A stretch of DNA of 47,464 bases, taken from a virus. Its lineage: Duplodnaviria; Caudoviricetes. Positions within the stretch are counted from its first letter, which is position 1, and every line of letters starts with the position of its first letter. Below, piece by piece: positions 1-47,464 of this stretch. The stretch spans positions 1 to 47,464 of IMG/VR virus record IMGVR_UViG_3300044538_000006. One strand, written 5' to 3'. The notes below the pieces were generated by a model. That model made no database searches. It was not told where the DNA came from and saw only the letters and a program-made list of their open reading frames with translations. A program made the position numbers and the translations under genes.

Positions 1-105
1 ATAAGGAAAATAAAAACGACCACCTCTTATAAAAAGAAGTGATCGTTATAGGTATGTAATGTCAGGAATTCCTACACTAAGTTGTTATCTTTGTGCTAGT
101 TCCTT
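1..105. repeat. Terminal direct repeat, copy 1 (circular assembly overlap)
   Basis: nt 1-105 are identical to nt 47360-47464. Confidence 0.95.
12..47 (-). terminator. Intrinsic terminator-like hairpin
   Basis: Minus strand AACGATCACTTCTT...AAGAGGTGGTCGTT (14 bp, 2 G-U) followed by TTTATTTT. Confidence 0.7.
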
Positions 106-384
106 CGCTCCTTGCCAGATGCGCTCACCTTGGATCCCCGTTCATCAGAACTTTTCGGCTGCTCTACCCGTTATCTTACATATCGGACGGCTAAGCACTT
201 TCTTCCACCTATCCAGTGGGCTTACCTTGAGTACGTTCCCGAACTTCAATCCGTGAGTTTCTGGAAAATCTGGTTGTGAATTGCTGTTTCGCTGTTTTGA
301 GAACCTTTTTGTTTCCCGCCTTGGAAAGTTTCAGCCCCCGGTGAAACTTTTACCTCCAGTCTTATCCCTCTTCTTCATCAACCA

Positions 385-403
385 TATTCATTTTTCAAGG
401 TGC
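385..403 (-). promoter_or_regulatory. rRNA-type boxA antitermination-like motif
   Basis: Minus strand GCACCTTGAAAAATGAATA just downstream of the predicted TSS; resembles boxA of rrn leaders/spacers. Confidence 0.55.
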
Positions 404-422
404 GTTATCTAATTACTTCATA

Positions 423-454
423 ATTCTACCCTACAATCCTCCAGATGTACATAG
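423..454 (-). promoter_or_regulatory. Phage early-type promoter, copy 1
   Basis: Minus strand CTATGTACA-N17-TAGAAT; the motif recurs at ~4400, ~4520 and ~30050. Confidence 0.65.
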
Positions 455-506
455 CGGGCCAATGCTAGTTCAAGTAAGTTTCGAAATCCTGATACAATTA
501 GTACAA

Positions 507-698
507 TTATGTATTCCGGGCTACTTTCTTGACTTCCTTTGATTTATTCTGCGCAGCCAGTTTGTTACGAACCGCATAATAGCGGTTAGTGACCTGACGA
601 TAAGGGATGCCGAACTTTCTAGCAATCTCCGCCATACTGATTTTTCGCTCGAGGAGGAGCGGGTCGATCTTATTCCACGGGTGTTTTCTGTTTGCCAT
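507..698 (-). CDS. Small helix-turn-helix DNA-binding protein
   Basis: 63 aa; SMAEIARKFGIPYRQVTNRY fits an HTH pattern; basic C-terminus. Confidence 0.65.
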   Translation of the reverse strand: MANRKHPWNKIDPLLLERKISMAEIARKFGIPYRQVTNRYYAVRNKLAAQNKSKEVKKVARNT

Positions 699-729
699 CT
701 TGATCTCTCTTTCACTTTGACTCCTAGGG

Positions 730-900
730 TCTAGAACGGGGGAGGGTTCTCTGAACGTTCTAGAACGGTTATGCTACGTTCTGAGAACCCTCACTCACGT
801 TCTGATTTGTTTTCAAACGTTTTTCCTATACTGCTCTACGTTCACTAACGTTCTACCTGTTGAATAAAACTCAATATTTTCCTACAGGAACGTTTCAGAA
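730..900. repeat. Cluster of GAACG/CGTTC short motifs
   Basis: About nine copies on both strands (734, 753, 756, 763, 777, 798, 839, 849, 888) in ~170 non-coding bp. Confidence 0.6.
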
Positions 901-908
901 CTTTTGAA

Positions 909-1715
909 CTATTCGGAAACGTTGTTATCCTTTTTCCACCGCGTTCTTAATCCGCTAATGAACCCTTTAGAACGGTCGTAATCGAGTTTGAACTTGCGCG
1001 CAATTTCGATCACGGTCGCTACTCGTTTTTCGGAACGATAAGTGTCACTCAAATAGTTGAGCATCTTCTCACGATACCAAGAAGCACTCTTCGATCGTTT
1101 CTCACGAGTGGGCTTTTCAGCTTTTGCAGGAGCAGCGTCAGGATTGATGCCATGCTTGATCTTATACTTGTCCAGTTTGAACTTGCGATCCTTATCTTTC
1201 TCCTTTTCGTCATGCTCTTCCTGAGCCCGTTCACTCAAGTGGTTCGCAGCCAGCAGACCAGTAGGGATGGTGATGAAGGACAGCAAGCCGAAGATTGTAT
1301 TGATGATTGAGGCTGTCCCAAAATACTTGCCAAGCTGGTAGTTGATGAGCCACATGGCCACGATGTAGAAGAAGTAGGCCAGGAAGTTCAACACAACAGG
1401 AAGGATCTCCTCATCCTGTCGGTTCTTGACGTATCGAAAAAGGCTGCGAATGAACGTGATTGCCCCTACATAGCCAAGCAGCTCAAGGACGATACCGATA
1501 ATTCCTGCCATCACTGCGGAAACTTCGTACGCATACGCGAACGTAAACATTTCCTGGAGCAGTTTGAACATGTGAAGCATTGTCATGAAAGCAGGAACGA
1601 GTGGAGCCATTACAGGAAGAACGAAGATAGCGAGCTTCGAAAAAGGAGTCTCGGCGGCTTCAATTACTTCCTGAGTCCACAAGAAAATTGTTGCGAGAAA
1701 GTTTGTACCTTTCAT
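909..1715 (-). CDS. Multi-pass membrane protein with C-terminal HTH
   Basis: About four hydrophobic segments, a charged linker, and C-terminal TVIEIARKFKLDYDRSKGFISGLR. Confidence 0.65.
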   Translation of the reverse strand: MKGTNFLATIFLWTQEVIEAAETPFSKLAIFVLPVMAPLVPAFMTMLHMFKLLQEMFTFAYAYEVSAVMAGIIGIVLELLGYVGAITFIRSLFRYVKNRQDEEILPVVLNFLAYFFYIVAMWLINYQLGKYFGTASIINTIFGLLSFITIPTGLLAANHLSERAQEEHDEKEKDKDRKFKLDKYKIKHGINPDAAPAKAEKPTREKRSKSASWYREKMLNYLSDTYRSEKRVATVIEIARKFKLDYDRSKGFISGLRTRWKKDNNVSE

Positions 1716-2020
1716 TTGACTCTCCTTGCTTTGGATTTCTCGTACGCCTTCAAATAATTGAGTGCGTTTTCGAGTTTATAGATCGTTATGCCTATGCGAA
1801 CAACTCTAAAGTTACACCATGTGCAGAGGATGCCACGAACATATTTCTTTCGCTCGGATGGAGGCATCAATTTCCATCCTCTCACGTGCTCATGATCAGT
1901 CACCCACTTCTTGTTTTGGCCACCACAGATTGGACATTTGTTACCTTGCTTTGCGAAGATAGCAAGCCACTCCTTCTTCGTAAGCCCATAATATTCTGCG
2001 TTGCCAGCGGGTTTGATCAT
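1712..2020 (-). CDS. Endonuclease VII-like (His-Me finger) Holliday junction resolvase
   Basis: QGNKCPICG...VTDHEH...VRGILCTWCN signature. Confidence 0.85.
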   Translation of the reverse strand: MIKPAGNAEYYGLTKKEWLAIFAKQGNKCPICGGQNKKWVTDHEHVRGWKLMPPSERKKYVRGILCTWCNFRVVRIGITIYKLENALNYLKAYEKSKARRVK

Positions 2021-2817
2021 CGTCCACTACTCGCTGCTTTGTGAGCGGCTTTTGCATCCTTCAGAAGAGCCTCTTTTGCAAGGGCTACTTCCTTGATCAC
2101 ATTCGCTTTCAGTGGAGGGAACCTCTTCGCTTCAGGACCCCAACACAATGTTTGGAATGGACAGAAGCCACAGTCATGCTGATGAGTGATGTGATCGGGG
2201 ATCATTGGGACTACACCTGATTTTGCCCCAACAAACGAAGATGCGAGGATCCCAGCAATCATGTCCAACTGAGCTTGGGTTACATCATACTCGAACTCAG
2301 TACAGATAAGGTGGCCATCATACGAAGCTACCTTCCTACTCATGTAGAAAATAACCACCTTATGGACTCCTGTGACGAGAGCATAGGTAAGGGCTTGATG
2401 AAGGTGCTCCTTCTTCGGCTTACCCGGTAGTTCGCCACAGGTTTTGATTTCGACTACCTTCTGCTCCCCATCAACCTCAACGATCGCATCAACCATTCCC
2501 CTCAACGCTATTCCATCATATTCAATGTTGATGCGTCGTTCTGCCTCAACGAGAATACCCGTACGCTCAAAGGCCTTTTGGATCAGTCTGTGAACCGTAG
2601 TTCCAGTCTCCATGTAAAATTGGCCAGCTGCGTTACTCGTATTCTCTCCAGTTGTCGTAGCAAATAGGGTTGCCTTACGAGGGCAATAAGCTGCATCTCC
2701 ACAGTAGAGACGGTTCCTCATTGTCCTCTTCTCCCTACTTTTCAGTCCATTCATAATGAACTTTGCTAAACCACGCGTTCCTATTCGGCTACCTTTTCTA
2801 ATCACTGATTTATCCAT
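2017..2817 (-). CDS. Cas4-like PD-(D/E)xK exonuclease with Fe-S ligands
   Basis: YCPRK, GTTVH, GMVD..VEIKT, Q...Y and C-terminal CGFCPFQTLC. Confidence 0.85.
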   Translation of the reverse strand: MDKSVIRKGSRIGTRGLAKFIMNGLKSREKRTMRNRLYCGDAAYCPRKATLFATTTGENTSNAAGQFYMETGTTVHRLIQKAFERTGILVEAERRINIEYDGIALRGMVDAIVEVDGEQKVVEIKTCGELPGKPKKEHLHQALTYALVTGVHKVVIFYMSRKVASYDGHLICTEFEYDVTQAQLDMIAGILASSFVGAKSGVVPMIPDHITHQHDCGFCPFQTLCWGPEAKRFPPLKANVIKEVALAKEALLKDAKAAHKAASSGR

Positions 2818-2868
2818 TAGATTTCCTTCATATTTAGATTGGTCCTAATTATAACCTACATCTGTGTA

Positions 2869-3420
2869 TCAGTACATAAGGCGTTTCAGCTTAGCTTTTA
2901 GCCCATGAACATGCTTTTGGCCACTATGCTCTGTAGTCAAAATATCTAATCCCCAATGAATAAAGTCTGAGCCACATAAGCCTAATATGATCCGCCAACC
3001 ACTCATAATCAGTAGAAGCCACCAATTCAATTCATACTGAATATCTACTAATCCAGGATATAAGCTCATGATCAGAGTAGGCGCCACTACTAACTCAAAA
3101 TATAAATATACAATTCGGCCTACTGTTCCTACTACAGGAAAATGAGATAATGGACCACCATGCTTAAGACTCTTACGATACACGTGCCATGTAACATCCC
3201 ATACCTTTTCAAGTATTGGCCCAACTCTACCTAACTTACTTCTAATCAATTTATCTCCAATAAATCCATTATCAACATCTAAGTCAGGACTAAATGGAAT
3301 ACCAGCTAAAGCGCCTATTCCATACTCTATACAATGTATATCTCTTGTTAAGATACCACCTACTATAAATCCGCCACTTAATAATAAAGATGCTTTCATA
3401 TGCGTATATCCACTACTCAT
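2869..3420 (-). CDS. DUF2227-like putative metal-binding membrane protein
   Basis: MSSGYTH, SPDLD, HGGPLSHFPVVGT and FIHWGLD motifs; hydrophobic segments. Confidence 0.75.
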   Translation of the reverse strand: MSSGYTHMKASLLLSGGFIVGGILTRDIHCIEYGIGALAGIPFSPDLDVDNGFIGDKLIRSKLGRVGPILEKVWDVTWHVYRKSLKHGGPLSHFPVVGTVGRIVYLYFELVVAPTLIMSLYPGLVDIQYELNWWLLLIMSGWRIILGLCGSDFIHWGLDILTTEHSGQKHVHGLKAKLKRLMY

Positions 3421-3510
3421 TTTTACCTCTCTATCTATATATATCTATATATAGCTGTAGAATATGCTGTAGATGACCTAATTATACTATGTAATATGTA
3501 TAAAAAGAAT

Positions 3511-3540
3511 AAAAAAAAGAGCCCATCTTTCGATGAGCTC
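3511..3540 (-). terminator. Intrinsic terminator
   Basis: Minus strand GAGCTCATC-GAAA-GATGGGCTC followed by T8. Confidence 0.85.
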
Positions 3541-3560
3541 AGTAGCGGATTATTGATCAG

Positions 3561-3767
3561 TTAGTCTTCAGATCTGAATTCCCAGTTGTTATCATGGAAT
3601 GTAATGCGGCCATAAAACTTCTGATTAGGCTTACCATAGTTGATGTAGACTTCAGCGTTCGGTAGCACCTTGACCCTGCCTTGGCCACATTCATTTGAGA
3701 TACGGTTCTGGATCTGTGTGCGAGTAATCTCCCATGTTTCCAAAGACGTGCCATGTAGAATTTTCAT
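3561..3767 (-). CDS. Small early hypothetical protein (paralog of 3764-3967)
   Basis: 68 aa, AAGGAG RBS, ATGA coupling to the upstream gene. Confidence 0.75.
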   Translation of the reverse strand: MKILHGTSLETWEITRTQIQNRISNECGQGRVKVLPNAEVYINYGKPNQKFYGRITFHDNNWEFRSED

Positions 3768-3967
3768 TTGTACTCCTTATATTCCCAATTGATGAATTTC
3801 GTTTCGATGTATCCAATAACACGCTCAGTAGGTTTGTTATAGTCGACGATGACGTCCGCTGCATCATCCACTGTAACCTTGAAACCCAGCTTCTTCGAGA
3901 TTTCTCGCTGAGCGATTAGCTGAGTTTCTTGCCATGTTATGCCTAGTAGCCCGGTTATTTTGTTCAT
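3764..3967 (-). CDS. Small early hypothetical protein (paralog of 3561-3767)
   Basis: 67 aa, overlapping start/stop with both neighbours. Confidence 0.75.
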   Translation of the reverse strand: MNKITGLLGITWQETQLIAQREISKKLGFKVTVDDAADVIVDYNKPTERVIGYIETKFINWEYKEYK

Positions 3968-4152
3968 GCGACTGTATCGTTTTCTTCCACAAAGTATGGA
4001 GTCTTTCCAAATGGTCCCTTCATTGCGAATTCCAGATTGAAGAGGTTATCAATTTTGCAGTACTTGCCTGAAATTTCATCGAAGATGTAAATGCCTTCAC
4101 CTTGCCAATGAAGAGGTTGACCTTTGAAGATTTTCATAACTGGTTTGTTCAT
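3964..4152 (-). CDS. Small early hypothetical protein
   Basis: 62 aa, AAAGGA RBS. Confidence 0.7.
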   Translation of the reverse strand: MNKPVMKIFKGQPLHWQGEGIYIFDEISGKYCKIDNLFNLEFAMKGPFGKTPYFVEENDTVA

Positions 4153-4168
4153 GTGATTTTCCTTTTGG

Positions 4169-4369
4169 TTAGAATTCGAAATGTGAAGCTTTGGTCGTTT
4201 TGCGGTTGTTGATGAGAATTACTCGCTTGTGGCCTTTTGTGAAGCCTTCAACTACTGTGATCCAACTGTCTGATCTGTGAAGCTTCATGTTGCGTACGAT
4301 TTTCATGATCTTTCGTTTTTCACTTTCAGTTACTGGGGTTCGTTCTGCATTCTTAAATTTGTTTTTCAT
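4169..4369 (-). CDS. Small basic early hypothetical protein
   Basis: 66 aa, AAAGGAGA RBS, first gene after promoter copy 2. Confidence 0.75.
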   Translation of the reverse strand: MKNKFKNAERTPVTESEKRKIMKIVRNMKLHRSDSWITVVEGFTKGHKRVILINNRKTTKASHFEF

Positions 4370-4389
4370 TTCAATCTCCTTTTGTTCTT

Positions 4390-4435
4390 AATTATGTATA
4401 TATTATACATAGATCCTGTAGAATGTACATAGTAG
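4390..4435 (-). promoter_or_regulatory. Phage early-type promoter, copy 2 (leftward of divergent pair)
   Basis: Minus strand CTACTATGTACA-N16-TATAATATATACATAATT. Confidence 0.8.
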
Positions 4436-4514
4436 CCAATGTAAGTTCAAGTAAGTTTCAAGAAGTTCATTACATTTGTAATGAGTTGGAAAGAATGTAA
4501 GTTCTTGTAAGTTT

Positions 4515-4560
4515 CTACTATGTACATCTGGTAGATACTGTGTATAATATATACATAATT
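4515..4560 (+). promoter_or_regulatory. Phage early-type promoter, copy 3 (rightward of divergent pair)
   Basis: CTACTATGTACA-N16-TATAATATATACATAATT followed by AAAGGAG RBS. Confidence 0.8.
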
Positions 4561-4579
4561 AGAGAAAAGGAGAAACGAA

Positions 4580-4792
4580 ATGAAAACAACTTACGCAATC
4601 ATCTTCAAAGATAAAATGTTCGGCTATGACGAATTCAAAGGTGGCGAAATCAAAAACCTGAAATTCGCAGCAGATGCAGAAAAAGCAGTTCGTAAAATTG
4701 CAGCAAATCGTTTACGCGAACTGAACTTCCAAGCGGATATGGAAAACCGCTTCGAAATCGAATCGATCAATATCGCAATTGAATTCAAATAA
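4580..4792 (+). CDS. Small early hypothetical protein
   Basis: 70 aa, strong RBS after promoter. Confidence 0.8.
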   Translation: MKTTYAIIFKDKMFGYDEFKGGEIKNLKFAADAEKAVRKIAANRLRELNFQADMENRFEIESINIAIEFK

Positions 4793-4802
4793 GGAGCTTC
4801 CC

Positions 4803-5036
4803 ATGTATCAAATCATCAATCGTTTCAACCGTCCTGGATCGTCCTCATTCATTGAGGAACCGCAAGTGAACACCTACATGTATGCAAAGGCCCTCTTGGT
4901 CCTCAAGAATGAGGGTCTCTCAGATCAGGATTTAGAAGTTGTGACCAAGGATAACGTTCATCGTCTCATGAGTGATTGGGGATATGAGATTGAATATGAT
5001 GAGCGAACCGACGAAGATGAGTGGGTGAAAGTGTGA
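4803..5036 (+). CDS. Small acidic hypothetical protein
   Basis: AAGGAG RBS before ATG 4803 (start moved downstream of the ORF-track start). Confidence 0.75.
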   Translation: MYQIINRFNRPGSSSFIEEPQVNTYMYAKALLVLKNEGLSDQDLEVVTKDNVHRLMSDWGYEIEYDERTDEDEWVKV

Positions 5037-5272
5037 AGCCCATAATCTATACGGATGGCATCCATGTTGTAGCCTACGTTCTCGACGATCTTCATGACTG
5101 GGCTGAAGCGAACGGAGTCAAGAGGTGTTGGTATGAAGGCTACAACAAAGGTCATCCCCACTATGACCTTCCAAAGCGAAGGGGAAAGGAGTTGATGAAG
5201 GGGTTGAGACGAATAGGTCCGAAGAAGCTTCTTGAAATTTCGAAATGGTCCTGGTTATTCGACAAAATGTAA
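5033..5272 (+). CDS. DUF4031-like protein
   Basis: LH..AE..G..R.W...HPHYDL pattern; GTGA coupling. Confidence 0.7.
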   Translation: MKPIIYTDGIHVVAYVLDDLHDWAEANGVKRCWYEGYNKGHPHYDLPKRRGKELMKGLRRIGPKKLLEISKWSWLFDKM

Positions 5273-5282
5273 GGAGAAAAAG

Positions 5283-5489
5283 ATGGCACGAGATTACGAA
5301 AACTCAACTGATTGGATCCTTCCTCGCTATGGTTTCGACCAAGCCGGGATTGAGGCTGACTTACAAGCCCAAAATCTGTGGTACATCCTGACGGATATTT
5401 CATCCAATACATTCAAGATCACGACCCGAAAGGAGGATGACAAGAAGGTCGAAAAGATCGTTTGGGATCCGAAGAATACACCGAAGTAA
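5283..5489 (+). CDS. Small hypothetical protein
   Basis: AAGGAG RBS before ATG 5283. Confidence 0.7.
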   Translation: MARDYENSTDWILPRYGFDQAGIEADLQAQNLWYILTDISSNTFKITTRKEDDKKVEKIVWDPKNTPK

Positions 5490-5497
5490 AAAGACTG

Positions 5498-5525
5498 GAG
5501 GTTCGAAAGAGCCTCATTTTATTTT
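5498..5525 (+). terminator. Intrinsic terminator
   Basis: GAGGTTC-GAAA-GAGCCTC followed by ATTTTATTTT. Confidence 0.75.
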
Positions 5526-5563
5526 GCCTCTCCCTAGGAGTTTAGAAGGCCTCATAGAGCCTC

Positions 5564-5625
5564 CCAGAGGAGGTTTTTGCTTGTAGATGTGAATTCATAT
5601 TACTGTGTGTAGCCCGTGTCTCTGG
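5564..5625. repeat. Dispersed ~60-bp intergenic element, copy A
   Basis: CCAGAG...GATGT...GTGTCTCTGG; related copies at 27702, 27809 and 32939. Confidence 0.5.
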
Positions 5626-5690
5626 TTGCTTCTGGTCATCAACGGACTAGGTTCCAGACTAACCTGTAGCGTACCTCTGCAGAGAAAGTG

Positions 5691-5707
5691 AAAACAGTGT
5701 ATAATTG
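5691..5707 (+). promoter_or_regulatory. Candidate late promoter motif
   Basis: GAAA(A/C)CAGTGTATAATTG occurs upstream of the packaging operon and again at 11872-11888 upstream of scaffold/capsid. Confidence 0.55.
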
Positions 5708-5758
5708 GTGACGTCGATCGGCGACTGCCGATACCTCAATTTCCTTAAGGAGAAAACT

Positions 5759-5974
5759 ATGCTTAACCCTGCAGTACAAGCTGCTCTCGTCGTGATCCTT
5801 GCCGCGCTGCTTCAGTTTGGAGCACGTCTCGCTGGCATCGAAATCGATGAAGCAACCGTGAACACGCTCGCTGGTGTTCTGATCGTCTGGCTCCTCAGTA
5901 AGCTCGGTCTCAACGGAGTCGCTCGTTTGTTCGGCGGAGCGCGTGAACGCGGTCTTCTGAAGTACGAGGAATAG
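5759..5974 (+). CDS. Small two-TM membrane protein (holin-like)
   Basis: AAGGAG RBS; two hydrophobic helices and a charged C-terminus. Confidence 0.55.
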   Translation: MLNPAVQAALVVILAALLQFGARLAGIEIDEATVNTLAGVLIVWLLSKLGLNGVARLFGGARERGLLKYEE

Positions 5975-6025
5975 CCTACACTCGTGTAGCGCATAAGCCC
6001 TCTGGAAATTTATCGGAGATTTACG

Positions 6026-6577
6026 ATGAGCAAATCTGTTCGAGGAAAATCGAAACTAAGTGATGAGCAGCGCGAAGCTCTCCTTGAGTGGATGGCAGAG
6101 GGCCTCACTACGAAAGAGATCAATGACCGCTCCCTCAAGTTCGTTCCACCGTTCGAAGTTTCGAGCCAATTGGTGTATCAGTATCGGATCGACTATGGGG
6201 AGCCCCTTCAAGAGCTCATGTCGCGCAATGAGATGGCGGCTCTAAGAACTGGATTAGCCGTAAAGGCGAATAGGCTTGAAAAACTACAAAGACTCGCCGC
6301 CTTACTTGAAGAGGATTTACTGACGAAGATGCTGACGTGGACTGAGGACAAGAAGATGGTTGGGAACGAGACCGTCACCTTCAAACAGTTCAACGCAGCC
6401 GAGATCAAAGAATTGCGTGGCTTGCTCGATGACATTGCGAAAGAGACAGGTGGCCGCGTCCTCAAAGCGGACATCACCTCAGGAGGACAACCGATCAAAG
6501 GATATGTAGGTATATCACCTGAGGACTGGGATGCACCTGAGGGGCCCGCAGCATCAAAGAAAGGCAATAAAAAGTGA
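6026..6577 (+). CDS. terS: Terminase small subunit (putative)
   Basis: N-terminal HTH-like region, RL..L...LDDIAKETGGR..DITSGG; lies upstream of TerL. Confidence 0.7.
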   Translation: MSKSVRGKSKLSDEQREALLEWMAEGLTTKEINDRSLKFVPPFEVSSQLVYQYRIDYGEPLQELMSRNEMAALRTGLAVKANRLEKLQRLAALLEEDLLTKMLTWTEDKKMVGNETVTFKQFNAAEIKELRGLLDDIAKETGGRVLKADITSGGQPIKGYVGISPEDWDAPEGPAASKKGNKK

Positions 6578-7113
6578 GACTACGAACAGTTGTAATAACG
6601 TTCATGCTGACCGTCCTTATTGTGCCTCTGGCCGTATGGGCGGTCACTCCTTTTCCGCTACAGCCTCAAATGGGCCTTTACAAGGCCTGGCTCAATTCGA
6701 TCTACTGCTTCAACTATGATACATGCGTTCATGAGGTGGGCCATCAGATGGATTATGAGAATGGCAACCCATCTCAAACTCACGAATTCAGCATGACGAT
6801 CATTTACATCTTGGCCACCGAAACAGAGTCAACTGGACTTAGTGATCACGCATCGGTCTTCTTTGCCATTCCAGGGTTCATCCTCTACAGTGAGGATCGA
6901 GTGTGGTGGTCAGATCCACTCGAGGAAGCCTATGCTACCTACTATATGTGGGCTGGTGGCGATCTCTCTAAGATGCATCCACGGTTGCGCCCCTTCTACT
7001 CTGACGATCCTAAATATAACCAATTGATTAGTTGTCTGTCGAGGAACCTGGCCATCTGTGGCACTGCTGTTCGTATCGATCAGGACGTTTCACATGGTGT
7101 CGCGAGTCGATAA
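6574..7113 (+). CDS. Exported/membrane-anchored HExxH metallopeptidase-like protein
   Basis: N-terminal signal/TM helix, HEVGHQMD and downstream EEAYA. Confidence 0.5.
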   Translation: MRLRTVVITFMLTVLIVPLAVWAVTPFPLQPQMGLYKAWLNSIYCFNYDTCVHEVGHQMDYENGNPSQTHEFSMTIIYILATETESTGLSDHASVFFAIPGFILYSEDRVWWSDPLEEAYATYYMWAGGDLSKMHPRLRPFYSDDPKYNQLISCLSRNLAICGTAVRIDQDVSHGVASR

Positions 7114-8413
7114 GCAAACCACGTTCAAGCCGCTTGACTGGCAGTTTGCCCCTTGGCGCGACAAAGCGTCAACACTACTGCTCACAGGTGCGGCTGGTGG
7201 TGGTAAGTCGAGACTCGCAGCTGAGAAGTTGCATGCTTATTTGATGAAGTATCCAGGATCAACTGGTATTGTAGGTCGCAAAGATAAATCAGCAGCGTTC
7301 AAGTCGGTCGTACCACTCCTTCGCTACACAGTTATGGGCGACACGAATTGGGGTGAATACCATAAATCAGATGGCCTCTTTGAGTACCACAATGGATCAA
7401 TGTTATGGGTGACAGGTGTTCGTGATGAGTCACAACGAGAAAACTTGCGTTCGATCGGTAAGGATGGTTCGGCTGACATCGCGTGGTTCGAGGAAGCGAA
7501 CAAGCTCACAGAGGCTGACGACGCAGAGATCACTGCTCGTATGCGTGGCCATGCAGCGCCGTGGCGGCAAAAGATTTACACCACCAACCCCGATCACCCT
7601 CAACATTGGATCAAGCTGAAGCTCATTGACGGTAAGCGAGCAAGTGTTTACTACAGCAGACCTGAGGACAACCCTAACAATCCACTTGACTACATTGACG
7701 GTCTGAAACAACTAACGGGTTTATTCTATCAGCGGCTGTGGCTGGGGCTATGGGTACAGGCTGAAGGGGCCGTCTACCCTGAATATGATAGTAGCATCCA
7801 CCTGCTTGAGAGAAAGATTGCCACACCTGTGGATGGCAGGTACATTATCAGTATCGACTTTGGGTATACAGCACCATTCAGCTGTACACTGTGGCGAGTG
7901 ATTGACAACAAGATCTATCAGGTGAAACAGATCTATCGAACAAAGAAGTTGGTTGAGGAGCACGCCATCGATATCAAGAAAATGTTGGCATCTGTGGACG
8001 TTCCAATCAATCGTATCGAAGCATGGATCTGTGACCACGATGCAGAAGGTAGGGCCACTCTTGAGAAACACCTTAGCATCCGTACCCGCCCTGCATTCAA
8101 AGATATCAAGATGGGCATCGAAGCAGTCCAGTCGCGTCTCAAGAATAAGACGCTGTTTTTAAACACAAATGCTGTTGATAATCCAGATGAGGAGCTCGAA
8201 AAGAACTATATGCCCACCTCTACGGCTGATGAAGTTCCAGCTTATGTGTGGTCAGATAAAAAGCAAGACACTCCTGTTGATGACAACAACCATGGCTGCG
8301 ATGAGATGAGGTATATGGTGGCATATGTGGATAAGGTGTCACGTAGCTTCATCAAGGTCTCAACTAAGGCCATTATCAGGAACTATATCTCAGGCAATAC
8401 GGTAGCGAGGTAA
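7094..8413 (+). CDS. terL: Terminase large subunit (PBSX-like)
   Basis: Walker A GAAGGGKS, Walker B AWFEE, TTNP, nuclease SIDFG and NHGCDEMRY. Confidence 0.95.
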   Translation: MVSRVDKQTTFKPLDWQFAPWRDKASTLLLTGAAGGGKSRLAAEKLHAYLMKYPGSTGIVGRKDKSAAFKSVVPLLRYTVMGDTNWGEYHKSDGLFEYHNGSMLWVTGVRDESQRENLRSIGKDGSADIAWFEEANKLTEADDAEITARMRGHAAPWRQKIYTTNPDHPQHWIKLKLIDGKRASVYYSRPEDNPNNPLDYIDGLKQLTGLFYQRLWLGLWVQAEGAVYPEYDSSIHLLERKIATPVDGRYIISIDFGYTAPFSCTLWRVIDNKIYQVKQIYRTKKLVEEHAIDIKKMLASVDVPINRIEAWICDHDAEGRATLEKHLSIRTRPAFKDIKMGIEAVQSRLKNKTLFLNTNAVDNPDEELEKNYMPTSTADEVPAYVWSDKKQDTPVDDNNHGCDEMRYMVAYVDKVSRSFIKVSTKAIIRNYISGNTVAR

Positions 8414-8628
8414 TGATGGAACATAAATTGGCACAGACGGTGATCAAGCCGTACATCCAGGAGCCTACACCTGGTGACTCTAAAGTACTCGTTCTGATGC
8501 GGCAGCTTCTCGATGAAATGGGTAAAAGCAAGACAGTGCGGTTCGATGAGAAGTCTCGCTACCAGCAGATCGAAATAACAGAGATGGAAAAGTTGTTGGC
8601 ATTCCATCTCATCTACGTGGAGGACTAA
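8413..8628 (+). CDS. Hypothetical protein
   Basis: 71 aa, translationally coupled between terL and portal. Confidence 0.7.
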   Translation: MMEHKLAQTVIKPYIQEPTPGDSKVLVLMRQLLDEMGKSKTVRFDEKSRYQQIEITEMEKLLAFHLIYVED

Positions 8629-10166
8629 TGAGTGACAATTCAGGTCTCGTGGTGGCCGCACTCGCTGCTACCGAGCCATCGCTGGCTGGTAATGAAGATA
8701 GTCAGACGTCATGGCGCGAAGCCCTTGAGGAACAAGGAGCTCGAGTCCTGCTGTACAGGAAGTACGAAGAAGGTGAACACCGCTCTGGTATCACCCCGCA
8801 AATGAAGTTGATGTTGAGGCTCGAAGCGGAAGCGTCTGGCCTAAACGACTTCAACGATAACTACTGCCAAATTATTGTTGATAAGATGGCTGGACGTCTA
8901 CACATCAGCAAGATCTCAACGAAGAGCGAAACCGTTGATCAGCAGTGGCTCACACCGCTTCTTGAGCAAAACGATTTTGAAGCGCTGCAGGGTAGGGTGT
9001 TCAGAGCAGCCATTCGTGAGGGTGACTCCTATGTGATGGTGAACCCTATGACTCTTAAGTGGTCTGCTGAACCCGCATTTGACGGCTTCTCTGGTATGGT
9101 GGCCGTATTCGATGACATCAAGAAAACCGCCGTATGGGCCTGCAAGCTGTGGTCAGAGGGGATTGTTGAAGAAGCAGGTGGCACAACCTCTGTCATGAAG
9201 ATCGTTGTCTATCAACCGAACAAAATCAGCTACTTTGTAGGTGATGAAGGTGGTTCTGAGGTGACCCCAGATAATAAGGTTGTAGAGACTATCATCAACG
9301 AAAAAGAAACCATCACAAATGAAACTAACGTTCGCTTCTGGCCTGTGGGCAAAACACCGATCGTTCGTTTCGCCAACAAGACTGACAACTATAGCGCCGT
9401 CGGCAAATCAGAACTGAGACCAGCCATTCCGCTGCAGGACGCTTTGAACAGAACACTTCACTCAATGGTCATGGCCTCTGAATTCAGCGCGTTTCGGTTG
9501 AAGTGGTCCATCGGTATGGAGATTGATGAGCGCGACATCATGCCTGGCGCCGTGATCAATCTCGTAGTCAAGGGTGAAGATGGCAAGCCCGTTACCGAAA
9601 TGACCGAAGAAGCAGCTCGCTTCCTGGCGGCTGTACGTGTGGGTCAATTCGAGGAAACTGATATTGGTCAATACATCACACAGATCGATAAGCTTGCTCG
9701 TGAGGTTAGCCAGGTCAGTCAGACTCCCATTTATGGGGTCACAACCGAGGGCGTTCTCAGTGGTGAAGCCCTTAAGCAACTTGAAATTGGGCTAATTGGA
9801 AAGGTAGAACGGTTCCAGCGCGACAATGCAGACAGTGTTCGAGAGCTTATTCAGTTGACCGCTGAAATTCAATCCTCGTTTGTCAACACGAAGGTGGGCT
9901 TCCCATCTGCTCCGAAGATTACAGCTGTTTCGTTGATGTGGAAGCCAGCCGAGCTGCTCGATACTCATTCACGCATTGAGATCCTGATCAAGATGAGGAA
10001 GGAAGCTCCTGGCCTGTGGGATGACTCACTTTATCAGAATGAAATTGGCAGTCTCTTGGGCATGTCACAGGAGAGGATTGAAAGTGAAAGTACAAAGGCT
10101 GCTCAATCACAAGCCAATCTACTTGAGTCGCTTGTAGGTGGTGGAGGCGGCATTCCTGTCGTATAG
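8628..10166 (+). CDS. Portal protein (SPP1 gp6-like)
   Basis: 512 aa after TerL; NYCQIIVDK, GDSYVMV, PIVRFAN, GKSEL..IPLQDALN, SGEALK. Confidence 0.9.
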   Translation: MSDNSGLVVAALAATEPSLAGNEDSQTSWREALEEQGARVLLYRKYEEGEHRSGITPQMKLMLRLEAEASGLNDFNDNYCQIIVDKMAGRLHISKISTKSETVDQQWLTPLLEQNDFEALQGRVFRAAIREGDSYVMVNPMTLKWSAEPAFDGFSGMVAVFDDIKKTAVWACKLWSEGIVEEAGGTTSVMKIVVYQPNKISYFVGDEGGSEVTPDNKVVETIINEKETITNETNVRFWPVGKTPIVRFANKTDNYSAVGKSELRPAIPLQDALNRTLHSMVMASEFSAFRLKWSIGMEIDERDIMPGAVINLVVKGEDGKPVTEMTEEAARFLAAVRVGQFEETDIGQYITQIDKLAREVSQVSQTPIYGVTTEGVLSGEALKQLEIGLIGKVERFQRDNADSVRELIQLTAEIQSSFVNTKVGFPSAPKITAVSLMWKPAELLDTHSRIEILIKMRKEAPGLWDDSLYQNEIGSLLGMSQERIESESTKAAQSQANLLESLVGGGGGIPVV

Positions 10167-10168
10167 CC

Positions 10169-11305
10169 ATGTTGCCTAAGGACGCCACACTTACTTCTCT
10201 GATCAATGATGAGCTTGACAAGCTGTATAGGGCCACGGCTGGCAAGCTTCTGTTGCAGGTGAACACTTTGAGCTACTCTCAGAGTGGTTTTGTTCAACGT
10301 TCGCTTAATGAACTTGATGAGGAAGTAGAGCGGCTTGAAACTGATGAGAAGGATTTGAAGCCTACAAACGCAGTCCTTCAAAAGACCTTAGGTGAATACG
10401 CTAAGGTCCTCCTTCTTACTCAATCATTGATAGCTGCTATGGCCCCTACAATTGAGGACACTGGCATCTCCGTAGCACCATCTGCAGTAACCTCTAAGGT
10501 GTTCATCAATATCTCAGAGCGATTAGCAAAGAGTGGCACAAATCCAATCAAGTCACTGGGCACGTTCACAACCACTCTTGATAAGATGGGCATCCCATGG
10601 AGTGTTCCAGATGTTCTTACGGTAACCGACAAGTTTACGAGTTCGCCAGCTTGGATCAGTAGGTTGGAAAAGTGGGGGCAAGGGTATGCTGATATGGCCG
10701 AAGCTTCGATCAAGGCTGGTCTTGAACAGGGGTGGGGTCCGCGATACACTGCTTCAATCATGAGGACATATGCTCAAAATATTCCTCAAGCAGCTGCTGA
10801 AAATTTGACTCGAACACTTCAGCTTACTGCTTATCGAGAAGCAAGTTTAGCAATGGAGGCCGCTAATGGACGATTCATCAGTAAGAAAATCCGCATCGCT
10901 ACACTCGATCAACGGACATGTTTATCATGTGTCTCTTTACACGGAACTGACTTACAACCTGGAGAACGAGTGGATGATCATTACAGAGGGCGTTGCTCTG
11001 AATATTATGTTGTACCAGGCGGACCAGACCGTCCCAGCAGTATGCAGGTGGACTCTCCTTCTGGAGGGCGAAGGCTCGTGCCCTTCCAATCTGGAGAAGA
11101 ATGGTTCAATAGCTTATCTCGTGAACGTCAACTGATGCAGTCGAGTTTCTCGAAGTCACCAGGAAAGTATAATGCGTTCCTTGCAGGTAATCCATTATCC
11201 ACGTTTGTCAAGGAACACGTTGATGATATTTTTGGTAGGCAGATAGTTGAGCGTTCCCTTATCGACGCATTCGGATCGGGTGCGAAAGATTTCTATGTGA
11301 AATGA
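10169..11305 (+). CDS. Minor head protein (SPP1 gp7/MuF-like)
   Basis: RTLQ..AY, LDQRTCLSC..LHG, HYRGRC. Confidence 0.85.
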   Translation: MLPKDATLTSLINDELDKLYRATAGKLLLQVNTLSYSQSGFVQRSLNELDEEVERLETDEKDLKPTNAVLQKTLGEYAKVLLLTQSLIAAMAPTIEDTGISVAPSAVTSKVFINISERLAKSGTNPIKSLGTFTTTLDKMGIPWSVPDVLTVTDKFTSSPAWISRLEKWGQGYADMAEASIKAGLEQGWGPRYTASIMRTYAQNIPQAAAENLTRTLQLTAYREASLAMEAANGRFISKKIRIATLDQRTCLSCVSLHGTDLQPGERVDDHYRGRCSEYYVVPGGPDRPSSMQVDSPSGGRRLVPFQSGEEWFNSLSRERQLMQSSFSKSPGKYNAFLAGNPLSTFVKEHVDDIFGRQIVERSLIDAFGSGAKDFYVK

Positions 11306-11320
11306 TGAAAGGAGACTAAA

Positions 11321-11725
11321 ATGGCAGGAAAGAAAGATAAGCAAGTAAATGTACGTAAAAGTAAGAAGCAGGAGGCTTCTGAGGTCACTCCAGAGGCATC
11401 AGGTTCCTCGAAACAGAGGAAGCCTATTGGTACTACATCCAAAGCAGCAAAATCATCTGGGCCTCAGATCGAGCAAATCTGTTTCAATTGCCAGTACTTC
11501 ATTCCAGGCCTTCTGGGGCCAACGTGTGGCAATCGTGAGGTAGAAGAGTTCGGTAAGCGGGTGAGTGACACTCATACATCCGAGGGGTTCACTGCGAAGG
11601 AAGTGCTGACTCGTAGGGTTGAGGTGATCCCAGAAGAAGCCGATGATGGGTTATATGACCCCACTCCACCTCATTCATCTGACACATTCGAGGAGGATGG
11701 AGCAGAGACAGCAGAAGGAGAATAA
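11321..11725 (+). CDS. Hypothetical protein with Cys cluster and disordered termini
   Basis: AAAGGAG RBS; CFNC..C; basic N-terminus and acidic C-terminus. Confidence 0.65.
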   Translation: MAGKKDKQVNVRKSKKQEASEVTPEASGSSKQRKPIGTTSKAAKSSGPQIEQICFNCQYFIPGLLGPTCGNREVEEFGKRVSDTHTSEGFTAKEVLTRRVEVIPEEADDGLYDPTPPHSSDTFEEDGAETAEGE

Positions 11726-11886
11726 TGTTCAAGGAAAATAAAGATTTCTGGCATGCTTTCCGACAGGCACTCCTGATGATGGTAGATGCGATTGAAAGAG
11801 GATTAGGCATTTCTCCAACAACAGCAGATATACGGCAGGCGTGGAAGAACCAGATACTAAAACAAAAACAAGAAACCAGTGTATAA
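11725..11886 (+). CDS. Small hypothetical protein (53 aa, absent from ORF track)
   Basis: AAGGAG RBS, TAATG coupling; MFKENKDFWHAFRQALLMMVDAIERGLGISPTTADIR... Confidence 0.6.
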   Translation: MFKENKDFWHAFRQALLMMVDAIERGLGISPTTADIRQAWKNQILKQKQETSV

Positions 11887-11888
11887 TT
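11872..11888 (+). promoter_or_regulatory. Candidate late promoter motif, copy 2
   Basis: GAAACCAGTGTATAATTG-like match to 5691-5707. Confidence 0.5.
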
Positions 11889-12020
11889 GTGCACAGGTAG
11901 TCCGATAGGAACGCCGATCAATTGCATAACGGTTTAGGTCATTTTTCCGTTGTGCATGAGGTCGGCGTTCCTCTTTTATTTCAACCGACTCGAAGTCGCA
12001 AATCTCGAAAAGGATACGTA

Positions 12021-12650
12021 ATGAAAACAATTGAAGAGATCAGGAAGATGAAGCCAGAGGAACGGTCGGCAGAAGAGCAAGAGGCTCTAGACGCTGCGGA
12101 GCGTACAACCGGTAACGACTTTCCGAAGAGCTGGGACGAAGTGTTCAATCACCCGCGCTTCAAGGAGCTCAATAAGCGAACGAAGGATGCGGAGCTGGAA
12201 GCAGAACGCATTCGCAACGAACGCGAGCAGGAGAAGCAAGAGCAATTGAAGAAGCAGGGTGAATGGCAAAAGATTGCGGAAGAAAATCAGCGCAAACTTG
12301 AGGCAGCCCAGAAGGACCTCACCAAGATCGCTGAGTATGAAGAGACTCTGAAGGAAACCTTGGACGCTCAGCTCAAGGATGTTCCTGAGGAACTCCGCAA
12401 GCTCGTTCCAGACACTTTGGATACTCGAGGTCAGCTATCCTGGTTGTCGAAGAATAAGTCCATTCTTCTCAAACCACAGGCGTTCGATATCGGCGCTGGT
12501 AACCTGAACCGAAATGGTCCACAAAAGAAGAAAGTTGAGCTTACACCTGAACAAAAGGCATTTGCTCACCAGTACGGTTACAGTGAAGATGAGTACGCAA
12601 AGTTTTCTGAGTCTGGACCAGACGCTCTGATACCAGAGCCAAAATCATAA
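12021..12650 (+). CDS. Capsid scaffolding protein
   Basis: Charged coiled-coil; AAAGGA RBS at ATG 12021; precedes the capsid genes. Confidence 0.8.
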   Translation: MKTIEEIRKMKPEERSAEEQEALDAAERTTGNDFPKSWDEVFNHPRFKELNKRTKDAELEAERIRNEREQEKQEQLKKQGEWQKIAEENQRKLEAAQKDLTKIAEYEETLKETLDAQLKDVPEELRKLVPDTLDTRGQLSWLSKNKSILLKPQAFDIGAGNLNRNGPQKKKVELTPEQKAFAHQYGYSEDEYAKFSESGPDALIPEPKS

Positions 12651-12662
12651 AGGAGATACTCA

Positions 12663-13103
12663 ATGGCTGCTCCTCTGTATATTTGGGAGTATAACAGCGA
12701 CCTTATGGGACAAAACCGCGTACCGGTTATTGCCACATTGGAAGCTTCTGCCGGTCTCGATGTGAAAGAAGGAACCTTGGTCATGAACGTTGGTGGACAG
12801 GTCGATGAAGCGGTCGCTTCAATCACTGACATCCTCGGTATCGTGGCTGAAACTCCCGAAGCCGCATTGAATGCAGGTGACCCGATCAAGGTCGCCCTGC
12901 TCGCACCGGGTATGGTGATCAAGGGGACAGCAGATGCGGATGCCACCGCTCTCGCTGGTTTCAATGGCAAGCTTGTCGACGTAAACGCCGACGGCTCACT
13001 GGATGTTGGCGACGTCGCGAACGGCTGCTTGTCAGTGCATCGCGTTGAAAATGGCGGTCTGACCGTCTACTGCGTCGCTACCGAATTCGCGATGTTGGCG
13101 TAA
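12663..13103 (+). CDS. Capsid decoration/cement protein (putative)
   Basis: 146 aa, Ala/Gly/Val-rich, ILGIVAE; lies between scaffold and major capsid protein. Confidence 0.65.
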   Translation: MAAPLYIWEYNSDLMGQNRVPVIATLEASAGLDVKEGTLVMNVGGQVDEAVASITDILGIVAETPEAALNAGDPIKVALLAPGMVIKGTADADATALAGFNGKLVDVNADGSLDVGDVANGCLSVHRVENGGLTVYCVATEFAMLA

Positions 13104-13113
13104 GGAGTAAAGA

Positions 13114-14052
13114 ATGCCCGCACAACCGATCATTTCAGAAATGTGGCCGCGTTTCTTGCTCCCGATCATTCGTAAAGAATGGTATCAGCGGATGACAAGC
13201 ATCCAGTCCACAGTTCTTCAGTTCTTCGATGTTCAGACATCCAGGACCGCTTCGGAAGAGTCACAAGGGATTGGTGACTTCGGTCTGGTGCCCGAATATA
13301 ATTCACCTGACGCACTGGGGGCCCCTGCGGCAATCCAGTTCGATCAGTTCAATGCTCTGTATCCCAAGACCTTCATTCACAAAGAGTATGCGAAGGGTGT
13401 CGCCATCGAGCGCAAGCTCGTTGATGATGACCAGCGCGGTTTGATCACTCGGCGTGCTCGTGGCCTTGGGACTTCTTTTGGCACCACCCTGGCTGTTCAT
13501 GCCGCGAGCGTTTTCAACAACGCGTTTTCCGCGACTCAGCTTGGTGGCGATGGCCAGCCGCTCGTGGCTGATGCTCATCCCAATCGTCCGAGTGACACCA
13601 CAACCACGTTCGATAACAAGGGGACCACTCCTCTTGATTATGCGGCTGTGGTAGCCACCATCCAGGCTGGTAAGCGCCTGAAGGACGATCGTGGTAACCC
13701 GCTGCCGGTCGTATACCGCGTTCTGTTGGTCCCCACTGAACTCGAAGCGAAAGCTTATGAGATCACGAATGCGATCAACAAGCCTGGAACGGCTGACAAC
13801 GATGCGAACTTCCTCGGTTCGCAGGGACTGATCACAGTCGTGGATCCGTATCTCACGGACTCCAACAACTGGTTCATGATCGATCCCAATATGGCTCGTG
13901 ATCACCTGATCTGGTACTGGCGCGTACGTCCTGATCTGGCGATCGACCCGACTTCAGATTTCAATCTTGTCGCCAAGTATCGTGGCTATATGCGCTTCAG
14001 CTATGGCTTCGATGACTGGCGCTGGATTTACGGTCACGAAGTCGCTCCGTAA
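13114..14052 (+). CDS. Major capsid protein (Mu gpT-like, HK97 fold)
   Basis: YAKGVAIERKLVDDD, GGDGQPL..AHP, LLVPTELE, VVDPYL..NWF, RFSYGFDDWRWIYG. Confidence 0.9.
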   Translation: MPAQPIISEMWPRFLLPIIRKEWYQRMTSIQSTVLQFFDVQTSRTASEESQGIGDFGLVPEYNSPDALGAPAAIQFDQFNALYPKTFIHKEYAKGVAIERKLVDDDQRGLITRRARGLGTSFGTTLAVHAASVFNNAFSATQLGGDGQPLVADAHPNRPSDTTTTFDNKGTTPLDYAAVVATIQAGKRLKDDRGNPLPVVYRVLLVPTELEAKAYEITNAINKPGTADNDANFLGSQGLITVVDPYLTDSNNWFMIDPNMARDHLIWYWRVRPDLAIDPTSDFNLVAKYRGYMRFSYGFDDWRWIYGHEVAP

Positions 14053-14070
14053 TCTCTTCAGCTGTGAAAA

Positions 14071-14098
14071 GAGGAGGTCTTCTTCGGAGGGCCTCCTC
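14071..14098 (+). terminator. Strong hairpin after capsid gene (terminator or mRNA stabiliser)
   Basis: GAGGAGGTCTTC-TTCG-GAGGGCCTCCTC; weak U tract. Confidence 0.6.
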
Positions 14099-14156
14099 AT
14101 CATAGAGTCAATCGGGTGTGCCAACCCTAAAAGCCTAAGAAAGGATACTCATATAA

Positions 14157-14510
14157 ATGGCTACTCATTTTTCTGGTCCAGTTGTATCTGATGGTGGCTT
14201 CATCGGTCCGCAAGTTCAGGAACCGACGGCTTATACTGCTGATGGAGCTATCGATCCCACAGATGGCGTCGCAGTCATCTCGAAGGGATCTGCAGCGGCA
14301 ATGACGCTTGCTGCTCCTGGTGCTGCAATGGTCGGTCGTAATTTGATGATCATTGTAACCACCACATTTGCTCATGTCGTTGTCGTCACAGGTCTTGATG
14401 GCGGAACGACACTTACGTTCTCAACTGCTGGTGAGTCAGTGACCTTGTATGCACGTTCTGCTACAGCCTGGTCATTGGTCAGCAACAATGGTGCTGTTCA
14501 GTCTGCCTAA
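14157..14510 (+). CDS. Putative virion structural protein (head-associated)
   Basis: THFSGPVVS N-terminus; small beta-rich protein after the capsid gene. Confidence 0.6.
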   Translation: MATHFSGPVVSDGGFIGPQVQEPTAYTADGAIDPTDGVAVISKGSAAAMTLAAPGAAMVGRNLMIIVTTTFAHVVVVTGLDGGTTLTFSTAGESVTLYARSATAWSLVSNNGAVQSA

Positions 14511-14520
14511 GGAACTGTAA

Positions 14521-15975
14521 ATGGCACTTTCATTCTCGCAACTAACTGCAGCTGGATCTGGTTCAAACCTTACCAGTTATGATACGGCAAGCATCTCGCC
14601 AACAACTGGCTCAGTGATGCTCGTTGAAGTTGCGAGTGTTATCGGCTCGGGTACACCAACAATTCCTACCTTATCTGGTCTTGGAGCAACGTGGACGCAA
14701 ATTGAAACGTGCTACTACGACCAAACAGGAACAACCTACAGAGTTACGGCATTTCGCGGAGTTGGTGGATCTGGATCTGGAGTAATCACCATTGATTTTG
14801 GAGGTGTCACCCAGGCTGGATGTGGTTGGTGTGTTGACGAGGTAACTGGTGCAGACACAACAAATCCGGTTGTTCAAAGCGCAAAGAGTTCGGAACCTGG
14901 CAGTGGCGGAAACAGTATAACAGCAACTCTCGCAAGCGCAATTACATCTGGCAATCGAGCATGGTTCTGTGCAGCATACGAAGTAGCGGAAGCCTCAACA
15001 CCCGAGTCTGGATGGACAAGCCTTGGTGGAAGTGCTCACTCAGGCCCGCAAAATACTTTTGGGACGATGTATAGTGATAGTGATACAGATAATAGCGCAA
15101 CGGTAACATGGACAACTTCATCTGTAGCGGGTGCTATCATCGTAGAAATTCAAGAAGCATCTACGAGTATTTCAGGTTCAGCGAACATAACCCAAGAGTC
15201 CGATACGTTAAGTTCGGCCGGTGTTCTTCCAATCGATGGAGACTCTTCTCAAACAGAAGCTGGGAATACTCTCTCATCTGATAGTGACCTCTTACTAAAA
15301 GGGACATCAACCGTCAGCCAGGACCATAACACGGTTTCGGCAGTGATTGCCCTCACTCCAATTGACGGTAGTGTAAATGTCACTCAAAACGACAACTCAG
15401 TCACCTCCGAAAGCCTCCTGGAGGTCGCAGGTTCCTCGAACCTAACACAGGCTAGTGATACTACATCTGCTTCTGGCGTTTTACCTGTAGAGGCCGTAGC
15501 ATCGATTACGCAATCTGGAGATACCCTTTCTTCCGACTCTGACCTCCAGATAAAAGCCAATGCAGACATTACGCAGGACAACAATACGGTCTTCTCGAGT
15601 TCTTCTCAGCTAACCGAAGGAGCGGCAAATCTCACGCAAGACGACAATGCTGTAGTAGCATCATCTGTCGTCTTGATAGAAGGATCTGTTGCAGTAGATC
15701 AAGAAGGAGACTCAGTTTCATCTGCTGGCGTTGGGAGTATGAGTGGCTCTGTAACGATTACGCAAGATGGAAATACTCTCGAGTCCGTCTCAGCTATTTT
15801 CATTGTCGCATCATCAAATATGACGCAAGACGGAAATACTCTCGATGCGGATCAATCAACTCCATTCACAGGTCCTGGAAATGTGAGACCACTCAAATCT
15901 AGAATTGCTCCGATCATTGAGGCTAATCGCCATAAAGTGATCAAGGCTAAGAAGAACGAAAATATAGAGATATAG
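14521..15975 (+). CDS. Putative head fibre/spike protein with ~21-aa tandem repeats
   Basis: Ser/Thr/Gly-rich globular N-domain followed by ~11 repeats of G..(I/L)TQ.(G/D)(N/D)T(L/V).S. Confidence 0.6.
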   Translation: MALSFSQLTAAGSGSNLTSYDTASISPTTGSVMLVEVASVIGSGTPTIPTLSGLGATWTQIETCYYDQTGTTYRVTAFRGVGGSGSGVITIDFGGVTQAGCGWCVDEVTGADTTNPVVQSAKSSEPGSGGNSITATLASAITSGNRAWFCAAYEVAEASTPESGWTSLGGSAHSGPQNTFGTMYSDSDTDNSATVTWTTSSVAGAIIVEIQEASTSISGSANITQESDTLSSAGVLPIDGDSSQTEAGNTLSSDSDLLLKGTSTVSQDHNTVSAVIALTPIDGSVNVTQNDNSVTSESLLEVAGSSNLTQASDTTSASGVLPVEAVASITQSGDTLSSDSDLQIKANADITQDNNTVFSSSSQLTEGAANLTQDDNAVVASSVVLIEGSVAVDQEGDSVSSAGVGSMSGSVTITQDGNTLESVSAIFIVASSNMTQDGNTLDADQSTPFTGPGNVRPLKSRIAPIIEANRHKVIKAKKNENIEI

Positions 15976-15983
15976 GAGATACT

Positions 15984-16391
15984 ATGACCCTTCAATATTC
16001 TGTAGCAGTAAGGAACGCACAACTTGATGCAATCGAGACCGTAATCGGTGCGTCTGCTGTTCTGAAGATCAGAACTGGCGCTCCTCCTGCAAACGTTGCT
16101 GCGGCAGATAGTGGCACTGTCTTGGCCACTTTGAACCTTCCTGCAGATTGGATGGCTGCTGCTGCGGCTGGAAGTAAGGCAAAATCTGGTACATGGGAAG
16201 ATGCTTCAGCTGATAATGCTGGAACTGCTGCTCATTGGCGACTCTACGCAAGCGATGGAACGACTTGTCATGCACAGGGAACCGTTACCGCAACTGGTGG
16301 CGGTGGTGATATGACTGTTGATAACGTTTCATTCGCTGCAGGTCAGCAATTTACCGTGACCAGCTTTACAATCAATGCAGGGAATGCATAA
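15984..16391 (+). CDS. Putative structural protein (fibre-associated)
   Basis: RNAQLDA...LKIRTG..PA...GTVLATL...AGTAAHWR...QGTVT...DM; Ala/Gly-rich. Confidence 0.6.
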   Translation: MTLQYSVAVRNAQLDAIETVIGASAVLKIRTGAPPANVAAADSGTVLATLNLPADWMAAAAAGSKAKSGTWEDASADNAGTAAHWRLYASDGTTCHAQGTVTATGGGGDMTVDNVSFAAGQQFTVTSFTINAGNA

Positions 16392-16678
16392 TGTCCACCG
16401 AAGTGCAGCTCGAGCAATCCTCGGCAGAGGAAAGGGTTTACCCCCTTGACTTTGAGCCCGCGCTTCTTGAGGGTGTGACGTTGACGGGAGTTGACGTAAC
16501 TCATGTCCCTCCAAGCGGCGCACCACTTGTGATTAGTGGAACTGTAATAGGAAATATAGGATACGTTCCACTGCCAACTGGTTTAGTTTTAGGAGTTCAT
16601 CTCTTTTCGGTAATTGGTCTTACAACAAATGCCGATCATAGCCCAGAGATCCTCCTGATTGTGACGGTGCTACGATGA
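16391..16678 (+). CDS. Putative fibre adaptor protein
   Basis: EERVYPLDF motif; 95 aa, beta-rich. Confidence 0.5.
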   Translation: MSTEVQLEQSSAEERVYPLDFEPALLEGVTLTGVDVTHVPPSGAPLVISGTVIGNIGYVPLPTGLVLGVHLFSVIGLTTNADHSPEILLIVTVLR

Positions 16679-17070
16679 CTTACAAATATGATCCTGCTCT
16701 GTCTGATGAAGTTTCCTTGGTTCGCTTTCATATAGGTGATACCTCTGATAAGGGGCACTACCTTGAGAATGAGACTATTCAATACTTCATCTCTGCAGAT
16801 GGCTGGAAGAAAGCAGTAATCGTATGCATCAGATACATTATCACACAACTCTCTTCGCCAGACTTCAAGCAAGACTGGTTGGACGTATCCAATTCAACTG
16901 CTCGAAAAGGATACGAGCAAATGCTGAAAGATAAGCAGATTGAACTTGGAATTGGTCGCCTCTTTGCTTCTTCTTCAGTTTCACTGCCAACCAGAGCTGA
17001 TAGCTACCAGACGGACAATGACTACAAAGAGGTCCAACCGTCTGATGACCTTCCTTTTGATATAGGATAA
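16675..17070 (+). CDS. Head-tail adaptor protein
   Basis: MTYKYDP..VRFHIGDT..YLENETI pattern. Confidence 0.75.
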   Translation: MTYKYDPALSDEVSLVRFHIGDTSDKGHYLENETIQYFISADGWKKAVIVCIRYIITQLSSPDFKQDWLDVSNSTARKGYEQMLKDKQIELGIGRLFASSSVSLPTRADSYQTDNDYKEVQPSDDLPFDIG

Positions 17071-17074
17071 TGAT

Positions 17075-17479
17075 ATGCCTAGGCTAGCTAGTGACAGACT
17101 CACACAGATGCTTCAGAGAGAGACCCAGAGGCTTGCTTATGGTGATGTTGCATATTACTATAGGCCTCCTAATCCAGATGAAAATCTTGATGAGTTTGGC
17201 CATCCTACCGAGGTTATCAAAGGAGTAAGACTCGAATGCAGCTTCAACCCAGCAAGCGCGAAGAGTAGAGAGCAGTGGACTGAGCAAATTGAGGTTGCTA
17301 AATTCGATGTTGAAATTCGTTTTGGCCCAGATGAGATCACTCCCAAAAAAGGTGGTCAATTCAAGTTGACAACGAAATTCGATAATCCAGAATTTGCTGA
17401 TCAAACTTATGAGGTCATAGGCATTCAAGACAGAGGAAACTTGGGCTACCTCTGCGCACTACATCGAGTTGAGATATGA
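17075..17479 (+). CDS. Head-closure (stopper) protein, putative
   Basis: DEFGHP...YEVIG; synteny. Confidence 0.6.
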   Translation: MPRLASDRLTQMLQRETQRLAYGDVAYYYRPPNPDENLDEFGHPTEVIKGVRLECSFNPASAKSREQWTEQIEVAKFDVEIRFGPDEITPKKGGQFKLTTKFDNPEFADQTYEVIGIQDRGNLGYLCALHRVEI

Positions 17480-17925
17480 AAGCCGACATCAAAGTTGATA
17501 CATCTCGTTTGGACAAGGCACTTCGTCAGGCGAGGCTTACTCAGAGAGATATGATTGACATTGCTGGAAATGGTTCCAAGGTGATCATCAATGAGCAGCG
17601 AAGACTTGTTCCTGTCGACACTGCAGAAACGAAGGTAAGCATTGGAGATCACATCGTGGAAGCCTCGAAAACGAGAGTCGTTGATGATGTTGGCCCTGAA
17701 ACAGATTACGCAACTTGGCTCGAATATGGAACTGGTGAATTTGCTGAAGGTGGTAACGGACGACGTGGCGGATGGTTCTACGTTGATGAGAATGGTGGCC
17801 ACTTTACAAGAGGTATGCATCCTCGTCCATTCGTTAGACCTTCTATTCTTGAGAATGCCGTGAATATCACCAAGGCAATCTCAGCAGGTTTTGTAAGTAT
17901 ATTGAGGCAGAGATGGCCGACTTAG
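17476..17925 (+). CDS. HK97 gp10-like tail completion protein
   Basis: VPVDT..., YATWLEYGTG, GMHPRPFVRP. Confidence 0.85.
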   Translation: MKADIKVDTSRLDKALRQARLTQRDMIDIAGNGSKVIINEQRRLVPVDTAETKVSIGDHIVEASKTRVVDDVGPETDYATWLEYGTGEFAEGGNGRRGGWFYVDENGGHFTRGMHPRPFVRPSILENAVNITKAISAGFVSILRQRWPT

Positions 17926-18314
17926 CTACAGACTTCAGATCATTCGTGATCACTCCTGGTGGCCCAATCAGAGCATTGATTGGAGAAAAGTTCTTCTGGA
18001 ACAGGTCGAATGATGGGGCCTCTTACCCGTATGTTAGAGCGACCACCGTTACCGATCCTTCAATTCACTACCAGAACAAAAAGAAAGGTAGCAGATTAGG
18101 AAGAGCGACCATCCAGATGGACATCTTTGATGACAATGAGCCGAGGTTGGTGAACGTGGTAAACACCATGATTGACAATCTCGATGGTTATCGAGGATCA
18201 CTTGGAGAATTCAGAGTCGTCATCCTAGTCAAAAATGTTCCCAATTCGTTTGACGAAATTCAAAAGGCGTACAGACGAATATTGGAAGTGGAGGTTTCGT
18301 ATGCTCGATCGTAA
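17913..18314 (+). CDS. Tail terminator protein (DUF3168-like)
   Basis: YPYV, IQMDIF, LDGYRG; synteny. Confidence 0.7.
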   Translation: MADLATDFRSFVITPGGPIRALIGEKFFWNRSNDGASYPYVRATTVTDPSIHYQNKKKGSRLGRATIQMDIFDDNEPRLVNVVNTMIDNLDGYRGSLGEFRVVILVKNVPNSFDEIQKAYRRILEVEVSYARS

Positions 18315-18582
18315 GAAGAAAATCAGAGAAGAATTGCCGCTTCCTGAAGATGTTGAGAAGATTGAAGTTACCACTCATCAGGATAAGCAGCCAGTCTTCA
18401 TTGATGGCCCAATGAAAAAGCCCTATACAAAGGCTTTATGGAAGAATGACACCTACACATATGTGTGCAATGAGTGTCAGGTAAACTATAGTGATGAAGA
18501 TGACATGATTATGCACGTCATCAAACATTATCCTCTCGCTGATCAGTCAAGCGTTATGGATAAACTAATAAAGGAGAAATAA
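18301..18582 (+). CDS. C2H2 zinc-finger-like protein
   Basis: GGAGG RBS before ATG 18301; YVCNEC-x12-HVIKH. Confidence 0.6.
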   Translation: MLDRKKKIREELPLPEDVEKIEVTTHQDKQPVFIDGPMKKPYTKALWKNDTYTYVCNECQVNYSDEDDMIMHVIKHYPLADQSSVMDKLIKEK

Positions 18583-18583
18583 G

Positions 18584-18946
18584 ATGGCACAGACATTGTT
18601 GACTGTAAAGGATGTTTCACAGCCATTTGCTGCAATCGCGGCTCTTGCGGCGAACTTCGTATGGACAGCTGGCGATGCGGTGAATGGCAACTCATTCCTT
18701 TGCACTGGTAGAGAACTCTTGATCGCCCACAACACTGGGGCTGGAGCTCGTACGATCACAATCTCTGGCGTTGCTGACGCATTTGGTCGTTCGGTTGATA
18801 TTGGCCCTTATTCGATTGGTGCCGGGCTTTACTCAGTCTTTCCGCAAGGATTGACTATGAGTAAGGGATGGATGCAGACCAATCGGCAAATCTACATTGC
18901 AGTCGAACACGCTGAAGTTGAGCTCTGTGTTCTCAGACTGCCATAA
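18584..18946 (+). CDS. Putative tail-associated structural protein
   Basis: GNSF..GRELL..HNTG...TITI; immediately precedes the tail tube gene. Confidence 0.55.
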   Translation: MAQTLLTVKDVSQPFAAIAALAANFVWTAGDAVNGNSFLCTGRELLIAHNTGAGARTITISGVADAFGRSVDIGPYSIGAGLYSVFPQGLTMSKGWMQTNRQIYIAVEHAEVELCVLRLP

Positions 18947-18955
18947 GGAGTAACA

Positions 18956-19387
18956 ATGAGTGACGCTTTTTGGGTTTATGGTTCAAAACTTCAGCTCGGT
19001 AACGGTGCAACCCCCACAGAGGTATTCGCTGATGTGGCTGAAGTAATGGATATCACACCTCCTCCGATGGAGCGAGACGATATCGAAGTCACCAACCAGC
19101 AGAGTGTTGATGGCTGGCGTGAATATATTCCTGGGTGGCGCGATGGTGGCGAAGTTGAATTCAACTGCAACTGGCTTCCTACGAATGCGACCCAAGATGA
19201 AGTCACCGGCATGCTGGAGACGTTCAATGACAATGACCTCCATAACTGGCGCATTGTCCTTCCCGACGCGATCAAGACAATCTCATTCGCAGGTTTCATT
19301 ACGGCGTTTGAGCCTGACCTTCCTCTCGAAGAGCAGGGACAGTTGTCGATCACAATCAAGGTCAGTGGCAAAGTCACTGTAGCCTAA
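18956..19387 (+). CDS. Major tail tube protein (siphovirus)
   Basis: DDIEVT..WREYIPGWRDGGEV...WRIVLPD...SFAGFIT...KVSGK. Confidence 0.9.
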   Translation: MSDAFWVYGSKLQLGNGATPTEVFADVAEVMDITPPPMERDDIEVTNQQSVDGWREYIPGWRDGGEVEFNCNWLPTNATQDEVTGMLETFNDNDLHNWRIVLPDAIKTISFAGFITAFEPDLPLEEQGQLSITIKVSGKVTVA

Positions 19388-19408
19388 TCAAATCTAAAGG
19401 AGTAAGAA

Positions 19409-19843
19409 ATGACTTCAAGTTTTCTAACCCGTGATGAGATCTTTGGTCTCGAAGATATCACAACCAAGGAACTCACAATTCCTTCAAACATCCCTGCTTG
19501 GGGTGGTCGTAGCCTTCTCATTCGCCAGCTGACACGCGGCCAGCAAGATGAATATCTGCGTCGTCAATTTGGCAGCATGAAGATGCGTCAGGACACTCGT
19601 GCAAAACAGCAGGAGCTTTCTTCAGCAAACATTTATGGGCACGATGCCTGGCTGTTTGCTCGAGGAGTGGTAAATCATGATGGGAAACCGATGTTCACTG
19701 ATGCTGATATTGCCAAGCTCAATGAGAAAAGTGGTGAAGCGATCGGTTGGGTTGCTGGCCAAATCGTCGAATTCTCTGGCATGCGTCAGGAAGTTGATGA
19801 GGCAAAGGCCATTGAACAGGCGGAGACGGAAGTAAAAAACTAA
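19409..19843 (+). CDS. Tail assembly chaperone (gpG-like)
   Basis: FLTRDEI..IPAWGG..IRQLT; ends in KN over a slippery site. Confidence 0.85.
   Translation: MTSSFLTRDEIFGLEDITTKELTIPSNIPAWGGRSLLIRQLTRGQQDEYLRRQFGSMKMRQDTRAKQQELSSANIYGHDAWLFARGVVNHDGKPMFTDADIAKLNEKSGEAIGWVAGQIVEFSGMRQEVDEAKAIEQAETEVKN
19834..19840 (+). promoter_or_regulatory. -1 programmed ribosomal frameshift site
   Basis: A AAA AAC heptamer; the -1 frame reads CTA ATG GCA into the next ORF. Confidence 0.8.
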
Positions 19844-20247
19844 TGGCAGACCCAGAAGCAATGTTCGATATGCGACTGGGTCTTGCTTTTGGTGATATGA
19901 GCCTCATGCGCGTAAAGGCACTTCCTTATCCTCTTTACAAAAGATGGATGACGTTTTATGCACTTGAGCCATGGGGCTTTCAGGATCGAGAATTTCAGTT
20001 TGCCGCACTAAGAGCTGAAGTTCATAATACAAAGGTCACAAAGCGAGCACAGCTGAAGAGTGCAAAACACTTCATGCGTGATATGCCCAAGGAAGTAATC
20101 AAGTATCTCAATAAGAAACTTGATCGCATCAAAATGGAAAGTGAGATTGATCTTAGTACGCCAGAAGGTCGAGCTCAGGCAACCGCAAGAGTCGTTCAGG
20201 CATTCACATCAATCTTCGGCAAACGCATTGTGAGAAAAGACGAGTAG
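19843..20247 (+). CDS. Tail assembly chaperone extension (gpT-like)
   Basis: WMTFYALEPWG motif; lies between the chaperone and tape measure genes. Confidence 0.8.
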   Translation: MADPEAMFDMRLGLAFGDMSLMRVKALPYPLYKRWMTFYALEPWGFQDREFQFAALRAEVHNTKVTKRAQLKSAKHFMRDMPKEVIKYLNKKLDRIKMESEIDLSTPEGRAQATARVVQAFTSIFGKRIVRKDE

Positions 20248-20248
20248 A

Positions 20249-22057
20249 ATGGCAACTGCTGCAACAATCGCCGCAAGACTTATTTTAGACCAATCTGATT
20301 ATGATGCTGGTCTAACGTCTGCTGGCAAGAAGGCAAAAACCTTTCAGCAACAGATGAAAGACGTCGGCTCGTCAATGACTCGAGTCGGTGGCATCATGAC
20401 TGCAGCGGTCACGATCCCTGTCGTAGCTGGCTTCAATTCAATGGCCAATGCGGCATCGGATCTTACTGAGTCTGCGAATGCTGTAAATGTGGTATTTGAA
20501 GATGCAGCTGGCGTCATCCATGAGTTTGGGAAAACAGCAGCAACTGAAGTTGGCTTGGCCGAGTCCGAGTTCAATCAGCTTGCTGCTGTAACTGGCGCCT
20601 TCCTTACGAATCTCGGATACGATCAGGCCGCCGCCGCGGATGAGACTTTGAAGTTGACGAACAGAGCGGCTGATATGGCATCCATTTTCAATACGGATGT
20701 TTCGCAGGCACTTGAAGCAATTCAATCTGGTTTGAAGGGTGAGTTCAATCCTCTTGAACAGTTCGGTGTAAAGATGAACGCGGCTGATATTCAGGCTCGT
20801 GCAATGGCAATGGGTCTTGCTGATGCAAACGGTGAACTTGATAACAACGCAAAGGCAATGGCCGCATTGGCAATCTTCTATGAGCAGACCGATAAGCTCG
20901 CTGGAGATTTCAAAAACACATCTGACGGATTGGCAAACTCATCCCGTATCATGAAAGCAGAAATGGCAAATCTTTCTGCTGAGCTTGGCACTTTGCTGCT
21001 TCCATATTTCAAAGAAGGAGTAAAACTTCTTCGCGTTCTGATTGGCTTCTTTAGCAGCTTACCAGCTCCAGTTCAGAAAGTTATCCTTGGTGTTCTCCTA
21101 CTCGCAGCTGTTCTAGGTCCAATTATCTTGATCATTGGATCTGTCATTGGCGCGATTGGAAGCATCATGACAGTTCTTCCTGCTCTTGGCACTGCATTTG
21201 CAGCAATTGGAGCAGCAATCACTGGAACTTTGCTCCCCGCAATTGGCGCCGTCATCACTGCACTCGCTCCTGTGCTTATCCCAATTCTGCTGATCATTGC
21301 AGTCCTTGCTCTGTTGTACCTCGCATGGAAGAATAATTGGTTTGGCATTCGAGACATCACAGCTCAAGTATGGGAGAAGCTGAAAGCTGCATTTGCATCT
21401 GGTGTAGAGTTCGTTAAGAAGGTTTGGGAGAGCCTTCAGCCGGCAATTCAATTCGTGTTGAAGTATATCACCACAATTGTGAAGGCATGGCAAGCTCTAT
21501 TTAGAGGAGACTTCTATGAATTTGGTCGTCTTCTTCGCCAAGCCTGGGATATGCTGTGGAACCTGATGATCACCATTCTGAAGAACGCGTGGGTGACAAT
21601 CAAGAACGTGGCAAAGTCGATTGTCGATGGCATTCTCGCCGTGTTCAAAATTGATTGGAGTCAGGTTGGCAAGAACATTGTTCAGGGTATCATCAACGGC
21701 ATCGACAAACTGAGAGGTTGGGCCGTTGACAAGATGCGAAGCATGGCGAGAGGAATGGCTGACGCCTTCAACGGCTTCTTCGGTATTCGATCACCTGCTA
21801 CATGGTCTGAGGAAAGAGCTGAGTACATTAGAAAAGGCTTTGAACGAGAATGGAACTCATCTCCAATCACAATGACGCCTACTCCCGTTCTTTCAAGTAT
21901 GCCTACGCCAGGAACATCTTCTGTTGGTGGAGGCCAGATGATGAGTAGTAACGCAGAGATCATCACACTGCTTCGTCAGCTCGTTTCACAGGGTTCGCTA
22001 GACATCAATCAGCTCACTCGATCGTTGAGAGATGCGATTTTGATCGCGAAGGATTAG
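20249..22057 (+). CDS. Tape measure protein
   Basis: 602 aa, Ala-rich helical; GEFNPLEQFGV, hydrophobic central block, Trp-periodic repeats, GIRSP. Confidence 0.92.
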   Translation: MATAATIAARLILDQSDYDAGLTSAGKKAKTFQQQMKDVGSSMTRVGGIMTAAVTIPVVAGFNSMANAASDLTESANAVNVVFEDAAGVIHEFGKTAATEVGLAESEFNQLAAVTGAFLTNLGYDQAAAADETLKLTNRAADMASIFNTDVSQALEAIQSGLKGEFNPLEQFGVKMNAADIQARAMAMGLADANGELDNNAKAMAALAIFYEQTDKLAGDFKNTSDGLANSSRIMKAEMANLSAELGTLLLPYFKEGVKLLRVLIGFFSSLPAPVQKVILGVLLLAAVLGPIILIIGSVIGAIGSIMTVLPALGTAFAAIGAAITGTLLPAIGAVITALAPVLIPILLIIAVLALLYLAWKNNWFGIRDITAQVWEKLKAAFASGVEFVKKVWESLQPAIQFVLKYITTIVKAWQALFRGDFYEFGRLLRQAWDMLWNLMITILKNAWVTIKNVAKSIVDGILAVFKIDWSQVGKNIVQGIINGIDKLRGWAVDKMRSMARGMADAFNGFFGIRSPATWSEERAEYIRKGFEREWNSSPITMTPTPVLSSMPTPGTSSVGGGQMMSSNAEIITLLRQLVSQGSLDINQLTRSLRDAILIAKD

Positions 22058-22059
22058 AC

Positions 22060-24369
22060 ATGGTAGATCGTGTATTTCACTTAGACTTTAGAAAGCTATA
22101 TGTGCAGGTTGCCTCAGGTTCATGGGTTGACATCAGTGAATATGTTCTTACAACTCCACCAATCCATGCAACCTGGGGCTTTACAGATGATAATCCACTC
22201 ACTTCTAGAGTAGCCTCGACAGGTCAGATGACAATCACATTGAGGAATGAAGATGGATTATTTACGCCTGATGGCCCAAATAAGCTTGAAGGATGGCAAA
22301 AAGGTAACAGGGTTCTTCTTGAAGTTTCGTTTGGTGGCAATCCATATGCTCGCTTTAGTGGGCTTATCCAGGATATTCCATATGACTCTGTCAGATTTGG
22401 GTCATCCATCCCAGTAACAGTTGTAGATTGGATGGACCAAACCTCAAAAGCACCTGCAGATCTGATCAGGACAGAAACAAACAAGCTTGCGAGTGACTCT
22501 CTTCGATCTGTGATCAATGGGATGCCAATTAAGCCTCTTGACCAAACGATTGATAATGGCCTCACAATTCTTCCATTCCCATTTAGTGCCAGCGTTCTCA
22601 AAACGAAGGCCCTTACTGAAATTTCTAGGTTGACAAATTCTGAAGCTGGCATGTCATATGTTTTGAAAGATCCTTTTCAAGGCGAAACGTTTCGATTTGA
22701 GAATTCTCAGGCTCGTCACGGCCATAGGCCACTCACGAAAATTCCAGCGCCAGAGAGTGTAAGCTTCTTGTTGAAGGCTGGAACAACTGATAAGATTTTG
22801 AAAGCAGGTTCTGCAACTGACAGAATTCTTTTGTCGGCAAACGAAGGCGCATCACTTGAGAATATTTTTGGTGAAGGTGGTGTAGAAGTAAAAAAGGAGT
22901 CACGAGTTCTGAATAGTGTTGAAGTCACTGCGCATCCAAGTAGAAGGGATACCTTCACTCAAGTAATGTTTGCGCTTCAACAGCCCATTCCAATTGCGGC
23001 TGGAGAGATAATCAAAATCAAAGGAAACTTCGTTAGTCCGACAAGTGGCGCTCAGGCTGGCGGTCTTGGCATGCTCTCTCTGGTCGCAACCACGGACTAT
23101 CGCGCATTCGTGAACAGCAATGCAACAGGAACTGAGTTTACGGCGAGTATCGTTGTTGATGAAATTTATGGAGGTGGGGGCTTCTCTCACACGGTCATCA
23201 ACAATAGTGCACTTTCAGGATACATTACACTGTTCAACGTAAGAGGCCTTGGCGTTTATTTCGAGACAAGTGTTTCTTCGCCCTATGAAGACGAACCTTC
23301 TCAGCATAAATTTGGCGAAATTAGTTCGTCTCTTGAGATGAAGTATCAACTTGACACAAACTGGGGTGAGCCTATAGCGAAGTCTGTTCTTGAAATTCAT
23401 AAGGACGGAGAGTCAGACGTCAAGAGAGTTTCGTTCTGCGCAAATCTTAGCTACGCGTCAATGTATGCATTCCTGATCCTTGATATTGGCTCACTCATTC
23501 ATGTCCAGAGTGATCTAGCAAATGTTGATGATTGGTTCTTTATCAACAAAGTTACGTTTGATATCTCTGTTGGTGATTTCATTTATGTGACCTATGATGT
23601 CGTGAAACATTGGTCATACAATTCACCAAACGGATTTGAGCCACTTTCTGTTGAATTCAGAAGTACGCTAAATGTTCTCGATAAGGTAAACTTCGGTTAT
23701 CTACCATACGTCAATGCATCAGCCGCTCCAATCTTCGCATGGTCATGCTGGATTTACATGCATCAGGTTCCAGCTGCTGGAGATAATTTCACAATTGCCG
23801 CACAGCATTCGGCATCAGGTAGACTTTTTTGGGTCAACTCTGCAGATGGCGTAAACTTTCAAGTTAGATTTAGGAACGGATTATTTGGGACAACTGGTGG
23901 TCAATGGCAAACTCCTAATAATCCATTCACTATCAACAACTGGGTTCACGTTCTTGTTGGATACAATGTGTCATCTATTGCAAACGATCCTGTTATATAT
24001 ATCAATAACACATTGCAAGTACTCACCGAGTCATCTACTCCAGCAGGAACAATTCTTACCGATGTAGGAGTTCCTCTTATTATTGGTGGCCGTAGCGATG
24101 CCAATCAACCATTTCACGGAGAGATCAAGGACTTCAGAGTGTATAACAGAATACCAATATCTGCAGAGGTAACCACCTTATTCAATGGCGGAACTCCGAG
24201 TAACGCTGGCCTCGTAACTGACGGTCTTCTGTTCCAAGCCTTTGCAATCAAAAAGCGTCGTCTTGCTGAGTATGAAAATGTTCTACTCACCAGCGATCTT
24301 AAACTATTTGACAATATGTTAAGAACTGTAGGAACACCGAGTGGTGAGCCTATGGGAAGGAGCTTCTAA
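22060..24369 (+). CDS. Tail tip/hub protein with C-terminal LamG-like domain
   Basis: WVDISEYV..LRNEDGLFTP N-terminus; WSCWIY, NNWVHV, IYIN, FHGEIKDFRVYNR LamG signature. Confidence 0.75.
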   Translation: MVDRVFHLDFRKLYVQVASGSWVDISEYVLTTPPIHATWGFTDDNPLTSRVASTGQMTITLRNEDGLFTPDGPNKLEGWQKGNRVLLEVSFGGNPYARFSGLIQDIPYDSVRFGSSIPVTVVDWMDQTSKAPADLIRTETNKLASDSLRSVINGMPIKPLDQTIDNGLTILPFPFSASVLKTKALTEISRLTNSEAGMSYVLKDPFQGETFRFENSQARHGHRPLTKIPAPESVSFLLKAGTTDKILKAGSATDRILLSANEGASLENIFGEGGVEVKKESRVLNSVEVTAHPSRRDTFTQVMFALQQPIPIAAGEIIKIKGNFVSPTSGAQAGGLGMLSLVATTDYRAFVNSNATGTEFTASIVVDEIYGGGGFSHTVINNSALSGYITLFNVRGLGVYFETSVSSPYEDEPSQHKFGEISSSLEMKYQLDTNWGEPIAKSVLEIHKDGESDVKRVSFCANLSYASMYAFLILDIGSLIHVQSDLANVDDWFFINKVTFDISVGDFIYVTYDVVKHWSYNSPNGFEPLSVEFRSTLNVLDKVNFGYLPYVNASAAPIFAWSCWIYMHQVPAAGDNFTIAAQHSASGRLFWVNSADGVNFQVRFRNGLFGTTGGQWQTPNNPFTINNWVHVLVGYNVSSIANDPVIYINNTLQVLTESSTPAGTILTDVGVPLIIGGRSDANQPFHGEIKDFRVYNRIPISAEVTTLFNGGTPSNAGLVTDGLLFQAFAIKKRRLAEYENVLLTSDLKLFDNMLRTVGTPSGEPMGRSF

Positions 24370-25331
24370 TGCCTGATACTCAGGAACAACTTCTAACATT
24401 TCTCACTGAGGTATCTCAGGAAGATTATGTTAGATTCGTCAAGGATCCGACTACTTCACCTGATAGCAGCAATATGCCATTTCATGAAGTGATCGCGCGC
24501 ATCGTTACTCCATATAAGCTAAACGTCTCAATCACTGGTGGTAACTTGACAGTTGAGATTGTCCATGCGAGTGATGGTGCCTCAATCAGCGCAGCTCGAC
24601 CAATGGTGTTCAAGATTGGTGACACGTTTCGACTCGCTACGTCGGCACTATCAACAACGAAAAATGCTGGTACAAACTGGTGTAACGCTGGTGGAGCAGA
24701 AACGGCCACACTAGATGTCGACTTCTTCGTCTATGTTCTATATGAAACTGGAGCATCAGCAGGGGTAAAGATGTTCTTTTCAAGATACATTGGCAATGGC
24801 ACAATGGGCGTTCATACCAACACGATCACAAATCAGAAATATCCTGCTGGGAATTGGACAAATCACAATGCGACTGATCGTGTAGAAAACGTTGGTCGGT
24901 TCAGGGCAGTTCTTTCTGCTGGAGCTGGCTTTACATGGTCATTCAACTCTCAGTTTGTCATCCACAGCCCAGTTCATGAGTCAGACTGGCTTTCATTCAA
25001 CCCTGTTGTTACCGCGTCATCTGGCACAATCACAACAGTTACGCTTGGGACGAGTAATGTGTATAGAGTTTCAAAAGGACTGCTGCATGCTCAGATGAGA
25101 TTTATCGTAACGAATAACGGAACTGGAGCAGGACTTTTGCGTACTACTCTTCCATTCTCAGCAATCAGTCTGGGCTTTGTTGGAAACGCAGTCAACATGA
25201 CGAGTGGCAACCAAGGTAACGGTCGTATTCTTGGCGGAAGTATTACGATGGACTGGGCACTTTATAATGGTACGTATCCAGTCGCAAGCACACACGAAAT
25301 TAGATTATCAATTAGTGGTTTATGGATCTAA
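24369..25331 (+). CDS. Tail fibre/receptor-binding protein (putative)
   Basis: Beta-rich; WLSFNPVVT..YRV...TLPF C-terminal head pattern; last tail gene. Confidence 0.65.
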   Translation: MPDTQEQLLTFLTEVSQEDYVRFVKDPTTSPDSSNMPFHEVIARIVTPYKLNVSITGGNLTVEIVHASDGASISAARPMVFKIGDTFRLATSALSTTKNAGTNWCNAGGAETATLDVDFFVYVLYETGASAGVKMFFSRYIGNGTMGVHTNTITNQKYPAGNWTNHNATDRVENVGRFRAVLSAGAGFTWSFNSQFVIHSPVHESDWLSFNPVVTASSGTITTVTLGTSNVYRVSKGLLHAQMRFIVTNNGTGAGLLRTTLPFSAISLGFVGNAVNMTSGNQGNGRILGGSITMDWALYNGTYPVASTHEIRLSISGLWI

Positions 25332-25341
25332 GGAGACTAAC

Positions 25342-26463
25342 ATGTTAGGAAGAGAGAAACAATATGTACCACCACAATTCACGCTCAACAGGTTTATCAG
25401 TGAACTCTTCGTCACAGAAGTCGGTGTCAGTGGACTTCAACGAATTACAGCTGTCCAAGGGAGAATGCTTCGCTTCCCAGATGTTTCATACTACCAGGGA
25501 GAAATTGACTTTGATAAAATGGCTGAGGGGACAGACGCAGTCATCATTAGAGCTGGACAGGGAGCTTGGGTTGATACCCAATTCAAACGTAATTTTGCTG
25601 AAGCAGAAAGGAGAGGTCTCAAACGAGGCATCTACTGGTTTAGCGATGATCGTAAATCACCTTCAGACCACTTCAAGGTTATTAAGGAATTGCTCGATGA
25701 AGTGGGCCTTCCTGAGATGGAGATTTGGATTGATTGGGAGAACACATATGGTGGTCAGTTCGGTGGGCTCAAAAACGTTGTCGCACTTATGGAACTCATT
25801 GAGAAGGAGTATCCGACTGCGATAGTTGGTATGTATACTGGGTATTATTGGTTTGTAGATCATAGCAACCCAATAAGCAACTTCTCACATTACGCCTATC
25901 TCAAGAAGAGGCCGCTCTGGCTTGCTTGGTATACTAATTACATTGCAAGCGTGAAGATCCCAGCGCCATGGGTAGTATCAGACTGGAGGCATTGGCAATT
26001 TGGGACTCCGAGCATAGGCCCTGAGTTCGGCGTAAAGAGTATTGAGATTGACATGAATTTGTTTGTCGACTCAAACCAAACGTGGGAAGAACTTTATGAG
26101 TATGAAGGAGTAGTCATGCTAGTGAATAAAGAAGGTAAAGCAAGTGCTGATGGGATAAAAGTATGGGCCTCAATCAATCCGCAAGGTCCTCGCGTTTATC
26201 CTGACGTCAAGAATGGCGACAACGTAAAGGTCGATCAGACAAGTGGCGAATACGTCCACCTTGTTTACCCAGTTGTTGGCTGGTCGAGAGGCATCTGGTT
26301 CTCTCTCAAGGATGTCATCCCAACCGATCCTACAGATCCCACTGATCCTACAGATCCGACTGATCCTACGAACCCCCCAGTTAAGAAGGTTGTAAGGATC
26401 ATCATCGAAAACCCTGAGAAGGTGACCCTCATCTACGACGACAATACGGAAGAGAGCTTCTAA
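25342..26463 (+). CDS. Endolysin: GH25 muramidase plus C-terminal putative binding domain
   Basis: DVSYYQG, IIRAGQG, GIYWF, WIDWE (DxE), GMYTG, LWLAWY, WQF, DMN; AAGGAG RBS at 25342. Confidence 0.9.
   Translation: MLGREKQYVPPQFTLNRFISELFVTEVGVSGLQRITAVQGRMLRFPDVSYYQGEIDFDKMAEGTDAVIIRAGQGAWVDTQFKRNFAEAERRGLKRGIYWFSDDRKSPSDHFKVIKELLDEVGLPEMEIWIDWENTYGGQFGGLKNVVALMELIEKEYPTAIVGMYTGYYWFVDHSNPISNFSHYAYLKKRPLWLAWYTNYIASVKIPAPWVVSDWRHWQFGTPSIGPEFGVKSIEIDMNLFVDSNQTWEELYEYEGVVMLVNKEGKASADGIKVWASINPQGPRVYPDVKNGDNVKVDQTSGEYVHLVYPVVGWSRGIWFSLKDVIPTDPTDPTDPTDPTDPTNPPVKKVVRIIIENPEKVTLIYDDNTEESF
26321..26379 (+). repeat. 9-bp tandem repeat encoding (PTD)5-PTN-PP linker
   Basis: CCNACNGAT units with synonymous variation. 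Confidence 0.9.
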
Positions 26464-27221
26464 TGGAAGTCCAGATTGTTTATCGTGCTTCAACCAATCT
26501 TCAGCTTTATCAGTGTCTCGAAGACGAGAACAATCCGTGGTGGAAATTCAAGGTTCGAGACTGTGCATACCCAGCAAATAGCAGTGGTCATGGCTGTCCA
26601 GCCGTCTTCATGATCATTGACGATGCTGACACGAAGTTTACCGATCAGTGGCAGTTCTACCTGATCGCGATCAATGAGGGTATGAGACTCAACAACATCA
26701 GTGCTTTGATGGGTCCAACAAAAGCTCTCATGAATAAAACTGGAGTAGGCAACGGCAAACGAAACGTCGTCATGGATGAAGACTTGAATGGCGAATTTCC
26801 CAAGCTTGACAAGCTCAGGACGTTTGCACTCAATTCGCACGCAGGCTACGATGATGGAACATATGTCTATTTGACAACGATGAATGGTGAAAACCCGCCA
26901 GAGATGAAGATCGATCCAGCGACTGGCAAACCCTTCCCCCAGCCGCGGACAAAAAGTGAGATCGTTAGGTCGCATTACAAGTATCTTCCCGAGACACATA
27001 GACATTTGTTCCTCGATTGCAGCAACGTAAGAGTAAAACCAGGAGGTGTAATCAGCTATGGGCCATTTGATAACGGTCTGAGACTTCCGTGGACTGGTGA
27101 TAATGAGATGCATCAATTCTTCCCATTCACTAGCAGAAAAGCAGAAGTCAAATCTCCACTAAGGTACTGGAGAAAAATCCCCAAAGGTTCGCCCTTCCCG
27201 TCTCCATTTAGAAGGGCATGA
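26463..27221 (+). CDS. Hypothetical protein in lysis module
   Basis: 252 aa, TAATG-coupled to the endolysin; no family recognised. Confidence 0.7.
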   Translation: MEVQIVYRASTNLQLYQCLEDENNPWWKFKVRDCAYPANSSGHGCPAVFMIIDDADTKFTDQWQFYLIAINEGMRLNNISALMGPTKALMNKTGVGNGKRNVVMDEDLNGEFPKLDKLRTFALNSHAGYDDGTYVYLTTMNGENPPEMKIDPATGKPFPQPRTKSEIVRSHYKYLPETHRHLFLDCSNVRVKPGGVISYGPFDNGLRLPWTGDNEMHQFFPFTSRKAEVKSPLRYWRKIPKGSPFPSPFRRA

Positions 27222-27688
27222 GTTTGATCATGACACAGGAACAGGTAAATCTCATCTTAGGTGTTCTAACATTATTGGTGCCAACCGCTACTTTTGTCAT
27301 TCGTGACTGGTGGCGGAAACGAAAGAACACGATTACGTACGGTGATAACCTCCTCGAGGCGATGAATAAGACAACAGAGTCGTTGAAGCAGGCTCGATCC
27401 GAGATCTCGGCCATGGACGTGGCACTTCGACAGATGGATAAAACCCATGAAGAGGAAATTACCGATCTTCAACATCAGCACAAACGAGAACGAGAAAGAT
27501 TGCGAGGCAGAATTCAGGCCCTTGAGAAGGTACTCGTTCGCTACGACATCAGCTTCACGTTGACCACCCATCCAGATGTCAAGGTTGAAAATCTCAGGGT
27601 AGTTGGCAAGGACACGATGCTTACCGACACGGACAAAATGAAGGCCGTTACTCAGGAACAGATTGAGCAGAATGAAAAACTTAAGTAG
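27218..27688 (+). CDS. Single-TM coiled-coil protein (holin/lysis accessory candidate)
   Basis: N-terminal TM, WWRKRK, then coiled coil; last gene of the late operon. Confidence 0.55.
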   Translation: MSLIMTQEQVNLILGVLTLLVPTATFVIRDWWRKRKNTITYGDNLLEAMNKTTESLKQARSEISAMDVALRQMDKTHEEEITDLQHQHKRERERLRGRIQALEKVLVRYDISFTLTTHPDVKVENLRVVGKDTMLTDTDKMKAVTQEQIEQNEKLK

Positions 27689-27701
27689 TGCCACGGCCTC
27701 A

Positions 27702-27871
27702 CCAGAGAGGTAGTATACCTCCGATGTAGTTCCTATCATCTATGATTGTGGCGTGTCTCTGGATGAACCTGGAGGTCACCAGAATAGGTACAGAGTGCCT
27801 CTGTATCACCAGAAGCATCTAAAACAAACAGTTATATGGAATATCATCTTTTCAAATGACGAGTGTCTGGG
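27702..27871. repeat. Dispersed ~60-bp intergenic element, copies B and D
   Basis: 27702-27762 CCAGAGA..GATGTAGTTCCTATCAT..GTGTCTCTGG; degenerate copy at 27809-27871. Confidence 0.55.
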
Positions 27872-27901
27872 CAAACCCAGAGGTCATCAGAATATCCCCC
27901 G

Positions 27902-27946
27902 TAAGCAAGGGTACCGTCGACAGTGAGAAACGGTACCCTTGGCTTA
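27902..27946. terminator. Long hairpin at the convergence of the two transcription blocks
   Basis: AAGGGTACCGT...ACGGTACCCTT 11-bp stem extended by TAAGC/GCTTA. Confidence 0.65.
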
Positions 27947-28822
27947 TCACGAACCAGTTAAGTTGAACTTGATCGGCTTCCCACCATTTATAAACTCAGC
28001 GCGACCGATATACTTTTGGCCAAGCTCATTGACCTCTACAGACACGTGACCAGGTAAGCCAGGAACCCATAAGAAGTCGTGATCTCTATCTTTAGGAGCA
28101 ATCGCCCATTGAACCTCATCTTCAAACGTTCCGTCAGGATGGGCAATTTCTTCAGGACGATCATTATCGAAGATCAAAGACATGGCCTCTTCAAACGTAG
28201 CTTCTCCATTGTGGTCGAGTTCTTCGAGAACAGAAGAGAATGCCATCGAAACAGATCCCATCATCTTGTTGATTTCTTCAACGAATGATTTGTAGGGTCC
28301 AGACAACCGAATTTGAGCAACACCTTTCTTCTCGTCGAAGTTCTCAACTTCACCAACAGGGACTCCGAGATTTTTGTTGATCTTATCGATCATCTTTTGG
28401 TATTCTTCATACGTGAGTCCTTTTGTTTCCATATTCGAGTACGTTGATATCTTTCCAGGATCAATGTAGGTGTAAAGAGGCTTAGCCATTTTCTCAGCCA
28501 CCATTTCTTTCTCTTTCTTTAGTTGCTGATTGAGAGCCTTCCACAGTTCCTCATCATCCTCACCTTTGAGAATTTCTGGTGATGGGTCAAACTTCAACTC
28601 AGGAGGAGCTTTCGTTCCAGGGTGTGGCTTGCTTGACGTAATCGATGGCCTCGAGATGATCGTTCCTTTCATTTCAAATGTGGGGGAATATGGGCTCTCA
28701 TCGTCAGATGCTTGGGTCGTTATTTCCGTAACGTAAGCTTCGAATACGACTTCTTCGCCATCATTATTCTTAACCTTGATTGTTACTTCCCCTCCGAACA
28801 TTTTTCGATTTATCTCCGCCAT
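27947..28822 (-). CDS. Hypothetical acidic protein
   Basis: 291-aa ORF, no family recognised. Confidence 0.7.
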   Translation of the reverse strand: MAEINRKMFGGEVTIKVKNNDGEEVVFEAYVTEITTQASDDESPYSPTFEMKGTIISRPSITSSKPHPGTKAPPELKFDPSPEILKGEDDEELWKALNQQLKKEKEMVAEKMAKPLYTYIDPGKISTYSNMETKGLTYEEYQKMIDKINKNLGVPVGEVENFDEKKGVAQIRLSGPYKSFVEEINKMMGSVSMAFSSVLEELDHNGEATFEEAMSLIFDNDRPEEIAHPDGTFEDEVQWAIAPKDRDHDFLWVPGLPGHVSVEVNELGQKYIGRAEFINGGKPIKFNLTGS

Positions 28823-28970
28823 CGGGTTTTGACTCCTTTCTATTCAGCTCTTCACTGAACCATAAAAGGTAATCGCAGCCGACTTTGTGTTTCATCGGCT
28901 GCGTATCTTTCCTTTCGTTGTGGCAATCACAGCGATATAGGTTTTCCTCGCATAGATTGTTGGGCAACAT
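28770..28970 (-). CDS. Small Cys/His-containing hypothetical protein
   Basis: 66 aa; CDC...H...C. Confidence 0.5.
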   Translation of the reverse strand: MLPNNLCEENLYRCDCHNERKDTQPMKHKVGCDYLLWFSEELNRKESKPDGGDKSKNVRRGSNNQG

Positions 28971-28971
28971 G

Positions 28972-29430
28972 TCAATCGTCTTCTAGCATTCGTTTGATCC
29001 AGTCAGTGGCGTCCTTGACGTTCCCTGGATCAGGAGCATTTTCAAGGATGCTTTTATCGGAGATGCCACTTACCTTGGAGCCAAACAGTGATTGTAGGCC
29101 GCTAAGGTTGTGCTGATTTTGGGCCTCAATTTCTCGGTATGCATTGATCTTAGCTCGAGCATTTTTCTGGCGAACATCAATTCCAGGCAGAAGGATTTCC
29201 TCATTCGTGAACGTTTCAACCTTCTCACGATACTGGACTGGTGTCGAACTTACCCTGCTTGCTCCCCTCATGATTGCCGAAACAATGATGAAGAGGAGGA
29301 TGAAGCCACTGCCACATAAAAGTGTTCTCAGATACGGTTGAACTTGAATTTTGTTGGTGATTATTCCAACAAGTAAAGCGGATATCCCCAGTCCAACAAT
29401 GAAGAAGACCAGGAAGAAGCCAGTTTTCAT
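28972..29430 (-). CDS. Two-TM membrane protein
   Basis: Two N-terminal hydrophobic helices; GAGG RBS. Confidence 0.7.
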   Translation of the reverse strand: MKTGFFLVFFIVGLGISALLVGIITNKIQVQPYLRTLLCGSGFILLFIIVSAIMRGASRVSSTPVQYREKVETFTNEEILLPGIDVRQKNARAKINAYREIEAQNQHNLSGLQSLFGSKVSGISDKSILENAPDPGNVKDATDWIKRMLEDD

Positions 29431-29633
29431 CTTGCACCTCTCATGAATATGAACGTTCTGCCGCGCTTTCGACCAAGGATACGAACCTTGCGTTCGTGTT
29501 CCTCAGCGCATTCGATAAGTGAATTATACACCTCATCCTTTTTGTACTCATTCTTGATGAGATATACGTGAGCCATTTTGCGATACTTTTGAGCAAGGAC
29601 GGGGTGCATTTGAATGTTCGGATGTCTGATCAT
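29427..29633 (-). CDS. Small hypothetical protein
   Basis: GGAGG RBS; ATGA coupling. Confidence 0.65.
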   Translation of the reverse strand: MIRHPNIQMHPVLAQKYRKMAHVYLIKNEYKKDEVYNSLIECAEEHERKVRILGRKRGRTFIFMRGAR

Positions 29634-29652
29634 ATAACCTCCAATTTGAAAT

Positions 29653-29679
29653 AAAAAGAGGAGGCTCCCCCTAAGCCTC
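29653..29679 (-). terminator. Intrinsic terminator
   Basis: Minus strand GGAGGCT-TAGGGG-AGCCTCC-TCTTTTT. Confidence 0.7.
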
Positions 29680-29687
29680 CAATTTTA

Positions 29688-29936
29688 CTAGTCTTCGATC
29701 TCGATCGAGTCGACTTCGATCACTTCCTTCCGAGTATTTGCATACTCGAATTCCACGTGAGCTCGGATACTTGCTCGTTTGCCGCCTACGCCAGAAACCG
29801 TAATTCTGAAGTATCCTTTACCACATCGACAGGTTTTCTGGTCCTTAGGCTTGGAGAGCCGATGTGGGTAGCTGTTTCCGCATTCTTTGCACGTCAAGTG
29901 CAGAAGAATTTTATCGATGCTAATGCTTTCAGCCAT
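29688..29936 (-). CDS. Zinc-ribbon protein
   Basis: CKECG...CRCG; AGGAG RBS; has its own promoter and terminator. Confidence 0.7.
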   Translation of the reverse strand: MAESISIDKILLHLTCKECGNSYPHRLSKPKDQKTCRCGKGYFRITVSGVGGKRASIRAHVEFEYANTRKEVIEVDSIEIED

Positions 29937-30033
29937 TTTTGTTTCTCCTATTCTCTTGTTAAGTTACTAGTTTTCGAACGATCGATTTGCTGAGGTAGTC
30001 CTGAATTTATTTGTTCTGTTCCTCTCTTTCTCT

Positions 30034-30078
30034 ATTATGTATATATTATAAAATGATTTGCCAGAATGTACATAGTAG
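30034..30078 (-). promoter_or_regulatory. Phage early-type promoter, copy 4
   Basis: Minus strand CTACTATGTACA-N16-TATAATATATACATAAT. Confidence 0.8.
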
Positions 30079-30091
30079 AGAGGAACGAATT

Positions 30092-30193
30092 TCACTTTGA
30101 CTTCTTGCTTCGGACGTACATGAGGATCAATCCAAAGGATCCTAACAGTAAGGAACCTGCGATCACGAGCACTAAAATATTTTCAAGGTCCAT
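30092..30193 (-). CDS. 33-aa single-TM peptide (absent from ORF track)
   Basis: MDLENILVLVIAGSLLLGSFGLILMYVRSKKSK; purine-rich RBS. Confidence 0.5.
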   Translation of the reverse strand: MDLENILVLVIAGSLLLGSFGLILMYVRSKKSK

Positions 30194-30476
30194 CTTCTTC
30201 CTCAATTTCTTCATCCTCGTCTATCCTGCGAGTGATGACTGGCTCGACACCTTCGATGAAGGTGACCTTCGACATGTGAATTGGTTTGTTGATGCATGGT
30301 CCATGACCAGTTATTCCAGCCTTGGCCAACTCATCAGCCGGTAAACATACCAAATAGTTACTCACGTGATCGCTACCAAATACTATTCCTTGAATTTTCA
30401 CTTTGTTGTATTCAAGCTCAACGAGTCTTTCGTGAGGTAGAACCCTTAAGTTTCCAATACGTTTTCTTTTTGCCAT
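30183..30476 (-). CDS. Hypothetical protein
   Basis: 97 aa, GAGGA RBS, acidic tail. Confidence 0.65.
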   Translation of the reverse strand: MAKRKRIGNLRVLPHERLVELEYNKVKIQGIVFGSDHVSNYLVCLPADELAKAGITGHGPCINKPIHMSKVTFIEGVEPVITRRIDEDEEIEEEDGP

Positions 30477-31320
30477 TCTGTTCCTCTTTCAGTTTGATTG
30501 CATTTAGTAGGGCCTTATTTCCAGTTTTGGTTGCGTAGCCGATAACATCTCTCGTTGCAAGCTTACTTGCAGCGAATGCCATCTCTCCGTATTTCATTTC
30601 ATCAGCCTCTCCACCAGGGAGTGATACCTCTGAGTTGTTATGCAACTTCATGAATGAGTAAGCACCTAAATATCCTGCAAGGTCATTATCGAATAAAATT
30701 CGTACTGAATGTCCTTCAAGTATCTTGGCTGCTGGTGGGATTGCACTTGCACCCATCGTGCACACCGCTTTGAACCCATACTTGTCTGCTCGTAGAACGC
30801 CAAATACTCCTTCAACAAGCAGAAGATGTTCATACTTTAGATTTGCCATTGGCCAAACTGGTGTCCTACTTCCATGAAGAATATACTTGGGCTCACCAGT
30901 ATATTTTCGTTCTTGGACACCAACAGCAAGCCCGCTTTTGTCAAACACTGGGAAGAGGACGCCATCCTTGTGAGCCATGATCTTGAATTTCTTGACCTGC
31001 TCAACAGTTACGCCTCTTACTCCCAGGTAGGTATTCCTCGTGGCCAACTTTGAGTAGAGGAGTTGCCTCCACTCTCGATCGTCTTCATCCTGATGCGGGA
31101 TCAGAGCGAGATCAATCTTGAGAAGAGTACCACCAAACTCTTTTGCCAGATGGTAAGCGTTGGTTGAGTAACCACAGCCGAAGCAATGGAACAAACCGTT
31201 TGAAAGATTGAACCTTGCGCTCGGCTCGTGGTCAAGATGGAAGGGGCAACGAAGTTTTGCCTCTACACCAGTAACCTTGATGATCTGAAGTCCTAGAGCG
31301 TTTGGGTCCCATACTTTCAT
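30418..31320 (-). CDS. dnaG: DNA primase (CHC2 zinc finger + TOPRIM)
   Basis: CPFH.D..PS...FHCFGCG, YL..RG, KY, LVEGVFG, FDNDLAG. Confidence 0.9.
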   Translation of the reverse strand: MKVWDPNALGLQIIKVTGVEAKLRCPFHLDHEPSARFNLSNGLFHCFGCGYSTNAYHLAKEFGGTLLKIDLALIPHQDEDDREWRQLLYSKLATRNTYLGVRGVTVEQVKKFKIMAHKDGVLFPVFDKSGLAVGVQERKYTGEPKYILHGSRTPVWPMANLKYEHLLLVEGVFGVLRADKYGFKAVCTMGASAIPPAAKILEGHSVRILFDNDLAGYLGAYSFMKLHNNSEVSLPGGEADEMKYGEMAFAASKLATRDVIGYATKTGNKALLNAIKLKEEQNGKKKTYWKLKGSTSRKTR

Positions 31321-31490
31321 TTCTTCTCCTCAGGCTTGTGGAGCCATGGCTCATATGGTTCCCATTTGCCGTTTTGTTTTGCAAACATCGTACCCTCAAG
31401 AATTCCTTTCGTGAGGATGTAGATATAAATGTACTTTGCAATCCTGTAGCCAATCAGGATGCCCATTAGAAAGATTATTATGTACCACAT
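31317..31490 (-). CDS. 57-aa single-TM protein (paralog of 43383-43550; absent from ORF track)
   Basis: AGGAGG RBS; MWYIIIFLMGILIGYRIAK...; ATGA coupling to primase. Confidence 0.7.
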   Translation of the reverse strand: MWYIIIFLMGILIGYRIAKYIYIYILTKGILEGTMFAKQNGKWEPYEPWLHKPEEKK

Positions 31491-31499
31491 TGTTCCTCC

Positions 31500-31748
31500 T
31501 TAGTGCGAACAGTCTGGGCACTCATCATAGTCTTGGCCATGCTCACACAATTCAATCGAATAATCGGGTGAGTCGCAAATTGTTCTTTCAAACCTTTTGC
31601 ATAATTCTGCAACGTAACCATATCCCGTCATGTCGCTAACATATTTGCAGCCCATCATTAGTTTTAGAAGATCTCGATCACTCTTATCTTTCAATCTGCT
31701 AGTATCAATGTTCTCGTAATCGAAATGGATCCATTTCTTTGACATCAT
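31500..31748 (-). CDS. Small Cys-rich hypothetical protein
   Basis: CEHG...CPDC; coupled to the helicase stop. Confidence 0.65.
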   Translation of the reverse strand: MMSKKWIHFDYENIDTSRLKDKSDRDLLKLMMGCKYVSDMTGYGYVAELCKRFERTICDSPDYSIELCEHGQDYDECPDCSH

Positions 31749-32902
31749 CGTACCTCTTCAACTTTCATATTGTCAAAGTCAAGGTCGAACATCGCCGACA
31801 TATTTGGGCCATACCTGTTCTTTGTCATTGAAGCCGTTATCCGATTTGGTCGAACAGTGTCAACCTCCAACATGATGATTTGATCTGCATCCTGACCTAG
31901 GGCATCAGCAAACGCCAAATCCTCAGGAGTAAATCCTTCTGTTTTTCCAACTCGTTTGATTTGAGTTGTGGCCAGCATTGGGAGTTTAGATGTAAGTGCC
32001 ATTTGCTTGAGTTGACCGCTGACTTCGGTGATGCGTTCCCATCTAGCTGACGGTGGGCTCATCAGGTCAGGAGCAAGCTGATAAACACCATCGACGATGA
32101 TCGCGTCCACCATGAAGAACTTTGCTGCCATTGCAATGTGCTCTGGAGTCTTTAGCCCTCGAGGGGCATAGATTTCACCCTTGCTCCGTTTTGCAGTCAT
32201 CTGTGCAATCTTCAAACGAGAAGCAATGTCTGCTCCGAACTCTCCACGTAGAGCCAATGGATTGAATGCCGCTACCATGCCATCGATACGTGAGAAGATT
32301 TCCATTGCAAGCATTTCTTGCGACACGAATAATACTCTCATTCCCTTGAGCATCCACTCACGAGCTTGCCACTGCGTTGTTAGTGATTTACCAGTTCCAA
32401 GCCGAGCGGCAATCAAGCAGTAATCGCCAGCGTGGAGACTACCCATTGCTCTGTTTAGGATGCCAGAGAAGAAGTCAACTGACTTGGTATGAAGACGAGC
32501 TTTGTAGCGACTCCTGTCGTAGGAGGTGTAGGCCACTTCATCGTCTTCTGCCTGGGATACGGTACGCATTACAGCATAAACGTCCGTATCGATAATCTTT
32601 CCCTCGAGTCTTGTTTTGTCGATCACCTTCCCCATTTCAGAAATAAAGAACGAGAGTCTTTTCCTTTCAAGTGCCTGATCTGCGATGTCGTCAACAATGA
32701 AGCGACCTTCCAACTCGATTGGAATAAAATCCTCAAACTCTTCCCCAAGGCGTTCAACATCAGGAGGCTCACCATATTTTGCCGCATATTCTGCGATCCA
32801 CGAGATGAGTTCAAGCTCGAAAGGTTCCATGAGCCGCTGTGGAAACTGAAGAAGGCGACTCACGTCTTTTGACTTGAGTGAGGCAACGATAAGTTTATTC
32901 AC
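31745..32902 (-). CDS. dnaB: Replicative helicase (DnaB/SF4)
   Basis: ARLGTGKS, VSQEM, IIVDGVYQL, LGQDAD, KNRYG. Confidence 0.92.
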   Translation of the reverse strand: MNKLIVASLKSKDVSRLLQFPQRLMEPFELELISWIAEYAAKYGEPPDVERLGEEFEDFIPIELEGRFIVDDIADQALERKRLSFFISEMGKVIDKTRLEGKIIDTDVYAVMRTVSQAEDDEVAYTSYDRSRYKARLHTKSVDFFSGILNRAMGSLHAGDYCLIAARLGTGKSLTTQWQAREWMLKGMRVLFVSQEMLAMEIFSRIDGMVAAFNPLALRGEFGADIASRLKIAQMTAKRSKGEIYAPRGLKTPEHIAMAAKFFMVDAIIVDGVYQLAPDLMSPPSARWERITEVSGQLKQMALTSKLPMLATTQIKRVGKTEGFTPEDLAFADALGQDADQIIMLEVDTVRPNRITASMTKNRYGPNMSAMFDLDFDNMKVEEVR

Positions 32903-32938
32903 ATATTCCTCCAGTATCTATTTGATGCAGAGGGTCTC

Positions 32939-32998
32939 CCAGAGACACGACTATGGTCTGATGTAGTTCCATCATACTCAATAGTTGAGTGTCTCTGG
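32939..32998. repeat. Dispersed ~60-bp intergenic element, copy C
   Basis: CCAGAGACAC..GATGTAGTTCCATCAT..GTGTCTCTGG with perfect 10-bp inverted ends. Confidence 0.6.
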
Positions 32999-33012
32999 GC
33001 GTCCTCTGGGTG

Positions 33013-34014
33013 TCAACGGACTATACTCGGGTTTGAGTTGATGAATGCTAAGTCACCAGTGAGCTGGCAGCTAAGAGTACATGCCTGGCAAGTCCTCAAT
33101 TCCTTTCGCCTCGAAACACTATCAACCCAGATCTGATCGAATGGTTTTTCATAGAGGTTGCCAAGGACTGCATCTTTTTCGTCCAACCCCTGGCAGACCC
33201 ACACATCCCCATTCGCATTGATCGTGGAGTAGATGGATGTGCTATAGCAGGGGATCGCGCTACCTTTCTTTTTGTTTACGGCGGCCATGATGTATTGAGC
33301 TCCACTACGAAGTGACTTCATCATTGTAGCGTATTCCAATTTGTTGGACATTGTAATCAATTCGGAATAGAGAGTGGTGAGTACCTCCGCTTTCTGATCG
33401 TAACTTGCAATGCCTAATAGTCCATCATCTGATGCGATGTTGAACCGTGGCTGAGCTCCATACTCAAGGCACACATCCAAGAACCACCTGATGTTTTCGT
33501 ACGCTTGAACATATGTCCTTGCATTCCATGGGCCCAAAGTTATCTGAAGCGTTGTGCTCCCCTTGTAGGGGTCTTTGATCTGTGAGAGAAGAGAATGGAT
33601 GCTGTCGAGATTACCCGCCACTCCGCGTGATCGATCGTGTTGTGGCCCATCCAATGAAATGGTTAGTTGATCAGCAAATTGAAGGAGCGGGATTGCAAGT
33701 TCAGGCTCAACTGCATTTGTCAATAGAGTTACCTTATGGGTGTTCTCACTGAGGAACTCCATGATTTGATATGCATCGGGGTGAAGTGTGAACTCTCCAC
33801 CTTGGACAACGACTCCACACCAGCTAAGAGCTTTCGATTGAGTCCAGAACTCTTTCACTTTCTCAAATGGCATATGCACTCTTGGCATCTTTGAATTTGA
33901 TGTCCTAAACGTGCAGTAGGAACAGTTTGAATTGCAGTGAGAGGTGGCATAAAAGTAAATTGTTCGTGGCCAATCGAGTAGCACAGACTCTTGATATGAC
34001 GGTCTACTTTTCAT
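33013..34014 (-). CDS. Radical SAM enzyme with SPASM/twitch-like C-terminus
   Basis: CNSNCSYC, QGGEFTLHPD, LTN, ISLDG..HDRSRG, C..INANGDVWVC...LGN...CQAC...C. Confidence 0.9.
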   Translation of the reverse strand: MKSRPSYQESVLLDWPRTIYFYATSHCNSNCSYCTFRTSNSKMPRVHMPFEKVKEFWTQSKALSWCGVVVQGGEFTLHPDAYQIMEFLSENTHKVTLLTNAVEPELAIPLLQFADQLTISLDGPQHDRSRGVAGNLDSIHSLLSQIKDPYKGSTTLQITLGPWNARTYVQAYENIRWFLDVCLEYGAQPRFNIASDDGLLGIASYDQKAEVLTTLYSELITMSNKLEYATMMKSLRSGAQYIMAAVNKKKGSAIPCYSTSIYSTINANGDVWVCQGLDEKDAVLGNLYEKPFDQIWVDSVSRRKELRTCQACTLSCQLTGDLAFINSNPSIVR

Positions 34015-34427
34015 TTGGCTAAAATCCTTGCGAGAGAAGCATGTACCTGAGATTTGATCTGGTCATCGATAGATTTCTTAATGTCTTCATCAACGACACC
34101 CTCAACGATGGCCTCAATCTCTTTCATGATAACTGCGTCTCTTTCTAAAACCACAGCCTTAACTTCGGCTCGAACGATCTTGTCGAGCTTCTTGCGGTCA
34201 TCACCATATGAGCCTTCATTGACAACAAGCCTCACATGGTTCTTAACCTCTGTCGTTGCGATCTGTTCCAACTTCGCAGCATCTAGCTTTTTGCCCTCGG
34301 CGGTCAACACCTCCATGATGATCGTCTTTATTTCCTCCCTGACGATCTTCACGACTTGACCTTTGATGATGCGACGAATTTCGCCACGCAACGCTTCATC
34401 TTCCTGAACGTTGATTTTGAGTCTCAT
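34011..34427 (-). CDS. Helical/coiled-coil hypothetical protein
   Basis: 138 aa, coupled to dnaE and the radical SAM gene. Confidence 0.7.
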   Translation of the reverse strand: MRLKINVQEDEALRGEIRRIIKGQVVKIVREEIKTIIMEVLTAEGKKLDAAKLEQIATTEVKNHVRLVVNEGSYGDDRKKLDKIVRAEVKAVVLERDAVIMKEIEAIVEGVVDEDIKKSIDDQIKSQVHASLARILAK

Positions 34428-37252
34428 AACTTCCTTAACGTTGTTGCCTTGCCTGAGTTTGCCTTCACCTTCGCAGCTACAAAATCTCCAACACCCAGAT
34501 TATCAGTCCTCAATCCTCTTACCCAGAACAATCCATTTGGGATGAGGTAAAAGACTTCATATGGGCCAAACGCTGAAGATTTCTTTTTCACTGCTCCGAT
34601 AATTCCAGCAACCCATCCGTCTTCCGTGGCTTTCTCAATGTTTGCAATTTCAGTCTTGGTTGGTAGGACAAAGCCAAGTAAACGGAGTTGAGCTTCGCGT
34701 TCAGGATTTGGGGATTTACGAATTTCAGCGAGCATCTCATTTGACTTACCTGAGATACCAAGTTTCTTAACATCGCCACTCAATCCCTTGAATGCCCCAA
34801 TCCCAAGTAGTGATGCGCGAGCTTGTCCTCGAAGAGCATTCTTTGGAACGCGAGCCATAAAATCATCAATCGATTTGAACTTTCCTTTCTTCAATTCATC
34901 TCTGATAGACCGAACATTGGTGACATACTTGATCACATTTGCTGGAATGATAATAGCATCTTCATCCACAACAAAGATGTCATCATCACCAATTTGATTG
35001 ATATGCGGCATCTTTACTTTGATCCCGCGTTTGATGACCTCAAAGATATACTGCGTCAGGTTGTCGCGATCACTACTCATCATCGCTGCGTAGAACTGAA
35101 CTGGATAATAGAACTTCCAGAAAGCCATTTGCCATGCGATTTGTGCGTACGCTGTTGCGTGGGCCTTATTGAATGAGTAGCGAGAGTGGGTTTCGATTTC
35201 ACTCCAAATCTTCTCAGCAGTTTCTTTCTTCACACTCTGCTTTAGAGCTCCCTCAACGAATTTCTTCTTTACGTCAACAAGCTGCTTTTGCCATTCAGGA
35301 TCGTTCATCTTGCCACCAGCTTTCACGATCAAGCGGCGAACGTTATCAGCTTCTGAAAGAGAGCCATCTGTCATACGAGCATAAAGGGCCATTACCTGTT
35401 CTTGATAGACAATTGCTCCATATGTGGGAGCGAGAATGTCTTCGATCAGTTTTGGAACCTTTCGCGGATTATACCGCCACTCAACGAACTTATCTGCAGT
35501 ACCGGCATCAAGTGCTCCTGGCCTGTACAACGCATTGAGCGCTACTAAATCTTCAAACTTGGTTGGAGCCATTTTCATTGTGAGGTTGCGAATGCCCCAA
35601 CTACCTGAGAACTGGAATACACCACTGAGATCTCCAGTCCTAAAGAGTTCGAAAGCCGGATCATTCTCAGGGTGTTCCTTTGAGCGTTTGACTTCCTTGG
35701 GGTTGTTTCGTTCAAGAAGCTGCAAGATCGTAAGAGCCTCTAACCCAAGTAAGTCATACTTCACAATCCCAGCTTTTGACATCTCATTGAGCTTGCCCTC
35801 AGTCCATGCTGCGACTAAATGTCCTGATGCTCGTTCAATTGGAACTTGCCGGTCCGTAATCACAACGCCAGCAGCGTGACGGCCTCTGTGTCTAATTTGG
35901 CCGATGATAGTCCCATAAGCTGCACTAAACTCTGGATTTTCATCCAAGAATTCAAGAACTTCGTGCGACATAGGATCTGCGTCAGCAAGTTTTTCCTCCA
36001 CGTTGCGAGGAACTTTCAATGCTTTAGACAGATCGTGTACAGCTGTTTTATGGGAGTAGCGAATAACCGTTCCAATGGGGTGCCCTTTCCACTGCTTCGC
36101 GACATATTCGATCACTGCATCCCTATGAAGAGAGTCGATATCAATGTCAACGTCAGGCATACCCTTACGAGAAGGATTTAGGAACCTTTCAAATGGGAGG
36201 TCATATTGAATAGGGTCAATATCGGTAATCCCAAGCGTATAGAGGATAAGAGACCCAGCTCCACTGCCACGGCCTGGCCCAATCATTGCTCCAAGACCGC
36301 GTGCTGCTCTAATAATATCGTGGAGAATTACGAAGTAAGATGAGTAGTCCATCTTCTGGATAATCTCCAGTTCGTAATCCAATCTTTTCCTATACGTGGC
36401 ATTCTTCAAATCAACTCTTCCCATTGTGATGAGGCCGCGGAGTCGTGTATCAGCATTAGAGATATGGGGCAATGTCGGTTCTGCATCGAACTCTGTTGCC
36501 TTGATTTTTTCTGCGATCATGGCTGTAGTTCCAATCGCGGCGTCAAATGCTTCACGAGAGATTTCACTCTTTGCTCTCTTCCAGATTTGCTCTGAATTTT
36601 TCAGCCAGAGTTCTTTTGAGTTGTATGAGTAACCAGCTCTCATCTTCGTAACTAAGCCATGAACATCACCATCTTCCTGAAGTGGAAAGTGAGCATCATT
36701 CGTGATCACCAACGGGATGTTACCCTTTTCTGCGAGCTTGATTGGCCTTGACCATGTGTCAGTGTCTGCTACGAACATCATCTCCATGAAGAAGCGGTTG
36801 CCAAACGCCCTCTTGAACTTGGACATCAGAGCAACTGACTCAGCATATGGAAGCTGGTTGAATGGCGATGCTACACAACCACTCAAACAAATGATATCCT
36901 TGCAGTCATTCAGCAAATCATCGATCGAAAATGCCGGTGATTTGCCATGCGATGCATGACCAATATTATTGAGACGAATGAGATTATCCAATCCTTTCTT
37001 TCCATTTCCAAGAAGAGTAAGGTGGCCAACCTTGCCGTCAAAAGCAATGTAAGCCTCTACTCCTACGATGGGTTTGAGACCAACTGCTTTCGCTTCAAGC
37101 GAGAAGGATACTGCATTCGAAAGCGATCCATGATCTGTAACCGCCAATGCACTAAATCCATAATCCTTCGCTGCTTTTACGAGTTGTGAGACTTCTCTTA
37201 ACCCATCTTTTGATGCATCAGAATGAACGTGAAGATGGGCAAATCCATTCAT
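34424..37252 (-). CDS. dnaE: C-family DNA polymerase (DNA Pol III alpha-like)
   Basis: PHP motifs HLHVHS/TDHG/TNDAH, GPGRGSGAGS, FERFLNP.R..MPDVDID, HAAGVVI, KYDLLGL, YSFNKAHA; AGGAGG RBS at 37252. Confidence 0.97.
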   Translation of the reverse strand: MNGFAHLHVHSDASKDGLREVSQLVKAAKDYGFSALAVTDHGSLSNAVSFSLEAKAVGLKPIVGVEAYIAFDGKVGHLTLLGNGKKGLDNLIRLNNIGHASHGKSPAFSIDDLLNDCKDIICLSGCVASPFNQLPYAESVALMSKFKRAFGNRFFMEMMFVADTDTWSRPIKLAEKGNIPLVITNDAHFPLQEDGDVHGLVTKMRAGYSYNSKELWLKNSEQIWKRAKSEISREAFDAAIGTTAMIAEKIKATEFDAEPTLPHISNADTRLRGLITMGRVDLKNATYRKRLDYELEIIQKMDYSSYFVILHDIIRAARGLGAMIGPGRGSGAGSLILYTLGITDIDPIQYDLPFERFLNPSRKGMPDVDIDIDSLHRDAVIEYVAKQWKGHPIGTVIRYSHKTAVHDLSKALKVPRNVEEKLADADPMSHEVLEFLDENPEFSAAYGTIIGQIRHRGRHAAGVVITDRQVPIERASGHLVAAWTEGKLNEMSKAGIVKYDLLGLEALTILQLLERNNPKEVKRSKEHPENDPAFELFRTGDLSGVFQFSGSWGIRNLTMKMAPTKFEDLVALNALYRPGALDAGTADKFVEWRYNPRKVPKLIEDILAPTYGAIVYQEQVMALYARMTDGSLSEADNVRRLIVKAGGKMNDPEWQKQLVDVKKKFVEGALKQSVKKETAEKIWSEIETHSRYSFNKAHATAYAQIAWQMAFWKFYYPVQFYAAMMSSDRDNLTQYIFEVIKRGIKVKMPHINQIGDDDIFVVDEDAIIIPANVIKYVTNVRSIRDELKKGKFKSIDDFMARVPKNALRGQARASLLGIGAFKGLSGDVKKLGISGKSNEMLAEIRKSPNPEREAQLRLLGFVLPTKTEIANIEKATEDGWVAGIIGAVKKKSSAFGPYEVFYLIPNGLFWVRGLRTDNLGVGDFVAAKVKANSGKATTLRKL

Positions 37253-38181
37253 GCGTGTTCCTCCTTTTTGATCCAATAATTTAGGACCTTCTGAAGAGTG
37301 TCGTCAGCAACCATTTCATAGAGAGCTTTTGCACCATGCTTATGACGGTGGAATGTTGCGGCCGCCGTAAAATAAAGATTGGTCTCATACTCCGTTTTGA
37401 AAGTGTGCTTCAAACATTCTTCAGGTGTGAACTTCGAGATGTTGCAGATTGCTCGATACACCTCATGTGGTTCAAACGTGCTTGGCATTTTATTCATAAC
37501 ATGCGGCCAAACAGGTTCTACTTCGATAACTCCAATCCGCTCAAGGTCTGTTTCATAGAGGTGGAATGAAGATGCATAGTGAACGTATGCTCCCATGGGG
37601 ATGCCAGTTTTGACTGAGATGTATTCCTGTAGGAAGGTGAATGTAAATACATCATTGGTCAACCCGAGGATTACGTCATTACTGCGCATCATTACTTTCA
37701 TATTCAGTCGTCCGTCTCGAACGAGGAAATGAAAGTTGAGAGTACATGGGGTATTGAGGCCACCACCGCCGAGCAGATCGATTGCACCCATGTAAATGGA
37801 AATTACTGCTCGACGAGTATGAGGATCCTTCTTCAGCATCTCAATCGTCAAATCAAGTTGCTGAGATGTGTGGATGCGGTTGCCGTATGACCCATCAATT
37901 GTTCTCCCGTTCGTTGAGAAGCGAGAAAAGTTTGGAACGAACTGAACAAGTGGCGCAAGTAAGTTGTCACCAACAAGAAATGAAAGTGAGTCAGTGATTG
38001 CGAAACCCAAGTTCATTTTGCGCCATCGCTCAGTAGCAATTCGATCGAGTGGATTTTCAATCTTGAAAAGAAAATCTTCAATCTCGACCGTATCCCCTCT
38101 TACAGAAGGAACCTTCAGCCCGTAGTCTGAAGTAAATTCAACGAGCCGTGAAAGCTCACGTGGAGAAAACTCTAACATCAT
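37249..38181 (-). CDS. Thymidylate-synthase-fold dCMP-modifying enzyme (T4 gp42 dCMP hydroxymethylase-like)
   Basis: DPHTRRAV, catalytic PCT, MRSNDVILGLTND (Asp at the dUMP/dCMP specificity position, cf. gp42 RSNDVVFGFRND), SFHLY. Confidence 0.85.
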   Translation of the reverse strand: MMLEFSPRELSRLVEFTSDYGLKVPSVRGDTVEIEDFLFKIENPLDRIATERWRKMNLGFAITDSLSFLVGDNLLAPLVQFVPNFSRFSTNGRTIDGSYGNRIHTSQQLDLTIEMLKKDPHTRRAVISIYMGAIDLLGGGGLNTPCTLNFHFLVRDGRLNMKVMMRSNDVILGLTNDVFTFTFLQEYISVKTGIPMGAYVHYASSFHLYETDLERIGVIEVEPVWPHVMNKMPSTFEPHEVYRAICNISKFTPEECLKHTFKTEYETNLYFTAAATFHRHKHGAKALYEMVADDTLQKVLNYWIKKEEHA

Positions 38182-39161
38182 TTTGCCATCCTTTCCAGTT
38201 GTTCGAGCCACGGTTCTGGCCGCATATACTTATCAACCAACTCCCTGAATGCGTCAATCAGGATTTCGTCTTCAATTGGATAGATGTTTCTAAACTTATC
38301 GCGAAGCTGATAGCCATCACGCACTCGAAGCTTATCGAGGATATTCGCGTACTCACGTGGAAGATTGAATTCAGCAGGAATGAATGGAAGGCAACCTGCT
38401 GTGGCTGCTTCAGCCCATCTGATTGTAACGAAGCCCCTTGAACCATATTCAGGTTTGTGAAGAAGAATTGTTGCCTTCGTTTGCTTCATAGTTTCAATCA
38501 CATTAGCCTGATCCAATCTTCCTTTGAAGTTTACATTGGGCATCATACCCATTGTCGTACGAGGATTGCGGCCCGGTCCATCTTCAGTCCAGTTACCATA
38601 AACTTCAGTTGGGTATTTTTCAGAAAATGGAACCAGGAACCTGATCGCTTGTTCGAGGCGCTCATAGTTGTTTCCAATATAAACAAGTTTCGCATCCTGG
38701 AATTGAAAGGTTACCTTGTCAAACTTGTAAGGATTGGGGTAGTGAAGGACGACCTCACCTGGATCAGGATAAAAAGAAGGAGACGCGATCACTCCTCCGT
38801 TTGTAGTAATCCAGTCTCTCGCTTCAAAGGTCATCTTCAGATCCTGGTCATGAATGAGGAATGGGATCTTCTTACGAATACACCACTCAATCAGTTTGTT
38901 CTGCCGATCATAGCAGTTGTTGCGATCCTCATATTGTGGCAGGTTGGGTAGCTCCCATCGCCAGCAGAATACAGCAACGTCAACATCAAACGTTGGTATC
39001 CAATCGACAGACTCTCGAGGAACGTGAGACTTGAACCAAAACGTCTTATGACCAGCTTTCCCAAATTGATCAAAAAGAAATTTAGTCCAGGCACCACCAC
39101 CGCCAGATGTTTTGCCATCACCATCTAGGCCAGGCTCCCATGTATGCCAAAGGATGTTCAT
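38178..39161 (-). CDS. DNA glycosyltransferase, T4 beta-glucosyltransferase-like (GT-B)
   Basis: LVYIGNNYER, EVYGN, FKGRL..NV...Y...FVTIRWAEA...FIPAEF parallel T4 BGT VIYGGSFR, EFFGN, FTGKI..MV, FITLRVWE...LIDEEF. Confidence 0.8.
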   Translation of the reverse strand: MNILWHTWEPGLDGDGKTSGGGGAWTKFLFDQFGKAGHKTFWFKSHVPRESVDWIPTFDVDVAVFCWRWELPNLPQYEDRNNCYDRQNKLIEWCIRKKIPFLIHDQDLKMTFEARDWITTNGGVIASPSFYPDPGEVVLHYPNPYKFDKVTFQFQDAKLVYIGNNYERLEQAIRFLVPFSEKYPTEVYGNWTEDGPGRNPRTTMGMMPNVNFKGRLDQANVIETMKQTKATILLHKPEYGSRGFVTIRWAEAATAGCLPFIPAEFNLPREYANILDKLRVRDGYQLRDKFRNIYPIEDEILIDAFRELVDKYMRPEPWLEQLERMAK

Positions 39162-39760
39162 GCTACTACCTCCTCTAACTGTTCAACGTTTACGATAGGC
39201 GGCAAACTAGGGATCTGATCCTTCAAAAGCTTGCCACCATGTTGATGCTTCATGATGTGGACAACGAGTCTGTCGATATCTGTTTGAGTATCGCCAGACC
39301 AGATGTGCGTGTCGCATTTGGAAAAAGTTGTTACGGCTTTTGTCCACGCGTCATCAAGCTCGGAAGTGACCGGCCACTCCGGAGTGCGGTGGTCCGGATC
39401 ACGATATTTGTAACGCTCCTTCCGAATTTCCTTGGAAGTCTGAAGCACATAGACCTGGGCTTTACAGTGCTTGAGCATTACGTCGATCATATGGGTTGTG
39501 TTCAAGAGAACTTGCTCATCAACCTTTTTGTCCAACGTTCGCATAACAAACTCAGTCAAGTGAAAGCGATCGAGAACGCAGATGGAGCGGCTGTCAATCA
39601 ATGCGAGGTAGTGCTTCGCAAGAAATTCAGCCATGAAAACTGGAGGATGAGCCGTTCGCTGAAACTTGATTACGTATGCTCGACCTCCAAAGGCATCCTG
39701 AATTCGCTTCACTGCTGTAGTTTTGCCGCTATTACGCGGGCCTTCTAAAATATACAGCAT
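39158..39760 (-). CDS. Deoxynucleoside monophosphate kinase (thymidylate-kinase-like)
   Basis: ILEGPRNSGKTT P-loop, VLDRFHLTE, R..RY..R lid. Confidence 0.85.
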   Translation of the reverse strand: MLYILEGPRNSGKTTAVKRIQDAFGGRAYVIKFQRTAHPPVFMAEFLAKHYLALIDSRSICVLDRFHLTEFVMRTLDKKVDEQVLLNTTHMIDVMLKHCKAQVYVLQTSKEIRKERYKYRDPDHRTPEWPVTSELDDAWTKAVTTFSKCDTHIWSGDTQTDIDRLVVHIMKHQHGGKLLKDQIPSLPPIVNVEQLEEVVA

Positions 39761-41044
39761 TCAAAATCTCCGTTTCTCCTCATAGTAGTAGTTTGCCCAG
39801 AAGTAATCTTCGTTATCGCCGGCTCCCATTGAAGCGAGATTTGCAGCGCCAACATCCTTCATGATGTGGTCGAGATTGTAGTAGCCATGGGCTCCCCATC
39901 TTCCAATGAGGTAGACATTCTTTTCCATAAACTGTTTTCGAGCATAAGCAACCTTTGCTCTGTGGCCAACAACAGGGATCGGGTATCCCTTTGAGTAGAT
40001 GGACATGACCTCCGTAACGTCCTCAGGTGAGATGAGATCGAAATTAGCAGCTCTAAGAAGGGCCACAATTGAAGCTCCCATTGCTTTGTTGCTTGATGTC
40101 TCAATGGTCGGTTGACTCGTAATTGCCTTTTGTGGCATCTCAATGAGAAGTGAGTCACTTCCTTTCGGAGCCATCCCATCGTGGTACCTACTCAGCAAAG
40201 TGATGCGATGAACTGGAGACTGATTGTCAGTCCCATTGTACCACCAATGGAAGTCTTCCTTGATGCGACGCTTGAGACCAATTCCGACTGTGAGAATGTT
40301 GTTGTGTGGTAGCTTCACCTTCGACTCGAGAACCTTCCCAGTCGTATCAAATAGGTTCTCATATTCAATCCATCCCTTGTAAACTGCAGGTGCTTCGCAG
40401 TTGACGTAAACCCGTTTTGCTTCATAGTCAAAGATGGTTGCCCATGTGTTCGTAAATACTCGAACGTCGAATGACGCGCATCTTTCAAGGACAGCCTCTA
40501 AGATGTCTTCGCCTTTCGCATAGTAAAAAGAACCGTTTGGACCCCAATTCCTTGACTTGTTCTGCATCAGAGGAACCCTACCTACGATCCAATCGATGTC
40601 CATCTTATCAGGTTCTGTTGACCAGACTCTTTTGTTGAATGGACGAAGAATTGACTCATAGAACTCATGACCAAATTCCTTGATGAGAAGCCTTTCTAAA
40701 TTCTTTGAAACGCCATCTTTCTCCGACGTAAAGATTGGGATGCCAACGTTGTCATCGTATTGGATTGGATACCCATATTTGTGCTTGTAGTCGAAGTACG
40801 CCTTCCGTTCACCGAAAAATTTTGCATCAGCGTTTTTGAGAAGGAATGAAAGCTCAGCGTCCTTCGTGGTGTACACGTGACCACCAACGTCAAAGGTGTA
40901 ATCTCCTGATGGTGATTTGAACCCTCTCAGTAGTCCGCCAAGGTATGGTGATGCCTCGATAATGAGGGCATCATCAGCGTAGTAGCCAGCTGTCAAGCCG
41001 GCAAACCCAGCCCCAATGATTAGATTTTTTACTTTCATTACCAT
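39761..41044 (-). CDS. FAD-dependent UDP-galactopyranose mutase-like enzyme
   Basis: IIGAGFAGL, FDVGGH, RPFNKRVW, WIVGRV, NWGPNGSF, HR, GYPIP, GRWG..YYNLDH; matches motifs I recall from eukaryote-type UGM. Confidence 0.8.
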   Translation of the reverse strand: MVMKVKNLIIGAGFAGLTAGYYADDALIIEASPYLGGLLRGFKSPSGDYTFDVGGHVYTTKDAELSFLLKNADAKFFGERKAYFDYKHKYGYPIQYDDNVGIPIFTSEKDGVSKNLERLLIKEFGHEFYESILRPFNKRVWSTEPDKMDIDWIVGRVPLMQNKSRNWGPNGSFYYAKGEDILEAVLERCASFDVRVFTNTWATIFDYEAKRVYVNCEAPAVYKGWIEYENLFDTTGKVLESKVKLPHNNILTVGIGLKRRIKEDFHWWYNGTDNQSPVHRITLLSRYHDGMAPKGSDSLLIEMPQKAITSQPTIETSSNKAMGASIVALLRAANFDLISPEDVTEVMSIYSKGYPIPVVGHRAKVAYARKQFMEKNVYLIGRWGAHGYYNLDHIMKDVGAANLASMGAGDNEDYFWANYYYEEKRRF

Positions 41045-41664
41045 GTTACACCTGCCTCGATTACGGTCTTCTCAAACAGCTCTTTTGCTTTTTCCATTTC
41101 TGCGTGTGATCGCATTGCGGCATAATGAGGGATCGTCACCACGTGGATAAGCCTCTTATCTTTGTTGAGCTTAACCATCTTCCATGCGTCAAGCTCTGGC
41201 TTTTTCACGAGTTCACAGAACTGCCTCATGGCCACTTTTCCCATTAGTACTACAATGTTGGGTAAAGGTAACTGAGCCGTCCAACCCATACAGTTTGCCA
41301 CCATGTCCGGTTGAGGCGAAAGGTTGTCCTTCGTACGACAGCGAACTGCGTTCGTATACATGAACTTTCCATTCGTCAACCAACCTTCGCCGAAAATCTT
41401 GCTCATTTGAGCATGACCATGAGATGTAACAAAGTCCACATCATACACGGTCTTGATGGCCTCTGCCGTTGCGCCTTCCTCAACAAGTGCGGAAAGCTGA
41501 AGTCGCCACTTATCATCACTCCCAATCTCTCCTGGATTTTGTGCAATGACAAGAACTGTTGGATTTGAACTGCCAGCAAAAAGGAATGGGGGCAGCTGGT
41601 AAGCCGCCCCTTCACAGAGTCTGCATCCATTGCAACCAAGAATGTAGGGAGATAAATCCATCAT
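41038..41664 (-). CDS. Uracil-DNA glycosylase superfamily protein (family-4-like Fe-S scaffold)
   Basis: CNGCRLC, VLVIAQNPG, YTNAVRCR, NC, IVVLMGKVA, TIPHYAA. Confidence 0.85.
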   Translation of the reverse strand: MMDLSPYILGCNGCRLCEGAAYQLPPFLFAGSSNPTVLVIAQNPGEIGSDDKWRLQLSALVEEGATAEAIKTVYDVDFVTSHGHAQMSKIFGEGWLTNGKFMYTNAVRCRTKDNLSPQPDMVANCMGWTAQLPLPNIVVLMGKVAMRQFCELVKKPELDAWKMVKLNKDKRLIHVVTIPHYAAMRSHAEMEKAKELFEKTVIEAGVTW

Positions 41665-42122
41665 GCCTCCTTTATTTCGCGCCGAATGAGTTCCAATTCC
41701 TCTTCGGTGAAATGAGACGCAAGCACGGCTCCAAGCATGGGCTCGATTACGTCTCCATTCTTGATCCTGACTGAGTAGATACGAATGAGGTTCTTACGAT
41801 ACTTGTGATCGTAGAGCTTAAGCAGATCCTCTCCAGTGAGGCCCAGAAAGATTGCCAGCTCCAAGATGAAGAACACTACATCGATGAGTTCCTCTTTCAT
41901 CTCAGTCGCAGTATTGAATTCCTTCGTCTTCCAGACGCGATTGGCCTTATTGATCAGCTCCAAGATTTCGGCAGCCTCAGTTGAAACCCCAATAGCTGCT
42001 CCAATTTCATCCCGTGAAGGGACGTCTTCGTTCAGGAGAGTGCCCCCATCAGGATCAATGTTGAGCACTCTCATGAACATTTTTTGACGAGCTAACAGGA
42101 GGTCGAGCTCATTCCCAATCAT
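41661..42122 (-). CDS. All-alpha NTP pyrophosphatase (dCTPase/dUTPase, MazG-like)
   Basis: TEAAEILE...WK...KEELIDVVFF...Y..K...N. Confidence 0.85.
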   Translation of the reverse strand: MIGNELDLLLARQKMFMRVLNIDPDGGTLLNEDVPSRDEIGAAIGVSTEAAEILELINKANRVWKTKEFNTATEMKEELIDVVFFILELAIFLGLTGEDLLKLYDHKYRKNLIRIYSVRIKNGDVIEPMLGAVLASHFTEEELELIRREIKEA

Positions 42123-42786
42123 CGTCTTTCTTGCCTTTCTTTGCAGGCTTGGCTTCCGGCTTGCCCTTCTTTACGGCAGCTTTCTTGGGGGCCTCATCTT
42201 CCTCTTCCTCGGTCTCATCATCCTCGTCTTTGGCTTTCTTCGAAGCTGATTTTCCGCCGAGCAGGCCAGCCGCGCGAAGGTCGCTTTCGATCGTATCGCG
42301 ATCCTTCACATCAATGTTGGACTCCACAAACTTTGTGGCTTCCTTTTCGGTAACTTCCACTTCGGTGTTCTTCCCAGTGTTGATCACCTGGTACTTGGTC
42401 GCCAGCCCGGTTCCAGTCCGCTTGACGCGGAGCTTCAGGCCAACGATCTCGCCGAGTTCCTCTTCCAGCGTGACCAGCTGTCGTTCGACGGAAATACCGA
42501 AGGCAAACATTTTCATGTCGCCCTCACTGTCAAGGACGGGCAGAAACGCGCGATAGGCCGCCTTGTCGCCAAGCTCGCAGCCTGGGCAACCTTCGTCTGT
42601 GCCATCAAGGCAGGCGAATGTAACTGCAGGGTTTACGGTCCAGAAAGCATGGAGGTCGATCGACACGATCTGCTCGGTCGGAAGAATGGGTACGATTGTG
42701 ACGGGCTCGTCCTCTTTGACCGCGATGAACGTTTTGTTCCCACGACCACTCGACGGACCCTTACGAATAACGGACTTTGCTTTCAT
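42109..42786 (-). CDS. ssb: Single-stranded DNA-binding protein (T4 gp32-like)
   Basis: H...C...CPGC zinc ligands, VKRTGTG..TKYQV, acidic tail ending DDDWE. Confidence 0.75.
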   Translation of the reverse strand: MKAKSVIRKGPSSGRGNKTFIAVKEDEPVTIVPILPTEQIVSIDLHAFWTVNPAVTFACLDGTDEGCPGCELGDKAAYRAFLPVLDSEGDMKMFAFGISVERQLVTLEEELGEIVGLKLRVKRTGTGLATKYQVINTGKNTEVEVTEKEATKFVESNIDVKDRDTIESDLRAAGLLGGKSASKKAKDEDDETEEEEDEAPKKAAVKKGKPEAKPAKKGKKDDDWE

Positions 42787-42804
42787 TTCAACTCCTTAAG
42801 AATA

Positions 42805-43335
42805 TTTTGCCGCCTTTATGTAGCCTATCCGACTACAAGGGTTGGCGGCAAATCCCAGAAACATGATGTACGGTCATTTAGGCAAGTTCTAGTAGAATTC
42901 AGTTTCAATGGTTTCGTATCTAGCGTTTCCCTGTGCGTTCGCCGTCAAGCTTAGCCTCGGGGACTGTTATCGTAAGCGTCATACCTCCCGCAGCGAGGTA
43001 AGGACTGATCACCATTCAGTGGCCATATTTCGGGTTATGCCCGTGCCTATAGCTTACGAAAAGCGGTGGAGCACCTCCTTATAAAGAAGAGTTTTGTTGG
43101 GTCCCAAAACCAGCCGCGTCAAGATCGCGTTGTTGATGACGAAGGCAATAGTTATGTCTTGCACCGGAAACTGCAAAGGAGGACTGACTTCGTAAGCCAG
43201 CCACCCGTTGCGTCTTCGATTTAGGACACCCTCGCCTACGTTGCTGTATTGTCCCAACAGTCTTGAAAAGAGAGCCACGTGAGAGTCGAACTCACATACC
43301 CGGTTGGCTCTGTTACATATTCTATTGTAGATGTA
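42805..43335 (-). ncRNA. Candidate ~530-nt structured RNA / long ssb leader
   Basis: TATAAT at 43342-43347; many hairpins, one loop-loop complementarity and a 5' tRNA-like minihelix; no credible ORF. Confidence 0.5.
43271..43311 (-). other. tRNA-like minihelix (acceptor-like stem + T-arm; no anticodon)
   Basis: Minus strand AGAGCCA-ACCGGGTAT-GTGAG-TTCGACT-CTCAC-G-TGGCTCT. Confidence 0.6.
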
Positions 43336-43382
43336 TATCCTATTATACTCGACCAGAGTGTGCCTCTGAGCCTCTCTGAGTG

Positions 43383-43550
43383 TCACTGTTTATGATCGAT
43401 ACGGGGGTTGTTAGGTATCCATTGACCTTTGTCATTGAATATGAATAACCTACCCTCATTCATCGCCTTTGTCATTCCCCAGATTGCTGACCACTTTGCT
43501 ATTTGGTAGCCTATGATTATTCCTGCGAGAACTGAAAGTAATACGGTCAT
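43383..43550 (-). CDS. 55-aa single-TM protein (paralog of 31317-31490; absent from ORF track)
   Basis: AAGGAG RBS; MTVLLSVLAGIIIGYQIAKW...; ATGA coupling. Confidence 0.7.
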   Translation of the reverse strand: MTVLLSVLAGIIIGYQIAKWSAIWGMTKAMNEGRLFIFNDKGQWIPNNPRIDHKQ

Positions 43551-43714
43551 TTTCGTTTCTCCTTTATTTGCATTTGATCATAAACTTTATTTTTGTAAGC
43601 CTCATTGAATTCGTCTTCAATTTTCTTGAATTCTTCAAAAGAAATTTTCTTTACGAATTTGTCAATCTTGGCTTGTGAATACTCTTTAGAAATTTGCTCA
43701 AATGTTTTTGTCAT
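43547..43714 (-). CDS. Small hypothetical protein (55 aa)
   Basis: GGAGG RBS before ATG 43714 (MTKTFEQ...). Confidence 0.7.
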   Translation of the reverse strand: MTKTFEQISKEYSQAKIDKFVKKISFEEFKKIEDEFNEAYKNKVYDQMQIKEKRK

Positions 43715-43786
43715 AAATCCTCCAACAATGAAGGCTCTCTCCTGCAGCAGCCGTTCAGCGAAACGTTCTGCAGGAGAGAGTCGAAT

Positions 43787-43822
43787 AAAAGTGCCTACTA
43801 CAAAAGGAGGAAGAGTAGGCAC
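43787..43822 (-). terminator. Intrinsic terminator-like hairpin
   Basis: Minus strand GTGCCTACT...AGTAGGCAC-TTTT downstream of the vWA gene. Confidence 0.65.
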
Positions 43823-43837
43823 GCATCGAAATGATGC

Positions 43838-45556
43838 CTACTTTCCCAAAATCAATTTTTGTAGACCAGCTTCCAACTTCGCTGGAGTTGTAGCGTCTAC
43901 GTTGAATTTCTCTCCGTAGATTTTGTTGTTGTCTTGGATGACGGAAGGAACCAATGAGAGAGAAATTACCGTGATGCCCTGCTTGCGAGCTTCCTTAATC
44001 ATATCGATCGTATGTTGTTCAGGCTTTGCGTAGTGGACTCCAATAGGGCGACCATCTGAGAGGACCAACAGAATTTTTGCTGCGCCACGGGTAAATTTCT
44101 TGACTACGTGATTGATAGCGTGGCCATCATAATTTTCTGTGAGGTCAATTTTGCGGGCTGCTTCGAAACGATCTTCAAAGCTGTTGCTCGTTTTGCCACT
44201 CATACGATATGAGTAGATGTGGAAGACAGTGGGAACGTCTTCGCTTTCTTCATTCACGTGAGACGTATGACCATAAACTGCGTGAGCAATCCCACTGTCC
44301 TTCATCGCTTGACTCATTTTCTTTGTGGTCTCCATAACGTTCCCAATGTGATAGTGCATTGAGCCACTCATGTCGGTCAAGAGAATATATTCTGGCTGCT
44401 TCTTTGAGATGCTCGCAACCGATTCGCCTCGACGTGAGAACATCTTCCCGTCTGTAGCAATCCGCGATAAGCGTGTCTTCACCAAAACTGAACCAGATTT
44501 GCGGGGTTCAGCAAGTGTGGGGACTACCTGGCGGCTAACCTTCAGTTTCTTGATGAAGCCAAAGTCGTCCTTCTTTACTTCGTAGTGCCAGCTGGGGTAG
44601 CTGTCTGCATATTCATTGTTGAGTACGTCAATTTCCTCGAGAGCGGGCATTCTACCAGATCCAGCTTCCTGCCGTTTGATTTCCATGGGCATGATATCCC
44701 CACGTTCGAAAGCTTCCTTCGCCTCTTGCATTGCCTCTTCCATGTCAGCGTCACTCATTGAAGAATTGCTCGACTGACTCTTTCCAGCCTGAGTGTCTTC
44801 AAAGATTTGATAAAGCTTGTGAGCTTGGCCAACCGCGTCAGCCATTGGTGAGATTGCTGCTTCGAGGATGTCAATTGCTACATCAAGTTTTGCAGCCTTG
44901 AGCATTTGATTGATCGCATTGCGTGAGCTCGCGTTCTTGTAAAAAGGTAAAGTCTCCAACACGATACTCTTCAGATCAGTCCCATATTTCTTTTGAGCAT
45001 CCGCCAAGATTTGAGTGAAGCGGCTGGTTGTGAAGAGCAATTCGTTTTTGCCAACGATGTAGGTATTCAATTCATCGTGACGAGTGGCCTTTGCCTCATT
45101 CTTCAGATCCTCAGTCAATTGGAGCATGTTAGTGAAAAGGTTGGGATTGCTGTGTTCGTTGATTGTGTTCTGCATTGCGGGAGTCCACAAATACTGGGAG
45201 TGAGCTACGTGAAGAGCCTCGTGAATTGAAGAACCATTCACCAGCATGAGGGCTACTGAAGTTGCCTCTTTGTCAGAGAGCTGACGACCAATGAACTTTT
45301 CTAATGACTCGCGATGGCAATACCAAGCTGGAATTTTGATGTCGGAATGTCGGTTCGTTCCAGCCTGAGCTCCAGACTCAAATGAGACACTCATCGACCG
45401 AATTGCGTTAGCCGATTTTTCCAAGTCAAGAGTTACGTTTGCGAGCTGTTCGGTCCCACGAATGAGTGAGACGAAGCGTGGTGACTCGATCGAAGGAAGG
45501 TCAATGAAGCCGTATTGTTCCTTGATTACCTTTTGGGCCGATTTTACTGGATCCAT
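43838..45556 (-). CDS. vWA (MIDAS) domain protein with N-terminal HExxH (CobT-like partner of MoxR ATPase)
   Basis: IHEALH..ED; LLTDMSGSM, ENYDG, LVLSDGRP. Confidence 0.85.
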   Translation of the reverse strand: MDPVKSAQKVIKEQYGFIDLPSIESPRFVSLIRGTEQLANVTLDLEKSANAIRSMSVSFESGAQAGTNRHSDIKIPAWYCHRESLEKFIGRQLSDKEATSVALMLVNGSSIHEALHVAHSQYLWTPAMQNTINEHSNPNLFTNMLQLTEDLKNEAKATRHDELNTYIVGKNELLFTTSRFTQILADAQKKYGTDLKSIVLETLPFYKNASSRNAINQMLKAAKLDVAIDILEAAISPMADAVGQAHKLYQIFEDTQAGKSQSSNSSMSDADMEEAMQEAKEAFERGDIMPMEIKRQEAGSGRMPALEEIDVLNNEYADSYPSWHYEVKKDDFGFIKKLKVSRQVVPTLAEPRKSGSVLVKTRLSRIATDGKMFSRRGESVASISKKQPEYILLTDMSGSMHYHIGNVMETTKKMSQAMKDSGIAHAVYGHTSHVNEESEDVPTVFHIYSYRMSGKTSNSFEDRFEAARKIDLTENYDGHAINHVVKKFTRGAAKILLVLSDGRPIGVHYAKPEQHTIDMIKEARKQGITVISLSLVPSVIQDNNKIYGEKFNVDATTPAKLEAGLQKLILGK

Positions 45557-46767
45557 TAGAACCTCATTCCTGTGAGAGAGTCAATCAACAGCTTGGCTTG
45601 ATCAGCACTTTCTGCGCTGTTGAAGGTTACTACTGTGACCGCCTCTTTGATATTCAACAAAGAGGTTTTTACGAGTCGTGCGATCTTCAATCCCGAGCGG
45701 TGGGAGATATCCACTTCAATTTGGTTCTTCATTGCAGCTTCGCGAAGTTTCTCCAGAACCGTAACGATCGAAGTAGCCACTAATTTGGTCACTCCTACGC
45801 GATCGACAATCAGCTGAACTTCACGATCGAATGAAAGTTTCTGCATCGTGATTGTTGCGTCCATCCGGTTTTTCACTGCCGTATCGAGGAGGAACGTTCC
45901 AACGAAGCCAGCTCCCAAGTTCATCGTGCAGAAGAAGATAACGTTTTCGCCAACGGGAATATCGTTGCCATGGACTTGAGTGTGCCGAGTTTCGTCGAGC
46001 AAAGGCATCAACGAGTTGTGGAGGTAGGGCTCCAAACGATTGATCTCGTCCAACAGAATGACTGCGTTTCCTTCCTTCACTTTTTGAGTGAAGTCAGTTT
46101 CGACAAACACTGTCGATCCCTCTTTAGCTTCTCGATAACCGAACCATTCTTCAGGATCGCGAACTGTCGAGCAGTTGACTTTTGTGAAGCTCATCCCGTA
46201 GGTGTCAGCGAATGCTTTCGCCAGGGATGTTTTTCCGTTTCCAGAAGGACCAACTAAGAGGACGTTTGCAGCTTTCGTTGAGTCCGCTACCGTCTTGATT
46301 GCCTTGAGGGTTCGTACGATAATCTCGGGGATGAAGAGGTCGCCAAATGTGATGAAGCCATCGGAGCTTTCATCTTCAATTTCTTCGGATCCTTCGGAGA
46401 AGCGAGGAAGGGGTGAACGAACTCCCTTTACTAAATATGAAGCGTCTTGCGTTCCATCGAATAATTCGGGAACTGACCATCCACCTTTCGCCTCAGCCTG
46501 AGCTGCCATTTTCATGCGCTCTTCACCAACCTCATCAATGAAGTCCTGGATGGACTTGATCTCTTTGTTGATTGGGTAGCATCCTAAAAGAATGCGCTTG
46601 CTGGAAGGCATTGTCTTCAGAGCAATCTTTACGACTGTTCCAGTTTCTGCCTTGATGACGCTTTTGTTATTCAGGACTAATGAAGTCTTCTGAATAACGG
46701 GGTGAGCATAAAATAACTTTGCCACTCCCTGATTGGTAACAATTGCGAGTACATTATGAATAGCCAT
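45556..46767 (-). CDS. MoxR/CbbQ/CobS-type AAA+ ATPase
   Basis: GPSGNGKT, ILLDEINR, CTMN, LD.AVKNR, ISHR; AAAGGAG RBS at ATG 46767. Confidence 0.9.
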   Translation of the reverse strand: MAIHNVLAIVTNQGVAKLFYAHPVIQKTSLVLNNKSVIKAETGTVVKIALKTMPSSKRILLGCYPINKEIKSIQDFIDEVGEERMKMAAQAEAKGGWSVPELFDGTQDASYLVKGVRSPLPRFSEGSEEIEDESSDGFITFGDLFIPEIIVRTLKAIKTVADSTKAANVLLVGPSGNGKTSLAKAFADTYGMSFTKVNCSTVRDPEEWFGYREAKEGSTVFVETDFTQKVKEGNAVILLDEINRLEPYLHNSLMPLLDETRHTQVHGNDIPVGENVIFFCTMNLGAGFVGTFLLDTAVKNRMDATITMQKLSFDREVQLIVDRVGVTKLVATSIVTVLEKLREAAMKNQIEVDISHRSGLKIARLVKTSLLNIKEAVTVVTFNSAESADQAKLLIDSLTGMRF

Positions 46768-46916
46768 TTTAAAATCTCCTTTTGTTTGAACTGAATGAAT
46801 TGAATTCGATACCAACAAGTAGGTTCGCTGCCTACTTATTAGTAGCGAATGCTCGAGTGGTCATGACCTCGCCAAGTTTACCTGGAACTGAGAGTCGCCC
46901 TCGAGCATTCATCCTG

Positions 46917-47093
46917 CTACTTGATGAAGTCGATATAAAGTTGAACTGCTTCTTCACGGGTATTCGCTGCAATCCCGTCAATCATCCACTGGAGTTTTCC
47001 TTCGATGATTGTCTTCGCAACTTCACCAAGTTCCTGTCCGTTATAAAAGAAGCGGAAGGAAAAGTTTGTCGCTCCTCGTTTGAATGTGATCAT
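46917..47093 (-). CDS. 58-aa hypothetical protein (absent from ORF track)
   Basis: AAAGGAG RBS; MITFKRGATNFSFRFF...; ATGA coupling. Confidence 0.65.
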   Translation of the reverse strand: MITFKRGATNFSFRFFYNGQELGEVAKTIIEGKLQWMIDGIAANTREEAVQLYIDFIK

Positions 47094-47266
47094 TTGTTTT
47101 TCTCCTTTCGTGCTTTTTCAATAAATTCCTTTTTACGATTTTCAAATTGCTTTGAGCCTTTATACTCGCTCTCAATCTTTCTCCCTAAGTAGCGAATTCT
47201 CAAATAATAAAGAATGATCGCCAATGGGATGCCGCATAGAATAGAAACGATAATCAAATATTCCAT
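47090..47266 (-). CDS. 58-aa single-TM protein (absent from ORF track)
   Basis: AAAGGAG RBS; MEYLIIVSILCGIPLAIILYYLR... Confidence 0.65.
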   Translation of the reverse strand: MEYLIIVSILCGIPLAIILYYLRIRYLGRKIESEYKGSKQFENRKKEFIEKARKEKNK

Positions 47267-47283
47267 ATTCTCTCCTTTTGTTG

Positions 47284-47382
47284 ATGATCGTCTTTATTTT
47301 CCTTATCAACTGAATTTTGTACAGCCTCAGTTTATAGTGAGCGTGCTCACTCTCAATTGATAAGGAAAATAAAAACGACCAC
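47284..47382 (-). repeat. 30-bp inverted repeat (long RNA stem)
   Basis: Arms 47284-47313 and 47353-47382; four DNA mismatches, all G-U on the minus strand; nested palindrome AGTGAGC-GT-GCTCACT at 47336-47351. Confidence 0.85.
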
Positions 47383-47464
47383 CTCTTATAAAAAGAAGTG
47401 ATCGTTATAGGTATGTAATGTCAGGAATTCCTACACTAAGTTGTTATCTTTGTGCTAGTTCCTT
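47360..47464. repeat. Terminal direct repeat, copy 2
   Basis: Identical to nt 1-105. Confidence 0.95.

Follow-up and report, generated by a model that had tools for sequence, protein, structure and literature searches.

A conserved phage RNA with an rRNA-type boxA and covarying helices at the head of an early operon

What is made from the long stretch without sizeable reading frames that precedes the early genes of this Caudoviricetes phage: an RNA that works on its own, or a leader that governs transcription of the genes behind it? The window, that is, the whole stretch of DNA analysed here (47,464 nucleotides), is a complete 47.4-kb circular phage genome in which bases 1-105 recur at 47360-47464. 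PHROG matches identify genes for terminase, portal, capsid, tail, endolysin, DNA polymerase, helicase, primase and DNA modification. The closest terminases from cultured phages are 29-35% identical, and ARAGORN found no tRNA or tmRNA gene in the genome. On the minus strand, the RNA locus is flanked on one side by a small HTH-like gene and on the other, past the circle junction, by two small ORFs and an AAA-vWA gene pair at the head of a co-oriented block that extends to ~30183 (Table 1). Apart from weak HTH matches, the flanking small ORFs belong to no PHROG or Pfam family. Comparison of three variants only supports a conserved, covarying, non-coding structured phage RNA with an rRNA-type boxA.

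Table 1. Features of the RNA locus and of its surroundings in the window (P1, P2 and P3, helices of the predicted three-way junction; L001, the related locus in a second phage)
Feature	Position	Strand	Remarks
Small HTH-like gene	507..698	-	Directly upstream of RNA promoter; 44% vs L001
Operator- or UP-like repeat (putative role), common to divergent promoters at 4429/4521	461..482	-	
Phage-family promoter TGTACA-N17-TAGAAT	423..451	-	Pattern match; same promoter at same place in L001
P1 5' strand (boxA core), predicted partner 114-106	396..404	-	P 0.98-1.00 in window
Extended boxA-type motif GCACCTTGAAAAATGAATA, 19 nt; predicted NusB-S10 site	385..403	-	Pattern; rRNA-leader matches
5' domain closed by P2 (389-374 with 280-266)	266..389	-	2 double changes and 3 broken among 14 pairs
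Hairpin with conserved CYGGGGGC loop (341-334)	327..348	-	5/7 pairs changed on both sides in L001
3' domain, long irregular rod P3 (264-235 with 151-115) with variable distal arms	115..264	-	P 0.93-0.99
Near-invariant block with 3' strands of P3 and P1	103..132	-	29/30 nt identical to L001
Tail motif ACAUACC before a hairpin	51..57	-	Conserved in all three variants
Intrinsic terminator, 14-bp stem (47-15) and U tract	7..47	-	L001 counterpart 15-bp
Read-through hairpin, 29 bp, including U tract and part of terminator 3' arm	47285..47381	-	Inverted repeat
Long intergenic stem before AAA gene, putative RNase III-type site	46847..46910	-	L001 stem at same place
Early/replication block, co-oriented: AAA, vWA, SSB, DNA-modification genes, DNA polymerase, helicase, primase	30183..47266	-	

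An Atlas hint of Chloroflexota as host (score 0.85) serves as a lead only. The gene at 909-1715 encodes a membrane protein of 268 aa whose C-terminal region is HTH-like; the protein belongs to no library family and has 225 relatives, mostly on short contigs. Its profile was not found in the 401 Chloroflexota genomes searched, and neither the genomic context nor the host became clearer through a search with the AAA representative, a cluster look-up or an HTH search, which gave one relative. Elsewhere in the genome, a 26-nt inverted repeat (81%; 11907-11972) lies where the ORF after the head-maturation genes begins.

The locus opens with a copy of the phage's own promoter, as the preliminary description of this DNA had stated. 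The pattern TGTACA-N16/17-TANAAT has four matches in the genome against 0.02 expected, and none of 100 shuffles reaches four. A weight matrix built from 19 family promoter sites in three phages, including the very sites that it scored highest, ranks the RNA promoter at the top both in the window genome and in that of the second RNA-bearing phage (G001). The start site is predicted near 416, which gives a predicted length of ~405 nt. The divergent promoter pair that has the upstream repeat in common with the RNA promoter forms a 47-nt inverted repeat (4389-4561). The RNA had been described as free of ORFs. This is correct for sense-strand frames above 34 aa, but a 34-aa frame with a TTG start (249-145) and a 65-aa antisense frame (59-256) are present. 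No SD-like site precedes any sense frame of at least 8 aa in the window's RNA, and the small ORFs are not common to the window phage and the L001 phage. The purine richness noted earlier is also evident, at 62% of the sense strand compared with 53% in the early coding block.

The motif GCACCTTGAAAAATGAATA, on which the earlier view of a boxA-led RNA was based, follows the -10 box by 19 nt and the predicted start by 13 nt in the window, and occupies the same place in L001. Among 201 genomes of Chloroflexota, the one phylum sampled, eight contain a degenerate version of this 19-mer, with 11 matches in all, and its reversed control has none; three of the 11 sit ~30-90 nt before 16S/23S rRNA. The pattern marks rRNA leaders, and an rRNA-type boxA is supported for the phage RNA. 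At two Chloroflexota loci (L215 and L217), the pattern stands ahead of what we take, by eye, to be a CRISPR array and a cas2-like gene. According to sections of PMC13753749, boxA is bound by NusB-S10 ahead of rRNA and CRISPR arrays, and passages of bioRxiv 091223 give aid to rRNA folding as the main role of the Nus complex. The extended pattern occurs in an estimated ~280 viral stretches, where inspection by eye places it mostly before mRNAs or tRNA clusters; boxA alone therefore does not imply a stand-alone RNA. These stretches suggest wide phage use of rRNA-type Nus loading. In many unrelated phages, among them those of loci L047, L050, L074, L090, L099, L136 and L163, the extended pattern comes right after a promoter and before apparent tRNA clusters or mRNAs. 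Genome G199 carries two similar copies of another boxA-led element of ~480 nt (L223 1386-920 and L219 445-1, both minus strand), which matches neither Rfam nor R1, the model of the RNA described here, and whose ends presumably resemble those of IS200/IS605.

From position 416, the window sequence folds as a three-way junction of helices P1, P2 and P3, mostly with P 0.92-1.00. The evidence for this fold is comparative. Against L001, 11 of the 46 scored pairs have changed on both sides, compared with 0-1 in slid controls and with 2 of 500 shuffles that score as high; 95.7% of cells pair, and four pairs are broken in L001. The distal arms lie outside these 46 pairs because they do not align, and since the structure came from folding the window itself, the comparison with slid controls is tilted in its favour. 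The hairpin with the GGGGG loop supplies five of the 11 double changes, which bears out the earlier placing of hairpins at 325-350. P3 has four double changes against L001 and three in a third variant, which was recovered from runs as described below. Among the 15 substitutions listed for this run variant, seven fall at unpaired positions. Six make three compensatory pairs (257/124, 238/148 and 237/149), all in helices with P>=0.95, another replaces U-G by U-A, and the last disrupts a helix of P=0.61 (assigned by hand). The null probability of at least three doubles is 1.2e-4; five further differences near 270-288 lie outside these 15 substitutions. Covariation among homologs, the lack of which the preliminary description had named as a refutation, was found in both comparisons, with 14 compensatory double changes in total. 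P1 differs in that six of its seven pairs are invariant in L001 and one is broken, with no covariation.

Folding energy is modest by itself, and the structural case rests on covariation. The z-score of the window RNA is -2.1 with the terminator and -1.41 without it; that of the L001 core is +1.0, and the L001 sequence by itself does better in a different fold (-78.0 kcal/mol, against -65.3 kcal/mol for the consensus). The near-invariant block can also give up P1/P3a for a local hairpin, which costs 6 kcal/mol in the window and 2 kcal/mol in L001 and would allow a switch. The earlier closing helix of 5'-GGTTGATGAAGAAGA with 3'-TTTTCCTTATCAATT has to be given up: its 5' strand pairs with 280-271 (P 0.92-0.99, two double changes), and most of its proposed 3' strand would come after transcription has ended, on the other side of the circle junction, and there pairs with a downstream arm. 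A pairing between boxA and the first CAAGG (132-126) was also considered but dropped, since position 129 is altered in the run variant. No partner was found for the tail motif.

Relatives of the RNA are few. A search with the AAA protein gave two loci. In L001, the membrane protein, HTH gene, promoter, boxA, RNA, terminator and AAA gene follow in the same order as in the window; in L002 (genome G002), the promoter family is present and the RNA is not detectable. The RNA is single-copy and syntenic in the two phages that carry it and interrupts no gene. It is 69% identical over 234 nt, plus the near-invariant block (97%), similar to the coding genes at 63-76%, and the alignment indels are 5, 3, 4 and 5 nt long. 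In L001, an additional 3' domain, a folded insert of ~200 nt before the terminator (z -2.9), lengthens the RNA to ~590 nt; such an insert suits a modular free RNA. A search of runs returned 18 with a DNA match, of which eight were examined; it listed no RNA run, which speaks neither for nor against expression. Seven of these, from seven studies, gave a 151-486-nt contig of depth 3-4.3 that matches part or all of 51-288 at ~91-97%, with flanks unlike the phage at both ends of this interval; the eighth (X4) has no piece on the RNA. The listed differences are the same wherever shown and were therefore counted as one variant, for which shared carry-over between laboratories is possible; some runs have short patches on capsid-region genes, so that the variant is probably from a related phage.

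Wider searches added no further member. No match to the RNA was obtained by blastn against cultured phages and plasmids. Scans of viral sequences with two 16-mers (11 and 70 loci), with a 19-mer (one locus) and with promoter plus boxA (32 loci) each had one real hit, always the phage of L001, and all 13 loci of an 18-mer scan of GTDB were due to chance. Among 25 metagenome loci found through the neighbouring membrane protein, the RNA occurs in L018 only, which belongs to the same phage as L001. Model R1 detected no new member in sets of 99 loci (besides the window) and 69 loci, in the eight Chloroflexota boxA loci or in G002, and none in 151 Chloroflexota genomes, a search run without a positive control. 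In Rfam, the check proposed in the preliminary description, there was nothing at gathering score and two weak, terminator-driven matches at E<=10; the mobile and catalytic RNA families considered below had no match at E<=10 in either phage. Neither phage genome contains an antisense target longer than 15 nt, so regulation of phage mRNA by base pairing is unlikely.

The RNA ends in the 14-bp terminator that had been recognized before. Beyond it, a 29-bp hairpin would form in a read-through transcript; L001 has an inverted repeat of different sequence at the same place. Mismatches in this hairpin are G-U on the sense strand in three of three cases in the window and in two of three in L001, where the third is U-U. 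All five transition-type mismatches of the two phages are thus G-U on the sense strand, which would happen in ~3% of cases if the strand were random; this bias suggests that read-through RNA forms the hairpin. No family promoter occurs from the terminator to 30072 in the window (17 kb of co-oriented genes) or in the following 25-kb block of G001, and downstream genes may therefore depend on the transcript of the RNA. G002, which has no RNA, carries family promoters directly before its AAA and vWA genes. A weak sigma70-like site (9/12) follows the terminator in the window at 47356-47329, with no counterpart found in L001.

We give an even chance to a reading in which the locus is a phage gene for a discrete RNA of ~405 nt, Nus-loaded and acting in trans as a scaffold or decoy, with leak-through feeding the operon. 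Putative transcription, Nus binding, processing and function of the RNA would be connected as follows. The phage promoter would fire, and NusB-S10 would bind boxA 13 nt downstream of the start, in the manner known from pre-rRNA; Nus would then shield the untranslated chain from Rho and help it to fold. Once the near-invariant 3' block emerges, it would pair with boxA as P1 and stack on P3, and this pairing would close the three-way junction and release Nus. Polymerase would mostly stop at the 14-15-bp terminator. A minority would read through and form the 29-bp hairpin over the U tract, which would likely be cut by an RNase III-type activity, and this transcript would supply early/replication mRNA. 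A protein partner may bind at the conserved junction, at the GGGGG loop and at the tail motif, and the variable distal arms may be dispensable. The earlier proposal of a dedicated stable structured RNA therefore agrees with the conserved, covarying and non-coding character of the locus but gives half the picture, because the promoter is also the last of its family before a 17-kb block and the hairpin over the U tract points to read-through. Against a discrete trans-acting RNA stand this last family promoter, the different fold preferred by L001, the lack of covariation and the one broken pair in P1, the number of sequences (two full-length and one partial), the absence of a tRNA island, which many ROOL/GOLLD loci have, and the failure to find a protein partner.

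The same position before the block, found in both phages, argues for a leader that acts in cis, the main rival reading, which follows closely although we hold it less likely than not. Here, boxA and the fold would modify RNA polymerase, as in put, EAR or conAn2, or would switch between a boxA-free and a boxA-paired state, and would so set read-through into 17-25 kb. The G-U bias of the read-through hairpin, the terminator-like sites inside the block and the sizes of conAn2 RNA antiterminators (260-600 bp in excerpts of PMC8191782) agree with a leader, as does the larger number of family promoters in the relative without the RNA (11 in G002 vs 5 and 3 in the RNA-bearing phages). The local hairpin of the invariant block, which leaves P1 unformed at the costs given above, would provide a second state. 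However, shuffled sequence contains almost as many terminator-like sites as the block (24 vs 16.8 +/- 4.1; 5 vs 5.1), P1 would already mask boxA when polymerase arrives at the terminator, and the weak sigma70-like site could start downstream mRNA separately, although no counterpart was found in L001. The terminator stems also fall in a length class that resists antitermination, as shown for conAn only: in B. subtilis, a 15-bp stem and versions shorter by 1-2 bp resisted conAn antitermination according to sections of PMC10325885. The discrete RNA and the leader would be combined in a self-timing switch, an unlikely arrangement by our estimate, in which the last conserved strand either captures boxA, with Nus off, termination and free RNA, or folds locally, with Nus on and read-through. 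If true, one promoter would split its output between an abundant structured RNA and a 17-25-kb replication operon without a phage antiterminator protein.

Two other explanations depart further from the data. A mobile or catalytic RNA, degenerate or domesticated and no longer accompanied by its protein gene (a group I/II intron core, an IS200/IS605 omega-RNA, or a relic like RNase P, SRP or tmRNA), would suit a length of 300-600 nt and a multibranch fold, and the unlike flanks of the run variant at both ends of 51-288 suggest modular exchange. We nevertheless consider it very improbable. Such families have no Rfam match at E<=10 in either phage, and group I/II intron, RNase P, SRP, tmRNA, T-box and HEARO gave no match in Rfam or ARAGORN; short core motifs of these catalytic families are absent from both phages, the single-copy, syntenic RNA interrupts no gene, and no reverse transcriptase, IscB or TnpB is found among the 69 ORFs scanned. 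It is hardly credible that the locus has no functional fold at all and is conserved DNA, such as operators or an origin, or a translated leader, with covariation by chance. Modest folding z-scores and few sequences would allow this, but 14 compensatory double changes in two comparisons, small ORFs that differ between the two phages and the lengths of the indels argue against it.

Known systems share parts of this anatomy. ROOL and GOLLD are likewise phage-encoded, long, ORF-free, multibranched RNAs with covarying helices and an unknown job (passages of PMC12286853). The phage RNAs (~405 and ~590 nt) are shorter, as had been remarked of the window RNA, than the 659 nt of a ROOL example and the often >800 nt of GOLLD in the same passages. 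The window RNA has no match to the covariance models of ROOL, GOLLD or OLE at gathering score or at E<=10. ROOL and GOLLD often adjoin tRNA islands, whereas the window genome has no tRNA genes; its RNA stands at the head of an early operon, with no pseudoknot or kissing loop shown. Homo-oligomeric assembly from RNA alone is a further trait of ROOL, GOLLD and OLE. With rRNA leaders, the phage RNA has in common the 19-nt pattern and a 5' end predicted to close a large domain by long-range pairing (sections of PMC10250234, PMC13753749 and bioRxiv 091223), but the leader-trailer helix of rRNA exceeds 17 bp, whereas P1 has 6-8 bp and no covariation, and the phage transcript carries no rRNA. For host 23S, one precursor was evaluated, and there the trailer pairs with sequence that follows the boxA core; in the phage RNA, the boxA core itself is predicted to pair.

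Closer parallels in position are offered by antiterminator RNAs. HK022 put is a structured RNA right after an early promoter and before a long operon (excerpts of PMC9378689), but it has ~70 nt and two stems, whereas the phage RNA is 4-8 times longer, with a core of ~300 nt and a three-way junction. The conAn2 RNA of 260-600 nt, which raises terminator read-through in cis, also heads a long operon (excerpts of PMC8191782), comparable to ~405/590 nt before 17-/25-kb blocks in the phages. The window RNA differs from put and conAn2 in its boxA and its own long-stem terminator, and the window, unlike pLS20 with its conAn2, is a phage rather than a conjugative element and has no similarity to plasmid records. 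The conAn1 gene lies between the promoter and the conAn2 RNA, whereas in the window promoter and RNA are not separated by a protein gene, and the upstream gene is HTH-like and precedes the promoter. Lambda nut/N resembles the window in having boxA near the start of the early transcript, a terminator before the early genes and a long stem after it (passages of PMC10250234). In contrast to lambda, no short boxB hairpin lies beside boxA, the sequence after boxA enters the long-range helix P2, and a conserved fold of 300 nt is present instead. PHROG and Pfam matches pointed to no N-like gene among the flanking small ORFs. The long stem of the lambda early transcript is an RNase III site, which provides a parallel to the stems proposed here.

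The RNA is real and apparently uncatalogued, with no matching Rfam family. Full-text literature yielded no description of it, in a text search that cannot match sequence and that leaves some supplements outside, and six supplementary files of PMC10690425 contain no match. The IMG/VR screen published there required three distinct regions and reported motifs of up to 151 nt, according to sections of that paper, and is therefore unlikely to hold the RNA whole; other supplements of PMC10690425 and of PMC5737381 could hold a piece of it. Large structured RNAs of phages form a small group without known functions, to which the window RNA adds an uncatalogued fold. With its anatomy of promoter, boxA, terminator, read-through stem and operon, one can test whether it is a free RNA or a leader that controls transcription. 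If P1 does capture boxA, this would reveal a way in which an RNA confines Nus antitermination to itself.

Other elements of the genome deserve mention. A second conserved non-coding element with several hairpins lies upstream of the SSB-like gene (42967-43080, minus strand; G001 28494-28603) and is 81% identical over 114 nt; it has no Rfam match at gathering score and is possibly an SSB regulatory leader. At 33013-42122 (minus), genes for thymidylate-synthase-like, glycosyltransferase, kinase, FAD/NAD oxidoreductase, UDG-like, MazG-like and radical-SAM proteins form a cluster that is likely a DNA hypermodification pathway. The motif GCGTGTCTCTG(G), often after CTATCATC, occurs at 5615, 27751 and 32949 in the window, at 12522 and 23625 in G001 and at 3766, 36942 and 53408 in G002. 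The region 27650-27960 around one copy has no Rfam match, and on the other strand the motif resembles a second promoter or operator class.
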